Part shown: positions 1 through 64,000 of the stretch, piece after piece
Layout of the letters: the number at the start of each line of letters is the position of its first letter
How positions within the stretch are numbered: the stretch's first letter is position 1
Origin: Squalus acanthias
Taxonomy: Eukaryota
Assembly (NCBI GenBank): GCA_030390025.1
Contig: CM059432.1
Coordinates: 85,004,001 to 85,068,000 of the forward strand
DNA length: 64,000 nt
Reading direction: 5' to 3'
The notes under the pieces: generated by a model
Database searches by the model: none
What the model was told of the DNA's origin: nothing
What the model saw: the letters and a program-made list of their open reading frames with translations, nothing else
Translations under genes and position numbers: made by a program

Positions 1-650
1 CTCACATTCACCATCATTTTCAAAAACCAGTGCAAAATATTTATTTAATATCTTTGTTGTACATTCATCTTCCACAACTAGGCTCCCTCCTGAATCCCTG
101 CATGGATCTACTCTCTCATTAAGTATTCTTTCTATATGCTTATAAACTCCTTTAATATTTCCTTTTATATTACTTGATGAACTTTTCATATTACCATTTA
201 GCCCATCCTAGCTCTCTTTTCACATCCTCATTGCACTTTCTAATTTCCCTATGAATTTCTTTACTATTGTTAGCCCTAATTTTATGATTAACTCTTTTAC
301 GTTTCAGTTTAGTTTTGATCACTATTTATTCGTAGAACTTTATTCTTTGAAGCATCTCCTTTTCACCGTATAGGAATATATTTATTATGCGCTCTATTAT
401 ATTTGAAGATTTCCTATTACTGATCTGTTGACCTATTTGCTAACATTTTTTTCCAGTTAATTTGGGCTAGATCCCTTTTCATCTCACTGAATGTTGCCTT
501 CTTTTAGTCCAGCACCCTGATCTTTGACTTTCCATTATCCTTTCTATTCTATTCTTTGAATTAACTATGTTGTCATTGCTATTTACCAATTATTCTTCTA
601 CTTTCAAATAAATTATTTGCCCCACTTCATTCCCCAGATAAATCAAAGAT
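1..650 (-). mobile_element. Old degenerate CR1 LINE ORF2 fragment (endonuclease/linker region)
   Basis: Minus strand near 560-650 reads as a decayed DLVLGNE..Q..VEE.LGNSDHN motif; T-rich plus strand like the other minus-strand CR1s here; many stops. Confidence 0.55.
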
Positions 651-724
651 AAATGAAAAATACCGTTGTATTTGTGTGAACTAAACTTGCTACAGAAAGT
701 TAAGTCTTGTCTGTTCCAGTCTAA

Positions 725-2164
725 GGGGGCGATTTTCCCAATGGAGGTGGGTTGGAGGCGGGTTTCGGTTTGGGTGAGTTCCTGTCAGGTGGGAAAAATT
801 TGCGATTTTCCCCTAATTGGCCAGTTGATTTCAGAGGTGTGGGTTCCCTGGGCCAATTAGTGTTTTGGGACTGAAACTCGCCTCTGCTGAAGTCACTTAT
901 CCAGCTTCATTTAAGGGCTGCTTGCTGCCTTGGCTCATTCCACTGGTTTTTGGTCGATGCTGCACCACTTCCAATCTGTTATCTCCTTGAAGAATGGCCA
1001 GCTCCAAGGCAAGGGCCACCCCGAGGTTCTCGGATGAGGCACTGGGTATGCTGGTTGAGGGGCGAGAGCTAGCAGGGAGGTGCTCTTCCCCTCATCTGGG
1101 AGGAAGAGGCCTCCCAAAGAAAACAAGGCTGTGTGGGGCCAGCTGGCAAGGGATATAACCTCCAGATCTGTGTGCAGATTGGGTGAATGTTTCTGTTTAT
1201 TGATGAAATGCCATCCCTGTGGGAATGTATTAAAATTAGGTGATGGCAAACTTTTGGCGTGATGGCATCTGTTATTTCGGCTTAGGCAGCTCCACATTGC
1301 GGGCTCCGCAACACTTGCGTGGTCAGGTTGGTGGTCAGAGTGAAAGGAGGCCAGAGAGTCATGTCCATTGTCTATCATGTGTTAAGAAGGAGCCAAGCAC
1401 ATGTGCCACAATGGGCAACCTATGCAAATCTGGCCAGGATGAGTGCATTCCTTGCACGACATGCTTCCATGCACTGGCGCCTTCTGCCCTGTGCAGCATC
1501 AGGTGGGTGAGCAGTAGGCTGGGGCTCCTGCTGCTGTTGCTGCTGAGCTGCCTGGTTCTGCTGCTGCCGTGGCTGCTCCTCATCCGACTCTGAGGTCCAT
1601 GGTGAAAGGAAATAAATGGTTCCCATGCTGCTGGCAGATACCTCTGTTGGGGAAGAGCTCAGTCCAAGCAGGGAGAGGGTCTTCCAAGGAGGTCCCACAG
1701 TTGAGAGATAGAAGCTGCAGCACCTCCGACTTTGGTAGGCCTGCTAAAAGTGCTGAAAGACCTTTGGAACAAAAGTTCTGCCACCTGTAACTGCTCCCTG
1801 ATGAAAGCTCCGTTTTAATGGTGGAGCTGCAGCTGTGAGGAGGCCACCCACTTGTCAACCCGCCAGGATTAGCTGGCGTGGTTTAGGAGGGTCATACAAC
1901 ACGCTGAAAATGTGGTAAAATAACGAAGGCCTGTCAAAATAGGATTATAGAGGTCCTTAACTACTATTTAAGGGTCTTAACTACCTCTCCTGACTGATGG
2001 AGGCGGGACCGAATCGCACCCATCAAACCCGCCTCCAGCAAAATTGCGCGGAGGTGGGTTACAGGCAGGTTGGAAGCGAGTTCTGAACCCACCCTCAGTT
2101 TTTGCCATTTTGCCAACTGTTCCGCCTCCTAACATGCCTCTTCGGGGCTGGGAAAATCGCCCCC
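725..2164. mobile_element. Non-autonomous PIF/Harbinger deletion derivative
   Basis: Perfect 16-bp TIR GGGGGCGATTTTCCCA; TAA TSD (722-724, 2165-2167); Myb/SANT remnant on + (VLFPSSGRKRPPKENKAVW); Q-rich transposase N-terminus on - (MGTIYFLSPWTSESDEEQPRQQQ). Confidence 0.9.
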
Positions 2165-2306
2165 TAAGTATCCTTTTCACAATCTGATAAATGTTAATTA
2201 CTGCCAAACAACTTCTCTGGCACTAAAAATTAACTATTATAAGTGTGGAGTCTCATTCCTTCAGCTTTTAATTATTGTTGGAGATTAATGTAAAATTAAA
2301 AAATAT

Positions 2307-3039
2307 GGGGGGGAAATTGAGTCGCACCCCCTTTGGGGCACTAACTTCGCTACTTTTAGCGCCCCAAATAAATTAGCACCCCCGCGGCCGAAATTCATCG
2401 GTAGCGCCCCAAGAGGGAAGCAGGGCGCTACTGGAAGCGCCCCACCTCCCTCTTGGGGCGCTGCGAGGGAATATCGCAGCGCGACGTGCCACGGTACTGC
2501 AGGCCTTCCTCCCCTTCTTAAAGGGGAGGGGCCTTGCGCAGCACGACCTGGGGCCCAGCTGGGCCACCAGGGATCGGAGTGCCGGCAAAAGAGCCCGGCA
2601 CTCAAGAGAAGTGCCGGGCTCACGGAGCACAGCTGGCACTCCGCGGGGGGGCTGAAAAGGAGGCCGGGGACGGCAGTGGGGGCAGGTGCTGGCAGGCATA
2701 CAGCAACAAAAATGGCCACCCGGCACCTCGCCTTTAATTAGCGCTGCCCCGGCCGCAGGTGGGCCCCCCTGACCCCGTTGGACATAGCATCCGGCACTAA
2801 GTCAGGGGACGCTACCGAAGATTGCGGCCGGGGCGCGAGCGGGGCGCTGCGCACGGCAATGACGTCATCGCTGGTGGCGCAGCACCGCGGGGCGCTAACG
2901 CTTACCGCTGCCGCTAGCCTCCCGCTGAATTTTGCGGGAGGCGTTGGCGGCACCGCGCCCAGGCGCTTGTTGCTTTGCGCCCCGTTAGCGCCCTCTTAGG
3001 CCGCTAATGAGAGATGCAAAGCAACCAAATTTTTCCCCC
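2307..3039. mobile_element. GC-rich Harbinger-type MITE (ends related to 44936-49165)
   Basis: Imperfect TIRs GGGGGGGAAATTGAGTCGC / GCAACCAAATTTTTCCCCC; TAT/TGT flanks; subterminal GGGGCGCT motifs shared with 30450, 51793 and 55019. Confidence 0.8.
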
Positions 3040-4606
3040 TGTGTATTTTTCCTTTCTGTCTCTTTTTACTCTCTCTCTTCAGCCAATCTTTCTTTCCTTC
3101 TCTTTATTTCTCTTTCTGTACCTGATGTGACATTGAATTCACCCACTTTAACTTCCACTTCCTTCTCAGTCCTTGCGCTGTTAATTTCACATTACTTCAA
3201 CCTGATTGGTTAGGGAGATATGCAATTGCTTACTCTGTTCACTCAGGTCCCAGATGCCCTGTTTCCCTCGCTGCAACGTTATCAGCTTACACAATCAGCA
3301 AATTGTCGCGCAAAAATTTTTAAAATCTACACGTGCAACAAATCTATTTTAGGATAATTAAATTCGCCCAATAATATTGCCCCATCGTTCTTGCATGTTT
3401 CTGAACTGTTTGCAGATCTCTCCCTCTATCTCACAAAGCTCTTCAAAGCCAATTAATTATTTTGAAATCTATTCACTGTTGTTATGTAGGCAAATGCAGC
3501 AACAAATTTGCACACCGCTAAGTCCCACAAACAGCAAAGTGACCAGTTAATCTGTTTTGCTAGTGTAGGTTGAGGGAGGAATGTTGGCAATGACAACATG
3601 AGAACTCCCTACTTTTCTACTTTGAATAGTGCCACAGAATCTTTTACATCTACCTAAATCTTGGATTAAAGATTCATCCAAAAGAGAGCACTTCTAGCAA
3701 TGTAATACTTCCTGACAATGAAGCACTGAAGGATGAGGCTCGATTGTGCGGGTGAATTTCTGCAGGTGTTCTCCTCATCTGACACAAATTTGGCAGAAAC
3801 CTCAGAAAAATGGCATAAGTGCTGTTTCTATCCTCATTTATTTTGATACTGCCAATGGGCCGCTTTATTCACATCAGAAATTCCTGGCTTGTTATATAAC
3901 TGACAATATAGCTTCTTGAAGTTTCGAAAATTAACACGTAGATTAGGAAAAAAAGAATTATTTACATTTTGAGAAAGTGGGTTTACAGTTTTTAAAACCC
4001 ACAAAGCCCTGGGATAAAAACATTAATTGCTGGCAAGAATCCTGATTGATATCTGAGCTGCATGTTATCCCTCTTTTATAACATTAGAGATACAATGCTG
4101 AGAATTAAGATCCAAAGTACATTGAATCCACAGCCAGAATCCACATTAATTAAGGCTATCAACTGATAGGGACAAGTATCATATGCTAACATAATATGTA
4201 ACTGCACTTAGCAGAAGTAATTCATGAAAGAGGCGACGGATGAGAAAAACAGCTGAGAATGTGGATAACATTTGTCTGCTCAGACATGCTGGTTCTGCTG
4301 CAAGGTCACAGCAGGTGATAAAACAGATATAAAAGGAAAACTTACATTTCCGGCTAACATGGAAAGTTATGCAAAGGTTGCCTAAATCTATTATAATCAC
4401 ATTATATAATAACAAAGCAATAGCTCCATTTTTTAATTTCTAGGAACAAGCAATATATTTAGACATTAAAAGGCAAGCCTCGTACCATCTGCTAGAACTA
4501 AATACGAGGAGATTAGTTTCCTGGTATGAAGTTCACCACAATTCTGTTCAGCATGCTGGTTCATCAGCCTAATGTTTAATTTAATTAGTGTTACTTTGGG
4601 GAAACT

Positions 4607-5777
4607 ATGGGAATTTTAATCTGGTGGTGGATCGGGAGCAGGGGGTTGGAAAGCAGTCGGGAAACCCGGGAGAACAAAGTTTCCCGCAGGCCCTGCCGAA
4701 TTTAATGATTAGCATTTCAAAGCACCGATTCTCGCCCGCAGCCAGGCAGATGGAGAGGATGACTGGCTGTGGGTGGGTACGCCTGCTGCACTAAACCGCA
4801 GAAAGAAGGGAAGGAGGGATCTGAGGGAGGGCGGTGGTCGGGGGCCGGAGGTGGATTGGGGCCAGGGGATCGGGGCTGGAGGAGCATCGGGGGAGGGGGA
4901 GGTGGATCGGGGCCAGGGGATCAGGGCCGGAGGAGGTGGATCGGGGCCAGGGGATCGGGGCTGGAGGAGCATCGCGGGAGGGGGAGGATCAGGGCCGGAG
5001 GAGGTGGATCGGGGCTAGGGAATCGGGGCTGGAGGAGCATCGGGGGAGGGGGAGGTGGATCGGGGCCAGGGGATCGTGGCTGGAGGAGCATCGGGGAGGG
5101 GAGGTGGAGGTGGATCGGGGCCAGGATATCGGGGCTGGAGGAGCATCAGGTGGTGGGGGGACAGTGGGAAGGATCGGGGCCAGAGGAGTATCGGGTGGTG
5201 GGGGGGTGCTGGTGGGGGGCCGGAGGAGCATCGGAGCTGGAAGGGGCAGGCCAGGAAGGTGATCGGAGGCCTCGGGGGAGGGGAGGCCATGGGGGAGACC
5301 GGCAGCCTCAGGGAGGAGAGGCCAGGGGGTAATCGGAGGCCTCGTGGCAGGTGGGGGGTGGGGGGGATCAGAGGCCTGGTGGAGGAGATCGGAGGCCTTG
5401 GGGGAGGGGAGGCCACGGGGGACATCGGAGGCCTCGTGGGGTGGGATCAGAGGCCTGGGGAGGAGATCGGAGGCCTCGGGGTCTCTGATCGTGGGGGGCA
5501 GGTGAGGCACTTACCTCCTGGGCCCAGCAGTCCTCGCCTTCCTTTAGCTGGCAGGTCCCCGTGGCCTGGGGAATCTGACCAACCCGAGTTAAATTTGTAA
5601 TGGTGGATCACCATGAGGCACACCAGCCTCATTATAATATTTAACTGGGCGACCCACCTCCTGGGAGCAGGTTGGCTGCTGACCCCTGTCCCGCCTCAGG
5701 GTCGGGGTTCAGTTTTTTAACTCTTTAACCTCCCGCCAGACCTCAAACCACCTGTTTTGGGGGTTAAAATTCCCCCC
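4607..5777. mobile_element. Harbinger-type MITE with internal GC-rich minisatellite
   Basis: Termini GGGAATTTTAA / TTAAAATTCCCCCC; the right end matches 6735-6945 in reverse complement; left boundary approximate. Confidence 0.7.
4835..5490. repeat. G-rich minisatellite (GGATCGGGGCCAGG / GGCTGGAGGAGCATCGG / GATCGGAGGCC units)
   Basis: Tandem imperfect units visible; they explain the Gly/Pro-rich ORFs in several frames. Confidence 0.9.
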
Positions 5778-5905
5778 GTGCATGGGATCTGGCAGATTTG
5801 TAAGTCAAACAAATGTTGCTGCAGCTTAAGTTGTATAAGTTTTCATTCTGCAAGGTGTAAAACTCATCCTTTTCTTTGTAAAATTCAATATAATTTAAAC
5901 ATGCT

Positions 5906-6039
5906 GGGGTAACTTTGACTTTGGGTGATAGTGTAAAAAGGGCCGATATCAGATGAAATTAAAGTTGGGAAAGATACATAATTGGTGGCTGAAGTGTCAT
6001 CGCCTGTTTTATAATATTGCCCAAAGTTAAAATTACCCC
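5906..6039. mobile_element. 134-bp palindromic mini-MITE
   Basis: About 40-bp imperfect inverted arms: GGGGTAACTTTGACTTTGGGTGATA vs reverse complement GGGGTAATTTTAACTTTGGGCAATA. Confidence 0.7.
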
Positions 6040-6391
6040 TCGATGTTTGGAGATTTATAATTTCCATCACTTGTTGGCTTAATAAACAAATATTTTGTAA
6101 CATCCAAAAATAATTAACAAATGATACTTTAACTATGAATGGGGGACAGTGGCACTGTGAATTAGCAAGTCATTCTTTTACCTGCTTTTGAATCCAGTCC
6201 AGCTTGTTAGTTTGAAAGTCTCCTCTCTTTGCAGATTATAAAGGCGCCAAATGAATTTGGTGTGAGAAGTACAAGGACCACAGCACAAAACAAACTATAA
6301 TTTAGCTCTAACTTTCTCTCAGACAGCCCATAAGGATGGCTGGAGTAGGAAGTGGGAAGATTCACATTGGTACAAGAAGAAGTGCTCTTTT

Positions 6392-6734
6392 GAACTTAAG
6401 AAAGTAAGAACATAAGAATTAAGAGCAGGAGTAGGCCATATGGCCCCTCGAGCTTGCTCCACCATTCAATAATATCATGGCTGATTATCGACCTCAACTT
6501 CACTTTCCCGCCCGATCTCCATATCCCTTGATTCCCCTAGAGTCAAAAAATCTATCTATCTCAGCCTTGAATATACTCAAAGACTCAGCATTCACAGCCC
6601 TCTGGGGCAGAGAATTCCAAAGATTCACAACCCTCTGAGTGAAGAAATTCCTCCTCATCTCAGTCTTAAATGACCGGCCCCTCATCCTGAGACTATGCCC
6701 CCTAGTTCTAGACTCTCCAGCCAGGGGAAACAAC
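6392..6734 (-). mobile_element. CR1 LINE 3' fragment, part 1 (continues at 15765-15820)
   Basis: FPLAGESRTRGHSLRMRGRSFKTEMRRNFFTQRVVNLWNSLP; AAGAACAT-type tail; joins LIETCKILRGLDRVEAER once 6735-15761 is removed. Confidence 0.9.
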
Positions 6735-7252
6735 AGGGGTAATTTTAACCTAAAAAAATGGGTGGTTTGGGGTCGTGGGGGTAGTTAAATTGTTAAAAAT
6801 GGGATTCCCAACTTGAATCCGACTCCAACCCACCCACTTACAGTTTTAATGGAGACGGGATGGGGGCGGGACGGCAGCGGGCGACCAACCTGCTCCCAGG
6901 AGCTGGGACGTCAATTTAAATATTATAATGAGGCTGGAAGCCTCTTTTTTACCCTCCATTTTGTTTTTAATTGCATGTGGATGGGTTTTACACACTTCGG
7001 CCACGATTTTCCCATCGGAGGCACATTGGAGTCGGGTTGAGTGGTCGGCGGCTTCCGGTCCCGCTGCCGGCTTCAGCCGCTCCCAAATCAGGATTTTAAT
7101 TTAACTGGGCTTATTAAGCCCGACGTGCGCTCTACCCGGCCCAATCAGTGGGTTCGAGTGTGCTGCTCGCCTCTGCTGACGTCTTCCATTCAGGAGCTTT
7201 TAAGGGGCCCATGTAGCCTTTGCATTTCAGTTGGTTTATGCTTCTCCTGAAA

Positions 7253-9142
7253 ATGGGTCCTGTAAAAATGACTGCTGCAAGATCGAAGGCTGCTCCTCGA
7301 TTTGATGATGACTCCCTCCATTCTCTTCTGGAGGGAGTAAGAGGGTGCAGGGATGTTCCTCAGAAGCCTCCTCAGCAGACTAAGGCAGCCTGGCTGCAAA
7401 TTGCTGAGGAAGTAAGCGCAAGGTCCTTGTGCTCACGCACCTGGGTGCAGTGCTGAAAAATGAACAATGATCTGCTATGCTCAGCAAAAGTGAATATCAC
7501 ATCACACTTACCTTCATTCTGCCTCCCATCTCTTCTCATCACCAGCACTCTGCATTGTCAACCTACTCCTCCACATCCTCCATTACTTCCCTTGCACCCT
7601 TACCTATCCCTCTCGCTCTATGGACAGAATCACTTCACCGTCCTACTATGCACCCCTCACACTCGCTCTCACTGTTATGCAATGACAACAACTAACAAGG
7701 CACAGGGAGGCATCTTGGTTTTGGCACCTCACTCCATCTTTGTCTCCCTCTCAGCTTCAATGTTGTGTAATCTTTACACTCACTCCATCAATCTCGCTGA
7801 AACTCCACTTGTGTCCCTCATTGCAGAAAAAGAGAGCCCACAATAAGAGGGAGAGAGCAAGGACAGGAGGAGGCCCACCATCACTCGCAACTTTAACAAA
7901 CGCTGAGGAGGCTGCTCTTGACATAGTCTGAGTTGCAGAGGAGCTGGAAGTGGGAGACGGAGAGCCGGGCACAGTACAGCAAGCTGGTGACAAAATAGAT
8001 TTGCAACCCTCTCATTTAGATTTCATGAGTGACTGAAATGGCATCTGATGTTCATACAGATTGAGTTCTGATCATCTTCACAATAGGATGTTTCTGGTAC
8101 CTAAATATCTCTAACTCATGCCTTTACTCCCACACAGGACCATCGAGAGCCCCCCTCCCCACTGTCCAGGAGGAAGAGCCGGACGACTCCTCAGAGGAAC
8201 CTGGAGCCTCTGAGGGAGCAGCGTCACCAGAAATCAGCACACCCAGCACCAGCGCAGAGATGCACACCTCGGTGGGTCTTTCGCGACATAGATTAGTGTT
8301 GTCACCTGGTGTATCACAGCTCACAAGTGAGCATCAGCAGATGGTGGAGACAGGGACAGCCATTGAGAGTCCTCGTCGGAGGTCACAGGACCCTCCTAAC
8401 TCTGCTCAGCTGCATGTAGACGCTGTGCCTCGGGGGCCATCCAGAAAGAGAACTTCAGCAACAAGTGCAGGAGTCTCTGACAGGGTTTGCAAACACTGTA
8501 ACTGCGAGTGTGCAGAGAATGGAGGAGTCCATCTCAAACATGAGCAATGCGGTGGTGCACTCAATGGCGAATGTAGGTGCCGCCGTGGAAAGAATGGCAA
8601 CCTCCATGGAGGACAAAAATTGCCAGACTCAAATGAACATGGTGACTCTTCTAAATAGATGGTCTGCTATGGAGGATAGATGGGCATCTATTGAGGAGAG
8701 GAACCAAAGGTACATGGACGTCCCCGTTGTGAGGACTGTCAGTACAGAGACGGGTCCTCATGGCCTCACTGATGTGCAGCAAGGTGCTCTCCAGCCACTT
8801 GCTAACAGTGAAGTGCAGGTGATCCACGAGAGGGATGTTGGTGGTCGACAACCAGGAAGTGTGGGCTCCTCTCCAAGCGCTCACACTCCCATGCCACTGC
8901 GGAGCCCTCGGTCAGAGCCCCAGATTCCTCACCCAACTGAGGTGGCCGTCTCAGCCCCTGTACAGCCACAGGAGGAGCAGACTGTTGTGGAGCCCTCCCA
9001 AGCTCCCAAACCCAGAGGACGCCCGCCAAAGGCGTCAAAGCAGGCGCAGCATCGAAGTGAGCAAGGTGCCTCTACATCTGCTGAAGCCACAGGGGAACAA
9101 CCACATAAAAGTACGCGTAAGAGAAATTTAACACACAAATAG
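7253..9142 (+). pseudogene. Harbinger Myb/SANT-like DNA-binding protein; 3 exons (about 7253-7489, 7827-7986, 8138-9142), disrupted
   Basis: APRFDDDSL..LLEGV...WLQIAEEVSARSLCSRTWVQC; exon 2 KRAHNKRERARTGGGPP; GT-AG junctions; in-frame stops. Confidence 0.85.
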
Positions 9143-9385
9143 TCACAAGGGTAGTCACTTGGGTGTTTTCATCTGATACAAATGTTTGTCATCGTTATTA
9201 TTAATGTATTAAAGAAAAGCGATGGCAAAGATTCAAAGAGTTCGCCTATGTGTGCTCAGAAATGCAAGTTGCACAGTGAGGAGTCAGGGCACCTTTCATC
9301 GGTAATGATGGTGGTGAGAGTGATAGAAAACCACAGTTTATTGCATAGATGCTGTATGGTGTGTTAAGAAGGTCGGCCAGACATT

Positions 9386-12300
9386 CATTTCCATGTGCCA
9401 GCCATATGTGGTTGAAGCGTCACATCACGCGAATCTGGCATGGATAAGTGCATCCCTTGCCTCACGGCCAGCAATGTGCTCGCGTGCTGGTGGAATTGGC
9501 ACATCCAAGGTGTCCCTCATCTGCCTCCTTCTCCTCCTCCACTTCCGAGGAGGCTGTGCACTGAGCCACTTGTTCCTCAAGCAGCGCTAAGCCATGCTGC
9601 TGTGCGAAGTTGTGCAGGGCACAGCAGATGACAATGATTCTGGAGACCATGGTTGGTGAGTACTGTAAGGCTCCACCAGATCTGTCAAGGCATCTGAATC
9701 GCATTTTGAGCAAGAGATGGTTTGCTCTATGATGCTTCTGGTGGAAATGTGGCTCACATTGTACCGCTCCTCAGCTTCGTTTGATGGCCTCCTCATAAGT
9801 GTCATTAGCCACGTCTTCAGGGGATAGCCCTTGTCTCCAAGTAGCCATCCAGAATGTTGTCTTGGCGGATTGAAGAGCTGAGGCACAGTAGACTGCCGCA
9901 GGATGAACAAGTCATGGCAATTGCCAGGGAACATGGCGCAAACAGGCATAATGTTCTTCCTGTGGTGACACAGCAGCTGAACGTTGAGAGAGTGGAAGCC
10001 CTTGCATTGACAAATACAGCTGGGTTGTGATGGGGTGCCATAATGGCCACATGTGTGCAGTCTACGACGCCCTGCAACCTTGGGAAGCCTGCCATATTTG
10101 CAAACGTACAGTTACACTTGCTTCATCTGTGGAGAAGTGGATAAACTTAAGAACATAAGAACATAAGAAACAGGAACAAGAGTAGGCCATTCGGCCCCTC
10201 GAGCCTGCTCCGCCATTCAATAAGATCATGGCTGATCTGATCTTGGCCTCAACTTCACTTCCCTGCCCGCTCCCCATAACCCTTGACTCCCTTACCTTTC
10301 AAAAATCTGTCTATCTCCACCTTGAATATATTCAATGACCCAGCCTCTCCAGCTCTCTGGGGAAGAGAATTCCAAAGATTCACGACCCTCTGAGAGAAGA
10401 AATTCCTCCTCATCTCCGTTTTAAATGGGCGACCCCTTATTCTGAAACTATGCCCCCAAGTTCTAGATTCCCCCAAGAGGGGAAACATCCTCTCTGCATC
10501 TACCTTGTCGAGCCCCCTCAGCATATATGTTTCAATAAGATCACCTCTCATTCTTCGAAACTCCAATGAGTATAGGCCCAACCTGCTCAACCTTTCTTCA
10601 TAAGACAACCCCTTCATCTCAGGAATCAACCTAGTGAACCTTCTCTGAACTGCCTCCAATGCAAATATATCCCTCCTTAAATAAGGAGACCAAAATTGTA
10701 TGCAGTACTCCAGGTGTGGTCTCACCAATACCCTGTACAGTTGTAGCAGGACTTCCCTACTTTTATACTCCATCCCCCTTGCAATAAAGGCCAACGATGC
10801 ATTTGCCTTCCTCATTACTTTCTGTATCTGCATGCTAACTTTTTGTGTTTCATGTACAAGGACCCCCAGATCCCTCTGTACTGCAGCATTTTGCAATCTC
10901 TCTCCATTTAAATAATAATTTGCTTTTTTTCCCTACCAAAGTGGATAACCTCACATTTTCCCACATTATACTCCATCTGTCAAATGTTTGCCCACCTATC
11001 TATATCCCTTTGCAGATTCTTTGTGCCCTCTTCACAACTTGTTTTCCCATCTATCTTTGTATCATCAGCAAATTTGGCTACATTACACTCGGTCCCTTCA
11101 TCCAAGTCATTAATATAGATTGTAAATAGTTGAGGCCCCAGCACTGATCCCTGTGGCACCCCACTAGTTACAGTTTGCCAACCGGAAAATTACCCATTTA
11201 TCATGACTCACTGTTTTCTGTTAGTTAGCCAATCCTCTATCCATGCTAATATATTACCCCCAACCCCGTGAGCTCTTATCTTGTGCAGTAACCTTTTATG
11301 TGGCACCTTATCGAATGCCTTCTGGAAATCCAAATACACTACATCTACTGGTTCCCCTTTATCCACCCTGCTCGTTACATCCTCAAAGATCTCCAGCAAA
11401 TTTGTCAAACATGATTTCCCTTTCATAAAACCATGCTGACACTGCTTGACAGTATTAGGATTTTCTAAATGTCCTGCTACTACTTCCTTAATAATGGACT
11501 TCAGCATTTTCCCAATGACAGATGTTAGGCTAACTGGTCTATAGTTTCCTGCTTTCTGTCTCCCTCCTTTCTTAAATAGGGGTGTTACATTTGCAGTTTC
11601 ACAATCCGCTGGGACCTCTCCAGAATCCAGGGAATTTTGGTAGATTGCAACTAATACATCCACTATCTCTGCAGCCACTTCTTTTAAGACCCTAGGATGC
11701 AGGCCATCAGGTCCAGGGAACTTGTCCACCTTTAAGCCCATTATTTTACCGAGTACTTTTTCTCGAGTGATAGTGATTGTTTTACGTTCCCCCTTCCCTA
11801 TAGCCCCTTGATTATCTATTATTGGGATGCTTTTAGTGTCTTCTACCGTGAAGACCGATACAAAATATTTGTTCAAAGTCTCTGCCTGTTTCCCATTATT
11901 CATTCTCCAGTCTCATCCTCTAAGAGACCAAAATTTACTTTAGCTACTCTCTTCCTTTTTATATACCTGTAGAAGCTCTTACTGTCTGTTTTTATATTTC
12001 TTGCTAGTTTACTCTCATAATCTATCTCTCTCTCTTTATTATTTTTTTAGTCATCCTTTGCTGGTTTCTAAAATTTTCCCAATTATCTGGCCTGCCACTA
12101 ATTGTGCGCCTTTGCAAAGAAGGCATCAGTAACCTGCGTGATGCAAGTGTGTGCGGCCGACTGGGAGATGCTGCTGATGTCTGCTGATGATCCCTGGAAG
12201 GACCCTGAAGCAAAGAAATTGAGTGCGGTGGTGACTTTAACAGCTACTGGTAAGGAGTGGCCACCCACTCCTCTGGGCTCCAGGTCTTGGTGCAGCATTG

Positions 12301-12589
12301 TGCAAATGTCAGCGACTACCTCTCGCGAAAATCTCAGCCTCCTTTGGCAGTGCTGCTCACTCATGTTGAGGAAGCTCATCCTCAGCCTGTAAACCCTGTG
12401 TTGGGGGTATCTCCTGCGGCAAAGTGCAACCCTGCGCTGACGGCCTCTGCCCTGGGCAGCATCAGGTGGGTGAGGAGAAGGTTGGCGCTCCTGTTGTTGC
12501 TGCAGCTGTTGTGGCTGGTTCTGCTGCTGCCGTAGCTGCTCTTCCTCCGATTCTGAGGACCAGGATGAGAGGGTATAAATGGTTCCCAT
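9386..12589 (-). pseudogene. Harbinger DDE transposase (HARBI1-like), frameshifted and split by a CR1
   Basis: [34 protein letters not shown] (D); LLGDKGYP (D); RSIIEQTI (E); RFRCLD; CCALHN. Confidence 0.9.
10146..12100 (-). mobile_element. 5'-truncated CR1 LINE (RT region) inserted in the transposase
   Basis: PGPDGLHPRVLKE, GNYRPVSLTS, YLDFQKAFDKVPH, RPHLEYC; AAGAACAT tail. Confidence 0.95.
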
Positions 12590-12619
12590 CCTGCTGGTAT
12601 ATATCTCAGTTGAATAACA

Positions 12620-14443
12620 CTGGCGGGCAAAATAAAGGAAAATCCCAAGGTATTTTATAAGTATATTAAGGGCAAGAGGATAACCAGGGAAAGAGTAGGG
12701 CCCATTAGGGACCAAAGTGGCAATCTGTGTGTAGAGCCAGAAGATGTAGGTGGGGTTTTAAATGAATATTTTGCATCTGTGTTCACTATGGAGAAGGACG
12801 ATGTAGGCATAGAAATCAGACAGGGGGATTGTGATATACTTGAACAAATTAGTATTGAGAGGGAGGAGGTACTAGCGGTTTTAGCGGGCTTAAAAGTGGA
12901 TAAATCCCCAGGCCGAGACAAGATGTATCCCAGGCTGCTGTGTGAGGCAAGGGAGGAGATTGCAGGGGCTCTGACACAAATTTTCAGAACATCTCTGGCC
13001 ACAGGGGAGGTGCCAGAGGACTGGAGAACAGCTAACGTAGTACCATTATTCAAGAAGGGTAGTAGAGATAAACCAGGGAATTATAGGCCAGTGGTAGGGA
13101 AATTATTGGAAAAAATTCTGAGGGACAGAATTAGTCTCCACTTGGAGAGGCAAGGATTAATCAAGGATAGTCAGCATGGCTTTGTCAGGGGGAGATCATG
13201 TCTGACCAATTTGATTGAATTTTTCGAGGGGGTGACTAGGTGTGTGGATGAGGGTAGTGCAGTTGATGTGGTCTACATGGACTTCAGTAAGGCTTTTGAC
13301 AAAGTCCTGCATGGGAGACTGGTCAAGAAGGTAAGAGCCCATGGGATCCAGGGCAACTTGGCACATTGGATCCAAAATTGGCTTAGTGGCAGGAGGCAGA
13401 GGGTGATGGTCGATGGTTGTTTTTGTGACTGGAAGCCTGTGTCCTGGGTCCTTTGCTGTTTGTAGTGTACATTAATGATTTAGATATGAATGTAGGAGGT
13501 ATGATCAGTAAGTTCGCAGATGACACGAAAATTGGTGGGGTGGTAAATAGTGAGGAGGGAAGCCTCAGGCTACAGGACGATATAGACGGGTTGGTCAGAT
13601 GGGCAGAACAGTGGCAAATGGAATTTAACCCTGAAAAGTGTGAGGTGTTGCATTTTGGGAGGACTAACAAGGCAAGGGAATACACAATGAATGGTAGGAC
13701 CCTAGGAAGGACAAAGGATCAGAGGGACCTTGGTGTGCATGTACATAGATCCCTGAAGGCAGCAGGACAGATAGATAAGGTGGTTAAAAAGGCATATGGG
13801 ATACTTGCCTTCATTAGCCGAGGCATAGAATATAAGAGCAGGGAGGTTATGATGGAGCTGTACAAAACACTAGTTAGGCCACAGCTGGAATACTGTGTGC
13901 AGTTCTGGTTGCCGCACTATAGGAAGGATGTGATTGCATTGGAGAGGGTGCAGAGGAGATTCACCAGGATGGTACCTGGGCTGCAGCGCTTCAGCTATGA
14001 AGAGAGACTGGACAGGCTGGGGTTGTTTTCCTTAGAGCAGAGAAGGCTGAGGGGGGACCTGATTGAGGTGTACAAAATTATGAGAGGCATAGATAGGATA
14101 GATAGAAAGGAACTTTTCCCCTTAGTAGAGGGGTCAATAACAAGGGGGCATAGTTTCAAGGTAAGGCGCAGGAGGTTTAGAGGGGATTTGAGGAAAAACT
14201 TTTTCACCCAGAGGGTGGTTGGAATCTGGAACTCACTGCCTGAAAGGGTGGTAGAGGCAGGAACCCTCACAACATTCAGAAGCATTTAGATGAGCACTTG
14301 AAACGCCATAGCATACAAGGCTACGGACCGAGTGCTGGAAAATGGGATTAGAATAGACAGGGCTTGATGGCCAGCGTGGACACGATGGGCCGAAGGGCCT
14401 CTTCCTGTGCTGTATAACTCTATATGACTCTATCTATGACTCT
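12620..14443 (+). mobile_element. 5'-truncated CR1 LINE (RT region) upstream of the transposase ATG
   Basis: QHGF, YMDFSKAFD, KFADDTK, RPQLEYC; CTATGACT-type tail; probable AACA TSD. Confidence 0.95.
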
Positions 14444-15089
14444 AACAGGTGTTATAAGCGCTCAGTCAATGTGGCCAGAGTGTATTCCAAGGAGGTCACA
14501 GTGCATATGGATCTCAGCTTAAACACTCACAAGCTCAAAAGTCCTGCAAAATGTGTTCCAAAACCTCAAAGCACAAATTTCTGTCATCTGAAAGTCAACA
14601 TGTTACAGGTCGCTTTTATGCTGCAGGAGCAGCTGTCAACAATTCAGATCCTTGCTGAACCCGGCACAATCAGCTGGCGTGTTTGTCGCACGATGGGCAA
14701 TACACTGAAAATTTCTTAAAATGGAAAGAGCCAGTTAAAAAGGCGTTATCTAGGTAGTTAACAAGCTTAAGTGCCTCTCCCGCCATTTGGTGTCGGGTCT
14801 GATCGGGACTCGCAGCCCCGACACTTTGCAAAGTTGTGTGGAGGCGGGATGGCGGCGTGTTAGCAACCTGCCATCAATCATTTTGATTTTTACTCCCAAC
14901 CCGCCTCCAAACCCGCCCTCTGAGTGCCGGCAAAATCGCGGCCTTCGTAAAACCCGACAGTTACAGCAAGTCGGGGACTGCTGGATCCAGGAGATAAAAG
15001 CCTTTATACCTACCTCCTGGATCCAGCGTCCCTGCCGAACCCACCCCCCCCACGATCCTCCCGTGGGCAGCCACAATCTTGTCTTCACC

Positions 15090-15530
15090 CACCCCGATCA
15101 TCTCTCCCCCCACCCCCCGATCACTGCCCGACACCACCCCCCCCCCACAAACTCCGATCCTTTTAACGGCCCGGCCCGATCCGCGATCACTGGCCAACAC
15201 CCCCCCAACCCCTGATCCTTTTAACAGACCGGCCCGATTCTCGATCCCTGGCCGACACCCCCCCAACCCCCAATCCTTTTAACGGCCCGGCCCGGCCCGA
15301 TCCGCGATCACTGGCCGACAACCCCCCCAACCCCCGATCCTTTTAACAGCATGGCCCGATCCTCGATCACTGGCCGACACCCCCACCCCGATCCTTTTAA
15401 CAGACCGGCCCGATCTTCGATCCCTGGCCGACACCCCCCCCACCCCCCGATCCTTTTAACGGCCCGGCCTGATCCTTGCTCACTGGCTGACACCCCCCAC
15501 CCCGATCCTTTTAACAGCCCGGCCCAATCC
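15090..15530. repeat. C-rich ~55-bp minisatellite (CCGATCCTTTTAACGGCCCGGCCCGATCCGCGATCACTGGCCGACACCCCCC)
   Basis: About 7 imperfect tandem units. Confidence 0.9.
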
Positions 15531-17549
15531 CTCCCTCCCTCCTTTGTGCAGCCTAGTGCCGCAAGCCTACCCGCCCACAACCAGCCAGCCTCTCAATCTG
15601 ACTGGCTGCGGGCGGGAAACCGAGGCCTCGCATGCAAATCAGGCCCAGCTGTTAAAGTTGGCAGGGCCTGCGTGAAACCCGGCCTCCCGAATTTGTCGAC
15701 CATCTCGGAGCCACCCCCGCACCCCCATCCCCAACCTGCCCTCCTCCTTAAAATCCAGCCCAACCTCTCAGCTTCTACCCTGTCAAGCCCCCTCAGAATT
15801 TTACATGTTTCAATGAGATAAATGATATTTTGACATTGGGTACATTTGCAAAAGGAATCTCTTGTAGACAATAGGCTGGATTTTGTCAGTGTGGGCGGGC
15901 TGGAGCGTGTCAAGTGGAAATCGTGCCAGGACCCCGACTCCTAATTGAAGTGCTGAAAAAGTGGGATTTTCCCCTAATTGGCCAATTGATTTCCAGCGTG
16001 TGGGAACCCCTGGCCCAATGAGTCTTTTCAGACAGAAAGTCGCCTCCGATGACGTCATCAATGCTGCTGGATTTAAGGCCTGCAAGCAGCCTTGCTTCTT
16101 CTGGAGACTGCAAACTTTATGGCCATTGCTGTCTTTGCCTTCTTCATCAACTATGTCCAGCAGTCGGCCACAGTGTGCTCCACATTTCGATGAGCCCTCC
16201 CTCCAAGCTCTGGTGGAGGGAGCGAGATCCAGGAAGGAGGTGCTGTTCCCTTCCTCAGGGAGAAAAAAGCCACCCCAGCAGACAAAAGCTGTGTGGCTGC
16301 AAGTGGCCCAGGAGGTCAGCTCCATCTCGCTGAGCCGCAGAACCTGGCTGCAATGCAGGAAGAGGTTTCATAATCTTCTCCGAACAGGAAAAGTGAGTAT
16401 GACTTTCCCATCACCCTCAATCTGATCCCCATCGCCTCTCCTCACCAGCACTCTGCTTTGCCAACCTCTTCCTCCACATTCCACTTGACACTTACATGCC
16501 TGCACACTTACCCATTCCCTCTCTCTCTCAGGTCACATTCAGTTAACTATTCGACCATTCAGCCCTCACACTCCCTATCACTGTGATGCCATGACAACAA
16601 CAACTTTCAGCACACAGTGAGGGTCTTTTGTATCCTTCTAAGCATTTATGCTATGGATTCTCTACACTCAGTCCTTCATTCTCACTCAAACTCCACTTGT
16701 GTCCCTCATTGCAGGAAAAGAGAGCCCACAATAAGAGGGAAAGGGCGAGGACAGGAGGAGGGCCACCCTCAGTAGCCCAGCTCACCACTTCGGAGGAGGC
16801 GGCCCTGGAGATCGCCGGAGTGGAGGACGATTTGCAAGTGGGGGACGGACAGATGGGTGCATCGCAGCAAGCTGGTGACAGAATAGTTTGTCATCTCTCT
16901 CATTGACATTGCATGAGTCACTGATAATGATTCTGATGCTCTAATAGATTGACTTATGATCATCTGCAGTATTCATTGTGCATGTAACCTTGGCCTCACA
17001 TCTCTAACTCTTTCCTTTACTCCCCCACAGGAGCATCGAAAGCCCCCGTCCCCACTATCCAGGAGGAAGAGCCTGAGCAGACAGACTCCTCAGAGGAAGA
17101 TGCAACCTCTGAGGGTGCAGCGTCAGCAGAATTCAGAGCACCCAACACCAGCGCAGACACTCACACCTTGGTGGGACCTTCGGGAGATAGAGTAGTGTTG
17201 TCACCTGGTGTATCACAGCTCACAAGTGAGCATCAGAAGATGGTGGAGACAGGGACAGCAGTGGAGAGTCCTCGTCGGAGGGCGCAGGACTCTGCCAGCT
17301 CAGCTCAGCTGCATGTTGACCCTATGCCTCCGGGTCCATCTAGAAGGAGAGCGGTGCTTGAACTCCAGGAACAGGTGCAGGAGTCTCTGGCAGGTTTTGT
17401 CTCCAGGGTCGCTGCGAGTGTGGAGCGAATGGAGGAGTCCATCGCGAACATGAGCAGAGCCTTTGTGGAGGCATTGGCGCATGAACGCATCACCATAGAA
17501 AGGATGGCAACCTCCGTGGAAAGGATGTCTACAGTAGAGGAGAGGATGG

Positions 17550-19248
17550 TGTAAGGTTTCCAAAATTTGCAGATCCCCAAAACCTAAGGAAAAAGGACTT
17601 TAGAACTACCTCAGAGTGATAAAAATGCATTTGGGCCTAACCTAAGGAATATAAGACCAAAACCTGTGTTTTGGCATTTTAAAAAACATGTCTGGGCCTG
17701 TGAAGGGAGAAAAGGCTGTGAAGGAAGTTGGTATGACCTCTGTAAAAGCAGTTTTGGGTATTGCAGTTAATTGCATTGTCTGGGGAACCGGGATGACCTC
17801 ACTCAAAGCCCCAGCATGCATTAACATTTTGACAATAGACCCTAGGAGAAGACAGTCCCACCAAAAACAATAGGTCCCATCAAACCGATTACAGGGCCCA
17901 TCAGAAAACATGCATAATACAGAGCACCCAGGACTAGGCTATAGATCAGCCTAGGAACACAAAACACAAAACCAATCACCAGCAATCAGCCAAGGAGATT
18001 GACAGGATGCAAACCATCCCAAAACCCATTTGACACTTACAGAGCAGTTACTGGTAGCAGGCCCGCCAAATTCAGACAATGAACTGAACAGATTTGGCGG
18101 GTAGATAAGGCAATATTCAATGGGTCAGATTGAAGGCCTGTTAAAACCCAGTTAACGTGCTAGTAAATTGTTATCGAGCCCGCCAAAACTAGACAATGAA
18201 CTGAACAGATTTGGCGGGTAGATAAGGCCACTTTAATTCTGTATAATTGAAGGCCCACCAAGCACACCAAGCAAGCTAGAAGAGAGAGAAACACTACAGT
18301 TCAGCATTCGTTGGGTCAAGCAGTCAGTCGCAACTGGTGGTCATCAGAAGGAGGAGAGACCAAGAAGAAGAAGGCTCGAGCTGGAAGCGAGTCGGCATCG
18401 CTCACCACTCGGACACACCTGAGTCCAGCTCGCGAAGACACCACCTCGACAGACCCCCAACAATGGCCCCAACACAGTCACCCGGAGCAATAAGCAGCAA
18501 CAAGTCACCGACGGCTCCACGAGGTTGACCGACACACCAAACAAGGACTAAAGCCATCGCGGAAACCAAAGGCCTCACAAAACCAACAATCGCGCATTAC
18601 CCCCAACTGACCGGGTAATAGCAGGCCAACGCGACCAACAAAGACCAACTCCAGGGAAGAAAACCCGAAGAATCGCAAAGTTTCCACACTACAAACTACT
18701 CCTGACTTACCCCTGGGTAAGATTTTCCCCAAAGACTCTAAGCCCTACTGCTCAACTAAAGAAATTGGGTACTCACCAGATAAATCCGTAATGACATCCT
18801 ACCGCATCAGCGGACTCGCGAAGACTGACCAGAGACCCAGGTGAAGTCCTCTACCACGTATGGGGTACGGCAGACACTAACCGCCATAAACAGCGAACCC
18901 CAAAACTGCGATTTAGCCCAACTGTCAAAGGATTGGTGAGCATTATCCCTGGTCCATCAAAACCTAACTTAGCTAGTAAAGTGAGGTTGGGAGGGGTGAA
19001 GTATTGTTCTACTGTCATTTCCCTCGCTTGTACCGAAGTGTTCCCCACCTTTAGAGTGATAAGAGTTTTATTGTTTGTGTCTTACCTTTTAATAAAGATT
19101 GAAGTTCTTTCATCAAACTCAGTTGTCTGCAGCACCTTTTGTATCACAACCCCCAAATAAGTCCATGGTCTAGAACCAAGGGAGTGGAGGCGATTCGAAC
19201 CGCTCAGAAGTCAGAGGTAAAGCTGACACAAAAACACCACCCCCTACA
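17550..19248 (+). repeat. 5' LTR (1699 bp)
   Basis: TGTAAGG...CCCCTACA; direct repeat of 32726-34434; TATAAT at 18242; AATAAA at 19091. Confidence 0.97.
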
Positions 19249-19250
19249 TA

Positions 19251-21072
19251 ATGGCGACTGCGGCAGGACCTTGGCAAAAGGGATGTGATGCAGTGGACAC
19301 TGTTTTTGAAGAGAGAACCAAAATGGAGGAAAGGATTTCCTCCTATGTGTTCGAAAAGGTGAACATAACTAAGAAGTGGGTACTCAGTCTGCTACGTGCT
19401 GAACGTCCAATAGACGCTGCAGCTAAGTGGACTGAGAGCAAAGACCACAGGAAATCTGTGGAAAAGGCCATCTGGTTGATCTGTTCCCAGAAACAGATAC
19501 AACTATTGGATAAACGTGTAGAGACACTCAAAGCAGAACTGCAGGAGTCTGCTCAGCTGTCTCAAGCAAGAGCCCTAGCAGGGGAAACATTACTCAGTGA
19601 ACTAACAGCCCGAGATCAGGAAAGGAGGCTGTTAGTAGAAATGTACAGGAACAGTCAAGAGTATTTTCAGTGTCAGGTCACCGAAGCAAAAAGCAGTGAA
19701 CTAGTGTTGAGGGAAGAAAACACCTGCCTTGCTAGGCAAGTAAAGGAACTAGAAGAGAGGTTAAGAGATGTCCAGGCAGCTTACAAGGTAGCAAGCACAA
19801 GGGGGTATGAAGCGGGAGAGCACAGCCCCTGCCAGAAACAAATAGAAAGTTTGAACCTTGCTCTGTCCAGAGCCAAAGGCATGGTATGCCTGTTAAGCCC
19901 GGGTACGGCCTGAGTGGACCTGGAAGTGCAGGGGGAAACTGTTTGAACGCCACCTGTGGCATCGGGGAACGACTCGGTTGGGCAGCAGGAAGGAAGGGCG
20001 ATTTGTGAGGCTGGCAGGAAGTGCACACCAACTGTGGCGCCGGGTTTTGACTCGGTTTGGCAGCAGGCAGAGGTGGGCGAACCAATGCAGGAGAGGTTGG
20101 AGCCGGGGCCGATGTGCCCGGTCCGGCAGCAAAAGTTTGGCCCACTCAGCGGTGATGAGGGTCAAGGACCCCTCGAAAGCCAATTCGTGGCTCCCCACGG
20201 TACCCAACAGCTTAGGGCTATGATAAGCCACCTGAGTAAGCTCACTCAAAAAGAGGACCCCTCAGTCCACTTCATGGAAGTGGAACAGGCAGCAGGCATC
20301 AATGACTGTGATGATGCCGAGATGGCCAAAATGTTCCTGTTCTCACTGGACAGCAAAATCTATCAGTCCCTCTCCGCAGAGAGTAAAAGAGGGCAGGGTG
20401 GATATGCTGCCATCAGAGAGGGAGTTCTGGAGGCCATGGGAATGAATGATGGGAGTCCTTTCTCCAGGGTGGAGAAGACTACACAGCTAGTAGGGGAGAC
20501 CCCACAGGCTTTCGCAGACCGACTGTGGCCTGTGTACAGGAGTGCCTGTAATGGGGTTCTCGACAGGGCTCACCTGACTCAGGATGAGCTGGCCCACTGG
20601 CTCCGAAGTCTGGTGGCAAACAGCTTGCCATGGATCAGAGCCAAGGCCGAGCTGTGGTTTGACCCAAGGGACCCCCGGGGTACCGAAGAGACAGTGGTCA
20701 GACAACTGACCCTAGCTTACCGAAACGGTAGGGGGGTAGAAGAGCATCCTTCCAAGGGGAAGGTGCATGAGAAAAAACCCAGCCAGAGTAAGAAACAGTG
20801 GCACCAGGAAGGGGGTAACCCTTCCGACACGAAGCGTAACTGTTTCAGGTGCGGGAAGAGTGGGCATTGGAGGAAGGACTGCAGGAATCCATGGAAGGAT
20901 AACCTAGGAAAGAATTCTCCAGCCCCTGCCCCAAAAGTAGAAACCCCAACCTCTCCCCACACGTTAGACTCGGTCGTAGAAGCGATTCGAGCCTTGTTAA
21001 CTGGCCCAGGAAAGGTAGCCACAGCCACTGGGACAGTGACCCCCCTCTGCCCCACCAAACACAGACTTATGA
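19251..21072 (+). pseudogene. gag: Gag: N-terminal coiled coil, CA-like region, CCHC zinc knuckle; two in-frame TGA (19911, 19944) and a probable +1 frameshift near 21045
   Basis: ORFs 19251-19913 and 19956-21161 are in the same frame; CFRCGKSGHWRKDC knuckle; heptad-rich N-terminal half. Confidence 0.85.
19252..19269 (+). promoter_or_regulatory. Primer-binding site, tRNA-Arg(UCG)-like
   Basis: TGGCGACTGCGGCAGGAC, 3 nt after the LTR; 17/18 match to the complement of the vertebrate tRNA-Arg(TCG) 3' end as I recall it. Confidence 0.8.
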
Positions 21073-24000
21073 CTAGAGCCAGCGCAGCCTGTCTACCTGT
21101 GTCCCCTGGAGTACGACGCTTGGAAGAGGACCACTTGTTAGGATGGAGGTGGAAAAGTTGAAAGGGACTTATCTGTTATATACTGGAGCTTCCAGCACCA
21201 TAGTCTATTCAGAGAATCCCACAGCCTCACCTCTGTCTAACGGGGTCCCGTACAGTTTAGTGGGATTCACAGGTAACGAGCAGGCTGGCTCGTTCTCCAT
21301 CCCGCTGTCCATTCATTTAGGAACACTCCACACCAAGTGGACCTGTGTCCTGATGAAATGGGAGAAAGAGGGGACGGGGATCCTGGGGGCCGACTTTATC
21401 ACAGGCCACAGGATTTTAGTGGATCTAAGGAACCACTGTCTGTGGGGAGCATGTGTGGGTAGAGAGAGTGAAGTGTCAGTCATCCCAGGGAAACAGGGCA
21501 AGGGGACCTTGTGTACCCTAAAACCAAAGGAAGGTTACGACCTCGAGCAAATGGTCAGTAACACTCCGGTGGAGTACCAGGCATTTGTGCGAGCACACCT
21601 CGCAGCATTTGCCACTCACAAGCATGACTGTGGGAGGGTCAACGGGGTCGACGTTAGTGTCAGTGGAGACCCCATGACCCGACCACAGAAGCAGTATAAC
21701 TTCCTCAGGGAGGCGGAAGCAGACATGGAAGCAGCCATGGCTTCCTTAGTAAAGCAGGGAGTGCTGAGACCGATAGCCACCCATGTAAACTCCCCACTGT
21801 GGCCGGTTAGAAAACCGGACAACTCCTGGAGGGCCACAGTGGACTATCGGGTACTCAACCGTAACATCCCCGCCTGTGCACCCACGGTGGCAGCCGTTGC
21901 CGACCTCATTGGAAGTATCCCAGCATCTGCAACCACCTTCACTGTGCTGGACATTTCCAACGGGTTTTGGTCCATCCCTTTAAGAAGGGAGGACCAGTAC
22001 AAGTTCGCCTTCACGTTTAAATGCCAACAGTACACCTGGAACTGCCTACCCCAGGGTTTCCACAATAGCCCCAGCATTTTTCATCAATGCATGGCTAATT
22101 GTTTGAAGGGCTTCAGCCGGCCCCGGCAGTTGGTACAGTATGTGGATGACCTACTCCTGTTCACTGATGAAGGAGAGGAACACGGTACACTACTGGCTGA
22201 ACTGCTGGAGCTGCTCCGGCAAGAAGGCTTCAAGGTAAACCCTAAAAAGGTACAGATCGGCCAACAGGAAGTAAAATTCCTAGGGCTAACTGTGCACGCA
22301 GGGGAAAGGGCCATTGACAAAGCCAGAAGGGAAGCAGTGCAGGAGTTACCAGCCCCCAACACAGTCACAGGGGTAAGGTCTTTTCTAGGACTGACTGGGT
22401 ACTGCAGAGATTTTATTGAGGATTATGCAGCCACAGCAGCCCCTCTGCTCCGACTCCTACACAAGGGTGTAGAGTGGGCTTGGGACGAGGGTTGCGAGGC
22501 AGCATTTGTAAGGCTCAAAAAGGATCTGCAGACCGCACCAGCTCTAGGGGCTATTGATGGGGAGAGAGAGTTTTTCCTGGAGGTGGCAGCCAGCGGGGAC
22601 AGTCTGAGTGCTGTGCTGCTCCAAGAGAGGCACGACGGGCTGAGACCAGTGGTCTACACCTCCAGGATACTCACTGATGTGGAGAAGGGCTACTCCAACT
22701 GTGAGAGGCACCTCCTCGCCACTCACTGGGCTGTGAAAAGATCATTGATCTTCACAGGCACATCTCCCATCACCCTGCTCACCCATCACACGCCCACCCA
22801 GATGCTCCTAGATGGGAGAATCAAAGATGGGACAGTGAGCAGTGCCCTTATTGCCCGCTGGACCCTACTTCTCTCCCAGATGGACCTAAGGGTAAAAGGG
22901 CTCTGCGAGCCGAGGCTCGCAGCCAACCTAATTTACCCAGGGAACGCCCACCGGTGTTCCATAGAAGGGGTATGGGAAGTTAACAGAGGTTTTCGGGCCG
23001 GGATACACCCCACAGGCCGTGAAATCTATGTGGACGGTTCGAGCACAGTATCTGCTGGAGAACGACTCACAGGGTGTGGAGTTTATGACCCAGAGGCGGA
23101 CATTGCCTTGGCCATTAAACTCCCCAGCACCATGAGCGCCCAGCAGGCCGAACTGTCTGCGGTGGTGTATGTAGTTACACACCCCGAGAAGTTCCCTACC
23201 CCATACACGATTTGCTCAGACAGCATGTTCACATGCAATTCGTGTACGGAGTACCTGGCCATCTGGTCCCGTCGCGGATACACCTCCGCTGATGGGAGAC
23301 CCCTCACCATAAAGCCTCTGTTGGAGAGAATCATGGCAGCAGTGGGGGAGGAAGGGAAGGTCTTCATCCATAAGGTAAAGGCCCACTCTAAGAAAGAGCC
23401 CAAGTGGGAAAACAACCACAAGGCAGATGAGCTGGCCAAAAAGGGGGCCAGAGAAGGGATATTCTGGGACCCGTAGCAAGCGGGTCCAGTAGCAGCAGTT
23501 CGGGCCAGGGGAAGCACACAGGGTGTAGCTTTGGCCCCGGACTTAAAACAGGCCCAAACCCAGAACACAGTCCTCAAGACTGTCCTGAACAGGCTTGAAA
23601 AAGGGGAGAAAGTAGAGGGCCCGTACGGCACAGCAGCCATCACTGTAAAGGAAGGCATGCTGTTCAGAGGGGAGCAATGGGTAGTGCCGCAGCAGCACTG
23701 AAGGGAATTCCTCCAACTGGCCCATGAGGGTCCAGGAGCGGGGCATCCCGGACCTGAGACCACCTGGCAATGGGTGGAACAGACAGGATGGTGGCCAGGA
23801 CTCAGGGAAGATGTCCGCGAGTTCTGTGCAGGCTGCCTAGTGTGTGTTGCTAACAACCCAGACCCCCAGAAAAGGAAGGTGTCTATGGGACACATCAGGA
23901 GGGTAGAGGGACCATGGCAGTCGATCCAGGTCGACTACATCGGGCCCCTACCCACCGTCCAGGGAGGCTTTAAGTACTGCCTAGTCCTGGTGGATGTGTT

Positions 24001-25186
24001 CTCCAAGTGGGTAGAAGCATTCCCATGCCGTACGGCTACTGCATTGGGTACGGCTAGGATCCTAGTCAGGGAAGTGTTCTCACGGTGGGGACTACCACAG
24101 TATGTGGAGTCCGACCAGGGGAGTCATTTTACTGGGCAGGTTATGCAAGAGACCCTCAGGGTGCTCGGCATAGAGGGGAAATGGCACGTAGCCCACAACT
24201 CGCAGTCATCGGGTCCTGTGGAGCGTTTAAACCGTACCATTAAGGAAAGGCTAAGGAAGGAAATGGGAGACTCACCCAAAAAGTGGGTAGAACTCTTACC
24301 GTTGGTCCTAATGGAGATCCGAGCCAGCCAGTCAAAAAGCACGGGGTATTCCCCACACGAGCTCATGAATGGCAGAGTTATTTGGACCCCCACCCATGTG
24401 CTAGCCCCGGTGCTCAAGGAAGGGCAGCTCAGAGAGGTGAACCGGGACAGATTCGTCAGGAATCTGTTGGACCACCTTAAACAGGTCCTCTGGCAGGCTG
24501 CGAGTAACATGGGAAAACAGCATCGGAGTAACCGATTGCTGCTCCAACCCCGCAAGCAGCACGAGTGGGAGATAGGGGATCAGGTCATGGTTAGAAATTT
24601 TGCCCGGGTAGGGAGTTTCGAACGACTGTACATGGGGCCCTACCACATTGTGGACAAGGCAAGCCCCATGGTCTATGCCATAAAGATGCCCCGCCGTACA
24701 AAGTGGTTTCACATCAACCAATGCAAGCTGTTTAAACCCGAGAAAAGGGAACAGTCAGCAAAGGTGGACCACCCCAAAGTTAGAAATCCCCAGCCAGCAG
24801 CTGTGGCAGACTCACAGACTGCAGCGGTGGGGACAGTGGCTTGTATCACAGGAGGGTACACTCCACCGATTATGTGGGACTCAGGCACAGCCCCAGTGGC
24901 CAGAGTCCTGAGAAGGTCTCCTCGCACACCACAGCCTAAACTGCCGTGGTCACCGGTACATCAGTGGGTCAGCCCAAAGGGGGCTGCAACCCAAAAGGGA
25001 GTGCCCAAGGCCAGGGAGCGTTCAAAAGTTAGGGATCCCCAGCTTGCAGCCTCAGGCTGCAAGGAATCCACAGGACAGGACAGGACAGGGACTCAGCAGC
25101 CACACCAAAGGGGGCAGTGTGCTGTAGCACAGGAGGGGACACTCCCGGGATTGTCAGGGATTCAGGGAAACCCTCAGTTGTTTTAA
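21073..25186 (+). pseudogene. pol: Pol: protease, RT, degenerate RNase H tether, RNase HI, integrase
   Basis: LLYTGAS (mutated DTG), LDISNGFW, LPQGFHNSP, YVDD, YVDGS/AELSA/SDS/NHKAD, HHCC, DYIG/SDQG/VERLN, GPY; in-frame stops at 23474 and about 23699. Confidence 0.95.
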
Positions 25187-27567
25187 GAAGGACTCTCAGG
25201 GTCCTGCGGGAAAGGCCACCTTACCGGCTGCTCAGAAGCTGCCCAAGGCAGAGGCCATACAGGATTTGACCTGGCCGTCCAGAGACGGGCGGCGTATGTA
25301 CAGGGTTTTAGTGAATGTTAGGTGTTTTACAGTTTTGGTAGTTTTAGGATTTTTAAGGATTCTAGTTTTAAGGATTTTAGTGAGTAAGTTTAAAAGTTCT
25401 CAAGAATCGATCACCTGTCCAGCCAGAGAACCTTCTCGGGACATGGCTGTCTGTTTTGTGTGTCCCTACAGAGAGGAAATCGGCATGAGAAGGGTTCTGC
25501 TCCTGCTCGCCCTGGTAGGGGTGAGCATCGGTGACCGAGGTGACGTGGAGGACTCCCACATCTATGGATGCTCGGGAGAGAGAGGACCGGTCGTCACCAC
25601 AGGGGGTGGCGAACGGGGAGTGGAGGAGCTCGCCATCTACTTCCACGAGGGAAGGTGGCCAGGGTGGCTGGGGTCCAACTCTACTAAATACTCCAGCCAG
25701 ACCGGGTTCACGTACGGGGAGGCCTCCCTCCCATGCCCCAGAGTACAGGTCGTTGCCACGAGGGTCAGTGTCACCGAGGGGAAGCGTGTGTGCCTTACCT
25801 GTAAAGGACAAATTCCCCTGAATAGGTGGTGGTGGCTCAGGAAGCTGAGCAGGGACGCAGGGGACCATACAGCCGACTGGGAAAGATTAGGGAACGACAC
25901 CTACCGGACAATCACAGGGACCCAAGGGGGAGTGAGTGTGTGTTGGGATAAGTGGTGGGAGTCAGAACAGGGAGTCTATGTTTGTATGTGGAGGTCAGAG
26001 AAAGCCTGCTCCACAGGCATATCCATCATCTTCTCCAGACAATGGCAAGATGCCGGGGAGGGATGGGGTGGGATTCTAGCCTACATGTGTGCGTGCTCCC
26101 ACACTCCCCGACCCCAGTCAACGCCACCGAACTAGTAGCCTGCCCCCGAAAGCCCCTGCCCACGACCACGACTTCACGGACAGTAGAGGAGAGGTGTCCT
26201 ACCACCACCAAGGGACCAGAGAATGGACTAGTACTAGTACCGACCGAAAAGGTACTATACCAGGGGGTACACTATGCAGTAGCTTCAGTAATATTAAACC
26301 TTACCGAGGTACACTTACCTAAATGGTGTCCTAAGGAGACAGAACAGCTATACCAGGCCCTGCTAAAGGAAATGTTTAGAAAATTCTATGAATTCGACTT
26401 TGCCAACGTGGACAAAGCAGAGCTGTACAAACTACATGCAGAGCACACTATGGGCGCAGGGAGACAAAGAAGGGGGACCTGGAACGATATTTTCACAACA
26501 TATAATACAGGATCCTCAGTAATAAATAGCCTAGATGACATAGAGCTACAAACACAGATAAATGGTTTAAAAACCCAGTTGAGAAAGATCCTAACGGATG
26601 GGAACACAGTGGTAGGCTCAGAGCTACATGAGGACCAAGCTATGACGGTCCATCTAAAAGAGATTATGGCTGAGCTAGAGAGACACGCTAAAACAGTGAA
26701 TGCCCTCATACGGGAAGATAGGAATGCTTCAGATCAGGCTGCACAGAATGAGGTGTGTGTGCTATACGGGGCATGGTTGCTGGGCGAGGGCCGCAGCAAC
26801 CTGGAAGATTTAAAACAAGGTTTAGTCCCCTCCTGGATTAGCAACAAACACCTCTCAGCCCTCCACCCGTTCAGCAATTCACTGAGCCCATGTCAGCTCC
26901 GCCTAGCCTCTGAAGCCTACCCAGTCACATTAGATTGTGAACGTTCCAATCACTCTATCATGGGGATAGTAGTGAGGATGCCGGTCATGGGTGGGACAGC
27001 CCGACCCGCACCGGTATACAGGGTGGAGAACATTGGGATCATTCAAGGGGGTGCACACGTCCATTTCGCAGAGGTCCCACCTTATGTCATAAAGTGGGAG
27101 CACGCTATGACAGGTACTGACCTCTCCGGGTGCCGGAGCCAGGGTTCACACATAATACTGAGTCCCCAGCACTTGAACGCCTACTCTAGACCACAGTGCG
27201 GGTTTAAAGATGCTGGCGCACGACCTATCAACTGTACCATGGAGGTAATGGCACAAGGTCATGTTCCCCCACAGGTAGCATTCATAGGGGATGGGACATA
27301 TTGTGTCACCACAAGTGCGCCCCACTACCAGCATGGACAGCATTTCTGGTGTCCGGTGAGTGACAGCAGTTTCTGCTTTAAACCCAAGGCAGAAGTTCAA
27401 GTAGCCCAGGAACGGATTGTCCCCATTCCTGAACCCTCAACTGTTCACCTCACTGGAAGGGAAAACATTACCAACCTGCAAAACTATGTCACCTTCTTCG
27501 GCTATAAGATTCCTCCTCTACCCGAACACCTTACCGTCTTACTAAAAGCTGTACAGGTATCACAGAA

Positions 27568-30500
27568 ACATAGAAACATAGAAGATAGGAGCAGGAGTAG
27601 GCCATTCGGCCCCTCGAGCCTGCTCCACCATTCGATGAGATCATGGCTGATCATCCAAACTCAGTACCCTGTACCTGCCTTCTCCCCATATCCCTTGATA
27701 CCTTTAGCTTTAAGAAATATATCTAACTCATTCTTGAATATATTTAATGACTTGGCCTCAACTACCTTCTGTGGTAGAGAATTCCATAGGTTCACCACTC
27801 TCTCGGTGAAGAAATTCTTCCTCATTTCTGTCCTAAATGGCTTACCCCTTATCCTTAGATTATGACCCCTGGTTCTGGACACTCCGACCATCGGGAACAT
27901 TCTTCCTGTATCTAGTTTGTCCAGACCTGTCAGAATTTTATATGTTTCGATGAGATCCCCTCTCATTCTTCTATACTCCAGCGAGTATAAGCCCAATCGA
28001 CCCAATCTCTCTTCATATGTCATTCCTGCCATCCCAGGTATCAGCCTTGTGAATCTTCGCTGAACTCCTTCCATGGCAAGAACATCCTTCCTCAGATAAG
28101 GCGACCAAAACTGCACACAGTACTCAAGGTGTGGTCTCACCAAGGCCCTGTACAACTGCAGCAGGACATCCCTGTTCCTATACTCAAACCCTTTTGCTAT
28201 GAAGGCCAACATACCATTTGCCTTCTTCACCGCCTGCTGCACCTGCATGCTTACCTTCAGCGACTGGTGCACAACGACACCCAGGTCTTGTCGCACTTCC
28301 CCTTCTCCCATATCAGATAATAGTCTGCCTTTCTGTTTTTGACACCAAAGTGAATAACCTCACATTTATCCACGTTATATTGCATCTGCCACGCTTCTGC
28401 CCAATCACCCAACCTGTCCAAATCATCCTGGAGTTTCTCGGTATCCTTCTCGCAGCACACACGCCCACCCAGCTTTGTGTCATCTGCAAACTTGGAGATA
28501 TTACATTTAGTTCCCTTATCTAGATCATAAATGTATATTGTGAATAGCTGGGGTCCAAGGACCGATCCCTGCGGTACCCCACTACTCACTGCCTGCCACT
28601 CGGAAAAAGACCCATTAATTCCTACACTCTGCTTTCTGTCCGCCAACCAGTTCTCTATCCAAGTCAATACCTTGCCCCCAATCCCATGTGCCTTAACTTT
28701 ACACGCTAATCTCTTATGCGGAGCCTAATCGAAAGCCTTTTGAAAGTTCAAATACACCACATCTACTGGTTCTCCCTTATCTATTTTCCCAGTTACATCC
28801 TCAAAAAATTCCAGTGGATTAGTCAAGCACGATTTACCTTTTGTAAATCCATGTTGACTTTGTCCAATCCTGTCACTGTTTTTCAAGTGCTCAGCTATTA
28901 CATCCTTTATAATGGACTCTAGCATTTTCCCCACTACCAATGTCAGGCTTACCGGTCTGTAATTCCCCGCTTTCTCTCTACCACCCTTTTTGAATAGTGG
29001 GGTAACATTAGCTACCCTCCAATCCATGGGTACAGTTCCGGATTCCATCGAATGTTGGAAGATGATCAGCAATGCATCTACTATTTCTAGGGCCACTTTC
29101 TTACGTACCCTAGGATGTAGATTATCAGGCCCTGGGGATTTATCGGCCTTCAATCCCGTCAATTTCCCGAACACCATTTCCCTGCAAATACTGATTTCTT
29201 TCAGTTCCTCCCTTTCATCAGACCGTATGTTCTCCAACATCTCTGGGAGGTTATTTGTGTCCTCCTTTGTGAAGACAGAACCAAAATATGCATTTAATTG
29301 GTCTGCCATTTCTTTGGTCCCCTAAATAACTTACACCGCTTCTGACTGCAAGGGACCTACACTTGATTTCACTAATCTTTTTCTCTTCACATATCTATAA
29401 AAGCTCTTACAGTCAGTTTTTATGTTCCCTGCAAGCTTACTTTCATATTCTATTTTCCCCTTCTTAATTAATCCCTTTGTCCTCCTATGTTGAATCCTAA
29501 ACTGCTCCCAATCCTCAGGGTTACCGTTTTTTCTGGCCAATTTATATGCCCTCTCCTTGGATCTTATGCTATCCCTAATTTCCCTTGTTAGCCACGGTTG
29601 AGTCACCCTTTTTGTTTTATTCTTATGCCAAACTGGGATGAACAAATTCTGTAGTTCATCCATGCAGTCTTTGAATGTTTGCCATTGCCTATCCACCATC
29701 AACCCTTTGAGTGACATTCCCCAATCAATCCTACCCAATTCGCGCCTCATACCATCGTAGTTTCCTTTATTTAAATTCAGGACCCTAGTCTCTGATTCAA
29801 CTACTGCACTCTCCATCCTAATGAAGAATTCTATCATATTATGATCACTCTGACCCAAGGGGCCTCGTACAACAAGATTGCTAATTAATCCTTTCTCATT
29901 ACATAATACCCAGTCTAAGATGGTCTGATCTCTGGTTGGTTCCTCAAGATATTGTTCCAGAAAACCATCCCGTAAACATTCTAGGAATTCCTCCTCCACA
30001 GTATTTTTACTAATTTGGTTCGCCCAATCTATATGTAAATTAAAGTCACCCATGATGACTGCTGTGCCCTTACTGCATGCTTCTCTAATTTCCCTTTTAA
30101 TGCCGTCCCCAACCTCTGTATTACTGTTTGGAGGTCTATATACCACTCCCACTAACATTTTCTGCCCCTTGTTATTTCTCAGTTCTACCCATACAGATTC
30201 TGCATCATCAGAGCTAATATCCTTCCTTTCAATTGTGTTAATCCCCTCTTTAACCAGCAATGCTACTCCACCTCCTTTCTTTTTTGCCTATCTTTCCTAA
30301 AAATTGAATACCCCTGGATGTTGAGTTCCCAGCCTTGGCCACCCTGGAGCCATGTTTCTGTAATCCCAATCAAATCGTATTCATTTACCTCTATTTGCGC
30401 AGTTAATTCATCCACCTTGTTCCGAATGCTCATTGCATTAAGACACAAAGGGGGAAAAATTCAGTATCGCCCCGTTTGGGGCGCAATTATCGGCTGGGCG

Positions 30501-32164
30501 CAAAGATTAGCACCTGGCGCTAATTATCGCCTCCAACTGCAAACTTGACTTTTATCGCCCCTGGAGGTGATTGGAGCGCTAAATCAGGCGCTATACACAT
30601 GTCTTAAGGCGCAAAGGCCGAGGAGCGAGGCGGTAACTCACAGCGCTGGCAAAGCTCATGTGATGTCAGTCAGCAATGGAACAGAGACACAATGGCCCCA
30701 GCCAGTTCTTAAAGGGGAGGGTTAATCTTGCTTTCCATCCACATCCTGCTCATTGCAGCCTTGAATCTCGGCCTGGAGAGACCTGTACATCAAATCTGCT
30801 GGAAATAACAATGGAGAGGCCCAGGGAAAGAGCTCAGAGTGCAGCCCCAACAATCTCTTCTAAATCGATACAAGGAAGGGCAAATCAAAATGAACCTGCA
30901 AAGTGCTGCTCAGTACCCAAAACTCCTTCACACAGCGTTGAATCTCTCCAGAAGTCTCTCTCTCTCTCTCTCAGAATGCGTGGTTCAAAAATGTCGCCAA
31001 CAAAAAAAGGCAGGAAGCGGTCGCCTTTAAATAGCGCTCCCCCAGTCCCTTCCTGACTGCAATACGCTCCCCTCAACCTGTCGTTGCTAGCGGCAGGCGG
31101 TAAGGTAGGGGGTGCCACTCAATATCCGTTCAGGGGCGCTACTGGGGCGTTGCGCACTCGACTGACGTCACGATCTGCCAGCGCAGGAGATCGTGGCGGT
31201 ACTGTTTAGCGCCGCTGCAAAATGTCTAGTTAATTTCGCGAGCAACGCAAATATCGCCGCGCCCGGGCGCTAGTTGCTTTGCGCCCCATTAGCGCCCTCT
31301 TAAGGCGCTAACGGGAGGCGCAACCAATTGAATTTTCCCCCCAAAGCCTTCAGGCTTGTTTTTTTAATGCTCTCAGACCTATATGAATTATTATTTACTG
31401 TGACCATGTTTGATTTAAACCGTTGAGTTCTTTGCCTTCTACTTTTGTTTTTCTCCTTCCTGTCTTTTGCTTTTATCCTTGTTTCACTTTCCTCTTTCTC
31501 CCTGCTCAGGTTCCCAACCCCCTGCCACTTTAGTTTAAACCCTCCCCAACAGCACTAGCAAACACTCCCCCTAGGACCTCGGTCCCGGCCCTGCCTAGGT
31601 GCAGACCGTCCCGTTTGTACTGGTCCCACCTCCCCCAGAACTGGTTCCAATGTCCAAGGAATTTGAATCCCTTCCCCCTTGCACCATTCCTCTAGCCACG
31701 TATTCATTTGAAATATCCTCCTATTTCTACTCTGACTAGCACGTGGCACTGGTAGCAATCCTGAGATTACTACCTTTGAGGTCCTATTTTTTAATTTACC
31801 TCCTAACTCCCTATATTCTGCTTTTAGGACCTCATCCCGTTTTTTACCTATATCGTTGATGCCTATGTGCACCACGACAACTGGCTGTTCGCCCTCCCCC
31901 TCCAAAATGTTCTGTAGCCGCTCCGAGACATTCTTGACCTTTGCACCAGGGAGGCAACACACCATCCTGGAGTCTCGTTTGCGGCCGCAGAAACGCCTAT
32001 CTACTCCCCTTACAATTGAGTCCCCTATCACTATAGCTCTTCCACACTTTCTCCTCCCAGCCTGTGCAGCAGAGCCACCCATGGTGCCAGGAAGTTGGCT
32101 GCTGCTGCCTTCCCCTGATAAGTCATCTCCCCCAACAGTATCCAAAGTGGTATATCTGTTTGAG
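27568..32164 (-). mobile_element. Near full-length CR1 LINE (partial SGNH-esterase ORF1 plus APE-RT ORF2) inserted in env
   Basis: IVIGDSIVRG; ITETWL, VYRPP, MGDFN, SDHN; KFADDTK; AGAAACAT tail; AGAA TSD (27564-27567, 32165-32168). Confidence 0.95.
30450..31342. mobile_element. Harbinger-type MITE (893 bp) inside the CR1
   Basis: TIR GGGGGAAAAATTCA; AAA TSD; close inverted copy at 51793-52682. Confidence 0.9.
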
Positions 32165-32716
32165 AGAAGCATTTCTACACCCTAGAACAAAAGACACTCG
32201 AGATAGGGGCTGAGATTTCGGCCATCACGGTTCCACCCTGGTGGGACATTTTTGAAAACATAGAGGTTCCTTCTTGGATTAGGATGGCCTCCCACATCTT
32301 AGTGGTTTGCCAGCTCGGGATAGTCTTGTACTTACTGTGTACAAAATGCAAGGGGAAGGACAGAATGCTCCATTCCCGGCATGAGAAAGCCTGGGAAAAA
32401 CATTACAATAAAGTTTACCAAGTATAAAAGAAGCCTGAATCGATTCTAAAAATAAAGAAGTTTTGTGACCGTGTGTTATTTTCTTTCTATGTATGTATTT
32501 TGGTTTTTTTTCAAGTAGTGTAGGGGTGTTGGACCCCCTCCATGCTTGGATGTGTATCTTTTATGGATTCTTACCTGTATGTATTGGAACACTACACCAA
32601 AAAAAGGGAATGTATGTTTTTGGGTTTTAGTTTAGGTAATACAGGGGAAGGTTGGTTTTTCAAGGATCAGGAATTTTGTCCACCCAGAACGATACTGTAG
32701 TGAATTAAAGTATCGC

Positions 32717-32725
32717 AGGAGGGAC
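32717..32725 (+). promoter_or_regulatory. Short polypurine tract
   Basis: AGGAGGGAC directly before the 3' LTR. Confidence 0.6.
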
Positions 32726-34434
32726 TGTAAGGTTTCCAAAATTTGCAGATCCCCAAAACCTAAGGAAAAAGGACTTTGGAACTACCTCAGAGTGATAAAA
32801 ATGCATTTGGGCCTAACCTAAGGAATATAAGACCAAAACCCGTGTTTTGGCATTTTAAAAAACATGTCTGGGCCTGTGAAGGGAGAAAAGGCTGTGAAGG
32901 AAGTTGGGTTGACCTCTGTAAAAGGAGTTTTGGGTATTGCAGTTAATTGCATTGTCTGGGGAACCGGGGTGACCTCACTCAAAGCCCCAGGAAGCATTAA
33001 CATTTTGACAATAGACCCTAGGAGAAGACAGTCCCACCCAAAACAATAGGTCCCATCAAACCGATTACAGGGCCCATCAAGAAACAAGCATAATACAGAG
33101 CACCCAGGACTAGGCTATAGATCAGCCTAGGAACCCAAAACACAAAACCAATCACCAGCAATCAGTCAAGGAGATCGACAGGATGCAAACCATCCCAAAA
33201 CCCATTTGACACTTACAGAGCAGTTACTGGTAGCAGGCCCGCCAAATTCAGACAATGAACTGAACAGATTTGGTGGGTAGATAAGGCCATATTCAATGGG
33301 TCAGATTGAAGGCCTGTTAAAACCCAGTTAACATGCGAGTAAATCGTTATCGATTTACGAGCCCGCCAAAACTAGACAATGAACTGAACAGATTTGGCGG
33401 GTAGATAAGGCCACTTTAATTCTGTATAATTGAAGGCCCACCAAGCACACACCAAGCAAACTAGAAGAGAGAGAAACACTACAGTTCAGCGTTCGCTGGG
33501 TCGAGCAGTCAGTCGCAACCGGTGGTCATCAGAAGGAGGAGAGACCAAGAAGAAGAAGGCCCGAGCTGGAAGCGAGTCGGCATCGCTCACCACTCGGACA
33601 CACCTGAGTCCAGCTCACGAAGACACCACCTCGACGGACCCCCAACAACGGCCCCAACACAGTCACCCGGAGCAACAAGCAGCAACAAGTCACCGACGGC
33701 TCCACGAGGTCGACCGACACACCAAACAAGGCCTAAAGCCATCGCGGAAACCAAAGGCCTCACGAAACCAACAACCGCGCATTACCCCCAACTGACCGGG
33801 TAATAGCAGGCCACTGCAACCAACAAAGACCAACTCCAGGGAAGAAAACCCGAAGAATCACAAAGTTTCCACACTACAAACTACTCCTGACTTACCCCTG
33901 GGTAAGATTTTCGCCCAAAGACTCTAAGCCCTACTGCTCAACTAAAGAAATTGGGTACTCACCAGATAAATCCATAATGACATCCTACCGCATCAGCGGA
34001 CTCGCGAAGACTGACCAGAGACCCAGGTGAAGTCCTCTACCGTGTACGGGGTACGGCAGACACTAACCGCCATAAACAGCGAACCCCAAAACCGCGATTT
34101 AGCCCAACTGTCAAAGGATTGGTGAGCATTATCCCTGGTCCTTCAAAGCCTAACTTAGCTAGTAAAGTGGGGTTGGGAGGGGTGAAGTATTGTTCCACTG
34201 TCATTTCCCTCGCTTGTACCGAAGTGTTCCCCACCTTGAGAGTGATAAGACTGTTATTGTTTTTGACTTACCTTTTAATAAAGATTGAAGTTCTTTCATC
34301 AAACTCAGTTGTCTGCTGCACCTTTTGTATCACAACCCCCAAATAAGTCCAAGGTCTAGAACCAAGGGAGTGGGAGCGATTCGAACCGCTCAGAAGTCAG
34401 AGGTAAAGCTGACACAAAAACAGCACCCCCTACA
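32726..34434 (+). repeat. 3' LTR (1709 bp)
   Basis: Direct repeat of the 5' LTR; about 12 differences in the first ~370 bp by eye. Confidence 0.97.
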
Positions 34435-37400
34435 ATGGCTACGGCCATGGAGGAACTAAGTCGCCAGAGTGCAGAAAACATGGTCATTGTTTAGAATAGA
34501 CTGGCATCTCTTGAGGAGCGATGGTCAGCTATTGAGCATAGAAACCAGACCTTCATGGAAGTCCTCTGGAGTAGGACTTCCAGTGCAGAAACGGGTCCTC
34601 ATGGTCCCCCTGCAGTGCAGCAAGGTGCTGCCCAGCCACTTGCTAGCTCTGAAGTGGGACTGACCCATGAGAGGGATGTTGGTGGCATACAACAAGGAAG
34701 TGGGGGCTCCTCTCCAAGCACTCACATGACCATTCCACTGCAGAGCTCTCGGTCAGAGCCCCACCAGAGTCCCCACTCAACTGAGATCGGCGTCTCAACC
34801 ACTGCACAGCCGCAGGAGCAGCAGACTGTTGCCAAGCCCTCACAGGTTCACAACCCCAGAGGACGCCAGCCAAAGGTGTCGAGACAGGAGCAGCAAGAAA
34901 GTGAGCAAGGGGCTTCCACATCTGCTGAAGCCACAGGGGAAGCACCACGTAGGAGCACGCGTAAGAGGAAGATAATGCACAAGTAGTCATAAGGGTTGTC
35001 GCTTGGGTGTAATGTTGTGTTTAATTTTGAAAAGCCCTCAGTTGCTTATTGTCATAAAAAATTCTGATGGCAAACTGTTGCAGTTGTGGCGTGTGTCATT
35101 TCGCTAATGGGACTTCCACATTGAGGGCTTAGGGTGACTTGCAATTGTCAGTATGGTGGTCAGAGTGAGAGGAATCCGTAGATTTTTGTCCATTGTTGAT
35201 GCACTGGTAAGTAGGTGCGAGGCTAAACTGTTTGATTGTGCAGGCTAAGCAAATGTGACCAACATGAGTGCATCCCTTGCATCCCGGGCAGCAATATGCT
35301 GGCGCTCTGGCACCTTCTGGCCTGTGCATCTTCAGGTGGGTGACTAGCAGCTTGGCGCTCTTATTGATGTTCCTGCTGTTGGTGCTGCTGTTGCTCATGG
35401 TTCTGCTGCTGCGCAGCTGGTCTTCATCCGAATCTGATGTCGAGGAGGAAAGGAATTAAATGGTCGCCATGCTTCTGGTATATGCCTCAGTTGAGGAAGC
35501 GCTTAGTCAAGGTGGGGAGAAGGGATTCCAAGGAGGTCACACCGGAGATGGGTGTCAGGCTCCAAACTTCCACAACACTGAGTATGCCTGCTAAATGTTC
35601 CCCCAGACCTGAAGCAACAAAGTTCTGCCACCTGCAAATGATCATCGGTGAAAACTCCTTTGTAATGGTGGAGCTGCAACTGTTCGCAAGCAATCCACTA
35701 GTGAGGCCGCCAGGATTACCTGGCGTGTTCCAGAGGAGGCATGTAGGATGGGGGAAATGTGTTAAAATGGGAAAGGCCTCTCAAAATGGGATTATAGAGG
35801 CAATTAAGTGGTTGTTAAGGACCTTAAGGGCCTATCCCGGCTCTTGGAGGCGGGATGGAAAGCGGGTCAGAAAACACGCACTTGGGAAAATTGCTCGGAG
35901 GCGGGATGGAGGCGGGAACGGGCCCGTCTGCCAGTTTTGCCGATTTTAACAATTCGCACGCCTCCAAACCCGCCTCCTCGGGGCTGGGAAAATCGAGCCC
36001 AATGAGTTTAATATAGTGGGATTTAAATTGTTCTAAAAACTGTATTAATGCAATACGAGCATTGTAGTAAGGAAAAAGAGTTACAAACAAGTAGATTTAA
36101 CGTAGAAAGTATGGACTTCCAAGCCAGTTCCAGTGGTGAACCGAGCAAGGGACATTGCTTAAAGGACGAGCACTTCAGTGAACTCCCCAAAATGTCTGTC
36201 AGTACGAGGTACTTTTGAAGAAATATAACAAGAGACCTTGGGCCAGGAGGTTTAAGAAGATATTGAACATATTTACAGGACTTGCTACAACTCAATGCAG
36301 CATGACGTATCACCTACTAGAGCCTGGGCGAGGAATAGTATATAGGGACTATGTACCACGACGGTGCTGTGATCTCAAAACTGTCAGCACCTAGACCCAA
36401 GATGTTGCAGCTCTGAAGTAATGTCTAGACAGCACTCTCAGTGGAAGTGAAAGTGACCACTGCATTAATTATCTGTGCTACTGACTACTTTCAAGCACCA
36501 ACAAGGGACATCACTTGGATCAGCCAGTAACTAATTTTGGTGCAATTACCAAAGCAAGTGGCATATTTGGCTGTATACCTAGATTAATAAAAATATGTCT
36601 AATCAAATTATACTGAAACAATAAAGTATTGGTAAAACTACAATTGAAATATTAAATCTTTATCACTATACTTTTGAAAATATAGTAGCAGTAGAAAGGA
36701 ATGAAAGAAGGAAAATAAAGATAATTTTATGTTTTGGATCACTGAACACTTAAATCATTCGCATTGGAGAAAAAAGTTAAAGAGGGAGCACAAAGTCAGA
36801 GAATTACCCTATTGCTAACTCACAGTGCCACAGTCCCCACTTTATTAATTACCTTTGTAGTTTTCAGGAAAAAAACAATAAAAGGATATGAAAGGTGATT
36901 CCGTAATCCCACACTACCAGTGTAAAGCCACACTTACAGCAAACGTAGATCTGAGATTCAAAGCTACACGTTGTAAGAAATCGTGAATTGGAAGAAATTG
37001 TGAATTATAAGAAATAATGGCTTTATAAAACAAATAAGCTCAATTGAGCTGAGCAGCCAGGATAAGCTGCTGATACAGAAAAATTCCAATCACGCCAGAT
37101 AGGGAGTTGTACAAAGAGCTGAGGTTGTTGCAAGGTCATAACATACAGGTGCATATTCCCCCGTAAATGGACAATTGAATGTGTAAAAGTGATTATAACA
37201 AGTGATTGACGTGAGGTATCTACCAGCCCCGAAAGTAAGGTATATAAACGGGCAGCCAAGAGGGAAAGGCGGGCAGAAAGGGGGGCTAGCTTCCCTGGGG
37301 TGGATGCATGCTAGCTTCGACTTAACACCCTGGTCAAGTTTAACCTCTGAGGTGGATTCCATGCTAGCTTCGGCTTAACACCTCCGCCAGCTCGGGAGAC

Positions 37401-37563
37401 GACCAAAGAGGAAGAGACCGCTGCCGCAGGCTGCAAGGATCCGGGACTACCATTCTACCTCAACCTCCGTCCGTCCGTCCGCTCCGGGGCCGGTAAACCC
37501 TTCTCATCTGTTACAGGTTGTATGTCTACTATTGCATGCTGTACTTAACTTAAACTGCTGCTA

Positions 37564-38695
37564 ATGACTAACTCTCCAGTTTGGCCAGTTAGAGAACCGG
37601 ATGACAGTTGCCGACTGTCTATTGACTACCGCAAACTCAACTCAGTCACCCTCACGTGTGCCCCGGTGGTTTGGGAGACACCCACCCTACTCTCCCAGAT
37701 TCCCAGTGGCAGTACTGTCTTCTCCATCCTCGATATCGCTAATGGTTTTTGGAGTATCCCAGTAAGACAGGAAGATCAGTTCAAATTTGCATTTACCTTC
37801 AACGACCAGAGTTATACCTGGACGTGCCTGCCACAAGGGTTCCATAATGCCCCCACCATTTTCCACAAATTTATGGCAGGGGTCCTGAAGAGCTTTTCAC
37901 AGCCCTCCTGCTTCCTTCAATGGCCTGAAAATTAGACCTAATACGCGAGAGTACGCACTGTGTACTCTCGCGTATTAGGTCCCGAATTGCCGGTTTCCTG
38001 CATGCACTGCACATGCGCGGGAAACTGGCACTTCGTGTATTGCAAAGGGGGCGGTTCCTAAGTGAACCGCGTGCGCACTACAGGTTGTGCGCACGCAGTG
38101 CACTTAGTTTTCTTTTCAGGTTTGAACGCGCAGGTAAGTGGTGAAGATTTTACACATAAAGAAAGCAGGCGTAGGACCCCCTTTTAACAAGGTAAGTAGT
38201 TAATTAAGTGTTATTTTAAATTTTTTTCAACAGGTTTATCTTTTTTAGAGACTTTAAAGAAAGGTAAGTTTATTTTTATAACTTTTAAAAAGATTTTAAA
38301 TTTTTTCAAAAATTTAATTTTTTGTTTAAAGTGGTTAATTTATTTAACTATAGTTATTTTATTAATGTGATAGTTTTTTTTTTATTGAATTGAGGTTTAG
38401 CTGTTCTTTTGGGGGCTTGTAGTATTCATAGCTTTGACTGCCCTTGCTGTCAAAACTATGAATGAAAGATGGTGTGCTGCCATTGGCTCTAACTGAATCA
38501 CGTGATCCCAGAGCTCGCACAAACTAATTGCGCCTCTGGGACACGCAAGCACTGCACGGTTGCAACAGGAAGAGGCCCTGAAACTGAAGTTCGTGTGGGC
38601 CCGGAGCAAAAAGGTAGGCGCGGAGTGCAATATCGCGGGGAATCGATGTTTAATTTCTGGGCCAATATGTTGATGATCTCCTGCTTGCCACCACA
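37564..38695 (+). pseudogene. RT fragment related to the provirus RT, split by a MITE
   Basis: NSPVWPV, DYRKLN, LDIANGFWSIP, LPQGFHNAP; CFLQ|YVDDLLLAT rejoins across the MITE. Confidence 0.9.
37922..38663. mobile_element. About 740-bp Harbinger-type MITE with AT-rich core and hairpins
   Basis: TIRs GGCCTGAAAATT / AATTTCTGGGCC; AAT TSD; inverted relative to the copies at 43529, 58613 and 61595. Confidence 0.9.
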
Positions 38696-39221
38696 GGCCA
38701 TGTCCAACATTTAACCTTCCGACATGCCAGCTTCGGCTTAACACCTCCGCCAGCTCGGGAGACGACCAAAGAGGAAGAGACCGCTGCCGCAGGCTGCAAG
38801 GATGCGGGACTACCGTTCTACCTCAACCTCCGTCCATTCCGGGGCCGGTAAACCATTCTCATCTGTTACGGGTTGTATGTCTACTATTGCCTGCTGTACT
38901 TAACTTAAACTGCCGCTCCTTAATAAAGTGACCTATGACTCCTAAGACCCTTTGGGTAATCTGTGTGTGACCTGTGATCCAAAATCTTACAATGTTGTAG
39001 TCCTATTTTTGACCTGTGGTCCTAAGAATGCTGCTTCCCTGCTGGGAGTGCAGGATTGCACCCTAATCCCCATGGTACTTCCTAAAGAAACCAAACGTGA
39101 GTTGCCAATTTACTACATTAATGTCAGGTGGAATAAATTACAAACTGTAGTGTATGTCAGATGCTAATCCTCGAGGCAACAACTGGAGGGCCAGTCATTC
39201 AATTGAGCTATTTGTGTGTAG

Positions 39222-39526
39222 ACACATAGACATAAGAAGTAAGAGCAGGAGTAGGCCATACGGCCCCTAGAGCCTGCTCCACCATTCAATAAGATCATGG
39301 CTGATCATCGAACTCAACTCCACTTTCCCGCCCGATCCCCATATCCCTTGATTCCCCATGAGTCCAAAAATCTATCTATCTCAGCCTTGAATGGACTCAA
39401 AGACTCAGCATCCACAGCCCTCTAGGGCAGAGAATTCCAAAGATTCACAACCCTCTGAGTGAAGAAATTACTCCTCATCTCAGTCCTAAATGGCCGACCC
39501 CTTATCCTGAGACTATGCCCCCTAGT
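39222..39526 (-). mobile_element. Short CR1 3' fragment
   Basis: Nearly identical to 6410-6705. Confidence 0.9.
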
Positions 39527-42500
39527 ATGTATTGTCTGGTGCTTATTGTAATTAATATCTGAAATAAAGAAAGTTGATAACTGATATCAAGTCCGAATCC
39601 GATGATTATTTAAGATATCTTAAACATGTCACCAGCAGCAAATATAACCAACGTTCCCTCTAAGCTGCAAGCGTGTGTGGCTGCGTAGCAATTGTGAAGA
39701 TAGTGCGCAGGCCGCTCACAAGCTGTTCAATAACAACAACAACAACTTGTATTTATATAGTGCCTTTAACGTAGTAAAACTTCCCAAGGTGCTTCACAGG
39801 AGTGTTATAAAACAAAAAATTTGACACCTAGCCATATAAGGAGAAATTAAGGCAGGTGACCAAAAGCTTGGTCAAAGAGGTAGGTTTTAAGGAGCGTCTT
39901 AAAGGAGGAAAGAGAGGTAGAGAGACGGAGAGGTTTAGGGAGTGAATTCCAGAGCTTAGGGCCCAGGCAACAGAAGGCACGGCCACCAATGGTTGAGCGA
40001 TTATAATCAGGGATGCTCAAGAGAGCAGAATTTGAGGAGCGCAGATATCTTGGGGGGTTGTGGGGCTGGAGGAGATTACAGAGATAGGGAGGGACGAGGC
40101 CATGGAGGGATGTGAAAACAAGGATGAGAATTTTGAAATCGAGGCATTGCTTAACCAGGAGCCAATGTAGGTTAGCGAGCACAGGGGTGATGGGTGAACG
40201 GGACTTGGTGCAAGCTAGGACAAGGGCAGCCGAGTTTTGGATGACCTCAAGTTTACGTAGGGTAGTACGTGGGAGGCCAGCCAGGAGTGTGTTAGAATAG
40301 ACAAGTCTTGAGGTAACAAAGGCATGGATGAGGGTTTCAGCAGCAGATTAGCTGAGGCAAGAGCGGAGACAGTTGATGTTACGGAGGTGGAAATAGGCGG
40401 TCTTAGTTATGCCGTGGATATGTGGTCAGAAGCTCATTTCAGGGTCAAATATGACACCAAGGTTGCAAACAGTGTGGTTCAACCTCAGACAGATGTTAGG
40501 GAGAGGAATGGATTCAGTGGCTAGTGAAAAGAGTTTGTGGCGGGGACCGAAAACAATGGCTTCGATCTTCCCAATATTTAATTGGAGAAAATTTCTGCGT
40601 TCCAGAACTGGATGTCGGACAAGCAGTCTGACAATTTAGAGACCGTGGAGGGGTCGATAGAAGTGGTGGTGAAGTAGAGCTGGGTGTCATCAGCGTACAT
40701 AGGATTACATAGGATATACGGCACAGAAACAGGCCATTCAGCCCAACTAGTCCATGCCGGCGTTTATGCTCCACTCGAGCCTCCTCCCGTCTTTCGACAT
40801 CTAACTCTAGCAGCATAACCCTCTATTCCCTTCTCCCTCATATGCTTATCTAACCGCCCCTTAAATGCATCTATGCTATTCGCTTCAACCACTCCCAGTG
40901 GTAGCGAGTTCCACATTCTCGCCACTCTTTGGGTAAAGAGGTTTCTTTCTGAATTCCCTGTTTGATTTCTTGGTGACTATCTTATATTGATGGCCTCTAG
41001 TTTTGCTCTTCCCCACAAGTGGAAACACTCTCTCTGTATCTACTCTATCAAAACCTTCCATGATTTTAAAGACCTCTATTAGGTCACCCTTCAGCCTTCC
41101 CTTTTCAAGAGAAAAGAGATACAGCCCGTTCATCCTTTCCTGATAGGTATACCCTCGCATTTCTGCCATCATCCTTGTAAATCTTCTCTGCACCCTCTCC
41201 AGTGCCTCTATATCCTTTTTATAATATGGTGACCAGAATTGTATGCAGTACTCCAAGTGTGGTCTAACCAATGTTCGATACAAGTTTAGCATAACTTCAC
41301 TACTTTTCAATTCTATCCCTCTAGAAATAAACCCTAGTGCTTGGTTTGCTTTTTTTAAGTCCTTGTTAACCTGTATCAATACTTTTAGTGATTTGTGTAT
41401 TTGCACTCTGAGATCCCTTTGCTCCTCTACCCCACTTCGACTCTTATTTTCCAAGTAATATGTAACCTCCCTATTTTTCCTACTAAAATGTAATACCTCA
41501 CATTCATCTGTGTTGAACTTCATTTGCCAATTATATGCCCATCCTGCAAGTTTTTAATGTCTTCCTGTAATTTGTTGCAGTCTTCCTCAGTATTGATTAT
41601 CCCCCCCAATTTGGTGTCATCCGAAAATATAGAAATTGTGTTTTTGATTCCAAAGTCTAAATCATTATTATAAATTGTGAACAACTGTGGTCCTAGCACT
41701 GATCCTTGTGGAACACCACTTCCCACCTTCTGCCACTCTGAGTAGCTACCCTTTAACCCTACTCTCTGCTTTCTGTCTTGAAGCCAGGTAGCTATCCATT
41801 CTGCTACTTGTCCCTTGACTCTGCATTCCCTGACCTTATTCATTAGTCTACTATGTGGTACCTTATTGAAGGCCTTTTGAAAATCTAGATAAGTGATATC
41901 TAGTGCATTACCCTCGTCTACTCTCTCTGTTACCTCTTCAAAAAATTCAATGAGGTTGGTCAAGCAAGACTTTCCCTTTTGAAATCCATGCTGACTAATT
42001 ATTATTATATTTTTGGTTTCTAGATGTTCTTACATTTTCTCCTTTAGTAGGGATTCCATTATTTTTCCTACCACCGATGTTAAGCTGACTGGTCTATAGT
42101 TCCCTGGACATGTTCTATCTCCCTTCTTAAATATAGGTATTATGTTAGTTATCCGCCAGTCCTCTGGCACTACACCTTTTTTTAATGAATTACTAAATAT
42201 GTGTGGTAATGCCTCTGCTATCTCTTCCCTGATTCTTTTAAAATGCACGGATGTAATCCGTCCGGACCAGGGTTTTATCCTCTTTGAGTTTCATTAGTTT
42301 ATTTCATATATCTCCTCATTTTATTTTAAATGCAGTTATCTCATTACTAATCTCATCCTCTGATGTCATCTCCACCTGTTCTATCTCCCTGGTAAATACT
42401 GAAGCAAAGTAATTATTTAATATCTCTGCCATCTCTATCGCTGCCTGTGGTATTATCCTGTCCATCCCTTAATGGCCCTATTCCCATCCTGACCTTCCTT

Positions 42501-43528
42501 TTTTTAATTACGTGCTTGTAAAATATTTTACTATTTTGTTTTATGTTCCTTGGAACATAGGAACATAGGAACAGAAGTAGGTCATTCAGCCCCTCGAGCC
42601 TGCTCCGCCATTCAATGAGACCATGGCTGATCTGCGATCTAACTCCATATACCCGCCTTTTACCCATATCCCTTAATACCTTAGGTTAACAAAAAGCTAT
42701 CAATCTCCAATTTAAAATTAACAATTGATCTAGCATCAATTGCCGTTTGCGGAAGAGAGTTCCAAACTTCTACCACCCTTTGTGTGTAGAAGTATTTCCT
42801 AATTTCACTTCTGAAAGGTCTGGCTCTAATTTTTAGAGTATGCCCTCTAGTCCTAGAATCCCCAACCAGCGGAAATAGTTTCTCTCTATCTACCCTATCT
42901 GTTCCCCTTAATATCTTGAAAACTTCGATCAGATCACTGCTTAACCTTCTAAATTCTAGGGAATACAAGCCTAATTTGTGTAATCTCTCCTCGTAACTTA
43001 ACCCTTGAAGTCCGGTAATCATTCTGGTAAACCTACGCTGCACTCCCTCCAAGGTCAATATATCCTTCCTAAGGTGTGGTGCCCAGAACTGCTCACAGTA
43101 CTCCAGGTGTGGTCTAACCAGGGCTTTGTATAGCTGCAGCATAACTTCTACCCCCTTGTACTCTAGTCCTCTAGATATAAAGGCCAGCATTCCATTAGCC
43201 TTTCTGATTATTTTCTGTACCTGTTCATGACATTTTAATGATCTATGTACCTGAACACCCAAGTCTTTTTGGACATCCACTGTTTTTAGCTTTTTACCAT
43301 TTGGAAAGTACCCTGTTCTATCTTTTTTTAGGTCCAAAGTGGATGACCTCACATTTGCCTACGTTGATATCTATTTGCCACAGTTTTGCCCATTCACTTA
43401 ATCTATCAATATCCCTTTGCAATTTTATGCTTTCATCTACACTGCCTACAATGCCGCCTATCTTTGTGTCATCGGCAAATTTGGACATATGACTTTCTGT
43501 GGCATCATCTAAGTCGTTAATACATATT

Positions 43529-44271
43529 GGCCCAGAAATTGATCTCGCTCTGTTCCCGCGGGGGTAAGGCTTCCCCGCGATCTCTCACTCCGCTTGTGCT
43601 TTTTCAGATCCAGCTCGCACGAACTTGATGTTCCAGACATCAGCTGGGCAGTGCTTGCGTATCCCACCGGCGTAGTGAATTTGTGCGAGCTGTGGGATCA
43701 CGTGACTCAGTTAGAGCCAATGGCAGCACACCATCTTCCATTCATAAGTTTCACATACGTGCTATGAAATCTATGAATCTTACACCCCCCCAAAATAACA
43801 GCTAAACCTCAATTAAATTTTTTTAAAAAACCATCACATTAATAAAATAAGTATAGTTAAATAAATTAACCATTTTAAATAAAAAATTAAATTTTTGAAA
43901 AATTTAAAATCTTTTAAAAAGTTATAAAAATAAACTTACCTGTCTTTAAAGTCTCTAAAAAAGATATACCTGTTAAAAAAAATTCAAAAAAATACTTAAT
44001 TCACTACTTACCTTGTTAAAAGTGGGTCTTACTCCTCCTTTTTCCATTTCTAAAATTTTCCGTACTTACCTGCGCGTCCAAAGCATGAAGTACACAGCGT
44101 GCGCGCAGCCTGTAGCGTGCACGCGATGCACCGAGGAACCGCCCCCTTTTCAAAAGACCAATTGCCGGTTTTCAGCGCATGCGCAGGGCATGCAGAAAAC
44201 CGGCAATTGGAGTGGGAATACGCGAGAGTACGCACTGCGTACTCTCGCGTCGCAGGATGAATTTTTGGCCC
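43529..44271. mobile_element. About 740-bp MITE copy
   Basis: GGCCCAGAAATT / AATTTTTGGCCC; ATT TSD. Confidence 0.9.
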
Positions 44272-45247
44272 ATTGTGAATAGTTGTGGCCCTTACACAGA
44301 TCCCTGCGGGACACCACTAGTCAGATCCTGCCAATTTGAGTCCCTACCCATTATCTCTACTCTCTGTCTCTTGCCGCGCAGCCAATTTCCTAACCAGGTC
44401 AATAATTTGCCCTCAATTCCGTGGGCTTCTACCTTAGATAACAATCTCTTATGTGGGACTTTATCAAATGCCTTCTGGAAGTCCATATAAATAACATCCA
44501 TAGACATTCCCCTGTCCACTACTTTAGTCACCTCTTCAAAAAATTCAATCAGGTTTGTCAGGCATGACCTACTTTCACAAATCCATGCTGACTCTCTCTG
44601 ATAAAATGAAAATTTTCGAGGTGTTCAGTCACCCTATCCTTAATTATAGACTCTAGCAATTTCCCGACAACAGATGTTAGGCTAACTGGTCTATAATTCC
44701 CTGGTGTCCTTCTCTCACCATTCTTAAAAAGCGGAGTGACATGCACAATTTTCCAATCTAAAGGGATGGTTCCTGAATCTAGAGACCTTTGAAAGATTAT
44801 AGTTAGGGCATCTGCAATGTGTTCACCTACTTCCTTTAAAACCCTGGGATGGAAACCATGTGGCCCTGGGGATTTGTCACTCTTTAGTGCCATTATTTTC
44901 TTCATTACTGTTATTTTACTTACGTTAAATTTATTGGGGGTGAAATTGGGTATCGCCCCGTTTGGGGCGCTAACTTTTGAAATTTTGAAAATTTAGCACC
45001 AGGCGCAAAGGATTCTGAACTTCTACTAAATTGGGTGTTAGCGCCCCAGGAAGGAAGGAAGTGGGGCACTAAATCAAGCGCTAATGACCTCAGTGGGGTG
45101 CTACAGGGGCACTAATGAATTTCAGGTGCAATGCATTCAGCAATGATTCTTCACACTGGTTCCTTCCAGTTCTTAAAGGGGAGGTTACATCATTGTGCAG
45201 ATGCTCATTTTCAGCATTGCTGGCTTTGAGGCGACCTGAATCCCCTG

Positions 45248-47328
45248 ATGGCTGTGGCTGTTCCCACTCCCAGGGAGCGAGCTTGTCGGTTCACAGACGT
45301 GGCATTGGAGGCTGGAGTGGAGCGAAGGAGGCAATGCTGTTCCCAGCCACTGGAAGGAGGCCAATGCTGTTCCCAGCCACTGGAAGGAGGTCAATGCTGT
45401 TCCCAGCCACTGGAAGGAGGTCAATGCTGTTCCCAGCCACTGGAAGGAGGCCAATGCTGTTCCCAGCCACTGGAAGGAGGCCAATGCTGTTCCCAGCCAC
45501 TGGAAGGAGGCCAATGCTGTTCCCAGCCACTGGAAGGAGGCCATCGCCTCAGGTGTTCAGGGCAATGTGGAGGGAAGTGGCCCAGGAGGTTTCAGCCAGT
45601 AGTGTGGTGGAATGCAGCCTGCCACAGTGCCGCAAGAAATTCAAAAACCTCAGTCGGGTGGTCAATGAATTTCAGGTGCAATGAGTACATGCTCCTACAT
45701 ACCAGCATCTGAACCTCAGTCTGTGCACACTGCGCTAACAACCACACCACCACCACTCACCCACCAAACATCTTCACCTACTCAAACTCACATCCACATC
45801 TCATGCCTTGCCTACAATCACAGCTATTCAACGACAGCAGGCATATCTCCCAAACACATAGCTGGACTCTGACTCAAACACATTTGTTTCTCTTACAGGC
45901 CAAGATGGCCCACATTAAGAGGAAGCAGCAGAGAACAGGTGGGGGTGATGCGCAGCCCCAGCAGCTCTCAGATCTTGAGGAGCGAGTGCTGCGATTCATT
46001 GGGCAGCAGGTGGTGGGCACCATGGCCGTCGGCAACATCGACCCGGGTTGGGGGCAAAAACGGTATCTTCAGCCCCTCTCCTTCTCTCATCCCACTTCCC
46101 CCTCACACCACAAACCTTTCCCACTTGCCGCCTCCTGAGAATGCCTGGATTCCTTGCTCCATTCCTGACCCCCTGCCCTCACCTTAACGCAAGTCTTGTG
46201 CCTTTATGCTTTCAGATAATTAGCAATCAGATGACCAGCATGTCCCTGAGCCCCTCACTGAGAGTGAGGAAGAAGAGGAGGAGGAGCTAAACACCGCATC
46301 ACTGCATCTCTCACCCGCAGGCACCACCTCATATACTGGCACCACGCAATCTTTAGAGGCAGGTTTAGTAGAGGAGTCTACACTGGGTGATGCACCGGGG
46401 ACGAGCGGGCTGCAGCAAGACCAGGGGGAAAGGGTAATTCGGGAGCCAGCTCCCCGGAGGGCGAGTTCGCGCATGAGTTCTGCTGCACAGGACTCAGATG
46501 AGGACCTCGATGGGGAGGCATTCACAAGAAGGGTGATGGCCATGCACACAGAGATGATAGATGCAATGGCAAGGGTGCCAAAGAGCCTCTCGGTAAGAGT
46601 AAGGAACGTGGAGGAGTCCACCTCCAGCATTGCACAAAGCCCTGCGCACACCATGGAGCCCATTGTTTCCACTGTGCAGAGGATAGTGGACTCCCAGAGA
46701 CCGTGCGGAGCCAGACCTCATGACACATGTCATGGGCGATGTGGCAGCTTCCATTGCAACACAGACGGAAGTGACGCAATGTCTTAGTGCTGTAATGCAG
46801 TCAATGGTTGGTGGCATCGAATCTCAGACTGCTCTCATGCAGTCTCAGCTTGATACCACAAAAGCTCAGACTGCTGCCATCATCGCTGGCTCCACCACAG
46901 TCCACCGGGGATCTCACGGTGTCGCAGCAGGCCTGCAATCTGTGCTCCAGCAGATTGGTAGGGATGCTGCGGTGCTGCCCCGAGGGAGTGGGAGTGGGTC
47001 AGTGGAGCAGGAACCTGCTGTCCTCTCTCAGGATGACAGCATTCCTGATCCCACCACTGTCACTCCGCCATTGCACTTGTCGCTACCTGTCATCCAGCCA
47101 GCCCAGACTGCCGTAGCCCAGCCTGAAGTGGTGCAGTCTACAGCCGGGCCTTCCAGGCCCAGTGCTGGTCGAGGGCGTCCTGCAAAGCCATCTGTAGTCT
47201 CTGGCACCGACACTCAGCAGCCTTCCACCAGCCCTGCTGCAGCCACTGGGGAGACACTATGTAGGAGCACTAGATTAGGAAAGGGGACAGTAAAGAGGGG
47301 TGGCAAGGATTTGCACAAGGGTAATTAG
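45248..47328 (+). pseudogene. Harbinger Myb/SANT-like gene, multi-exon, disrupted
   Basis: RERACRFTDVALE..., WREVAQEVSASSVVECSLPQCRKKFKNL; exon 2 KMAHIKRKQQRTGGG. Confidence 0.85.
45332..45540 (+). repeat. 7 x 30-bp tandem repeat (CAATGCTGTTCCCAGCCACTGGAAGGAGGY)
   Basis: Near-perfect units counted directly. Confidence 0.97.
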
Positions 47329-47493
47329 TCAATATTGTTGTTGCATATATGTGGTTAATGGTTTTTGATAATTTTTTTACTGGAATGTTGCCGATTTGGT
47401 GCTGTGTCTCATTTCAGTTCTGGGGTGTGGCATGGAATCACAAAGTGATGGAATGATGGCGACGTGCTCAGCAATCGGAAAGAGGTCTCGAAG

Positions 47494-48600
47494 TTACTGG
47501 AAACAAAGTCTGATGAGGCGGTCACGGATCGACCTTGCAGAACGCCAATTCAGTGGCTGCCTCCTCCGTTGCTGCTGTTCGTCCTCCTGTTCCTCCTGCT
47601 CCTCTTCTTCCTCCTCCTCCTCCTCCTCCACCTCCTCATCCTCGTCCTCCTCCTCCTGAGGTGGTGGAGTTATGCCTGGTGGCAATGGCTGTGCCCTCAT
47701 AATGGCCAAGTTGTGCAGCATGCAGCAGACATAGACTAAAAGTGACACCCGCTCAGCCGAGTACTGGAGGGCTCCTTCCGAGCAGTCAAGGCAGCGGAAC
47801 CATTGCTTGAGCACTCCGATGGTCTGCTCAATGATGTTCCTGGTGGCAGCATGGCTCTCATTATATGAGTGCTGGGCACGAGTGTTGGGGTTGCGGAGGG
47901 GAGCCATGAGCCAGGTGGAGAGTGGATAGCCCTTGTCTCCCAGCAGCTAGCCGTAAGCTTGATGTGGTGGCTGGAATAGATCTGGCACACCGGTCTGGCA
48001 GCGCAGGATGAAGCATCGTGGCTGCTGCCAGAATAGCAGGCACTGACGGTCAGGATTCGCCGTGTGTGGTCAAACACCAACTGCACATTAAGTGGGTGGT
48101 AGACTTTGCGGTTACGGAATACCTCAGGATTGTTATGAGCTGCCCGCAAAGCGATGTGGGTGCAGTCAATGGCGCCCTGCACCATGGGGAAGCCCGCTAT
48201 GCTGGCAAAGTCACATGCACGCTTGCACTGCTTCTCTCTGGTCATGGGGAAGAAAATGTATTCCCTTCTCCTTCTGTACAGAGCATCTGTGACCTGGCGG
48301 ATGGAGCCGTGGACGGAAAACTGGGAGATGTTGGAGATGTCGCATGTCGCACACTGGAAGAATCCGCTGGCGTAGAAATTGAGGGCGACAGTGACTTTGA
48401 TTGCCACTGAGAGAGCCGTGGTGATCCTGATCTCTGGCTTGAGATCTGGCTGCAGAGCTCTGTGACCACGTCCTTGCCGAAACGGAGCCTTCGAACACGC
48501 TGGTCCTCAGTGAAATTCATGTAGGAGAACTACTGCCAGAATACCCTGGGTGGGTAAGGCCTCCTGTTGAGAACCCTGTTGACCCTCCTACCTCTGGCCA
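47494..48600 (-). pseudogene. Harbinger DDE transposase, frameshifted, with acidic C-terminal tail
   Basis: [55 protein letters not shown], poly-E. Confidence 0.9.
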
Positions 48601-51600
48601 CATTTTGCACTCTTTCTCTGTGCTCAGTTGCCTCCACATTGACACTGGAGGGCGAAGTACAGTGACAGTACAGCCCTTATGAAAGGATACAAATATTGCA
48701 CTTTCAAATCTCCCCTCAATGAAACTCAATAATCTTTATGTGCCAGAACACTCGTTAAAATGCAAAACACTCAAATCGGGTCACAAGGCCTCTTTGCCTA
48801 TGTGAAACTAACAATGAAGAATTGTCGGCCAATGAAAACTACACCGGATGTGGACGCCTTTAAATAACGCTCCTCCAGGGGACAGCCGACTAAAAGCCGC
48901 CTCCTCTACCTGTCATTGTTAACAGCAGGCGCACAAGCAGGGGACGAGAGGGAATTTTTCATCCGGGGCGCTGCGCACGGCAATGACGTCACGATCTCCG
49001 GACGCAGAAAATCGGGGCACAATGTCTTACCACCGCCACAAAACTCCTGCCGAATTTAGCAGAAGGCATTAATATCGCTGCGCCTGGTTGCAAACCCATT
49101 TGCGCCCCGCGTTAGCGACGCTGGAGGCACTAACGGGAGGCACAAAGGAGCCCAATTTCTAGCCCTATGAGTCCCTGTCCCCAATTCAATATTAGTTTCT
49201 TTGGGATTTCTGGCATGCTATCCTCTTCTTCTACTGTAAATACTGACGCAAAGTAATTATTCAACATGTCCGCCATTTCCCCATTGTCAATGGCAATATC
49301 ACCACTTTTAGTTTTTAAGGGGCCAACATTGCTCCTGACCACCCTCTTTTTCCTAATGTAACTGTAAAAATTCTTTGTTATGATTTTGATCTCCCTTGCA
49401 AGTTTCTTTTCATACTCCCTTTTTGTAGCTCTTACTATCTGTTTTGTGACCCTTTGCTGTTCTTTGTATCTTTCCCATTTGCCAGGATCTGTGTTATTTT
49501 TTGCATTTTTGTATGCCCTTTCCTTTAGTTTTATGCTGTCTCTTACCTCTTTCGTTGTCCATGGCTGTTTTTTTTGGCAAGTAGAGCTTTTGCCCCTCAG
49601 GGGTATAAACTGGTTCTGTATCACATTAAGTTCTTTTTTAAACATCTCCCACTGATCATCTGTCGTTTTACCCATTAATAGATTTGCCCTGTTTACTGTG
49701 GACAGTCTCTGCCTCATCCCGTTGAAGTCGGCCTTACCTAAATCTAGCATCTTAGTAGCTGTTTCGTCTTTCTCCCTTTCAAATGCTATGTAGAACTCGA
49801 TCATTTTATGGTCACTATTGGATAAATGTTCATGCACAGTTAGGCTGTTAACTAAATCTGCCTCATTACTCATTACTAAATCTAATATGGCATACCCCCT
49901 TGTTGGTTCTAGACATATTGTTGTAGAAAACTGTCCCGGACACGCTCAATAAATTCACTACCTTTCTGATAGGTGCAAGTCTGCTTATCCCAATCTATAT
50001 GAAAGTTAAAATCCCCCATTAAAACCACACTGCCTTTACAACATGCTTGTCTAACCCCTGCATTTATACAATCTAGCACTGCAGAGCTGCTACCAGAGGG
50101 CCTATGCATAACTCCCACGACAGTCTTAGATCCTTTCCTATTTCTTAATTGAACCCATAAGGTCTCCATTGGCTGCGTACCTCTCTTTAAATCCTCTCAT
50201 CATTGAAGTGATTTCATCTTTAATCATTAAGGCTACTCCTCCCCCTCTGCCATTTTCCCTATCTGTCCTGTAGACCTTATAACCTGGTATATTTAGTTCC
50301 CAGTCCTGACTGTTTTGCAGCCATGCTTCAGTAATGGCTACCATGTCATACCCTCCAATTTGAATTTGTGCCTGCAGTTCATTCAATTTATTCCTTATAC
50401 TACATGCATTTGTATAAAGAACGCTTATTTGGATCATACACCCTAGCCTGTCCTTCAGCTCTGATGTTTTACTCACATGTTTTTTATTTCTCTCTCCTGG
50501 TTTAATTGCTTTACATCTTTTAGTTTTCCCCTTACCTGTAGTGCCTAAAGCACAATTTCTGACTGCTACTCTACTCTCTTCCCTTTTGTTTGTTTTTGAA
50601 CTAATATTTGTACTATTTGCACTACAGTTTCCACCTGAGCCCTCCCCCCATTTACTAGTTTAAAGTCCTTGTGACCGCCCTATTTATCCTTTCCGCTAGG
50701 ATCCTTGATAATTTAATTTCATAGTTCCTCTTTGCCTTCCTAATTGTTTTTTTGACTTCTCTCCTAATCTCTTCATATTCTCCCTTATCATGCTCTCCCC
50801 TGCTTTCCCCTGCTTTCCATGTACTTAATGTATGCCTTTTTCCTTACCCTCAATTTTTCCCTTATGGCTTTATTCATCCACAGTGTCTCATTAGTGTTTA
50901 GCTTGTTCCTGTTTTTTAGCTAAATATATTTTTCCTGGACTCTGTTTTAAATGTTTCCCATTGCTGTTCTATGTCACTGTTTGTCAATATTGTTGTCCAT
51001 TTTATTTTGCCAAGTTCTATTCTGAGCCCCTCAAAATCAGCTTTTCTCCAATCTTTTACCCCAGTTTTTGTCATACTTATGTCTTTCTCAATTATTATCT
51101 GAAAGTGTATTATATTTTGGTCACTATTGCCTAGATCTTCCCCTACTTTTACTTTTCTTATCTGCTCTGGTTAATTCCCTATTACTAGATCCAATAGCGA
51201 ATCCTCTCGTTGGGTTTTTTACATATTGGGTTAGAAAGGAGTCCTGTACACATTGTAGGAAATTCATTTCCTTATCCCCTTTACCTACTTCTGTCCAATT
51301 AATATCTGGGTACTTGAAATCCCCCATGATTATTATTCTATATTTTTTACTAATTTCCCTAATTTGTTTGCATATTTCTTCCTCCACCTCCCTTCCACTA
51401 TTAGGTGGTCTGTAAACTACCCCTATTAGTGTGATTGATTCTTTACTATCTTTTATCTCTATCCACATGGATTCTATTTTTGTTTTGCTGATAGCTGCAT
51501 CACTTTGTTCTACTGTCATTATGTTATCCCTAATAAGTACAGCTACTCCACCTCCCTTTTTCCATCTCTATCTTTTCTAAATATGTTATACCCTGCAATG

Positions 51601-51792
51601 TTTAATTCCCAGTCTTGATTTTTCTGTAGCCATGTCTCAGTAATCCCTACTATGTCTGTTTCCTCGCAACGCATGATTGCCTCCAGCTCCCCTTTTATTA
51701 CGGACACTGTGTGCATTGCTGTACGGACAGATTAATTCATTTTTAATAGCAGTTCCTCTCACTTTATTTTTAACCATCTTTTTAAACTCTTG

Positions 51793-52682
51793 GGGGGAAA
51801 AATTCAGTTGGTTGCGCCTCCCGTTAGTGCCTTAAGAGGGCGCTAATGGGGCGCGAAGCAACTAGCACCCGGGTGCAGCGATGTTTGCGCCGCTCACGAA
51901 ATTAACTAGACATTTTGCGGCGGCGCTAAACAGTACCGCCACGATCCCCTGCGCCGGCAGATCGTGACGTCAGTCGAGTGCGCAACGCCCCGGTAGCGCC
52001 CCGGAGCGGATATTGAGTGGCGCCCCCTGCAGTACCGCCTGCCGCTAGCAACGACAGGTTGAGGGGAGCGTTTTGCAGTCAGGAAGGGGCTGGCCGGAGC
52101 GCTATTTAAAGGTGACCACTTCCTGCCTTTTTTTGTTGGCGACATTTTTGAACCATGAATTCTGAGAGAGAGAGAGACTTCTGGAGAGATTCAACACTGT
52201 GTGAAGGAGTTTTGGGTACTGAGCAGCACTTTGCAGGTTCATTTTGATTTGCCCTTCCTTGTATCGATTTAGAAGAGACTGTGGGGGCTGCACTCTGAGC
52301 TCTTTCCCTGGTACTCTCCATTGTTATTTCCAGCAGATTTGATGTACAGGTCTCTCCAGGCCGAGATTCAAGGCTGCAATGAGCAGGATGTGGATGGAAA
52401 GCAAGATCAACCCTCCCCTTTAAGAACTGGCCGGGGCCATTGTGTCTGTGTTCCATTGCTGACTGACATCACATGAGCTTCGCCAGCGCTCTGAGTTAGC
52501 GCCTCACTCCTCAGCCTTTGCGCCTTAAGACAGATGTGTAGTGCCTGATTTAGCGCTCCAATCACCTCCAGGGGCGATAAAAGTCAAGTTTGCAGTCAGA
52601 GGCGTTAATTAGCGCCAGGCGCTAATCTTTGCGCCCGGCCGATAATTGTGCCCCAAACGGGGCGATACTGAATTTTTCTCCC
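51793..52682. mobile_element. MITE, inverted copy of 30450-31342
   Basis: Colinear reverse-complement similarity; TTG/CTG flanks. Confidence 0.9.
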
Positions 52683-53970
52683 CTGTTCTATAACTCTATT
52701 TTATTATCTGGCCATCAATGTCCTCCCTTAATTTACTCTTTCCTATACTCTTCTTTCCATTTTTGTTTATATTTAGGCTGGTTTCATTTCTTGTAGATCC
52801 CTCCCCCCGTCTTAGTAGTTTAAAGCCTTTGCCACCTCCCTATTTTCCTTTCTGCTAGGACACGGGTCCCATCCCAGTTCAGGTGGAGCCTGTCCCATCG
52901 ATACAGCTCCTTTCTGTCCCAGTACTGGTGCCAGTGTCCCATGAAAAGGAACCCCTCGTTCCCACACCATCCCTTTAGCCAAGTGATAATTCTCCTGATC
53001 TGACTGTTTCTATGCCAATTTGCATGTGGCTCGGGCAGTAATCCAGAGATTATTACCCTCGAGGTCCTGCTTTTAATTTAGCTCCTAACTCCTGATATTC
53101 CCCCAACAGGACCTCCTCCCTGTTCTGACCTAAGTCGTTTGTTCCGACATGGACCACGACACCTGGATTTACCCCCTCCCCTTCCAAATTCCTTCCAGCC
53201 GCCACGAGATATCTCTTACCCTGGCACCACAGTCTTCGTTCTTGGCTGCAGAGGATGCTATCTATCCCCCTAATTATAGAATCCTCTATCACTACCACAT
53301 TTCTATTCTGCTCTTCCCCCCCTTGGACAACGTTTTGAGCCATGGTGCCTTGGCCTGCATTGTGGCTGTCCTCCCCGCAGTCTTTCTCCTTGTCCTCACA
53401 GGTAGTGAGTACATCGTACCTGTTGGACAGGACCAGTGTCTGCAGGACCTCCTTCTTAACCTCTCCTAAGTCCCTGCTACCCGGCACCCTAACAGTCACA
53501 CCCTCCCTTTCCTGAACTGTTCTTTCCTCTGGGGTATGATTGTATTCTGGATAAAACTATCCAGAAATTCCTCCCCGTCACTTATGTTTCGGAGTGTCAC
53601 TAACTCGCGCTCCAGCTCAATGACTCTGAGCCGGAGTGACTGAAGGCAGAGACATTTCCTGCAGATGTGGGAATCCGGGACAATCTCACTGTCCACAAAC
53701 TCCCACGTACTACAGTCCCGATGCATAGCCTGCCCGACCATCTCTAGATTTTTTAAATTTATTTGCTTATTTAATTAAAGTTTTTAATCAAACGATTATT
53801 TATAGTTATATTAATTAATTAGTTTATCTAGTTAAATTAATATTTAATAATGTAATAGTTATAGTTCCCCAGCTCATAGTTTTAAAAAAAACTGTAATGC
53901 TCACCAACCCATCACCTACCTGTTGTTCTCTGATGTCACTCCTTGTTTTTTCTGTTTTTTAAATCGCCGC

Positions 53971-54167
53971 TCAGGTCCGCTGTGACCTGGGCCTTCTCCG
54001 CTCCTGCTCTTTATGTTGCTGCCACCACTCCCATTCAGGTCCGCTGTGACCTGGGCCTTCTCTGCTCCCACTCTTTATGTTGCTGCTGTCGCTCCCATTC
54101 AGGTCCACTGTGTCCTGGGCCTTCTCTCCTGCTCTTTATGTTGCTGCCGCTGCTCCCACTCAGGTCC
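53971..54167 (-). repeat. About 63-bp tandem repeat x3 at the CR1 5' end
   Basis: TCAGGTCCGCTGTGACCTGGGCCTTCTC...CTTTATGTTGCTGC units. Confidence 0.85.
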
Positions 54168-55018
54168 ACATGTGGAAACTAACGCTGTGTTTTCGGATGA
54201 TGTCGCCAGGCGGCAACATGTAGATGAGAAATAGGAGATGGCCAAGGATAGATCCTTGGGGGACACCAGAGGTAACAATGCGAGAGCAAGAAGAAAAACC
54301 ATTGCAGGTGATTCTCTGGCTATGATTAAATAGATAAGAATGGAACCAGGCGAGTGCAGTCCCGCCCAGCTGGAAGACAGTGGAGAGGCGTTGGAGGAGG
54401 ATGGAGGTCAACCGTGTCAAAGGCTGCAGACAAGTCAAGAAGGATGAAGAGGGATAGTTTACCTTTGTCACAGTCACAAAGGATGTAATTTGTGACTTTG
54501 ATGAGAGCTGTTTCGGTACTGTGGCAGGGGTGGAAACCTGATTGGAGTGATTCAAACATGGGGTTGCGAGAAAGATGGGCACGGATTTGTGAGGTGGCAA
54601 TACATTCAAGGACTTTGGAGAGGAAAGGGAGGTTGGAGATGGGGTGGCAGTTTGCAAGGACAGAGGGGTCAAGGTTTGGATTTTTGAGGAGGGGTGTAAT
54701 GATGGCAGATTTGAGACCGAGGGTGACAGTACCTGAGGACAGAGAACTGTTAACAATGTCAGCTAACATGGGAGCCAGAAAAGGAAGTTGGGTGGTCAGC
54801 AGTTTGCTGGGTATAGGGTCGAGGGAGCAGGAAGTGTGTCTCATGGACAAGATGAGCGCGGAGAGGTCATGAGGAGAGATTAAAGAGAAACTGGAGAAAG
54901 ATGTGAGTTCAGGGCTAGGGCAAGGGGGGAACTTTAGAGAAAGTCTGGCCAGTGGGCTTGGGGAAGGAAGGGAAGTGGCAGAGGCAGCTGAACGGATGGT
55001 CTCAATTTTAGAGACAAA

Positions 55019-56130
55019 GGGGGAGAAATTCATTATAGCCCCGTTTGCGACGCTAAAACTTTAAAAGTTGAACAATTAGCTACAGGTGCTAAACATTCTC
55101 GCCTCCCTTGAAATTCAGTTTTAGCGCTCCAAGAGGGAAGTGGAGCACTAAATCAAGCGCTAACCACTTCTCTTAGGGCGCTAAACTGTGTGAGAGGGGC
55201 AGTAGTGGCAGAGCGCTGAAGAATGTGGCATAGTGGTTAGCACGGTGGCATAGTGGTTAGCACTGTTACCTCACAGCGCCAGGGACCCGGGTTCGAATCC
55301 GGCCACGGGTGACTGTCTGTGTGGAGTTTGCACATTCTCCCCGTGTCTGCGTGGGTTTCCTCCGGGTGCTCCGGTTTCCTCCCACAGTCCAAAGATGTGC
55401 GGGTTAGGTTGATTTGGCTATGATAAATTGACCCTTAGTGTTAGGGGGGGATTAAATACGTGGGGTTACGGGGATAGGGTGGGATATGTGTCGGTGCAGG
55501 CTCGATGGGCCGAAATGGCCTCTATCTGCACTGTGGGGATTCTGTGATTCTGTGAATGTGCAGTGCAGTGCCATCGACATCAGAGGCTCCTTCCCTCGCT
55601 TAAAGGGAAGGGCCAATGATGGTTTGCAACATTCTTCGTCTTAGTTCTGTGGGGCCAGGGGACCTGCGTGACTTCCAATACAGCCCCAATCACTCTCAGA
55701 GAGTGGAGGGCTTAGGCATCGCGCAGCAATGAGGCTTCAAAAACTTTCAGCAGGCACCAGACTGGTGTGAAGAATAAAGTTTGGCCTATCTGACCACCAT
55801 TGCCTTTAATTACCGTTCCCCAAGCGGCCAGCTAAAGTGACAACGCCTCCTGTTGCTGCCGTTGTTGACGCCCAGCGATACAGCAGGGGGCGGGAGCGAA
55901 TTTCACATCCGGGGCGGTAACGGGACACTGCGCACTTGGTGACATCACAATCTACGGGGCGCTAGAGACCGAGGCGGTAAGTGATAGCACCAGCGCAATA
56001 CTGCCAGGGCAGTTCGCGGGCATCGCTAAATTCACCGCACCCGGTCGGTAACCCTTTAGCGCCCCGTTACCACACCCCCTCCCTCCCGCAGGCACTAATG
56101 GGAGGCGCAAAGCAGCCAAATTTCTAGCCC
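55019..56130. mobile_element. Harbinger-type MITE in the L2, carrying a SINE
   Basis: GGGGGAGAAATT / AATTTCTAGCCC; AAA/ATA flanks; L2 frame rejoins. Confidence 0.85.
55228..55553 (+). mobile_element. tRNA-derived V-SINE (HE1-like, elasmobranch)
   Basis: A box TGGCATAGTGG, B box GGTTCGAATCC; V-domain TGTGTGGAGTTTGCACATTCTCCCCGTGTCTGCGTGGGTTTCCTCCGGGTGCTCCGGTTTCCTCCCAC; CR1-like 3' tail; GAATGTG TSD. Confidence 0.92.
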
Positions 56131-57041
56131 ATAGAAGTCCATGAACTCCTCACACTTGTTGTCGGAGGTGAGGGTGGAGGAAACAGGGAAGAGGGGTTTA
56201 AGAAGATGGTTAGCAGTAGAGAATAGAAGCCGGGGTTTATCTTTGCATTCCAGAATGATTCTGGAATAGTGAGCAGTTTTGGCAGATGAGAGCAGGACCC
56301 GCTAATGCTTTATGTGGACCAGCCAGATCTGGCAGTGAATGGCTAAACCAGTTGTCCGCCATATCTGTTCAAGTCTGCGTCCTTTTGGACTTAAGGGAGC
56401 GAAGGTGAGGGCCGTACCAGGGGAAACGGACAGTGTGAGAGAGGGTAATTGTTTTAATAGGGACTAGGGCATCAAAGGTGGTGATGAGGGTGTGGTTGAA
56501 CTGTGTATGCGAGGCCATGCAGCAAATTTAAAGGTACAACGCACAAAAAACAAATTAGAGGGAACATTGAATATAACCCCAAATTTATCGCAGCCCGCCT
56601 GATGCGAAAAGGATGGGCAGGTAGTTACAATGGTAGTGGGGGCTTCATGCCGTGTTCCCGCAGCATTCCCGTCCCACTCCATTTTAACTGCGATAATACT
56701 GGCAGTCTCCATAACGCAATTTTAATTCCCGGGATCGGGAACTGGCAGCAATCAGCACTGGGCCAGAAGAGGCCCGATGCGGATTGTTTTTGCTGTTCGT
56801 AAGTTGTTTTAAAAATATTTTCTTAAGGTTCCTTGTGGCTCAGGAGAAGCAGGAGTACTTCTCCTGGGCCAACAAGTTAACTTTGGGCCTCCTCTCCCCC
56901 GGAATTTCTTGCCTCCCTTCTCTAGCTGCAAACTGCCCGGATCCCTCATCCTCAATTTACCTTGCTGAGGACCAGCGGTGTCGGCCTCCCACCATATTTC
57001 CTGCTCTTGCCCACCAGCTCTTACATCAGTCCTGCAGGCTT

Positions 57042-58172
57042 CATAGAATAGAAGAAAGTTACAGCACGGAAGGAAGCCATTTCGGCCCATCGTGTCCGCG
57101 CTGGCCAACAAAGAGCTATCCAGCCTAATCCCACTTCCCAGCTCTTGGTCCGTAGCCCTGCAGGTTACAGCATCCCAAGTACACATCCAAGTACTTTTTA
57201 AATGTGGTTAGGGTTTCTGCCTCTCCCACCCTTTCAGGTAGTGAGTTCCAGACCCCCACAACCCTCTGGGTGAAGAAATTTCCCCTCAAATCCCCTCTAA
57301 ACCTTCCACCAATTACTTTAAATCTGTGCCCCCTGGTTTTTGACCCCTCTGCTAAGGGAAATAGGTCCTTTCTATCCACTTTATCTAGGCCCCTCATAAT
57401 TTTATACACCTCAATAAGGTCTCCCCTCAGCCTCCTCTGTTCCAAGGAAAACAAACCCAGCCTATCCAGTCTTTCCTCATAGCTAAGATTCTCTACTCTC
57501 GGCAACATCCTTGTAAATCTCCTCTGTATCCTCTCTAGTGCAATCACATCTTTCCTGTAATGTGGTGACCAGAACTGCACGCAGTAGTCTAGCTGAGGCC
57601 TAACTAGTGTTTTATACAGTTGAAGCATAACCCCACTGCTCTTGTATTCTATGCCACGGCTAATAAAGGCAAGCATTCCGTATGCCTTCTTAACCACCTT
57701 ATCTACCTGGCCTGCTACCTTCAGGGATCTGTGGACATGCACTCCAAGGTCCCTTTGTTCCTCTACACTACTCAGTGTCCTACCATTTAATGTGTATTCC
57801 CTTTCCTTGTTAGCCCTCCCCAATTGCATTACCTCACACTTCTCCGGATTGAATTCCATTTGCCACTGTTCTGCCCAGCTGACCAATTTATTGATATCTT
57901 CCTGCAGTCTGCAGCTTCCTTCTTCAGTATCAACCACACAGCCGATTTTAGTATCATCTGCAAACTTCTTAATCATACCCCCTATATTCAAGTCTAGATC
58001 ATTGATATATACCACAAAAAGCAAGGGACCTAGTACTGAACCCTGCGGAACCCCACTGGAAACAGCCTTCCAGTCACAAAAACACCCAACAACCATTACC
58101 CTCTGCTTCCTGCCTCCGAGCCAGTTTTGTATCCAACTTGACACTTTGCCCTGGATCCCATGGGCTTTTAAC
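57042..58172 (-). mobile_element. 5'-truncated CR1; 339-codon RT C-terminal ORF still open
   Basis: [31 protein letters not shown]. Confidence 0.95.
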
Positions 58173-58612
58173 TTCAGGCAGAAGATACAGCAGAGAAATG
58201 TAACAGAGTCCCATAATTTAAAATGGCCTGGGCTTCACACCGAGGAGCCCGTGGTGGTTTCCCTCATCCCCCTCCCACTCCAAACGCACATAGAGTTAAA
58301 ATCAGCCTTCATATTTCCACCCCCATTTCTAGACACAAGGCCATGCCAGAGAACAAGCCTATGCTGGGGCATATTGGTGGTAGGATGATGGCCTGAGCCT
58401 GGAAATGCGGGAGAATCCAATTCACTGCGGGCGGATGCATTTCAGGTATGCTTCACCAAAGTAGTGCCAAGGCACAGGGATCACCAAAATTGGCCCCGAT
58501 ATCATTTGATTTTTTAACTAACAGGATTTAACTCGCACTTTAATTAATTCAGTGACATGTGTTGATGTGTTTGTAGTGAAAGAATTGAATACAATTATTT
58601 GTATTCCTTAAT

Positions 58613-60934
58613 GGGCCAGAAATTCGGGTCGGAGGCTTCCCGCGGGTGCAAGCCCCCAACCTGCACTTGCCTAGCGCGCCTGCCGTTGTGCTTCGGGCCC
58701 ACGTGGAATTCCGATCCTGGGCATCCTCCAGCTGCCGGCACGCAGTGCTTGCGTATCCCAGGGGCGCAGTTAGTTCGAAGCGTCCCCTGGGATCACGTGG
58801 GCCATGGAGAGCCAATCGGAGCAGGGAATCTCCATTCATAGATTTGACAGGAAGACCTGTCAAATCTGTAAGGGGTTCGGGTGGCTCTGTGCTTAGCCTG
58901 GGTGCTAGTGCGGGGTTAGGCCTTGTTGCCTGTTCTGGTCTCCAGCCAGCCTGGTAGCACTAGACACCTGTGAGTGGTTCGACCCACTCGCCCTTACGGT
59001 TCTGACACTGGACTTAGGTGCGAGAGCAGTAATGCAGAGAAAACTCAGGTAGACCCGGTTGAATAGTACGAAATGGAAAATCTTTATTGCATATTGTTCA
59101 AGATTACGAAATACATGTCATAAGCACAGATTAATGACAGTACAAGCTTACATACATTTATGCAACTAGGTTTAGGGAAACGAGGAGCGCACGACACATC
59201 GTAAAAGGGGACACACATTATAATTATCCTTAAAACAAAATCCCTCCCCTATAAATACCTGTCCTAATCTAGATCTGTAGGATCGAGAACCATGCTCACC
59301 ACTCGTGATAACTCAGAGAATTCTAAAACGATGCTCGGATGTTTTCGCCACAGCACCTGACTATTCACGTGTTGATCAGGGGTCTCTGTACCCCACTTGT
59401 TTACTCGCTGTGCTCCGGCTAGCAGGCTGGACCGTCTGCTGTCATGAAGATCTGTGTTGACCTCGGATTTCTGATAAAACTCAAAGAAGAGTCTTCCTGT
59501 GCCCGACACCGGTTGGCAGTAGAATTCGTGTGGTAACCTGTAAATGGTCTTTATAGTACGGGCGCGGTCGGGGTTTACTGACCGCGGCGGCACGTGTAGT
59601 CGTCTTGTTCTTCTTCTTGTCTTGTTTCGTTTCGTCGGGCCTTCGGGTCCCTACACCATTTACCGACCCTCGGGATGGTGCACCCGCTTACCGGCCTTCG
59701 CAGCCCAGCTCTTCACAGATCTTCGCGGCAAGCCACGAGGTTGACTCCCGGAAGATCAGCGGACCAAGAGCTCGGTGGGCAGCAAGCAAGGGCCAGGAGT
59801 CCAGAGCATAAGCGAGTCAAGAGAAAGATGGATGTTTGTTTACTACAGTTATAGTACTGTAATTCTTTATCTCCCGCCCAATCTTAATGTTCATCTTTTG
59901 TCATGTTTTGCCGCTCAAACTTCTTGTATGGGGTGGTTCTTGTTGTTAATGGGTTTCGGTGATACTTGTAACTGTCTAAGTACCCGTTAATATTTCTCCC
60001 ATTGTGGAACTGGCTAGGAGTCTCCCTGGAGGGGTTTTTGGGGGCCTCCGAATTCTTGTTGTGAGTACCCGCGAACGGCTCTCTCATCGTAGAGCCGTGG
60101 GGAATTTGCGTATCAATGTCTTTGGATGGGCCCTTGATTGCCCAGTACAATAGCCCCCGTTTGTGTATGGAAAACCGATTCCAACACTTATATTTCTTGC
60201 TTAGGTGTTAGAAATGCAGAACAATCGCGTCTTCTCTTATATCAATATGCTGAGCACTGTCCGATCTTGCTGAAATGTTTATTGAAACACCATCTTGTCT
60301 GCCTACTGAGAAATCTGGAACCTTCTGCCACGAGGCGCGGCGGCCATTTTAAAGGCTTCTTGTGTCCGTTTTTGAACCTGACAGCATTTTGCTAAAATAA
60401 AGCTGTTTTTACGAAACTGTATGTCTCTATCTCGTTATTTCGAAATCGCGATAATTTGCGAATTCTACAAATCTATGAATAGAGATCGGCCCCAAAACCT
60501 AACTAAAACTTCAAATACATTTTTAAAAAAACATCACATTTTTAAAATAACTATAAATTACAAAAATAACTATTTTAAACAATAATTTAAATTTTTGAAA
60601 AAATTAATTACAGTTTTTAACGGGGCTAAAAATAAACTTACCTTTCTTTAAAGTATTTAAAAATAATAACCTGTGGAAAAAATGTTTTAATTTTAGTTAA
60701 TTCACCACTTACCTTGTTAAAAGCATGCCTTGCGCCTGCTTTTTCCCCGCGCAGCTGCTGGGGACTTACCCTCACACAGAAACCTGAAAAAAAACGGAAG
60801 TCCGCTGCGTGCGCGCGGTTGACCCTTGAACCCTTCCTTCATGAGACCGGAAGTTCCGGTTTCCCGTACTTCCGGTGGCCCTACGGGTGAGTACACAGCG
60901 TGTACTCACCCGTGAGGACCCGAATTTCTGCCCC
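58613..60934. mobile_element. MITE of the ~740-bp family, split by a solo LTR
   Basis: GGGCCAGAAATTC / GAATTTCTGCCCC; colinear with 61595-62359 once 58867-60469 is removed. Confidence 0.88.
58867..60469 (-). mobile_element. Solo LTR (1603 bp) of a third LTR family
   Basis: TGTA...TACA; AATC TSD (58863-58866, 60470-60473); minus-strand AATAAA near 59085; promoter module resembles the provirus LTR. Confidence 0.85.
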
Positions 60935-61139
60935 ATTATCTTTTAAAACCCCTCCATTCACCCTCACCAGCATCAGCTGATGTAGCAGTGTTGCAAAGAA
61001 ACAGTAGTGAAAATAGTCCCAGCCTTTCATTGATTATCCAACTGAAGGAAATCAATAATAGATCTTATTTAATGAATAAGATTTACAAGGTGTAAAGATA
61101 ACTATTCTACAGCTGCCAAATAGGTAGCAATTTTTATGT

Positions 61140-61440
61140 TTTAGATTTTCTGCCATTGACCAGAAACTCAACTGGATGAGCCACAAAAGTGCTGTGACTA
61201 CTAGAGCAGGTCAGAGACAGGGTATTCTGCAGCAAGTGGCTCACCTCTTGACTCCCCAAAGCCTCTCCACCACATACAGAGCACAGTGGAATACTTTCCA
61301 CTTGCCTGGATGAGTGCAGCTGCAACAACACTCAAGAAGCTCGACACCATCCAGGACAAAGCAGCCCATCCACCACCTTAAATATCAACTCTCTTCACCA
61401 CTGCCGCATAGTGGCTGCAGTGCATACCATCTACAGTCAT
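61140..61440 (+). mobile_element. Old non-LTR retrotransposon RT C-terminal fragment
   Basis: Decayed ...LTPQSLSTTY..EY.PLAWMSAAATTLKKLDTIQDKAA; clade not determined. Confidence 0.65.
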
Positions 61441-61594
61441 CTTTGGTGAATTCCAGCCTGCTTGAGTACCACCCTTGAGGGAAGTGAGAGGGCGTGGGGA
61501 ACAGTGAATGGAGGGTTAAGGGCAAGGTCAGTGACAGCAGAGCAAGGGGGAGGGGAGGAGGGGTTGAATGAATGTTCAATGAGGAAAAGATAAC

Positions 61595-62359
61595 GGGCCA
61601 GAAATTAGGCTCCCTGGCTTCCCGCGGGTGCAAGGATCCTGCGCGCACCTACCTACCGCGCCTGCCGTTGACCTCTGGGCCCACGGGGACTTCGGCTCCT
61701 GGGCCTCCTGCAGCTGCCGGCGCGCAGTGCTTGTGTATCCCAGGGGTGTAGTTAGTGCGATGCGTCCCCTGGGATCACGTGGGCCATGGAGAGCCAATGG
61801 CAGCAGACCATCTTTCATTCATAGATTTGACAGGAAGACCTGTCAAATCTATGAATTGAAATCGGCCCCAAAACAACACCTAAACTTCAAATATATGTTT
61901 TAAAAACCCATCTCATTTTTAAAATAACTATAAGTTAAATAAATTAACTACTTTAAACAAAAATTAAAATTTTTGAAAAAATTAAAATACTTTTTAACAG
62001 TGCTAAAAATAAACTTACCTTTCTTTAAAGTATCTAAAAAAGATAAACCTGTTGAAAAATTTTTTAAATTGTAATTAATTAACCACTTACCTTGTTAAAA
62101 ACAGGTCTTGCGCCTCCTTTTTAAAAGCGCAGCTTTTTCAATACTTACCTTCCCGGAGAAACCTGAAAAAAACCTAAGTTCGCTGCGTGCGCGCAGCCTC
62201 TCCCGCGCACGCGGTTCACCTCTCAACCCCTCCCTTCAGGGGAACGGAAGTTCCGGTTCCCCACGCATGTGCAGTGCATGCAGGAAACCGGCACTTCAGG
62301 TGGCCTTACGAGTGAGTACACAGCGCGTACTCGCCCGGCAAGTGCCGAATTTCTGGCCC
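61595..62359. mobile_element. About 765-bp MITE copy
   Basis: GGGCCAGAAATT / AATTTCTGGCCC; AAC/AAT flanks. Confidence 0.9.
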
Positions 62360-63049
62360 AATGGTAGTGATAGAACTGAATGGGTGGTAGGAAGGTGAAT
62401 GGGTAGTGGGAAGATGAAGGGGATTGACAGATGCAGTAAAGAAGAGACAGAGAGAAGCAGCAACACAAGGATAGGTAAGAGAGTGACCATATTCTCTGAC
62501 TTAACATGGTGACACCACAGCAAATTGACTAGTATAAGTAATAACATAAAAGTTGAACGAATGACAAAATGTAGTCATATAATAAAACAGCTGTTGCAAA
62601 TCTGCCAAAAGCATTTATTCCACGAATGACCATTTGCAAAACTAAATTACATTTTAGTAGAACAGGAGATTGGTGAATGGGAGTTTTACTGTAATGCATT
62701 TTTATTTCACTTGGTGGGGCTAAAGTGTAATCACTCCAGCCATAAGAAAGACATGAAAAGCTCCTTCAAGGCTCCAGAACTGTTCAGTTTTGTATCACAG
62801 AACACTGTATCCCATTGGCACAAGAATTGTCTCATTTACTTAAAAATGATTACGATGTTTGTCCTCTTGAACATCATTCCGAGCTAATTAACGTGAGGTA
62901 ATCCCTATATTAAAAGTGCAGTATGTATTTGACTATGGTTATTAAACAAGCAAAATATTAAAATGTTATTAAAATATATCACTTCCAGTGTTTAACCACA
63001 TGCAATTCACTAGATGAAATTATAAAGGAATAGTGATAATGTAGATAGG

Positions 63050-63690
63050 TGTGGGGTGGAGGTGTTGTGACTTGAGCAGTTGATGAGGCTAGTGGTGCAG
63101 CTGTTAGGATGTGCCATTTGAACATTGAACTCACCTTGACAACTGGTGTCAAATCATTAAACTTCTTCATACACTGCATCCATGTTCTTGGAGCTATACA
63201 TCTGGCATTGACCTCCACCGTTACTTCCTCCCACTGCCTCCTGAGCATATGTCTCAAGGGCCTCCTGCCCACCCCCTGCCCACTGCCCCCCATTCCCTGC
63301 CCTGTGGATACAGGTTGCTCTCCTTCCCTCCACCTCCTGCACCAAGGCCTCCAGTGCAGCATCAGAAAACCTTGGTACACGTTCACTCGCAGTTGAGCCA
63401 CCTTGACAAAATTCTTCAAAATCAATTCAGTTCCTGACACCACTTCCAGCAACTGCAATGCACCTCCCCTTTAAGAGGTGCAGGCTGCCTTTAAGTAGCA
63501 TTAGCCACTCACAATTTTGGGCCTCCTGCTAATACAATGAACAGCGTGGGTCACGCTAGCTGCATGCAACAACCATGGAAATTAGCAGGCAGCACGAATT
63601 TAATCTGCTGCCGGCAACACAATGAATAAGTGTGACAGCAATTTTGAGTGCAAAAGCAAAGGGACATTAAGGAGACAGATTTTTGGCCGA
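63050..63690 (-). mobile_element. Degenerate Harbinger fragment with Myb exon 1
   Basis: RRQWEEVTVEVNARCIAPRTWMQCMKKFNDL followed by a GTGAGT donor; boundaries approximate. Confidence 0.75.
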
Positions 63691-63848
63691 GGTGATTCTA
63701 ACGGAGAGTGGTGCTAGTTCTTATGTATGCTGTTGCTTTCGTTCTTTGTTCTTTTATTTATTTTGTTTGCTTTGTTGCAAAATTTATAACATACAAATAG
63801 CTTTTTGCAGTATGTTTGTTGTAAGCAACTGAACTGTGCTGACATATT

Positions 63849-64000
63849 GGGCTGAATTTTAATCTGCAGGAGCGCGTGGGTTTGGGTGCGGGTCGGGGGG
63901 GGGGTTAAAACTGGCAAAATTGACAGCACGTCGGGAAGCCAGATCCAACCTGCCGACTTCCACATTTCACTGCAGCGCATTAGGCTGTGTGCAAGTAACC
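63849..64000. mobile_element. Start of another Harbinger-type element running off the window
   Basis: GGGCTGAATTTTAA terminus followed by a GC-rich subterminal region. Confidence 0.6.

What the first reader, a model, noticed from the sequence alone, without database searches (positions are those of the whole stretch)
17550..34434. Complete lokiretrovirus-like provirus with dual RNase H and a non-orthoretroviral fusion protein
Seen: pol has a degenerate RNase H tether (FFLEVAAS...RPVVYTSR...ERHLLA) followed by a second RNase HI with its acidic residues, then integrase with GPY. Gag has a long coiled coil. Env has RQRR, heptads, a long Cys-rich block and a TM, and I see no CX6CC or immunosuppressive motif. 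Known: lokiretroviruses are a sister lineage of other retroviruses whose Env resembles Mononegavirales fusion glycoproteins. Inference: this is a chondrichthyan member, repairable with about ten changes. LTR divergence of roughly 3% by eye suggests moderate age.
Basis: partly seen in the sequence, partly recalled or inferred. Interest (0 to 1): 0.75.

Follow-up and report, generated by a model that had tools for sequence, protein, structure and literature searches.

The report
Shark retrovirus with F-type envelope
This is a broken copy of a multi-copy retrovirus in a shark-type genome; its polymerase groups with ordinary retroviruses rather than lokiretroviruses, but its envelope is predicted to fold like measles/RSV-type fusion proteins and likely carries an antibody-like domain at its tip, so this kind of entry protein is probably more widespread among aquatic retroviruses than assumed.

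Summary
The provirus is real. It has LTRs at 17550-19248 and 32726-34434 (K2P 0.036), a 4-bp target duplication, a tRNA-Arg primer site, and gag, pol with tether plus RNase H, and env. It is defective, and a 4.6-kb CR1 LINE splits env.

It is not a lokiretrovirus. RT falls among canonical retroviruses (100/98-99), and an RT+tether tree joining it to Loki is rejected (AU p=0.0016; RT alone p=0.078). It carries PQG where all 24 published Loki RTs carry PFG. It lies in the unresolved SnRV-like/class III grade; its nearest named kin are frog and coelacanth ERVs.

Neither dual RNase H nor an F fold is Loki-specific: the SnRV anchor has the tether, and foamy and walleye-virus Envs also hit the model.

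The scan reported the same reading twice before, on other copies in this genome.

The parts
17546..17549 (.). Left target-site duplication ATGG (4 bp)
   Evidence: 4-bp duplications also visible in other copies
17550..19248 (+). 5' LTR, TG...CA, AATAAA at 19091
19252..19269 (+). Primer-binding site, 17 of 18 bases complementary to host tRNA-Arg(TCG); the first gag ATG (19251) overlaps it
   Evidence: overlap also in 9 of 9 sister copies with a PBS match
19251..21161 (+). gag: helical N-terminal part, capsid region (fold not tested), CCHC knuckle about 20838-20885; in-frame stops at 19911 and 19944
21077..25186 (+). pol frame (different frame from gag in this copy): protease with degenerate motif, RT about 21686-22486, tether about 22481-22879, RNase H about 23021-23449, integrase about 23705-24727; in-frame stops at 23474 and 23699
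25485..26135 (+). env N-terminal part: signal peptide and likely Ig-like domain (25731-26000); out of frame with the F core in this copy
   Evidence: in the F frame in 18 of 30 loci
26195..27565 (+). env F-type core: RQRR site 26462-26473, amphipathic putative fusion peptide, heptad helices, Cys-rich beta domains
27564..32166 (-). 5'-truncated CR1-type LINE inserted into env (esterase ORF1 end, endonuclease, RT, short-repeat 3' tail)
32167..32427 (+). env C-terminal part: membrane-proximal segment, TM about 32284-32340, short tail
32717..32724 (+). Short purine-rich tract before the 3' LTR (putative PPT)
32726..34434 (+). 3' LTR
34435..34438 (.). Right target-site duplication ATGG

Best explanation
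This is a defective endogenous copy of a shark-type retrovirus whose RT lies among canonical retroviruses in the SnRV-like/class III grade, and whose Env is predicted to be a paramyxo/pneumovirus-F-type fusion protein with a likely Ig-like receptor-binding domain at its N-terminus. Shown: the provirus layout, the 4-bp target duplication, the tRNA-Arg primer site, RT outside Loki, foamy-like, gamma/epsilon and ERV-L-like clades, and a family of at least 150 env-bearing copies. Predicted: the F fold and the Ig-like fold. Inferred: the virus entered cells by furin cleavage at RQRR and class I refolding of the F core; the N-terminal domain bound receptor; the family spread by reinfection, because env was under purifying selection; this copy later decayed and took a CR1 insertion in env. 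A sister subfamily integrated much more recently.
For: RT trees: Loki 100/99-100 as its own clade, and the canonical clade holding the window 100/98-99. AU p=0.0016. RT identity 50-54% to frog, coelacanth and unnamed relatives, 44% to the SnRV anchor P0093, 34-40% to Loki-type rows. PQG versus PFG in 24 of 24 published Loki RTs. Env model pLDDT 67: Foldseek RSV F E 1.5e-11, hPIV3 F 3.2e-11; VIA NDV F Z 12.6 (rmsd 17.9, 342 aligned), foamy Env Z 8.4 (rmsd 5.5, 262 aligned). Atlas hits Baculo_F/Gypsy Env 0.95 and Fusion_gly 0.92, at low recognition. Ig-like domain: Pfam Ig_3 E 0.001-0.006, below cut-off; Atlas Ig clusters 0.93; beta-sandwich model. N-terminal domain and F core in one protein in skate P0017, and an Ig-type domain joined to a kindred RT in the Xenopus gene model P0002. 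Copy number: 150 of 150 scored matches at 90% identity or more. dN/dS about 0.08 for the F core, 0.15 for the N-terminal domain and 0.13-0.16 against the sister subfamily.
Against: The window does not group with the SnRV anchor with support in any tree; the base of the canonical clade is a polytomy, so 'SnRV-like' names a grade. With RT alone the Loki union is not rejected (p=0.078). The integrase is more similar to Loki-type rows (38-44%) than to SnRV (36%), carries the Tf2/p58-type C-terminal domain seen in a Loki-type Pol, and Loki integrases group with its frog and coelacanth relatives (95/91). Reference rows are labelled by motif match to the published alignment, not by name; no Odin, lentivirus, alpha/beta or named foamy RT was in the trees, and the model was LG+G4 without a mixture. 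The Ig model is low-confidence (mean pLDDT 44; best Z 6.7 to a phage protein, Ig chains 5.0-5.7; no Foldseek hit at E<=0.001). The post-cleavage 22 residues are not hydrophobic (mean KD -0.43). The close-copy dN/dS values are biased low, because those copies were picked as best protein matches.
Confidence: 0.85

Rival explanations
1. It is a true lokiretrovirus, the first from cartilaginous fish.
For: F-type Env, dual RNase H, no CX6CC, Loki-like integrase; the RT-only AU test does not reject; 0 of 6 chondrichthyan genomes had Loki in the original screen, so one would be new.
Against: Three RT trees and the RT+tether AU test; PQG versus PFG motif; protease-to-YxDD spacing about 320 aa versus about 700 aa in three Loki-type Pols; RNase H outside the Loki RH clade; the one Loki Env read (Loki-Xtr) starts its F core right after the signal peptide.
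Confidence: 0.04
2. It is a recombinant or a retained intermediate: a canonical-type RT/RH half with an integrase-env half that shares ancestry with lokiretroviruses.
For: Integrase tree places Loki with this element's frog and coelacanth relatives (95/91) and excludes the window from the SnRV+ERV-L+gamma/epsilon clade (96/91); same integrase C-terminal domain type as a Loki-type Pol; by eye the F core starts with a similar GP-x-[SN]-G motif in Loki-Xtr Env and in this family.
Against: The window's own integrase is unresolved in that tree; integrase trees are known to be unreliable (PMC9040795); no Loki Env was recognised among the env search hits that were read. This reading is compatible with the best explanation rather than exclusive of it.
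Confidence: 0.3
3. It is a foamy-related or epsilon-related ERV, the other fish retrovirus groups with F-like Env.
For: Foamy Env and WEHV-1/WDSV Env hit the model; MLV and foamy RTs are the best PDB sequence hits.
Against: Four foamy-like RTs from this genome form their own clade (100/100) and gamma/epsilon rows form another (100/99), both without the window.
Confidence: 0.04
4. It is an env-carrying Ty3/Gypsy element (errantivirus-like), not a retrovirus.
For: Atlas ranks Baculo_F/Gypsy Env clusters first for the env; Tf2-type SH3 integrase tail.
Against: RT lies inside the retrovirus clade, separated from Gypsy rows by starred branches; tether plus second RNase H.
Confidence: 0.02

Closest known systems
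SnRV-like ERVs / clade Huo (snakehead retrovirus; CmiERV lineage I of elephant shark, PMC4422223; PMC6001957)
   Same: RT motifs shared with SnRV in the published alignment (LDISNGFWSI, QQYTW..LPQGFH); tether plus RNase H; aquatic and chondrichthyan hosts already known for the group; tRNA-Arg primer (SnRV's use of tRNA-Arg is recalled, not from a call).
   Different: No supported sister grouping with SnRV; integrase tail is Tf2/p58-type rather than MLVIN_C; only 298 bp lie between the env stop and the 3' LTR, with no room there for a SnRV-type 205-codon 3'ORF; short cytoplasmic tail. SnRV's own Env fold was not tested.
Lokiretroviruses (PMC7947760)
   Same: gag-pol-env between LTRs, dual RNase H, Env related to Mononegavirales F with signal peptide, furin site, coiled coil and TM; similar integrase.
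   Different: RT clade and motifs, shorter protease-RT spacer, extra N-terminal Ig-like domain in Env, CCHC knuckle (absent in the one Loki Gag end read), host class.
Foamy virus Env (PDB 8rm0/8rm1; PMC11468914)
   Same: F-like core shared with paramyxo/pneumovirus F.
   Different: Foamy RBD is a large insertion inside SU with a membrane-anchored leader peptide; here a separate small N-terminal domain precedes the core; RT is not foamy.
IgV-like receptor-binding domains of gamma-type and alpha-like Env (bioRxiv 10.1101/2024.03.17.585361)
   Same: An N-terminal Ig-fold module ahead of a Pro/Thr-rich linker, apparently swappable between lineages.
   Different: Those sit on orthoretroviral (CXXC/CX6CC-type) Env; here the module sits on an F-type core.

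Membership tests
Lokiretroviruses | RT falls in the Loki clade, sister to canonical retroviruses | tested here: not met
   AU p=0.0016 with RT+tether, p=0.078 with RT alone; Loki rows labelled by motif identity to Dataset S2
Lokiretroviruses | RT motif B of PFG type (24 of 24 published RTs) | tested here: not met
   window LPQGF
Lokiretroviruses | Dual RNase H (tether + RH) | tested here: met
   not diagnostic, since the SnRV anchor has it too
Lokiretroviruses | Env similar to Mononegavirales F with signal peptide, furin site, coiled coil, TM | tested here: met
   fold level only; no Pfam PF00523 hit in 25 alignment members
Lokiretroviruses | Integrase of the Loki/CGIN1 group | tested here: inconclusive
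   unresolved, near Loki; no CGIN1 row in the tree
SnRV-like / class III (clade Huo) | RT among canonical retroviruses and outside gamma/epsilon, foamy and Loki | tested here: met
SnRV-like / class III (clade Huo) | RT forms a supported clade with SnRV | tested here: inconclusive
   polytomy; not grouped
SnRV-like / class III (clade Huo) | Env of the same type as SnRV Env | not testable with these tools
   no SnRV Env sequence was obtained
Spumaretrovirinae-like ERVs | RT in the foamy clade | tested here: not met
   with four foamy-like RTs from this genome found by PF03539; no named foamy RT
Epsilon/gamma (class I) ERVs | RT in the gamma/epsilon clade | tested here: not met
Ty3/Gypsy errantiviruses | RT in Metaviridae, single RNase H | tested here: not met

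The most novel reading that the evidence does not exclude
An unnamed, recently active retrovirus lineage of sharks and rays, with kin in frogs and coelacanth, sits near the base of canonical retroviruses and keeps a Loki-like integrase and an F-type Env. Together with Loki, foamy and walleye-virus Envs, this would make the F-type fusogen the ancestral retroviral envelope and orthoretroviral Env a later replacement, with Ig-like receptor-binding modules captured or swapped repeatedly onto the F core.
Probability: 0.3. Interest if true: 0.8.

Novelty: new variant of a known kind. Interest (0 to 1): 0.5.

Why it matters
The Loki and Odin papers treat an F-like Env as a lokiretrovirus trait and leave four scenarios open for the origin of retroviral Env. 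A canonical-type RT joined to an F-type Env, in a family with at least 150 copies and very young members, shows that the trait is not confined to Loki. It adds a data point for an old, shared F-type Env. It is also a practical warning: dual RNase H plus F-like Env is not enough to call a lokiretrovirus. The variable N-terminal module (at least four mutually unalignable versions on the same core) is a natural case of receptor-domain swapping on an F protein. This copy itself is a dead fossil, and SnRV-like shark ERVs are already known.

Tried and rejected
Sequence searches did not reveal the F relationship: Pfam gave nothing relevant for the env core or 24 relatives, and PDB sequence searches gave only noise with a single query or the profile. 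The IMG/VR scan for RT relatives gave one irrelevant 51-residue match. A search of this genome with a Loki-type Pol found only this element's own lineage at 34-35% identity in the 6 loci examined of 32 matches; the search used a stricter first look, so it does not show that Loki is absent. No RNA holder is on record for the env stretch; runs guessed to be RNA hold related contigs but show nothing about expression. The RNase H tree was poorly resolved at its base, with unsettled bootstrap. The gag-pol translation strategy is unresolved: of 19 other copies, 7 could be scored, 4 in one frame with a single TGA between and 3 out of frame. The dN/dS comparison of the N-terminal domain with the sister subfamily returned no alignments long enough, and RT dS was saturated. 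Literature: searches found no paper describing an F-type Env with an N-terminal Ig domain in SnRV-like ERVs. Calcraft et al. 2024 (Cell) is not held, the original SnRV sequence paper was not seen, and bioRxiv supplements are closed, so prior description cannot be excluded.
Full report
Observation. The LTRs run 17550-19248 and 32726-34434, begin TG and end CA, and differ at 60 of 1717 aligned columns (K2P 0.036; 21 of 36 transitions at CpG). ATGG is duplicated on both sides. With the two rates used in PMC4422223, this gives about 8 to 80 million years, so the age is poorly constrained. The PBS at 19252-19269 matches 17 of 18 bases of a host tRNA that ARAGORN calls Arg(TCG). Gag carries a CCHC knuckle. 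Pol has RT, tether, RNase H and integrase with an SH3-type tail. The copy is defective: two in-frame stops in gag and two in pol, gag and pol in different frames, a degenerate protease motif, a frame break inside env, and a 4.6-kb CR1-type LINE between the env core and its TM segment.

Host and family. The best named env relatives are from a sawshark (63-79%) and a skate (66%), with more distant ones in Mustelus, Chiloscyllium, Heterodontus, Pelodytes and Xenopus. A chondrichthyan host is therefore inferred. A 200-residue env query gave 150 of 150 scored matches at 90% identity or more, from 7554 candidates. Of 19 other copies fetched, 13 gave LTR-region alignments over 300 nt. Twelve lie at K2P 0.009-0.043; one at 0.18 has no similarity to the LTR. 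A sister subfamily is much younger: 9 of 10 copies gave LTR pairs at 0-0.0056. Env shows purifying selection: mean dN 0.019 against dS 0.237 for the F core (29 copies), 0.046 against 0.302 for the N-terminal domain (22 copies), and dN/dS 0.13-0.16 against 9 sister copies. The first two values are biased low by how the copies were chosen. Spread by reinfection is inferred from this.

RT placement. No named references could be loaded, so rows from the protein search were labelled by motif identity to the RT alignment in the supplement of PMC7947760. P0093 matches SnRV at three motifs; the PFG-type rows match Loki. All 24 published Loki RTs have PFG at motif B; the window, SnRV, foamy and gamma/epsilon RTs have PQG. 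Trees of 64, 47 and 49 rows (LG+G4; subsets of the 127 RT rows extracted, near-duplicates left out) agree. Loki is its own clade (100/99-100). The window lies in the canonical clade (100/98-99), outside gamma/epsilon, ERV-L-like and four foamy-like RTs from this genome. Forcing the window into Loki is rejected with RT+tether (p=0.0016) but not with RT alone (p=0.078). The protease-to-YxDD distance is about 320 residues here and in near relatives, and about 700 in three Loki-type Pols. Against a neat SnRV label: the base of the canonical clade is a polytomy and the window never pairs with SnRV; its nearest named rows are coelacanth and frog ERVs (50-53%). The integrase is unresolved but closer to Loki-type rows (38-44%) than to SnRV (36%), and Loki integrases join those frog and coelacanth relatives (95/91). 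The RNase H tree is unresolved at its base but keeps Loki separate.

Env. A model of 26132-27565 from a 25-row alignment (pLDDT 67, pTM 0.50) matches RSV F (E 1.5e-11), hPIV3 F and other paramyxo/pneumovirus F proteins by Foldseek. By VIA the best 16 rows are all F proteins or foamy Env (NDV F Z 12.6, rmsd 17.9, 342 aligned; foamy Env Z 8.4, rmsd 5.5, 262 aligned), above unrelated coiled coils at Z under 6. Predicted viral structures add lispi/arlivirus glycoproteins, baculovirus F, a fish filovirus glycoprotein and the Envs of WEHV-1, WDSV and feline foamy virus. The Atlas ranks Baculo_F/Gypsy Env slightly above Fusion_gly, at low recognition. The F-type call is therefore sound but not Loki-specific; passages of PMC11468914 report the same core in foamy Env.

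N-terminal domain. Upstream of the core, env has a signal peptide (25485) and a domain at 25731-26000. The evidence for an Ig fold is Pfam Ig_3 at E 0.001-0.006, below cut-off, Ig clusters at 0.93 in the Atlas, and a low-confidence beta-sandwich model whose matches are mostly Ig chains at Z 5.0-5.7. It lies in the F frame in 18 of 30 loci (some loci are duplicates of each other), in skate P0017, and on single contigs of two other runs. A Xenopus gene model joins a kindred RT to an Ig-type domain 40% identical to that of a frog F-type Env. N-terminal domains of different relatives do not align with each other. A receptor-binding role is inferred by analogy with the IgV-like RBDs in bioRxiv 10.1101/2024.03.17.585361 (passages). 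The one Loki Env read lacks such a domain.

Comparison with what is known. Papers seen: PMC7947760 (main text parts 1-3 of 4; supplement parts 8, 67, 68, 69 and two term searches): Loki in 0 of 6 chondrichthyan genomes, and Env origin left open among four scenarios. PMC9040795 (parts 1-2 of 4). PMC4422223 (part 1 of 2): an SnRV-clustering ERV lineage in elephant shark. Passages only: PMC6001957 (clade Huo in all major vertebrate lineages), PMC4977317, PMC10435555, PMC11468914, PMC12583693, PMC13709493, PMC11521997, PMC12193657, and bioRxiv 10.1101/2023.10.26.564294 and 10.1101/2024.03.17.585361. Nine searches showed no description of this RT-Env combination, but a key paper was not held and SnRV's own Env was not tested. 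Two earlier scan reports on other copies in this genome reached the same reading; my reading was recorded before seeing them, and they are not independent support.

Verdict. The feature is real and accurately located. The Env interpretation is right and the family assignment is wrong. It works like a Loki or foamy virus at entry (predicted) but is not a Loki member. It is a new variant of a known kind: an SnRV-grade shark ERV with an F-type Env and a likely Ig-like tip, in a lineage with very recent insertions. Interest 0.5.

Noticed in passing
G000, genome-wide: A sister subfamily (RT 87-92% identical to the window's in 6 loci examined) is very young. Of 26 full-span pol matches, 24 have no stop. 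Of 10 copies dated, 9 gave LTR pairs with K2P 0-0.0056, 3 of them with no substitution in aligned columns; 9 of 10 retain the env 3' end including the TM.
   Followed up: partly
window 19249-19269: The first gag ATG overlaps the primer-binding site two bases after the LTR, leaving no leader between PBS and gag. The same overlap is in 9 of 9 sister copies with a PBS match and 7 of 10 loci.
   Followed up: partly
BFVD hits: Walleye epidermal hyperplasia virus 1 Env (E 1.9e-8), walleye dermal sarcoma virus Env (E 1.7e-4) and the glycoprotein of a fish filovirus (Wenling thamnaconus virus, E 1.2e-12) match the F-type model.
   Followed up: no
P0017, P0024, P0026, P0031, P0036, P0043: Relatives share the F core but carry N-terminal domains that do not align across groups (window/skate type, frog type, Mustelus/Pristiophorus Cys-rich type, Chiloscyllium type), which suggests module swapping.
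   Followed up: partly
window 15949-17549 and 34435-35010; paralog near 7739-9166: The provirus interrupts a Myb/SANT-domain ORF (PF13873), probably of a Harbinger-type transposon (inferred); an uninterrupted paralog lies 9 kb upstream.
   Followed up: partly
window 30450-31346 and 51789-52682: A 0.9-kb stretch inside the LINE has a 92-95% identical inverted copy 21 kb away; possibly a nested insertion.
   Followed up: no
L088-L095: The genome also holds a foamy-like ERV family (49 matches to PF03539; RT motifs LPQGFQNSP, YVDDIY).
   Followed up: partly
G000:C26, about 39.0-41.9 Mb: Long tandem arrays with a 1.62-kb period carry a tRNA-Arg-like 3' end.
   Followed up: no
window 18058-18267 and 33234-33450: Each LTR holds a roughly 93-bp internal direct repeat, possibly an enhancer duplication.
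   Followed up: no

Follow-up and report, generated by a model that had tools for sequence, protein, structure and literature searches.

A predicted immunoglobulin-type head in frame with a paramyxovirus F-like fusion module in the Env of an endogenous retrovirus of sharks and a skate

RESULTS

A provirus with an env gene split by a LINE

We analyzed 64,000 nucleotides of Squalus acanthias DNA (GenBank assembly GCA_030390025.1, contig CM059432.1, positions 85,004,001 to 85,068,000, forward strand). This whole stretch is called the window, and all coordinates refer to it. An endogenous provirus occupies positions 17550 to 34434. Its 5' and 3' LTRs are 96.1% identical over 1709 columns. The provirus ends are TG...CA, and it is flanked by a 4-bp target-site duplication, ATGG. 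The features are as follows.

17550 to 19248, plus strand: 5' LTR, TG...CA, preceded by ATGG at 17546 to 17549 (identity to the 3' LTR; ends read from the sequence)
19227 to 21161, plus strand: gag, in two frames (open reading frames)
19227 to 19913, plus strand: N-terminal, putatively coiled-coil part of gag (weak matches to coiled-coil families)
19947 to 21161, plus strand: capsid-like part of gag with one CCHC zinc knuckle (zf-CCHC, E 2e-5; capsid label inferred from position)
21077 to 25186, plus strand: pol, broken by stops, with a protease region, reverse transcriptase (RT), a tether RNase H-like domain plus a second RNase H, and an integrase with a C-terminal SH3/GPY-F-like part (Pfam RVT_1, RT_RNaseH(_2), RNase_H, Integrase_H2C2, rve, SH3_Tf2-1)
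25485 to 25532, plus strand: Env signal peptide, a hydrophobic N terminus predicted by eye from the sequence
25533 to 25733, plus strand: N-terminal extension of the head, with Cys 25569 and the HEGRWPGWLGSNS motif, conserved in shark and skate relatives (pLDDT mostly below 50)
25734 to 26000, plus strand: predicted Ig-fold core, strands A to F, with the B-strand Cys at 25800, the C-strand Trp at 25833, and the F-strand Cys at 25983 (Pfam, profile, model, and dN/dS)
25734, 25791, and 25941, plus strand: extra Cys residues of the Ig core
26001 to 26140, plus strand: F-G region with two conserved Cys, including the frameshift of the window copy at about 26060 to 26075 (profile alignment, AF2)
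26141 to 26194, plus strand: Pro/Thr-rich stalk, from which point on the protein is similar to an Env with a different head
26195 to 27571, plus strand: putative F-type (paramyxovirus F-like) class I fusion module, with a CPxxxKGPxNGLVL start, a furin-type RQRR at 26462, a heptad repeat, and a Cys-rich beta region
27572 to 32151, minus strand: LINE insertion interrupting env (minus-strand RT/endonuclease-like open reading frames; repeat families D1, D4, D6, and D14; gap in env)
32152 to 32424, plus strand: last 91 codons of env, with a membrane anchor at about 32275 to 32340 and a short tail
32726 to 34434, plus strand: 3' LTR, with a purine tract at about 32716 to 32725 before it and ATGG after it

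The env gene of the window copy is split by a LINE of about 4.6 kb at about 27572 to 32151, which an earlier note on this DNA had overlooked. Env residues 690 to 696 are matched on both flanks of the insertion. We take the LINE to be CR1-like. It lies in the orientation opposite to env, and further copies of the same family are found at about 10165 to 11551 and 41067 to 44703.

A stretch that starts with TGG at 19252 to 19270, 3 bases past the 5' LTR, is likely the primer-binding site. There is no tRNA gene in the 64,000-nucleotide window. The provirus is apparently nested in another repeat, because its flanks (15949 to 17350 and 34434 to 35010) match one unbroken copy at 7739 to 9166 (repeat families D12, D13, D15, and D18). 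The open reading frame at 15949 to 16425 presumably encodes the Myb/SANT-type protein of Harbinger-like transposons, by its look. Tandem or near-tandem repeats lie at 45302 to 45573, 4847 to 5194, and 15112 to 15502, and their units are 30 bp, 17/34 bp (G-rich), and about 58 bp (C-rich) long.

The provirus likely belongs to an SnRV-like family

The provirus RT scored 174 to 178 bits with MLV/XMRV, 157 to 173 bits with foamy viruses, and 127 bits with Ty3. We also compared it by eye with the 24 lokiretrovirus RTs and SnRV in the accessible supplement of PMC7947760, a set in which ERV-L and fish foamy-like RTs are not counted. About 76 of 153 positions were identical to SnRV (~50%), versus about 53 of 150 to Loki-Lch (~35%). 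The provirus and SnRV share an LPQGF motif where the lokiretrovirus RTs in that supplement have [CML]PFG[YL]. The Gag proteins agree as well: SnRV Gag has an N-terminal coiled coil and one zinc finger, according to the accessible part of PMC2717909, and both are matched in the provirus Gag. An F0-like Env and a dual RNase H are present in the provirus, as in lokiretroviruses. The earlier note had taken lokiretroviruses as its frame of reference. That framing does not fit the RT, which looks SnRV-like by eye. From these sequence comparisons, the provirus likely represents a family of SnRV-like (class III) endogenous retroviruses found in cartilaginous fishes. A lineage of the SnRV-like kind has been reported from the elephant shark (PMC4977317, as far as the available text goes), and lokiretroviruses were found in none of six chondrichthyan genomes in the accessible part of Wang and Han (PMC7947760).

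The C-terminal module of Env resembles paramyxovirus F

Residues 236 to 760 of Env, in its natural frame, matched the Atlas entry 'Fusion glycoprotein F0' with a score of 0.92 and 197 of 256 features. This region has a furin-type RQRR, a heptad repeat, a Cys-rich beta region, and an anchor. A profile of the fusion module reached the F0 chains of the PDB only at E values of 3.7 to 3.8, and the module had no Pfam match. A PDB phmmer search with the module alone gave one chance match, and profile A2, diluted by its overhangs, gave no match in the PDB. The single-sequence AF2 model of the 780-residue frame had no usable fold (pLDDT 32). We saw no gamma-type CX6CC, CC pair, or ISD by eye in this frame, and there was no match to TLV_coat or a similar Pfam family. 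Judged by its sequence features, the C-terminal module resembles paramyxovirus F.

The N-terminal head has a predicted Ig fold

The frame at 25485 to 26135 encodes the signal peptide, followed by VQVVATRVSVTEGKRVCLTC, WWWLRK, and SEQGVYVC. These are the Ig signature residues that the earlier note had pointed out, and its coordinates for the B-strand Cys (25800) and the F-strand Cys (25983), with 60 residues between them, are right. The B-strand Cys, the C-strand Trp, and a D/E-x-G-x-Y-x-C F strand are all present, and the Cys, Trp, Gly, and Tyr are invariant or nearly so among 11 family members. The CLTC sequence at the B strand forms a CxxC (Cys 25791 and 25800) that is invariant in the family.

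Pfam, profile, and fold searches put this signature above chance, the sequence searches at modest scores. The Pfam search proposed in the earlier note matched the window frame to Ig_3 at E values of 0.0027 to 0.0061, but at 18.6 bits the match stays under the cutoff of 30. All 11 family members matched Ig_3 (best E 3e-4), again below the curated cutoff, and none of the 11 matched V-set at an E value of 1 or less. The family profile of the head aligned with the V domain of CRTAM over 92 positions (E 0.011), and the single sequence aligned with basigin (E 0.04). The best Atlas rows for the head were of Ig type, but they scored below 0.9 and serve as a lead only.

We modeled the head with AF2 from an alignment of 23 related rows. 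The model is a beta sandwich with a core pLDDT of 60 to 80 and a pTM of 0.59; the mean pLDDT is 53, and three of the five models were below 40. A Foldseek search with the model, a check that the earlier note had proposed, recovered Ig domains. The PDB rows listed are of Fab, VNAR, NITR, SIRP, basigin, and TCR types, with a best E value of 2.4e-4. A VIA comparison with 48,161 chains placed TREM-1 first (Z 8.7, rmsd 1.9, 93 residues aligned), and Fab V domains reached Z scores of up to 9.3. The structural matches are IgSF domains with a sequence identity of 12 to 23%. The model has only a short C', and V-set and I-set structures tie in Z. On the VIA scale, Z scores of 7 to 8 are common for models without a clear match, and the 8 to 9 of the head is little above this. 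Therefore, the case for an Ig domain lies in the agreement of motif, profile, and fold, not in one score. On that agreement, the modeled head very probably has an Ig fold.

The segment with the HEGRWPGWLGSNS motif (25533 to 25733), which precedes the Ig core, had no confident fold and no match in these analyses. It may pack onto the Ig domain via Cys 25569.

The F-G region lacks a J-like G strand

The window copy is broken near 26060 to 26075, in agreement with the frameshift that the earlier note had placed near 26070. The note had then read WGGDSSLHVCV across this break as a J-like G strand. We examined 39 copies, of which 22 fit a strict pattern that requires a single frame between the F strand and the fusion module; the 17 misses include broken copies and ones with substitutions in the pattern. 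None of the 22 unbroken copies has [FW]GxG downstream of the F strand. Copies that are unbroken at this point read G[MI]GWDSSLHVC, and the second subfamily reads G[I]GWDRS..SC. The WGGD motif is thus an artefact, because the frame break had been put there.

The G strand itself can be placed in two ways. In the profile alignments with CRTAM and basigin, it follows right after the F strand, just past Cys 26007, as G-x-S-I-x-F. In the AF2 model, it corresponds to the NATEL motif at 26120 to 26140 before the stalk (pLDDT about 55), and this leaves an F-G loop of about 40 residues that holds two conserved Cys. We slightly favor the AF2 placement, because the apparent G strand of related Envs, judged by eye, lies directly before the stalk. 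A long, Cys-containing F-G loop, as the earlier note had described, is therefore possible in this low-confidence part of the model, but its G strand is not where the note had put it. The special link to VNAR or TCR that had been suggested did not hold up either: TREM-1, NITR, Fab, TCR, VNAR, and I-set structures lie within about 1 Z unit of each other, at 12 to 23% identity.

The head is in frame with the fusion module and under purifying selection

We checked the continuity of env in 19 other copies, in line with the consensus check that the earlier note had recommended. The junction between head and fusion module lies in one stop-free frame in 17 of them, and the remaining two have an in-frame stop at the junction. 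Eight of the 19 are unbroken from the signal peptide to the fusion module, and one copy has a 780-codon frame that runs through the anchor. The junction is also spanned in the database proteins P0003 and P0007 (skate) and in P0006. As had been read from the window copy, a Thr/Pro stalk (26159) and then the fusion module (from 26195) follow behind the head.

The family is abundant. A DNA search gave at least 40 matches at 90 to 100% identity, and a query with the head gave at least 150 matches at 89 to 100% among 5800 candidates; both figures count matches, not copies. A second subfamily has a head that is about 62 to 67% identical, and named relatives come from a sawshark, a skate, and a catshark. 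Pieces of env also occur in the annotated gene models P0004, P0005, P0014, and P0036, fused there to a zinc-finger protein, Niban, a cadherin, and an F-box protein; they are either exonised pieces or annotation artefacts.

For the 106-codon Ig core, dN/dS was 0.09 to 0.15 in eight between-lineage pairs and 0.45 in one within-subfamily pair. For the fusion module, it was 0.10 to 0.11 in three pairs. The low value of the head, like that of the fusion module, indicates that the head served a function in Env as long as the virus replicated. The main proposal of the earlier note therefore stands: an Ig-superfamily domain, as predicted, lies in frame at the N terminus of an F-type retroviral Env. 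In addition, purifying selection acted on it.

Related Envs carry other heads

Among 1.84 billion representatives searched, 46 relatives were found. The full-length relatives share the fusion module at 20 to 31% identity, and their front parts differ. In Mustelus P0016, the similarity sets in exactly at the stalk; the two heads do not align. The heads of the shark proteins P0016 and P0025 are Cys-rich, without any Ig sign. Bamboo shark P0015 and the genomic families L054 and L057, which have an integrase upstream, have a common second head type with Ig-like motifs by eye. The automatic UniRef name of P0015 is 'Ig-like domain-containing protein', and its Env nature is not mentioned. The same genome contains at least three more env families (L051 to L058) that combine an F-type module with a different, degenerate Ig-motif head, and an integrase lies upstream at five of these eight loci.

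Two frog proteins, P0024 (Pelodytes) and P0044 (Mantella), have a third Ig-like head type by eye. The head of P0024 ends in WGEGILIEI, a J-like pattern. Mantella has many near-identical Env copies of 677 residues (P0044 and P0051 to P0064). The Logan protein P0037 is a full-length Env whose head is V-set-like (Pfam E 0.045) and free of Cys, and IgSF chains such as CEACAM1, SLAMF5, and CD8 make up 9 of its 13 weak PDB rows. Its CD2/CEACAM-like head is possibly a separate, more recent capture.

The profile of the provirus head, run against 261 targets, gave E values of 0.4 for frog P0024 and 5.7 for P0015, which do not establish homology to the other heads. With hhalign, the provirus head matched six other head sets at probabilities below 3%, no better than reversed controls. 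Only the head of P0015 gave significant alignments, with the L054 (96%) and L057 (88%) heads. One old capture and several captures are thus not separable. The Ig status of the other heads is a lead only, since there is no significant alignment and the provirus head alone was folded. In an unrooted fusion-module tree of 17 rows with three long branches, the shark Envs with non-Ig heads lie nearer to the provirus family than the other Envs with Ig-motif heads do. The support is unstarred (87/88 and 89/92), and we therefore claim no order of events.

DISCUSSION

A proposed attachment head on an F-type fusion machine

The head is fused in frame to the fusion module, is conserved in sharks and a skate, and is under purifying selection, and related Envs have other heads or none. 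The modeling, together with the motif and profile matches, shows this head as a predicted Ig domain. We propose, as a reading that we find reasonably probable, that the Env of this SnRV-like endogenous retrovirus consists of an F-type fusion machine with an added, divergent Ig attachment head. The C-terminal module would be a class I fusion machine of the paramyxovirus, foamy virus, and lokiretrovirus kind, cut at the furin-type site. The N-terminal module would be an added V/I-type Ig domain with extra disulfides, held out on the Pro/Thr stalk. After cleavage, the head would stay on the surface subunit. It may serve as an attachment module that binds a host surface protein (IgSF partners are usual), and would in this way supply what a bare F protein lacks.

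Given the Ig fold, it is probable that the head is an attachment domain. This reading is drawn by analogy with the RBD-C of gammaretroviruses and from the F protein, which to our knowledge lacks a receptor head of its own. To find cells, fusion proteins of the F type depend on a partner or on an extra domain, and an N-terminal Ig head would do this job by its position. More tentatively, an ancient recombination within env may have brought in the domain from a host IgSF gene, the domain having diverged too far for its donor to be named. Capture from a host is plausible. The searches gave no host donor gene closer than about 20 to 25% identity, and those of the own genome gave proviral copies only, among the best 150 matches listed.

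The head might instead act on immunity, displayed on virions and infected cells as a decoy or modulator that engages an inhibitory receptor or mimics self, with entry carried out by another part of Env. The closest folds do include the immune receptors TREM-1, NITR, SIRP, BTLA, and CD8, and the BFVD search is topped by Ig proteins of pox-, herpes-, and adenoviruses, many of which are immunomodulators. Lokiretrovirus Envs, of which 4 of the 23 listed in the available supplement were compared, also work without a head. However, the likeness to immune receptors is generic (tied Z scores, 12 to 23% identity). Mimicry usually leaves a clear host similarity, as it did in the SIRP-like RBD according to the accessible text of Hötzel, and none was found here. 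The N-terminal position on the surface subunit, on a Pro/Thr stalk, is also that of known RBDs. We consider a decoy role unlikely. Capture from another virus, for example of the IgV-like RBD-C found in gamma-type Envs or of an Ig gene that a fish DNA virus carries, would still allow an attachment role. It would fit the RBD transfer between distant Env groups reported in the available part of Hötzel 2024, and the BFVD rows include Ig proteins of salmon gill poxvirus, grouper iridovirus, and cyprinid herpesvirus. Yet these viral matches score no better than cellular ones, and the head keeps the canonical B-F disulfide, which RBD-C lacks in that text. Retroviral RBDs are not named among the listed structural rows, although their absence there does not exclude them. 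A viral source therefore seems quite improbable to us.

Two further readings concern details of the head. The presence of VNAR structures among the top Foldseek rows, and a model that permits an F-G insertion of about 40 residues with two conserved Cys, would suit the capture of a V domain from an antigen receptor (IgNAR/VNAR or TCR), CDR3 and J segment included. But [FW]GxG occurs in 0 of 22 unbroken copies and a V-set match at an E value of 1 or less in 0 of 11 members, VNARs fit no better than TREM-1, NITR, or I-set domains, and the best sequence-level matches are CRTAM and basigin. Such a capture is very unlikely, and the shark Env head has no bearing on the origin of antibodies or VNARs. 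The invariant CLTC is also a CxxC, so that Cys 25791 and Cys 25800 could form a gamma-type thiol-isomerase motif and the Ig likeness could be incidental. However, the second of these Cys occupies the canonical B-strand place, the first appears placed to pair with the E-strand Cys 25941, and the fusion module is F-type, with no CX6CC or ISD by eye. We find this explanation scarcely credible.

Beyond the attachment head of this one family, the other heads allow a wider suggestion, which we make tentatively and regard as a minority possibility. The SnRV-like clade of fishes and amphibians may descend from a headless F-type fusogen that was repeatedly given different host IgSF domains as receptor-binding heads. 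On this doubtful reading, the captured heads would be of several kinds: two from sharks, one of them the disulfide-rich head described here, one from frogs (with a WGxG G strand in one case), and one that is Cys-free and CD2/CEACAM-like. A non-Ig Cys-rich head exists besides these. If the reading is true, capture of host IgSF domains would be a routine route to attachment for F-type Envs and not a one-off. It would then stand as a third solution, next to the paramyxoviruses with their separate attachment protein and the foamy viruses with their inserted RBD.

Comparison with known systems

The earlier note knew of no Ig domain in a retroviral Env, but such domains have already been described. 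In the accessible part of Hötzel 2024 (bioRxiv 10.1101/2024.03.17.585361), IgV-like N-terminal RBDs are described in MLV, FeLV, Env-Pb(1), and ZFERV, the SIRP-like IgV RBD of Env-Dbi/Env-Per derives by capture from a gene of mammals, and the passage of RBDs from one Env group to another is documented. As far as that text goes, the gamma-type RBD-C and the SIRP-like RBD are likewise independently folding IgV-like domains at the N terminus of the surface subunit, with a Pro-rich linker, RBD swaps, and a proposed host capture. The differences are that these RBDs sit on gamma/alpha-type Envs, whereas the shark head sits on an F-type module; that RBD-C has no B-F disulfide, whereas the shark head keeps it; and that the SIRP-like RBD aligns clearly with its donor, whereas the shark head does not align with one.

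Another host IgSF sequence is carried by the crocodilian endogenous retrovirus CrocERV31 (PMC4299795). According to the available text, it is a whole three-domain nectin3, about 76% identical to the host gene, that has replaced env, whereas the shark head is fused to env. The literature covered, with subscription papers and some supplements outside its scope, yielded no report of an F-type, SnRV-like, or shark Env that bears an Ig head. The word 'immunoglobulin' is absent from the texts of PMC7947760, PMC13524379 and its preprint, PMC13709493, PMC2717909, PMC12583693, and bioRxiv 2021.11.23.469661. The part that appears to be new is the F-type Env with an Ig head, together with its shark and frog relatives, whose heads are different and unalignable. 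The Env of this retroviral lineage has received little description so far.

F-like retroviral Envs are known from lokiretroviruses (PMC7947760) and foamy viruses (PMC11468914), in the parts of these sources at hand. The lokiretrovirus Env described there is F0-like, with a furin site, a coiled coil, and an anchor, alongside a dual RNase H in pol, and the provirus shares these features. The earlier note had asked whether lokiretrovirus Envs contain the Ig domain. The four that we compared, of 23 listed in the accessible supplement, have no head: in all four, by eye, a GPxNGLVL-like motif follows straight after the signal peptide, whereas in the provirus the head lies between the two. Since these Envs open directly with the fusion motif, the provirus Env has about 220 added residues, the head and stalk, compared with those four. 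The foamy virus Env (Fernández et al. 2024, PMC11468914, available text) also combines a paramyxovirus/pneumovirus F-like core with a separate receptor-binding domain. However, in foamy Env the RBD is an insertion in domain III with two linkers, whereas the shark head is N-terminal and has a single stalk. The Ig-fold domain II of F and foamy Env belongs to the core and does not correspond to the shark head. Together, the headless lokiretrovirus Envs, the foamy Env, and the shark Env would form a natural series on the attachment modules added to one ancient fusogen, and the shark Env would extend the model of RBD capture and exchange, as set out in the available part of Hötzel's work, beyond the gamma/alpha-type Envs.
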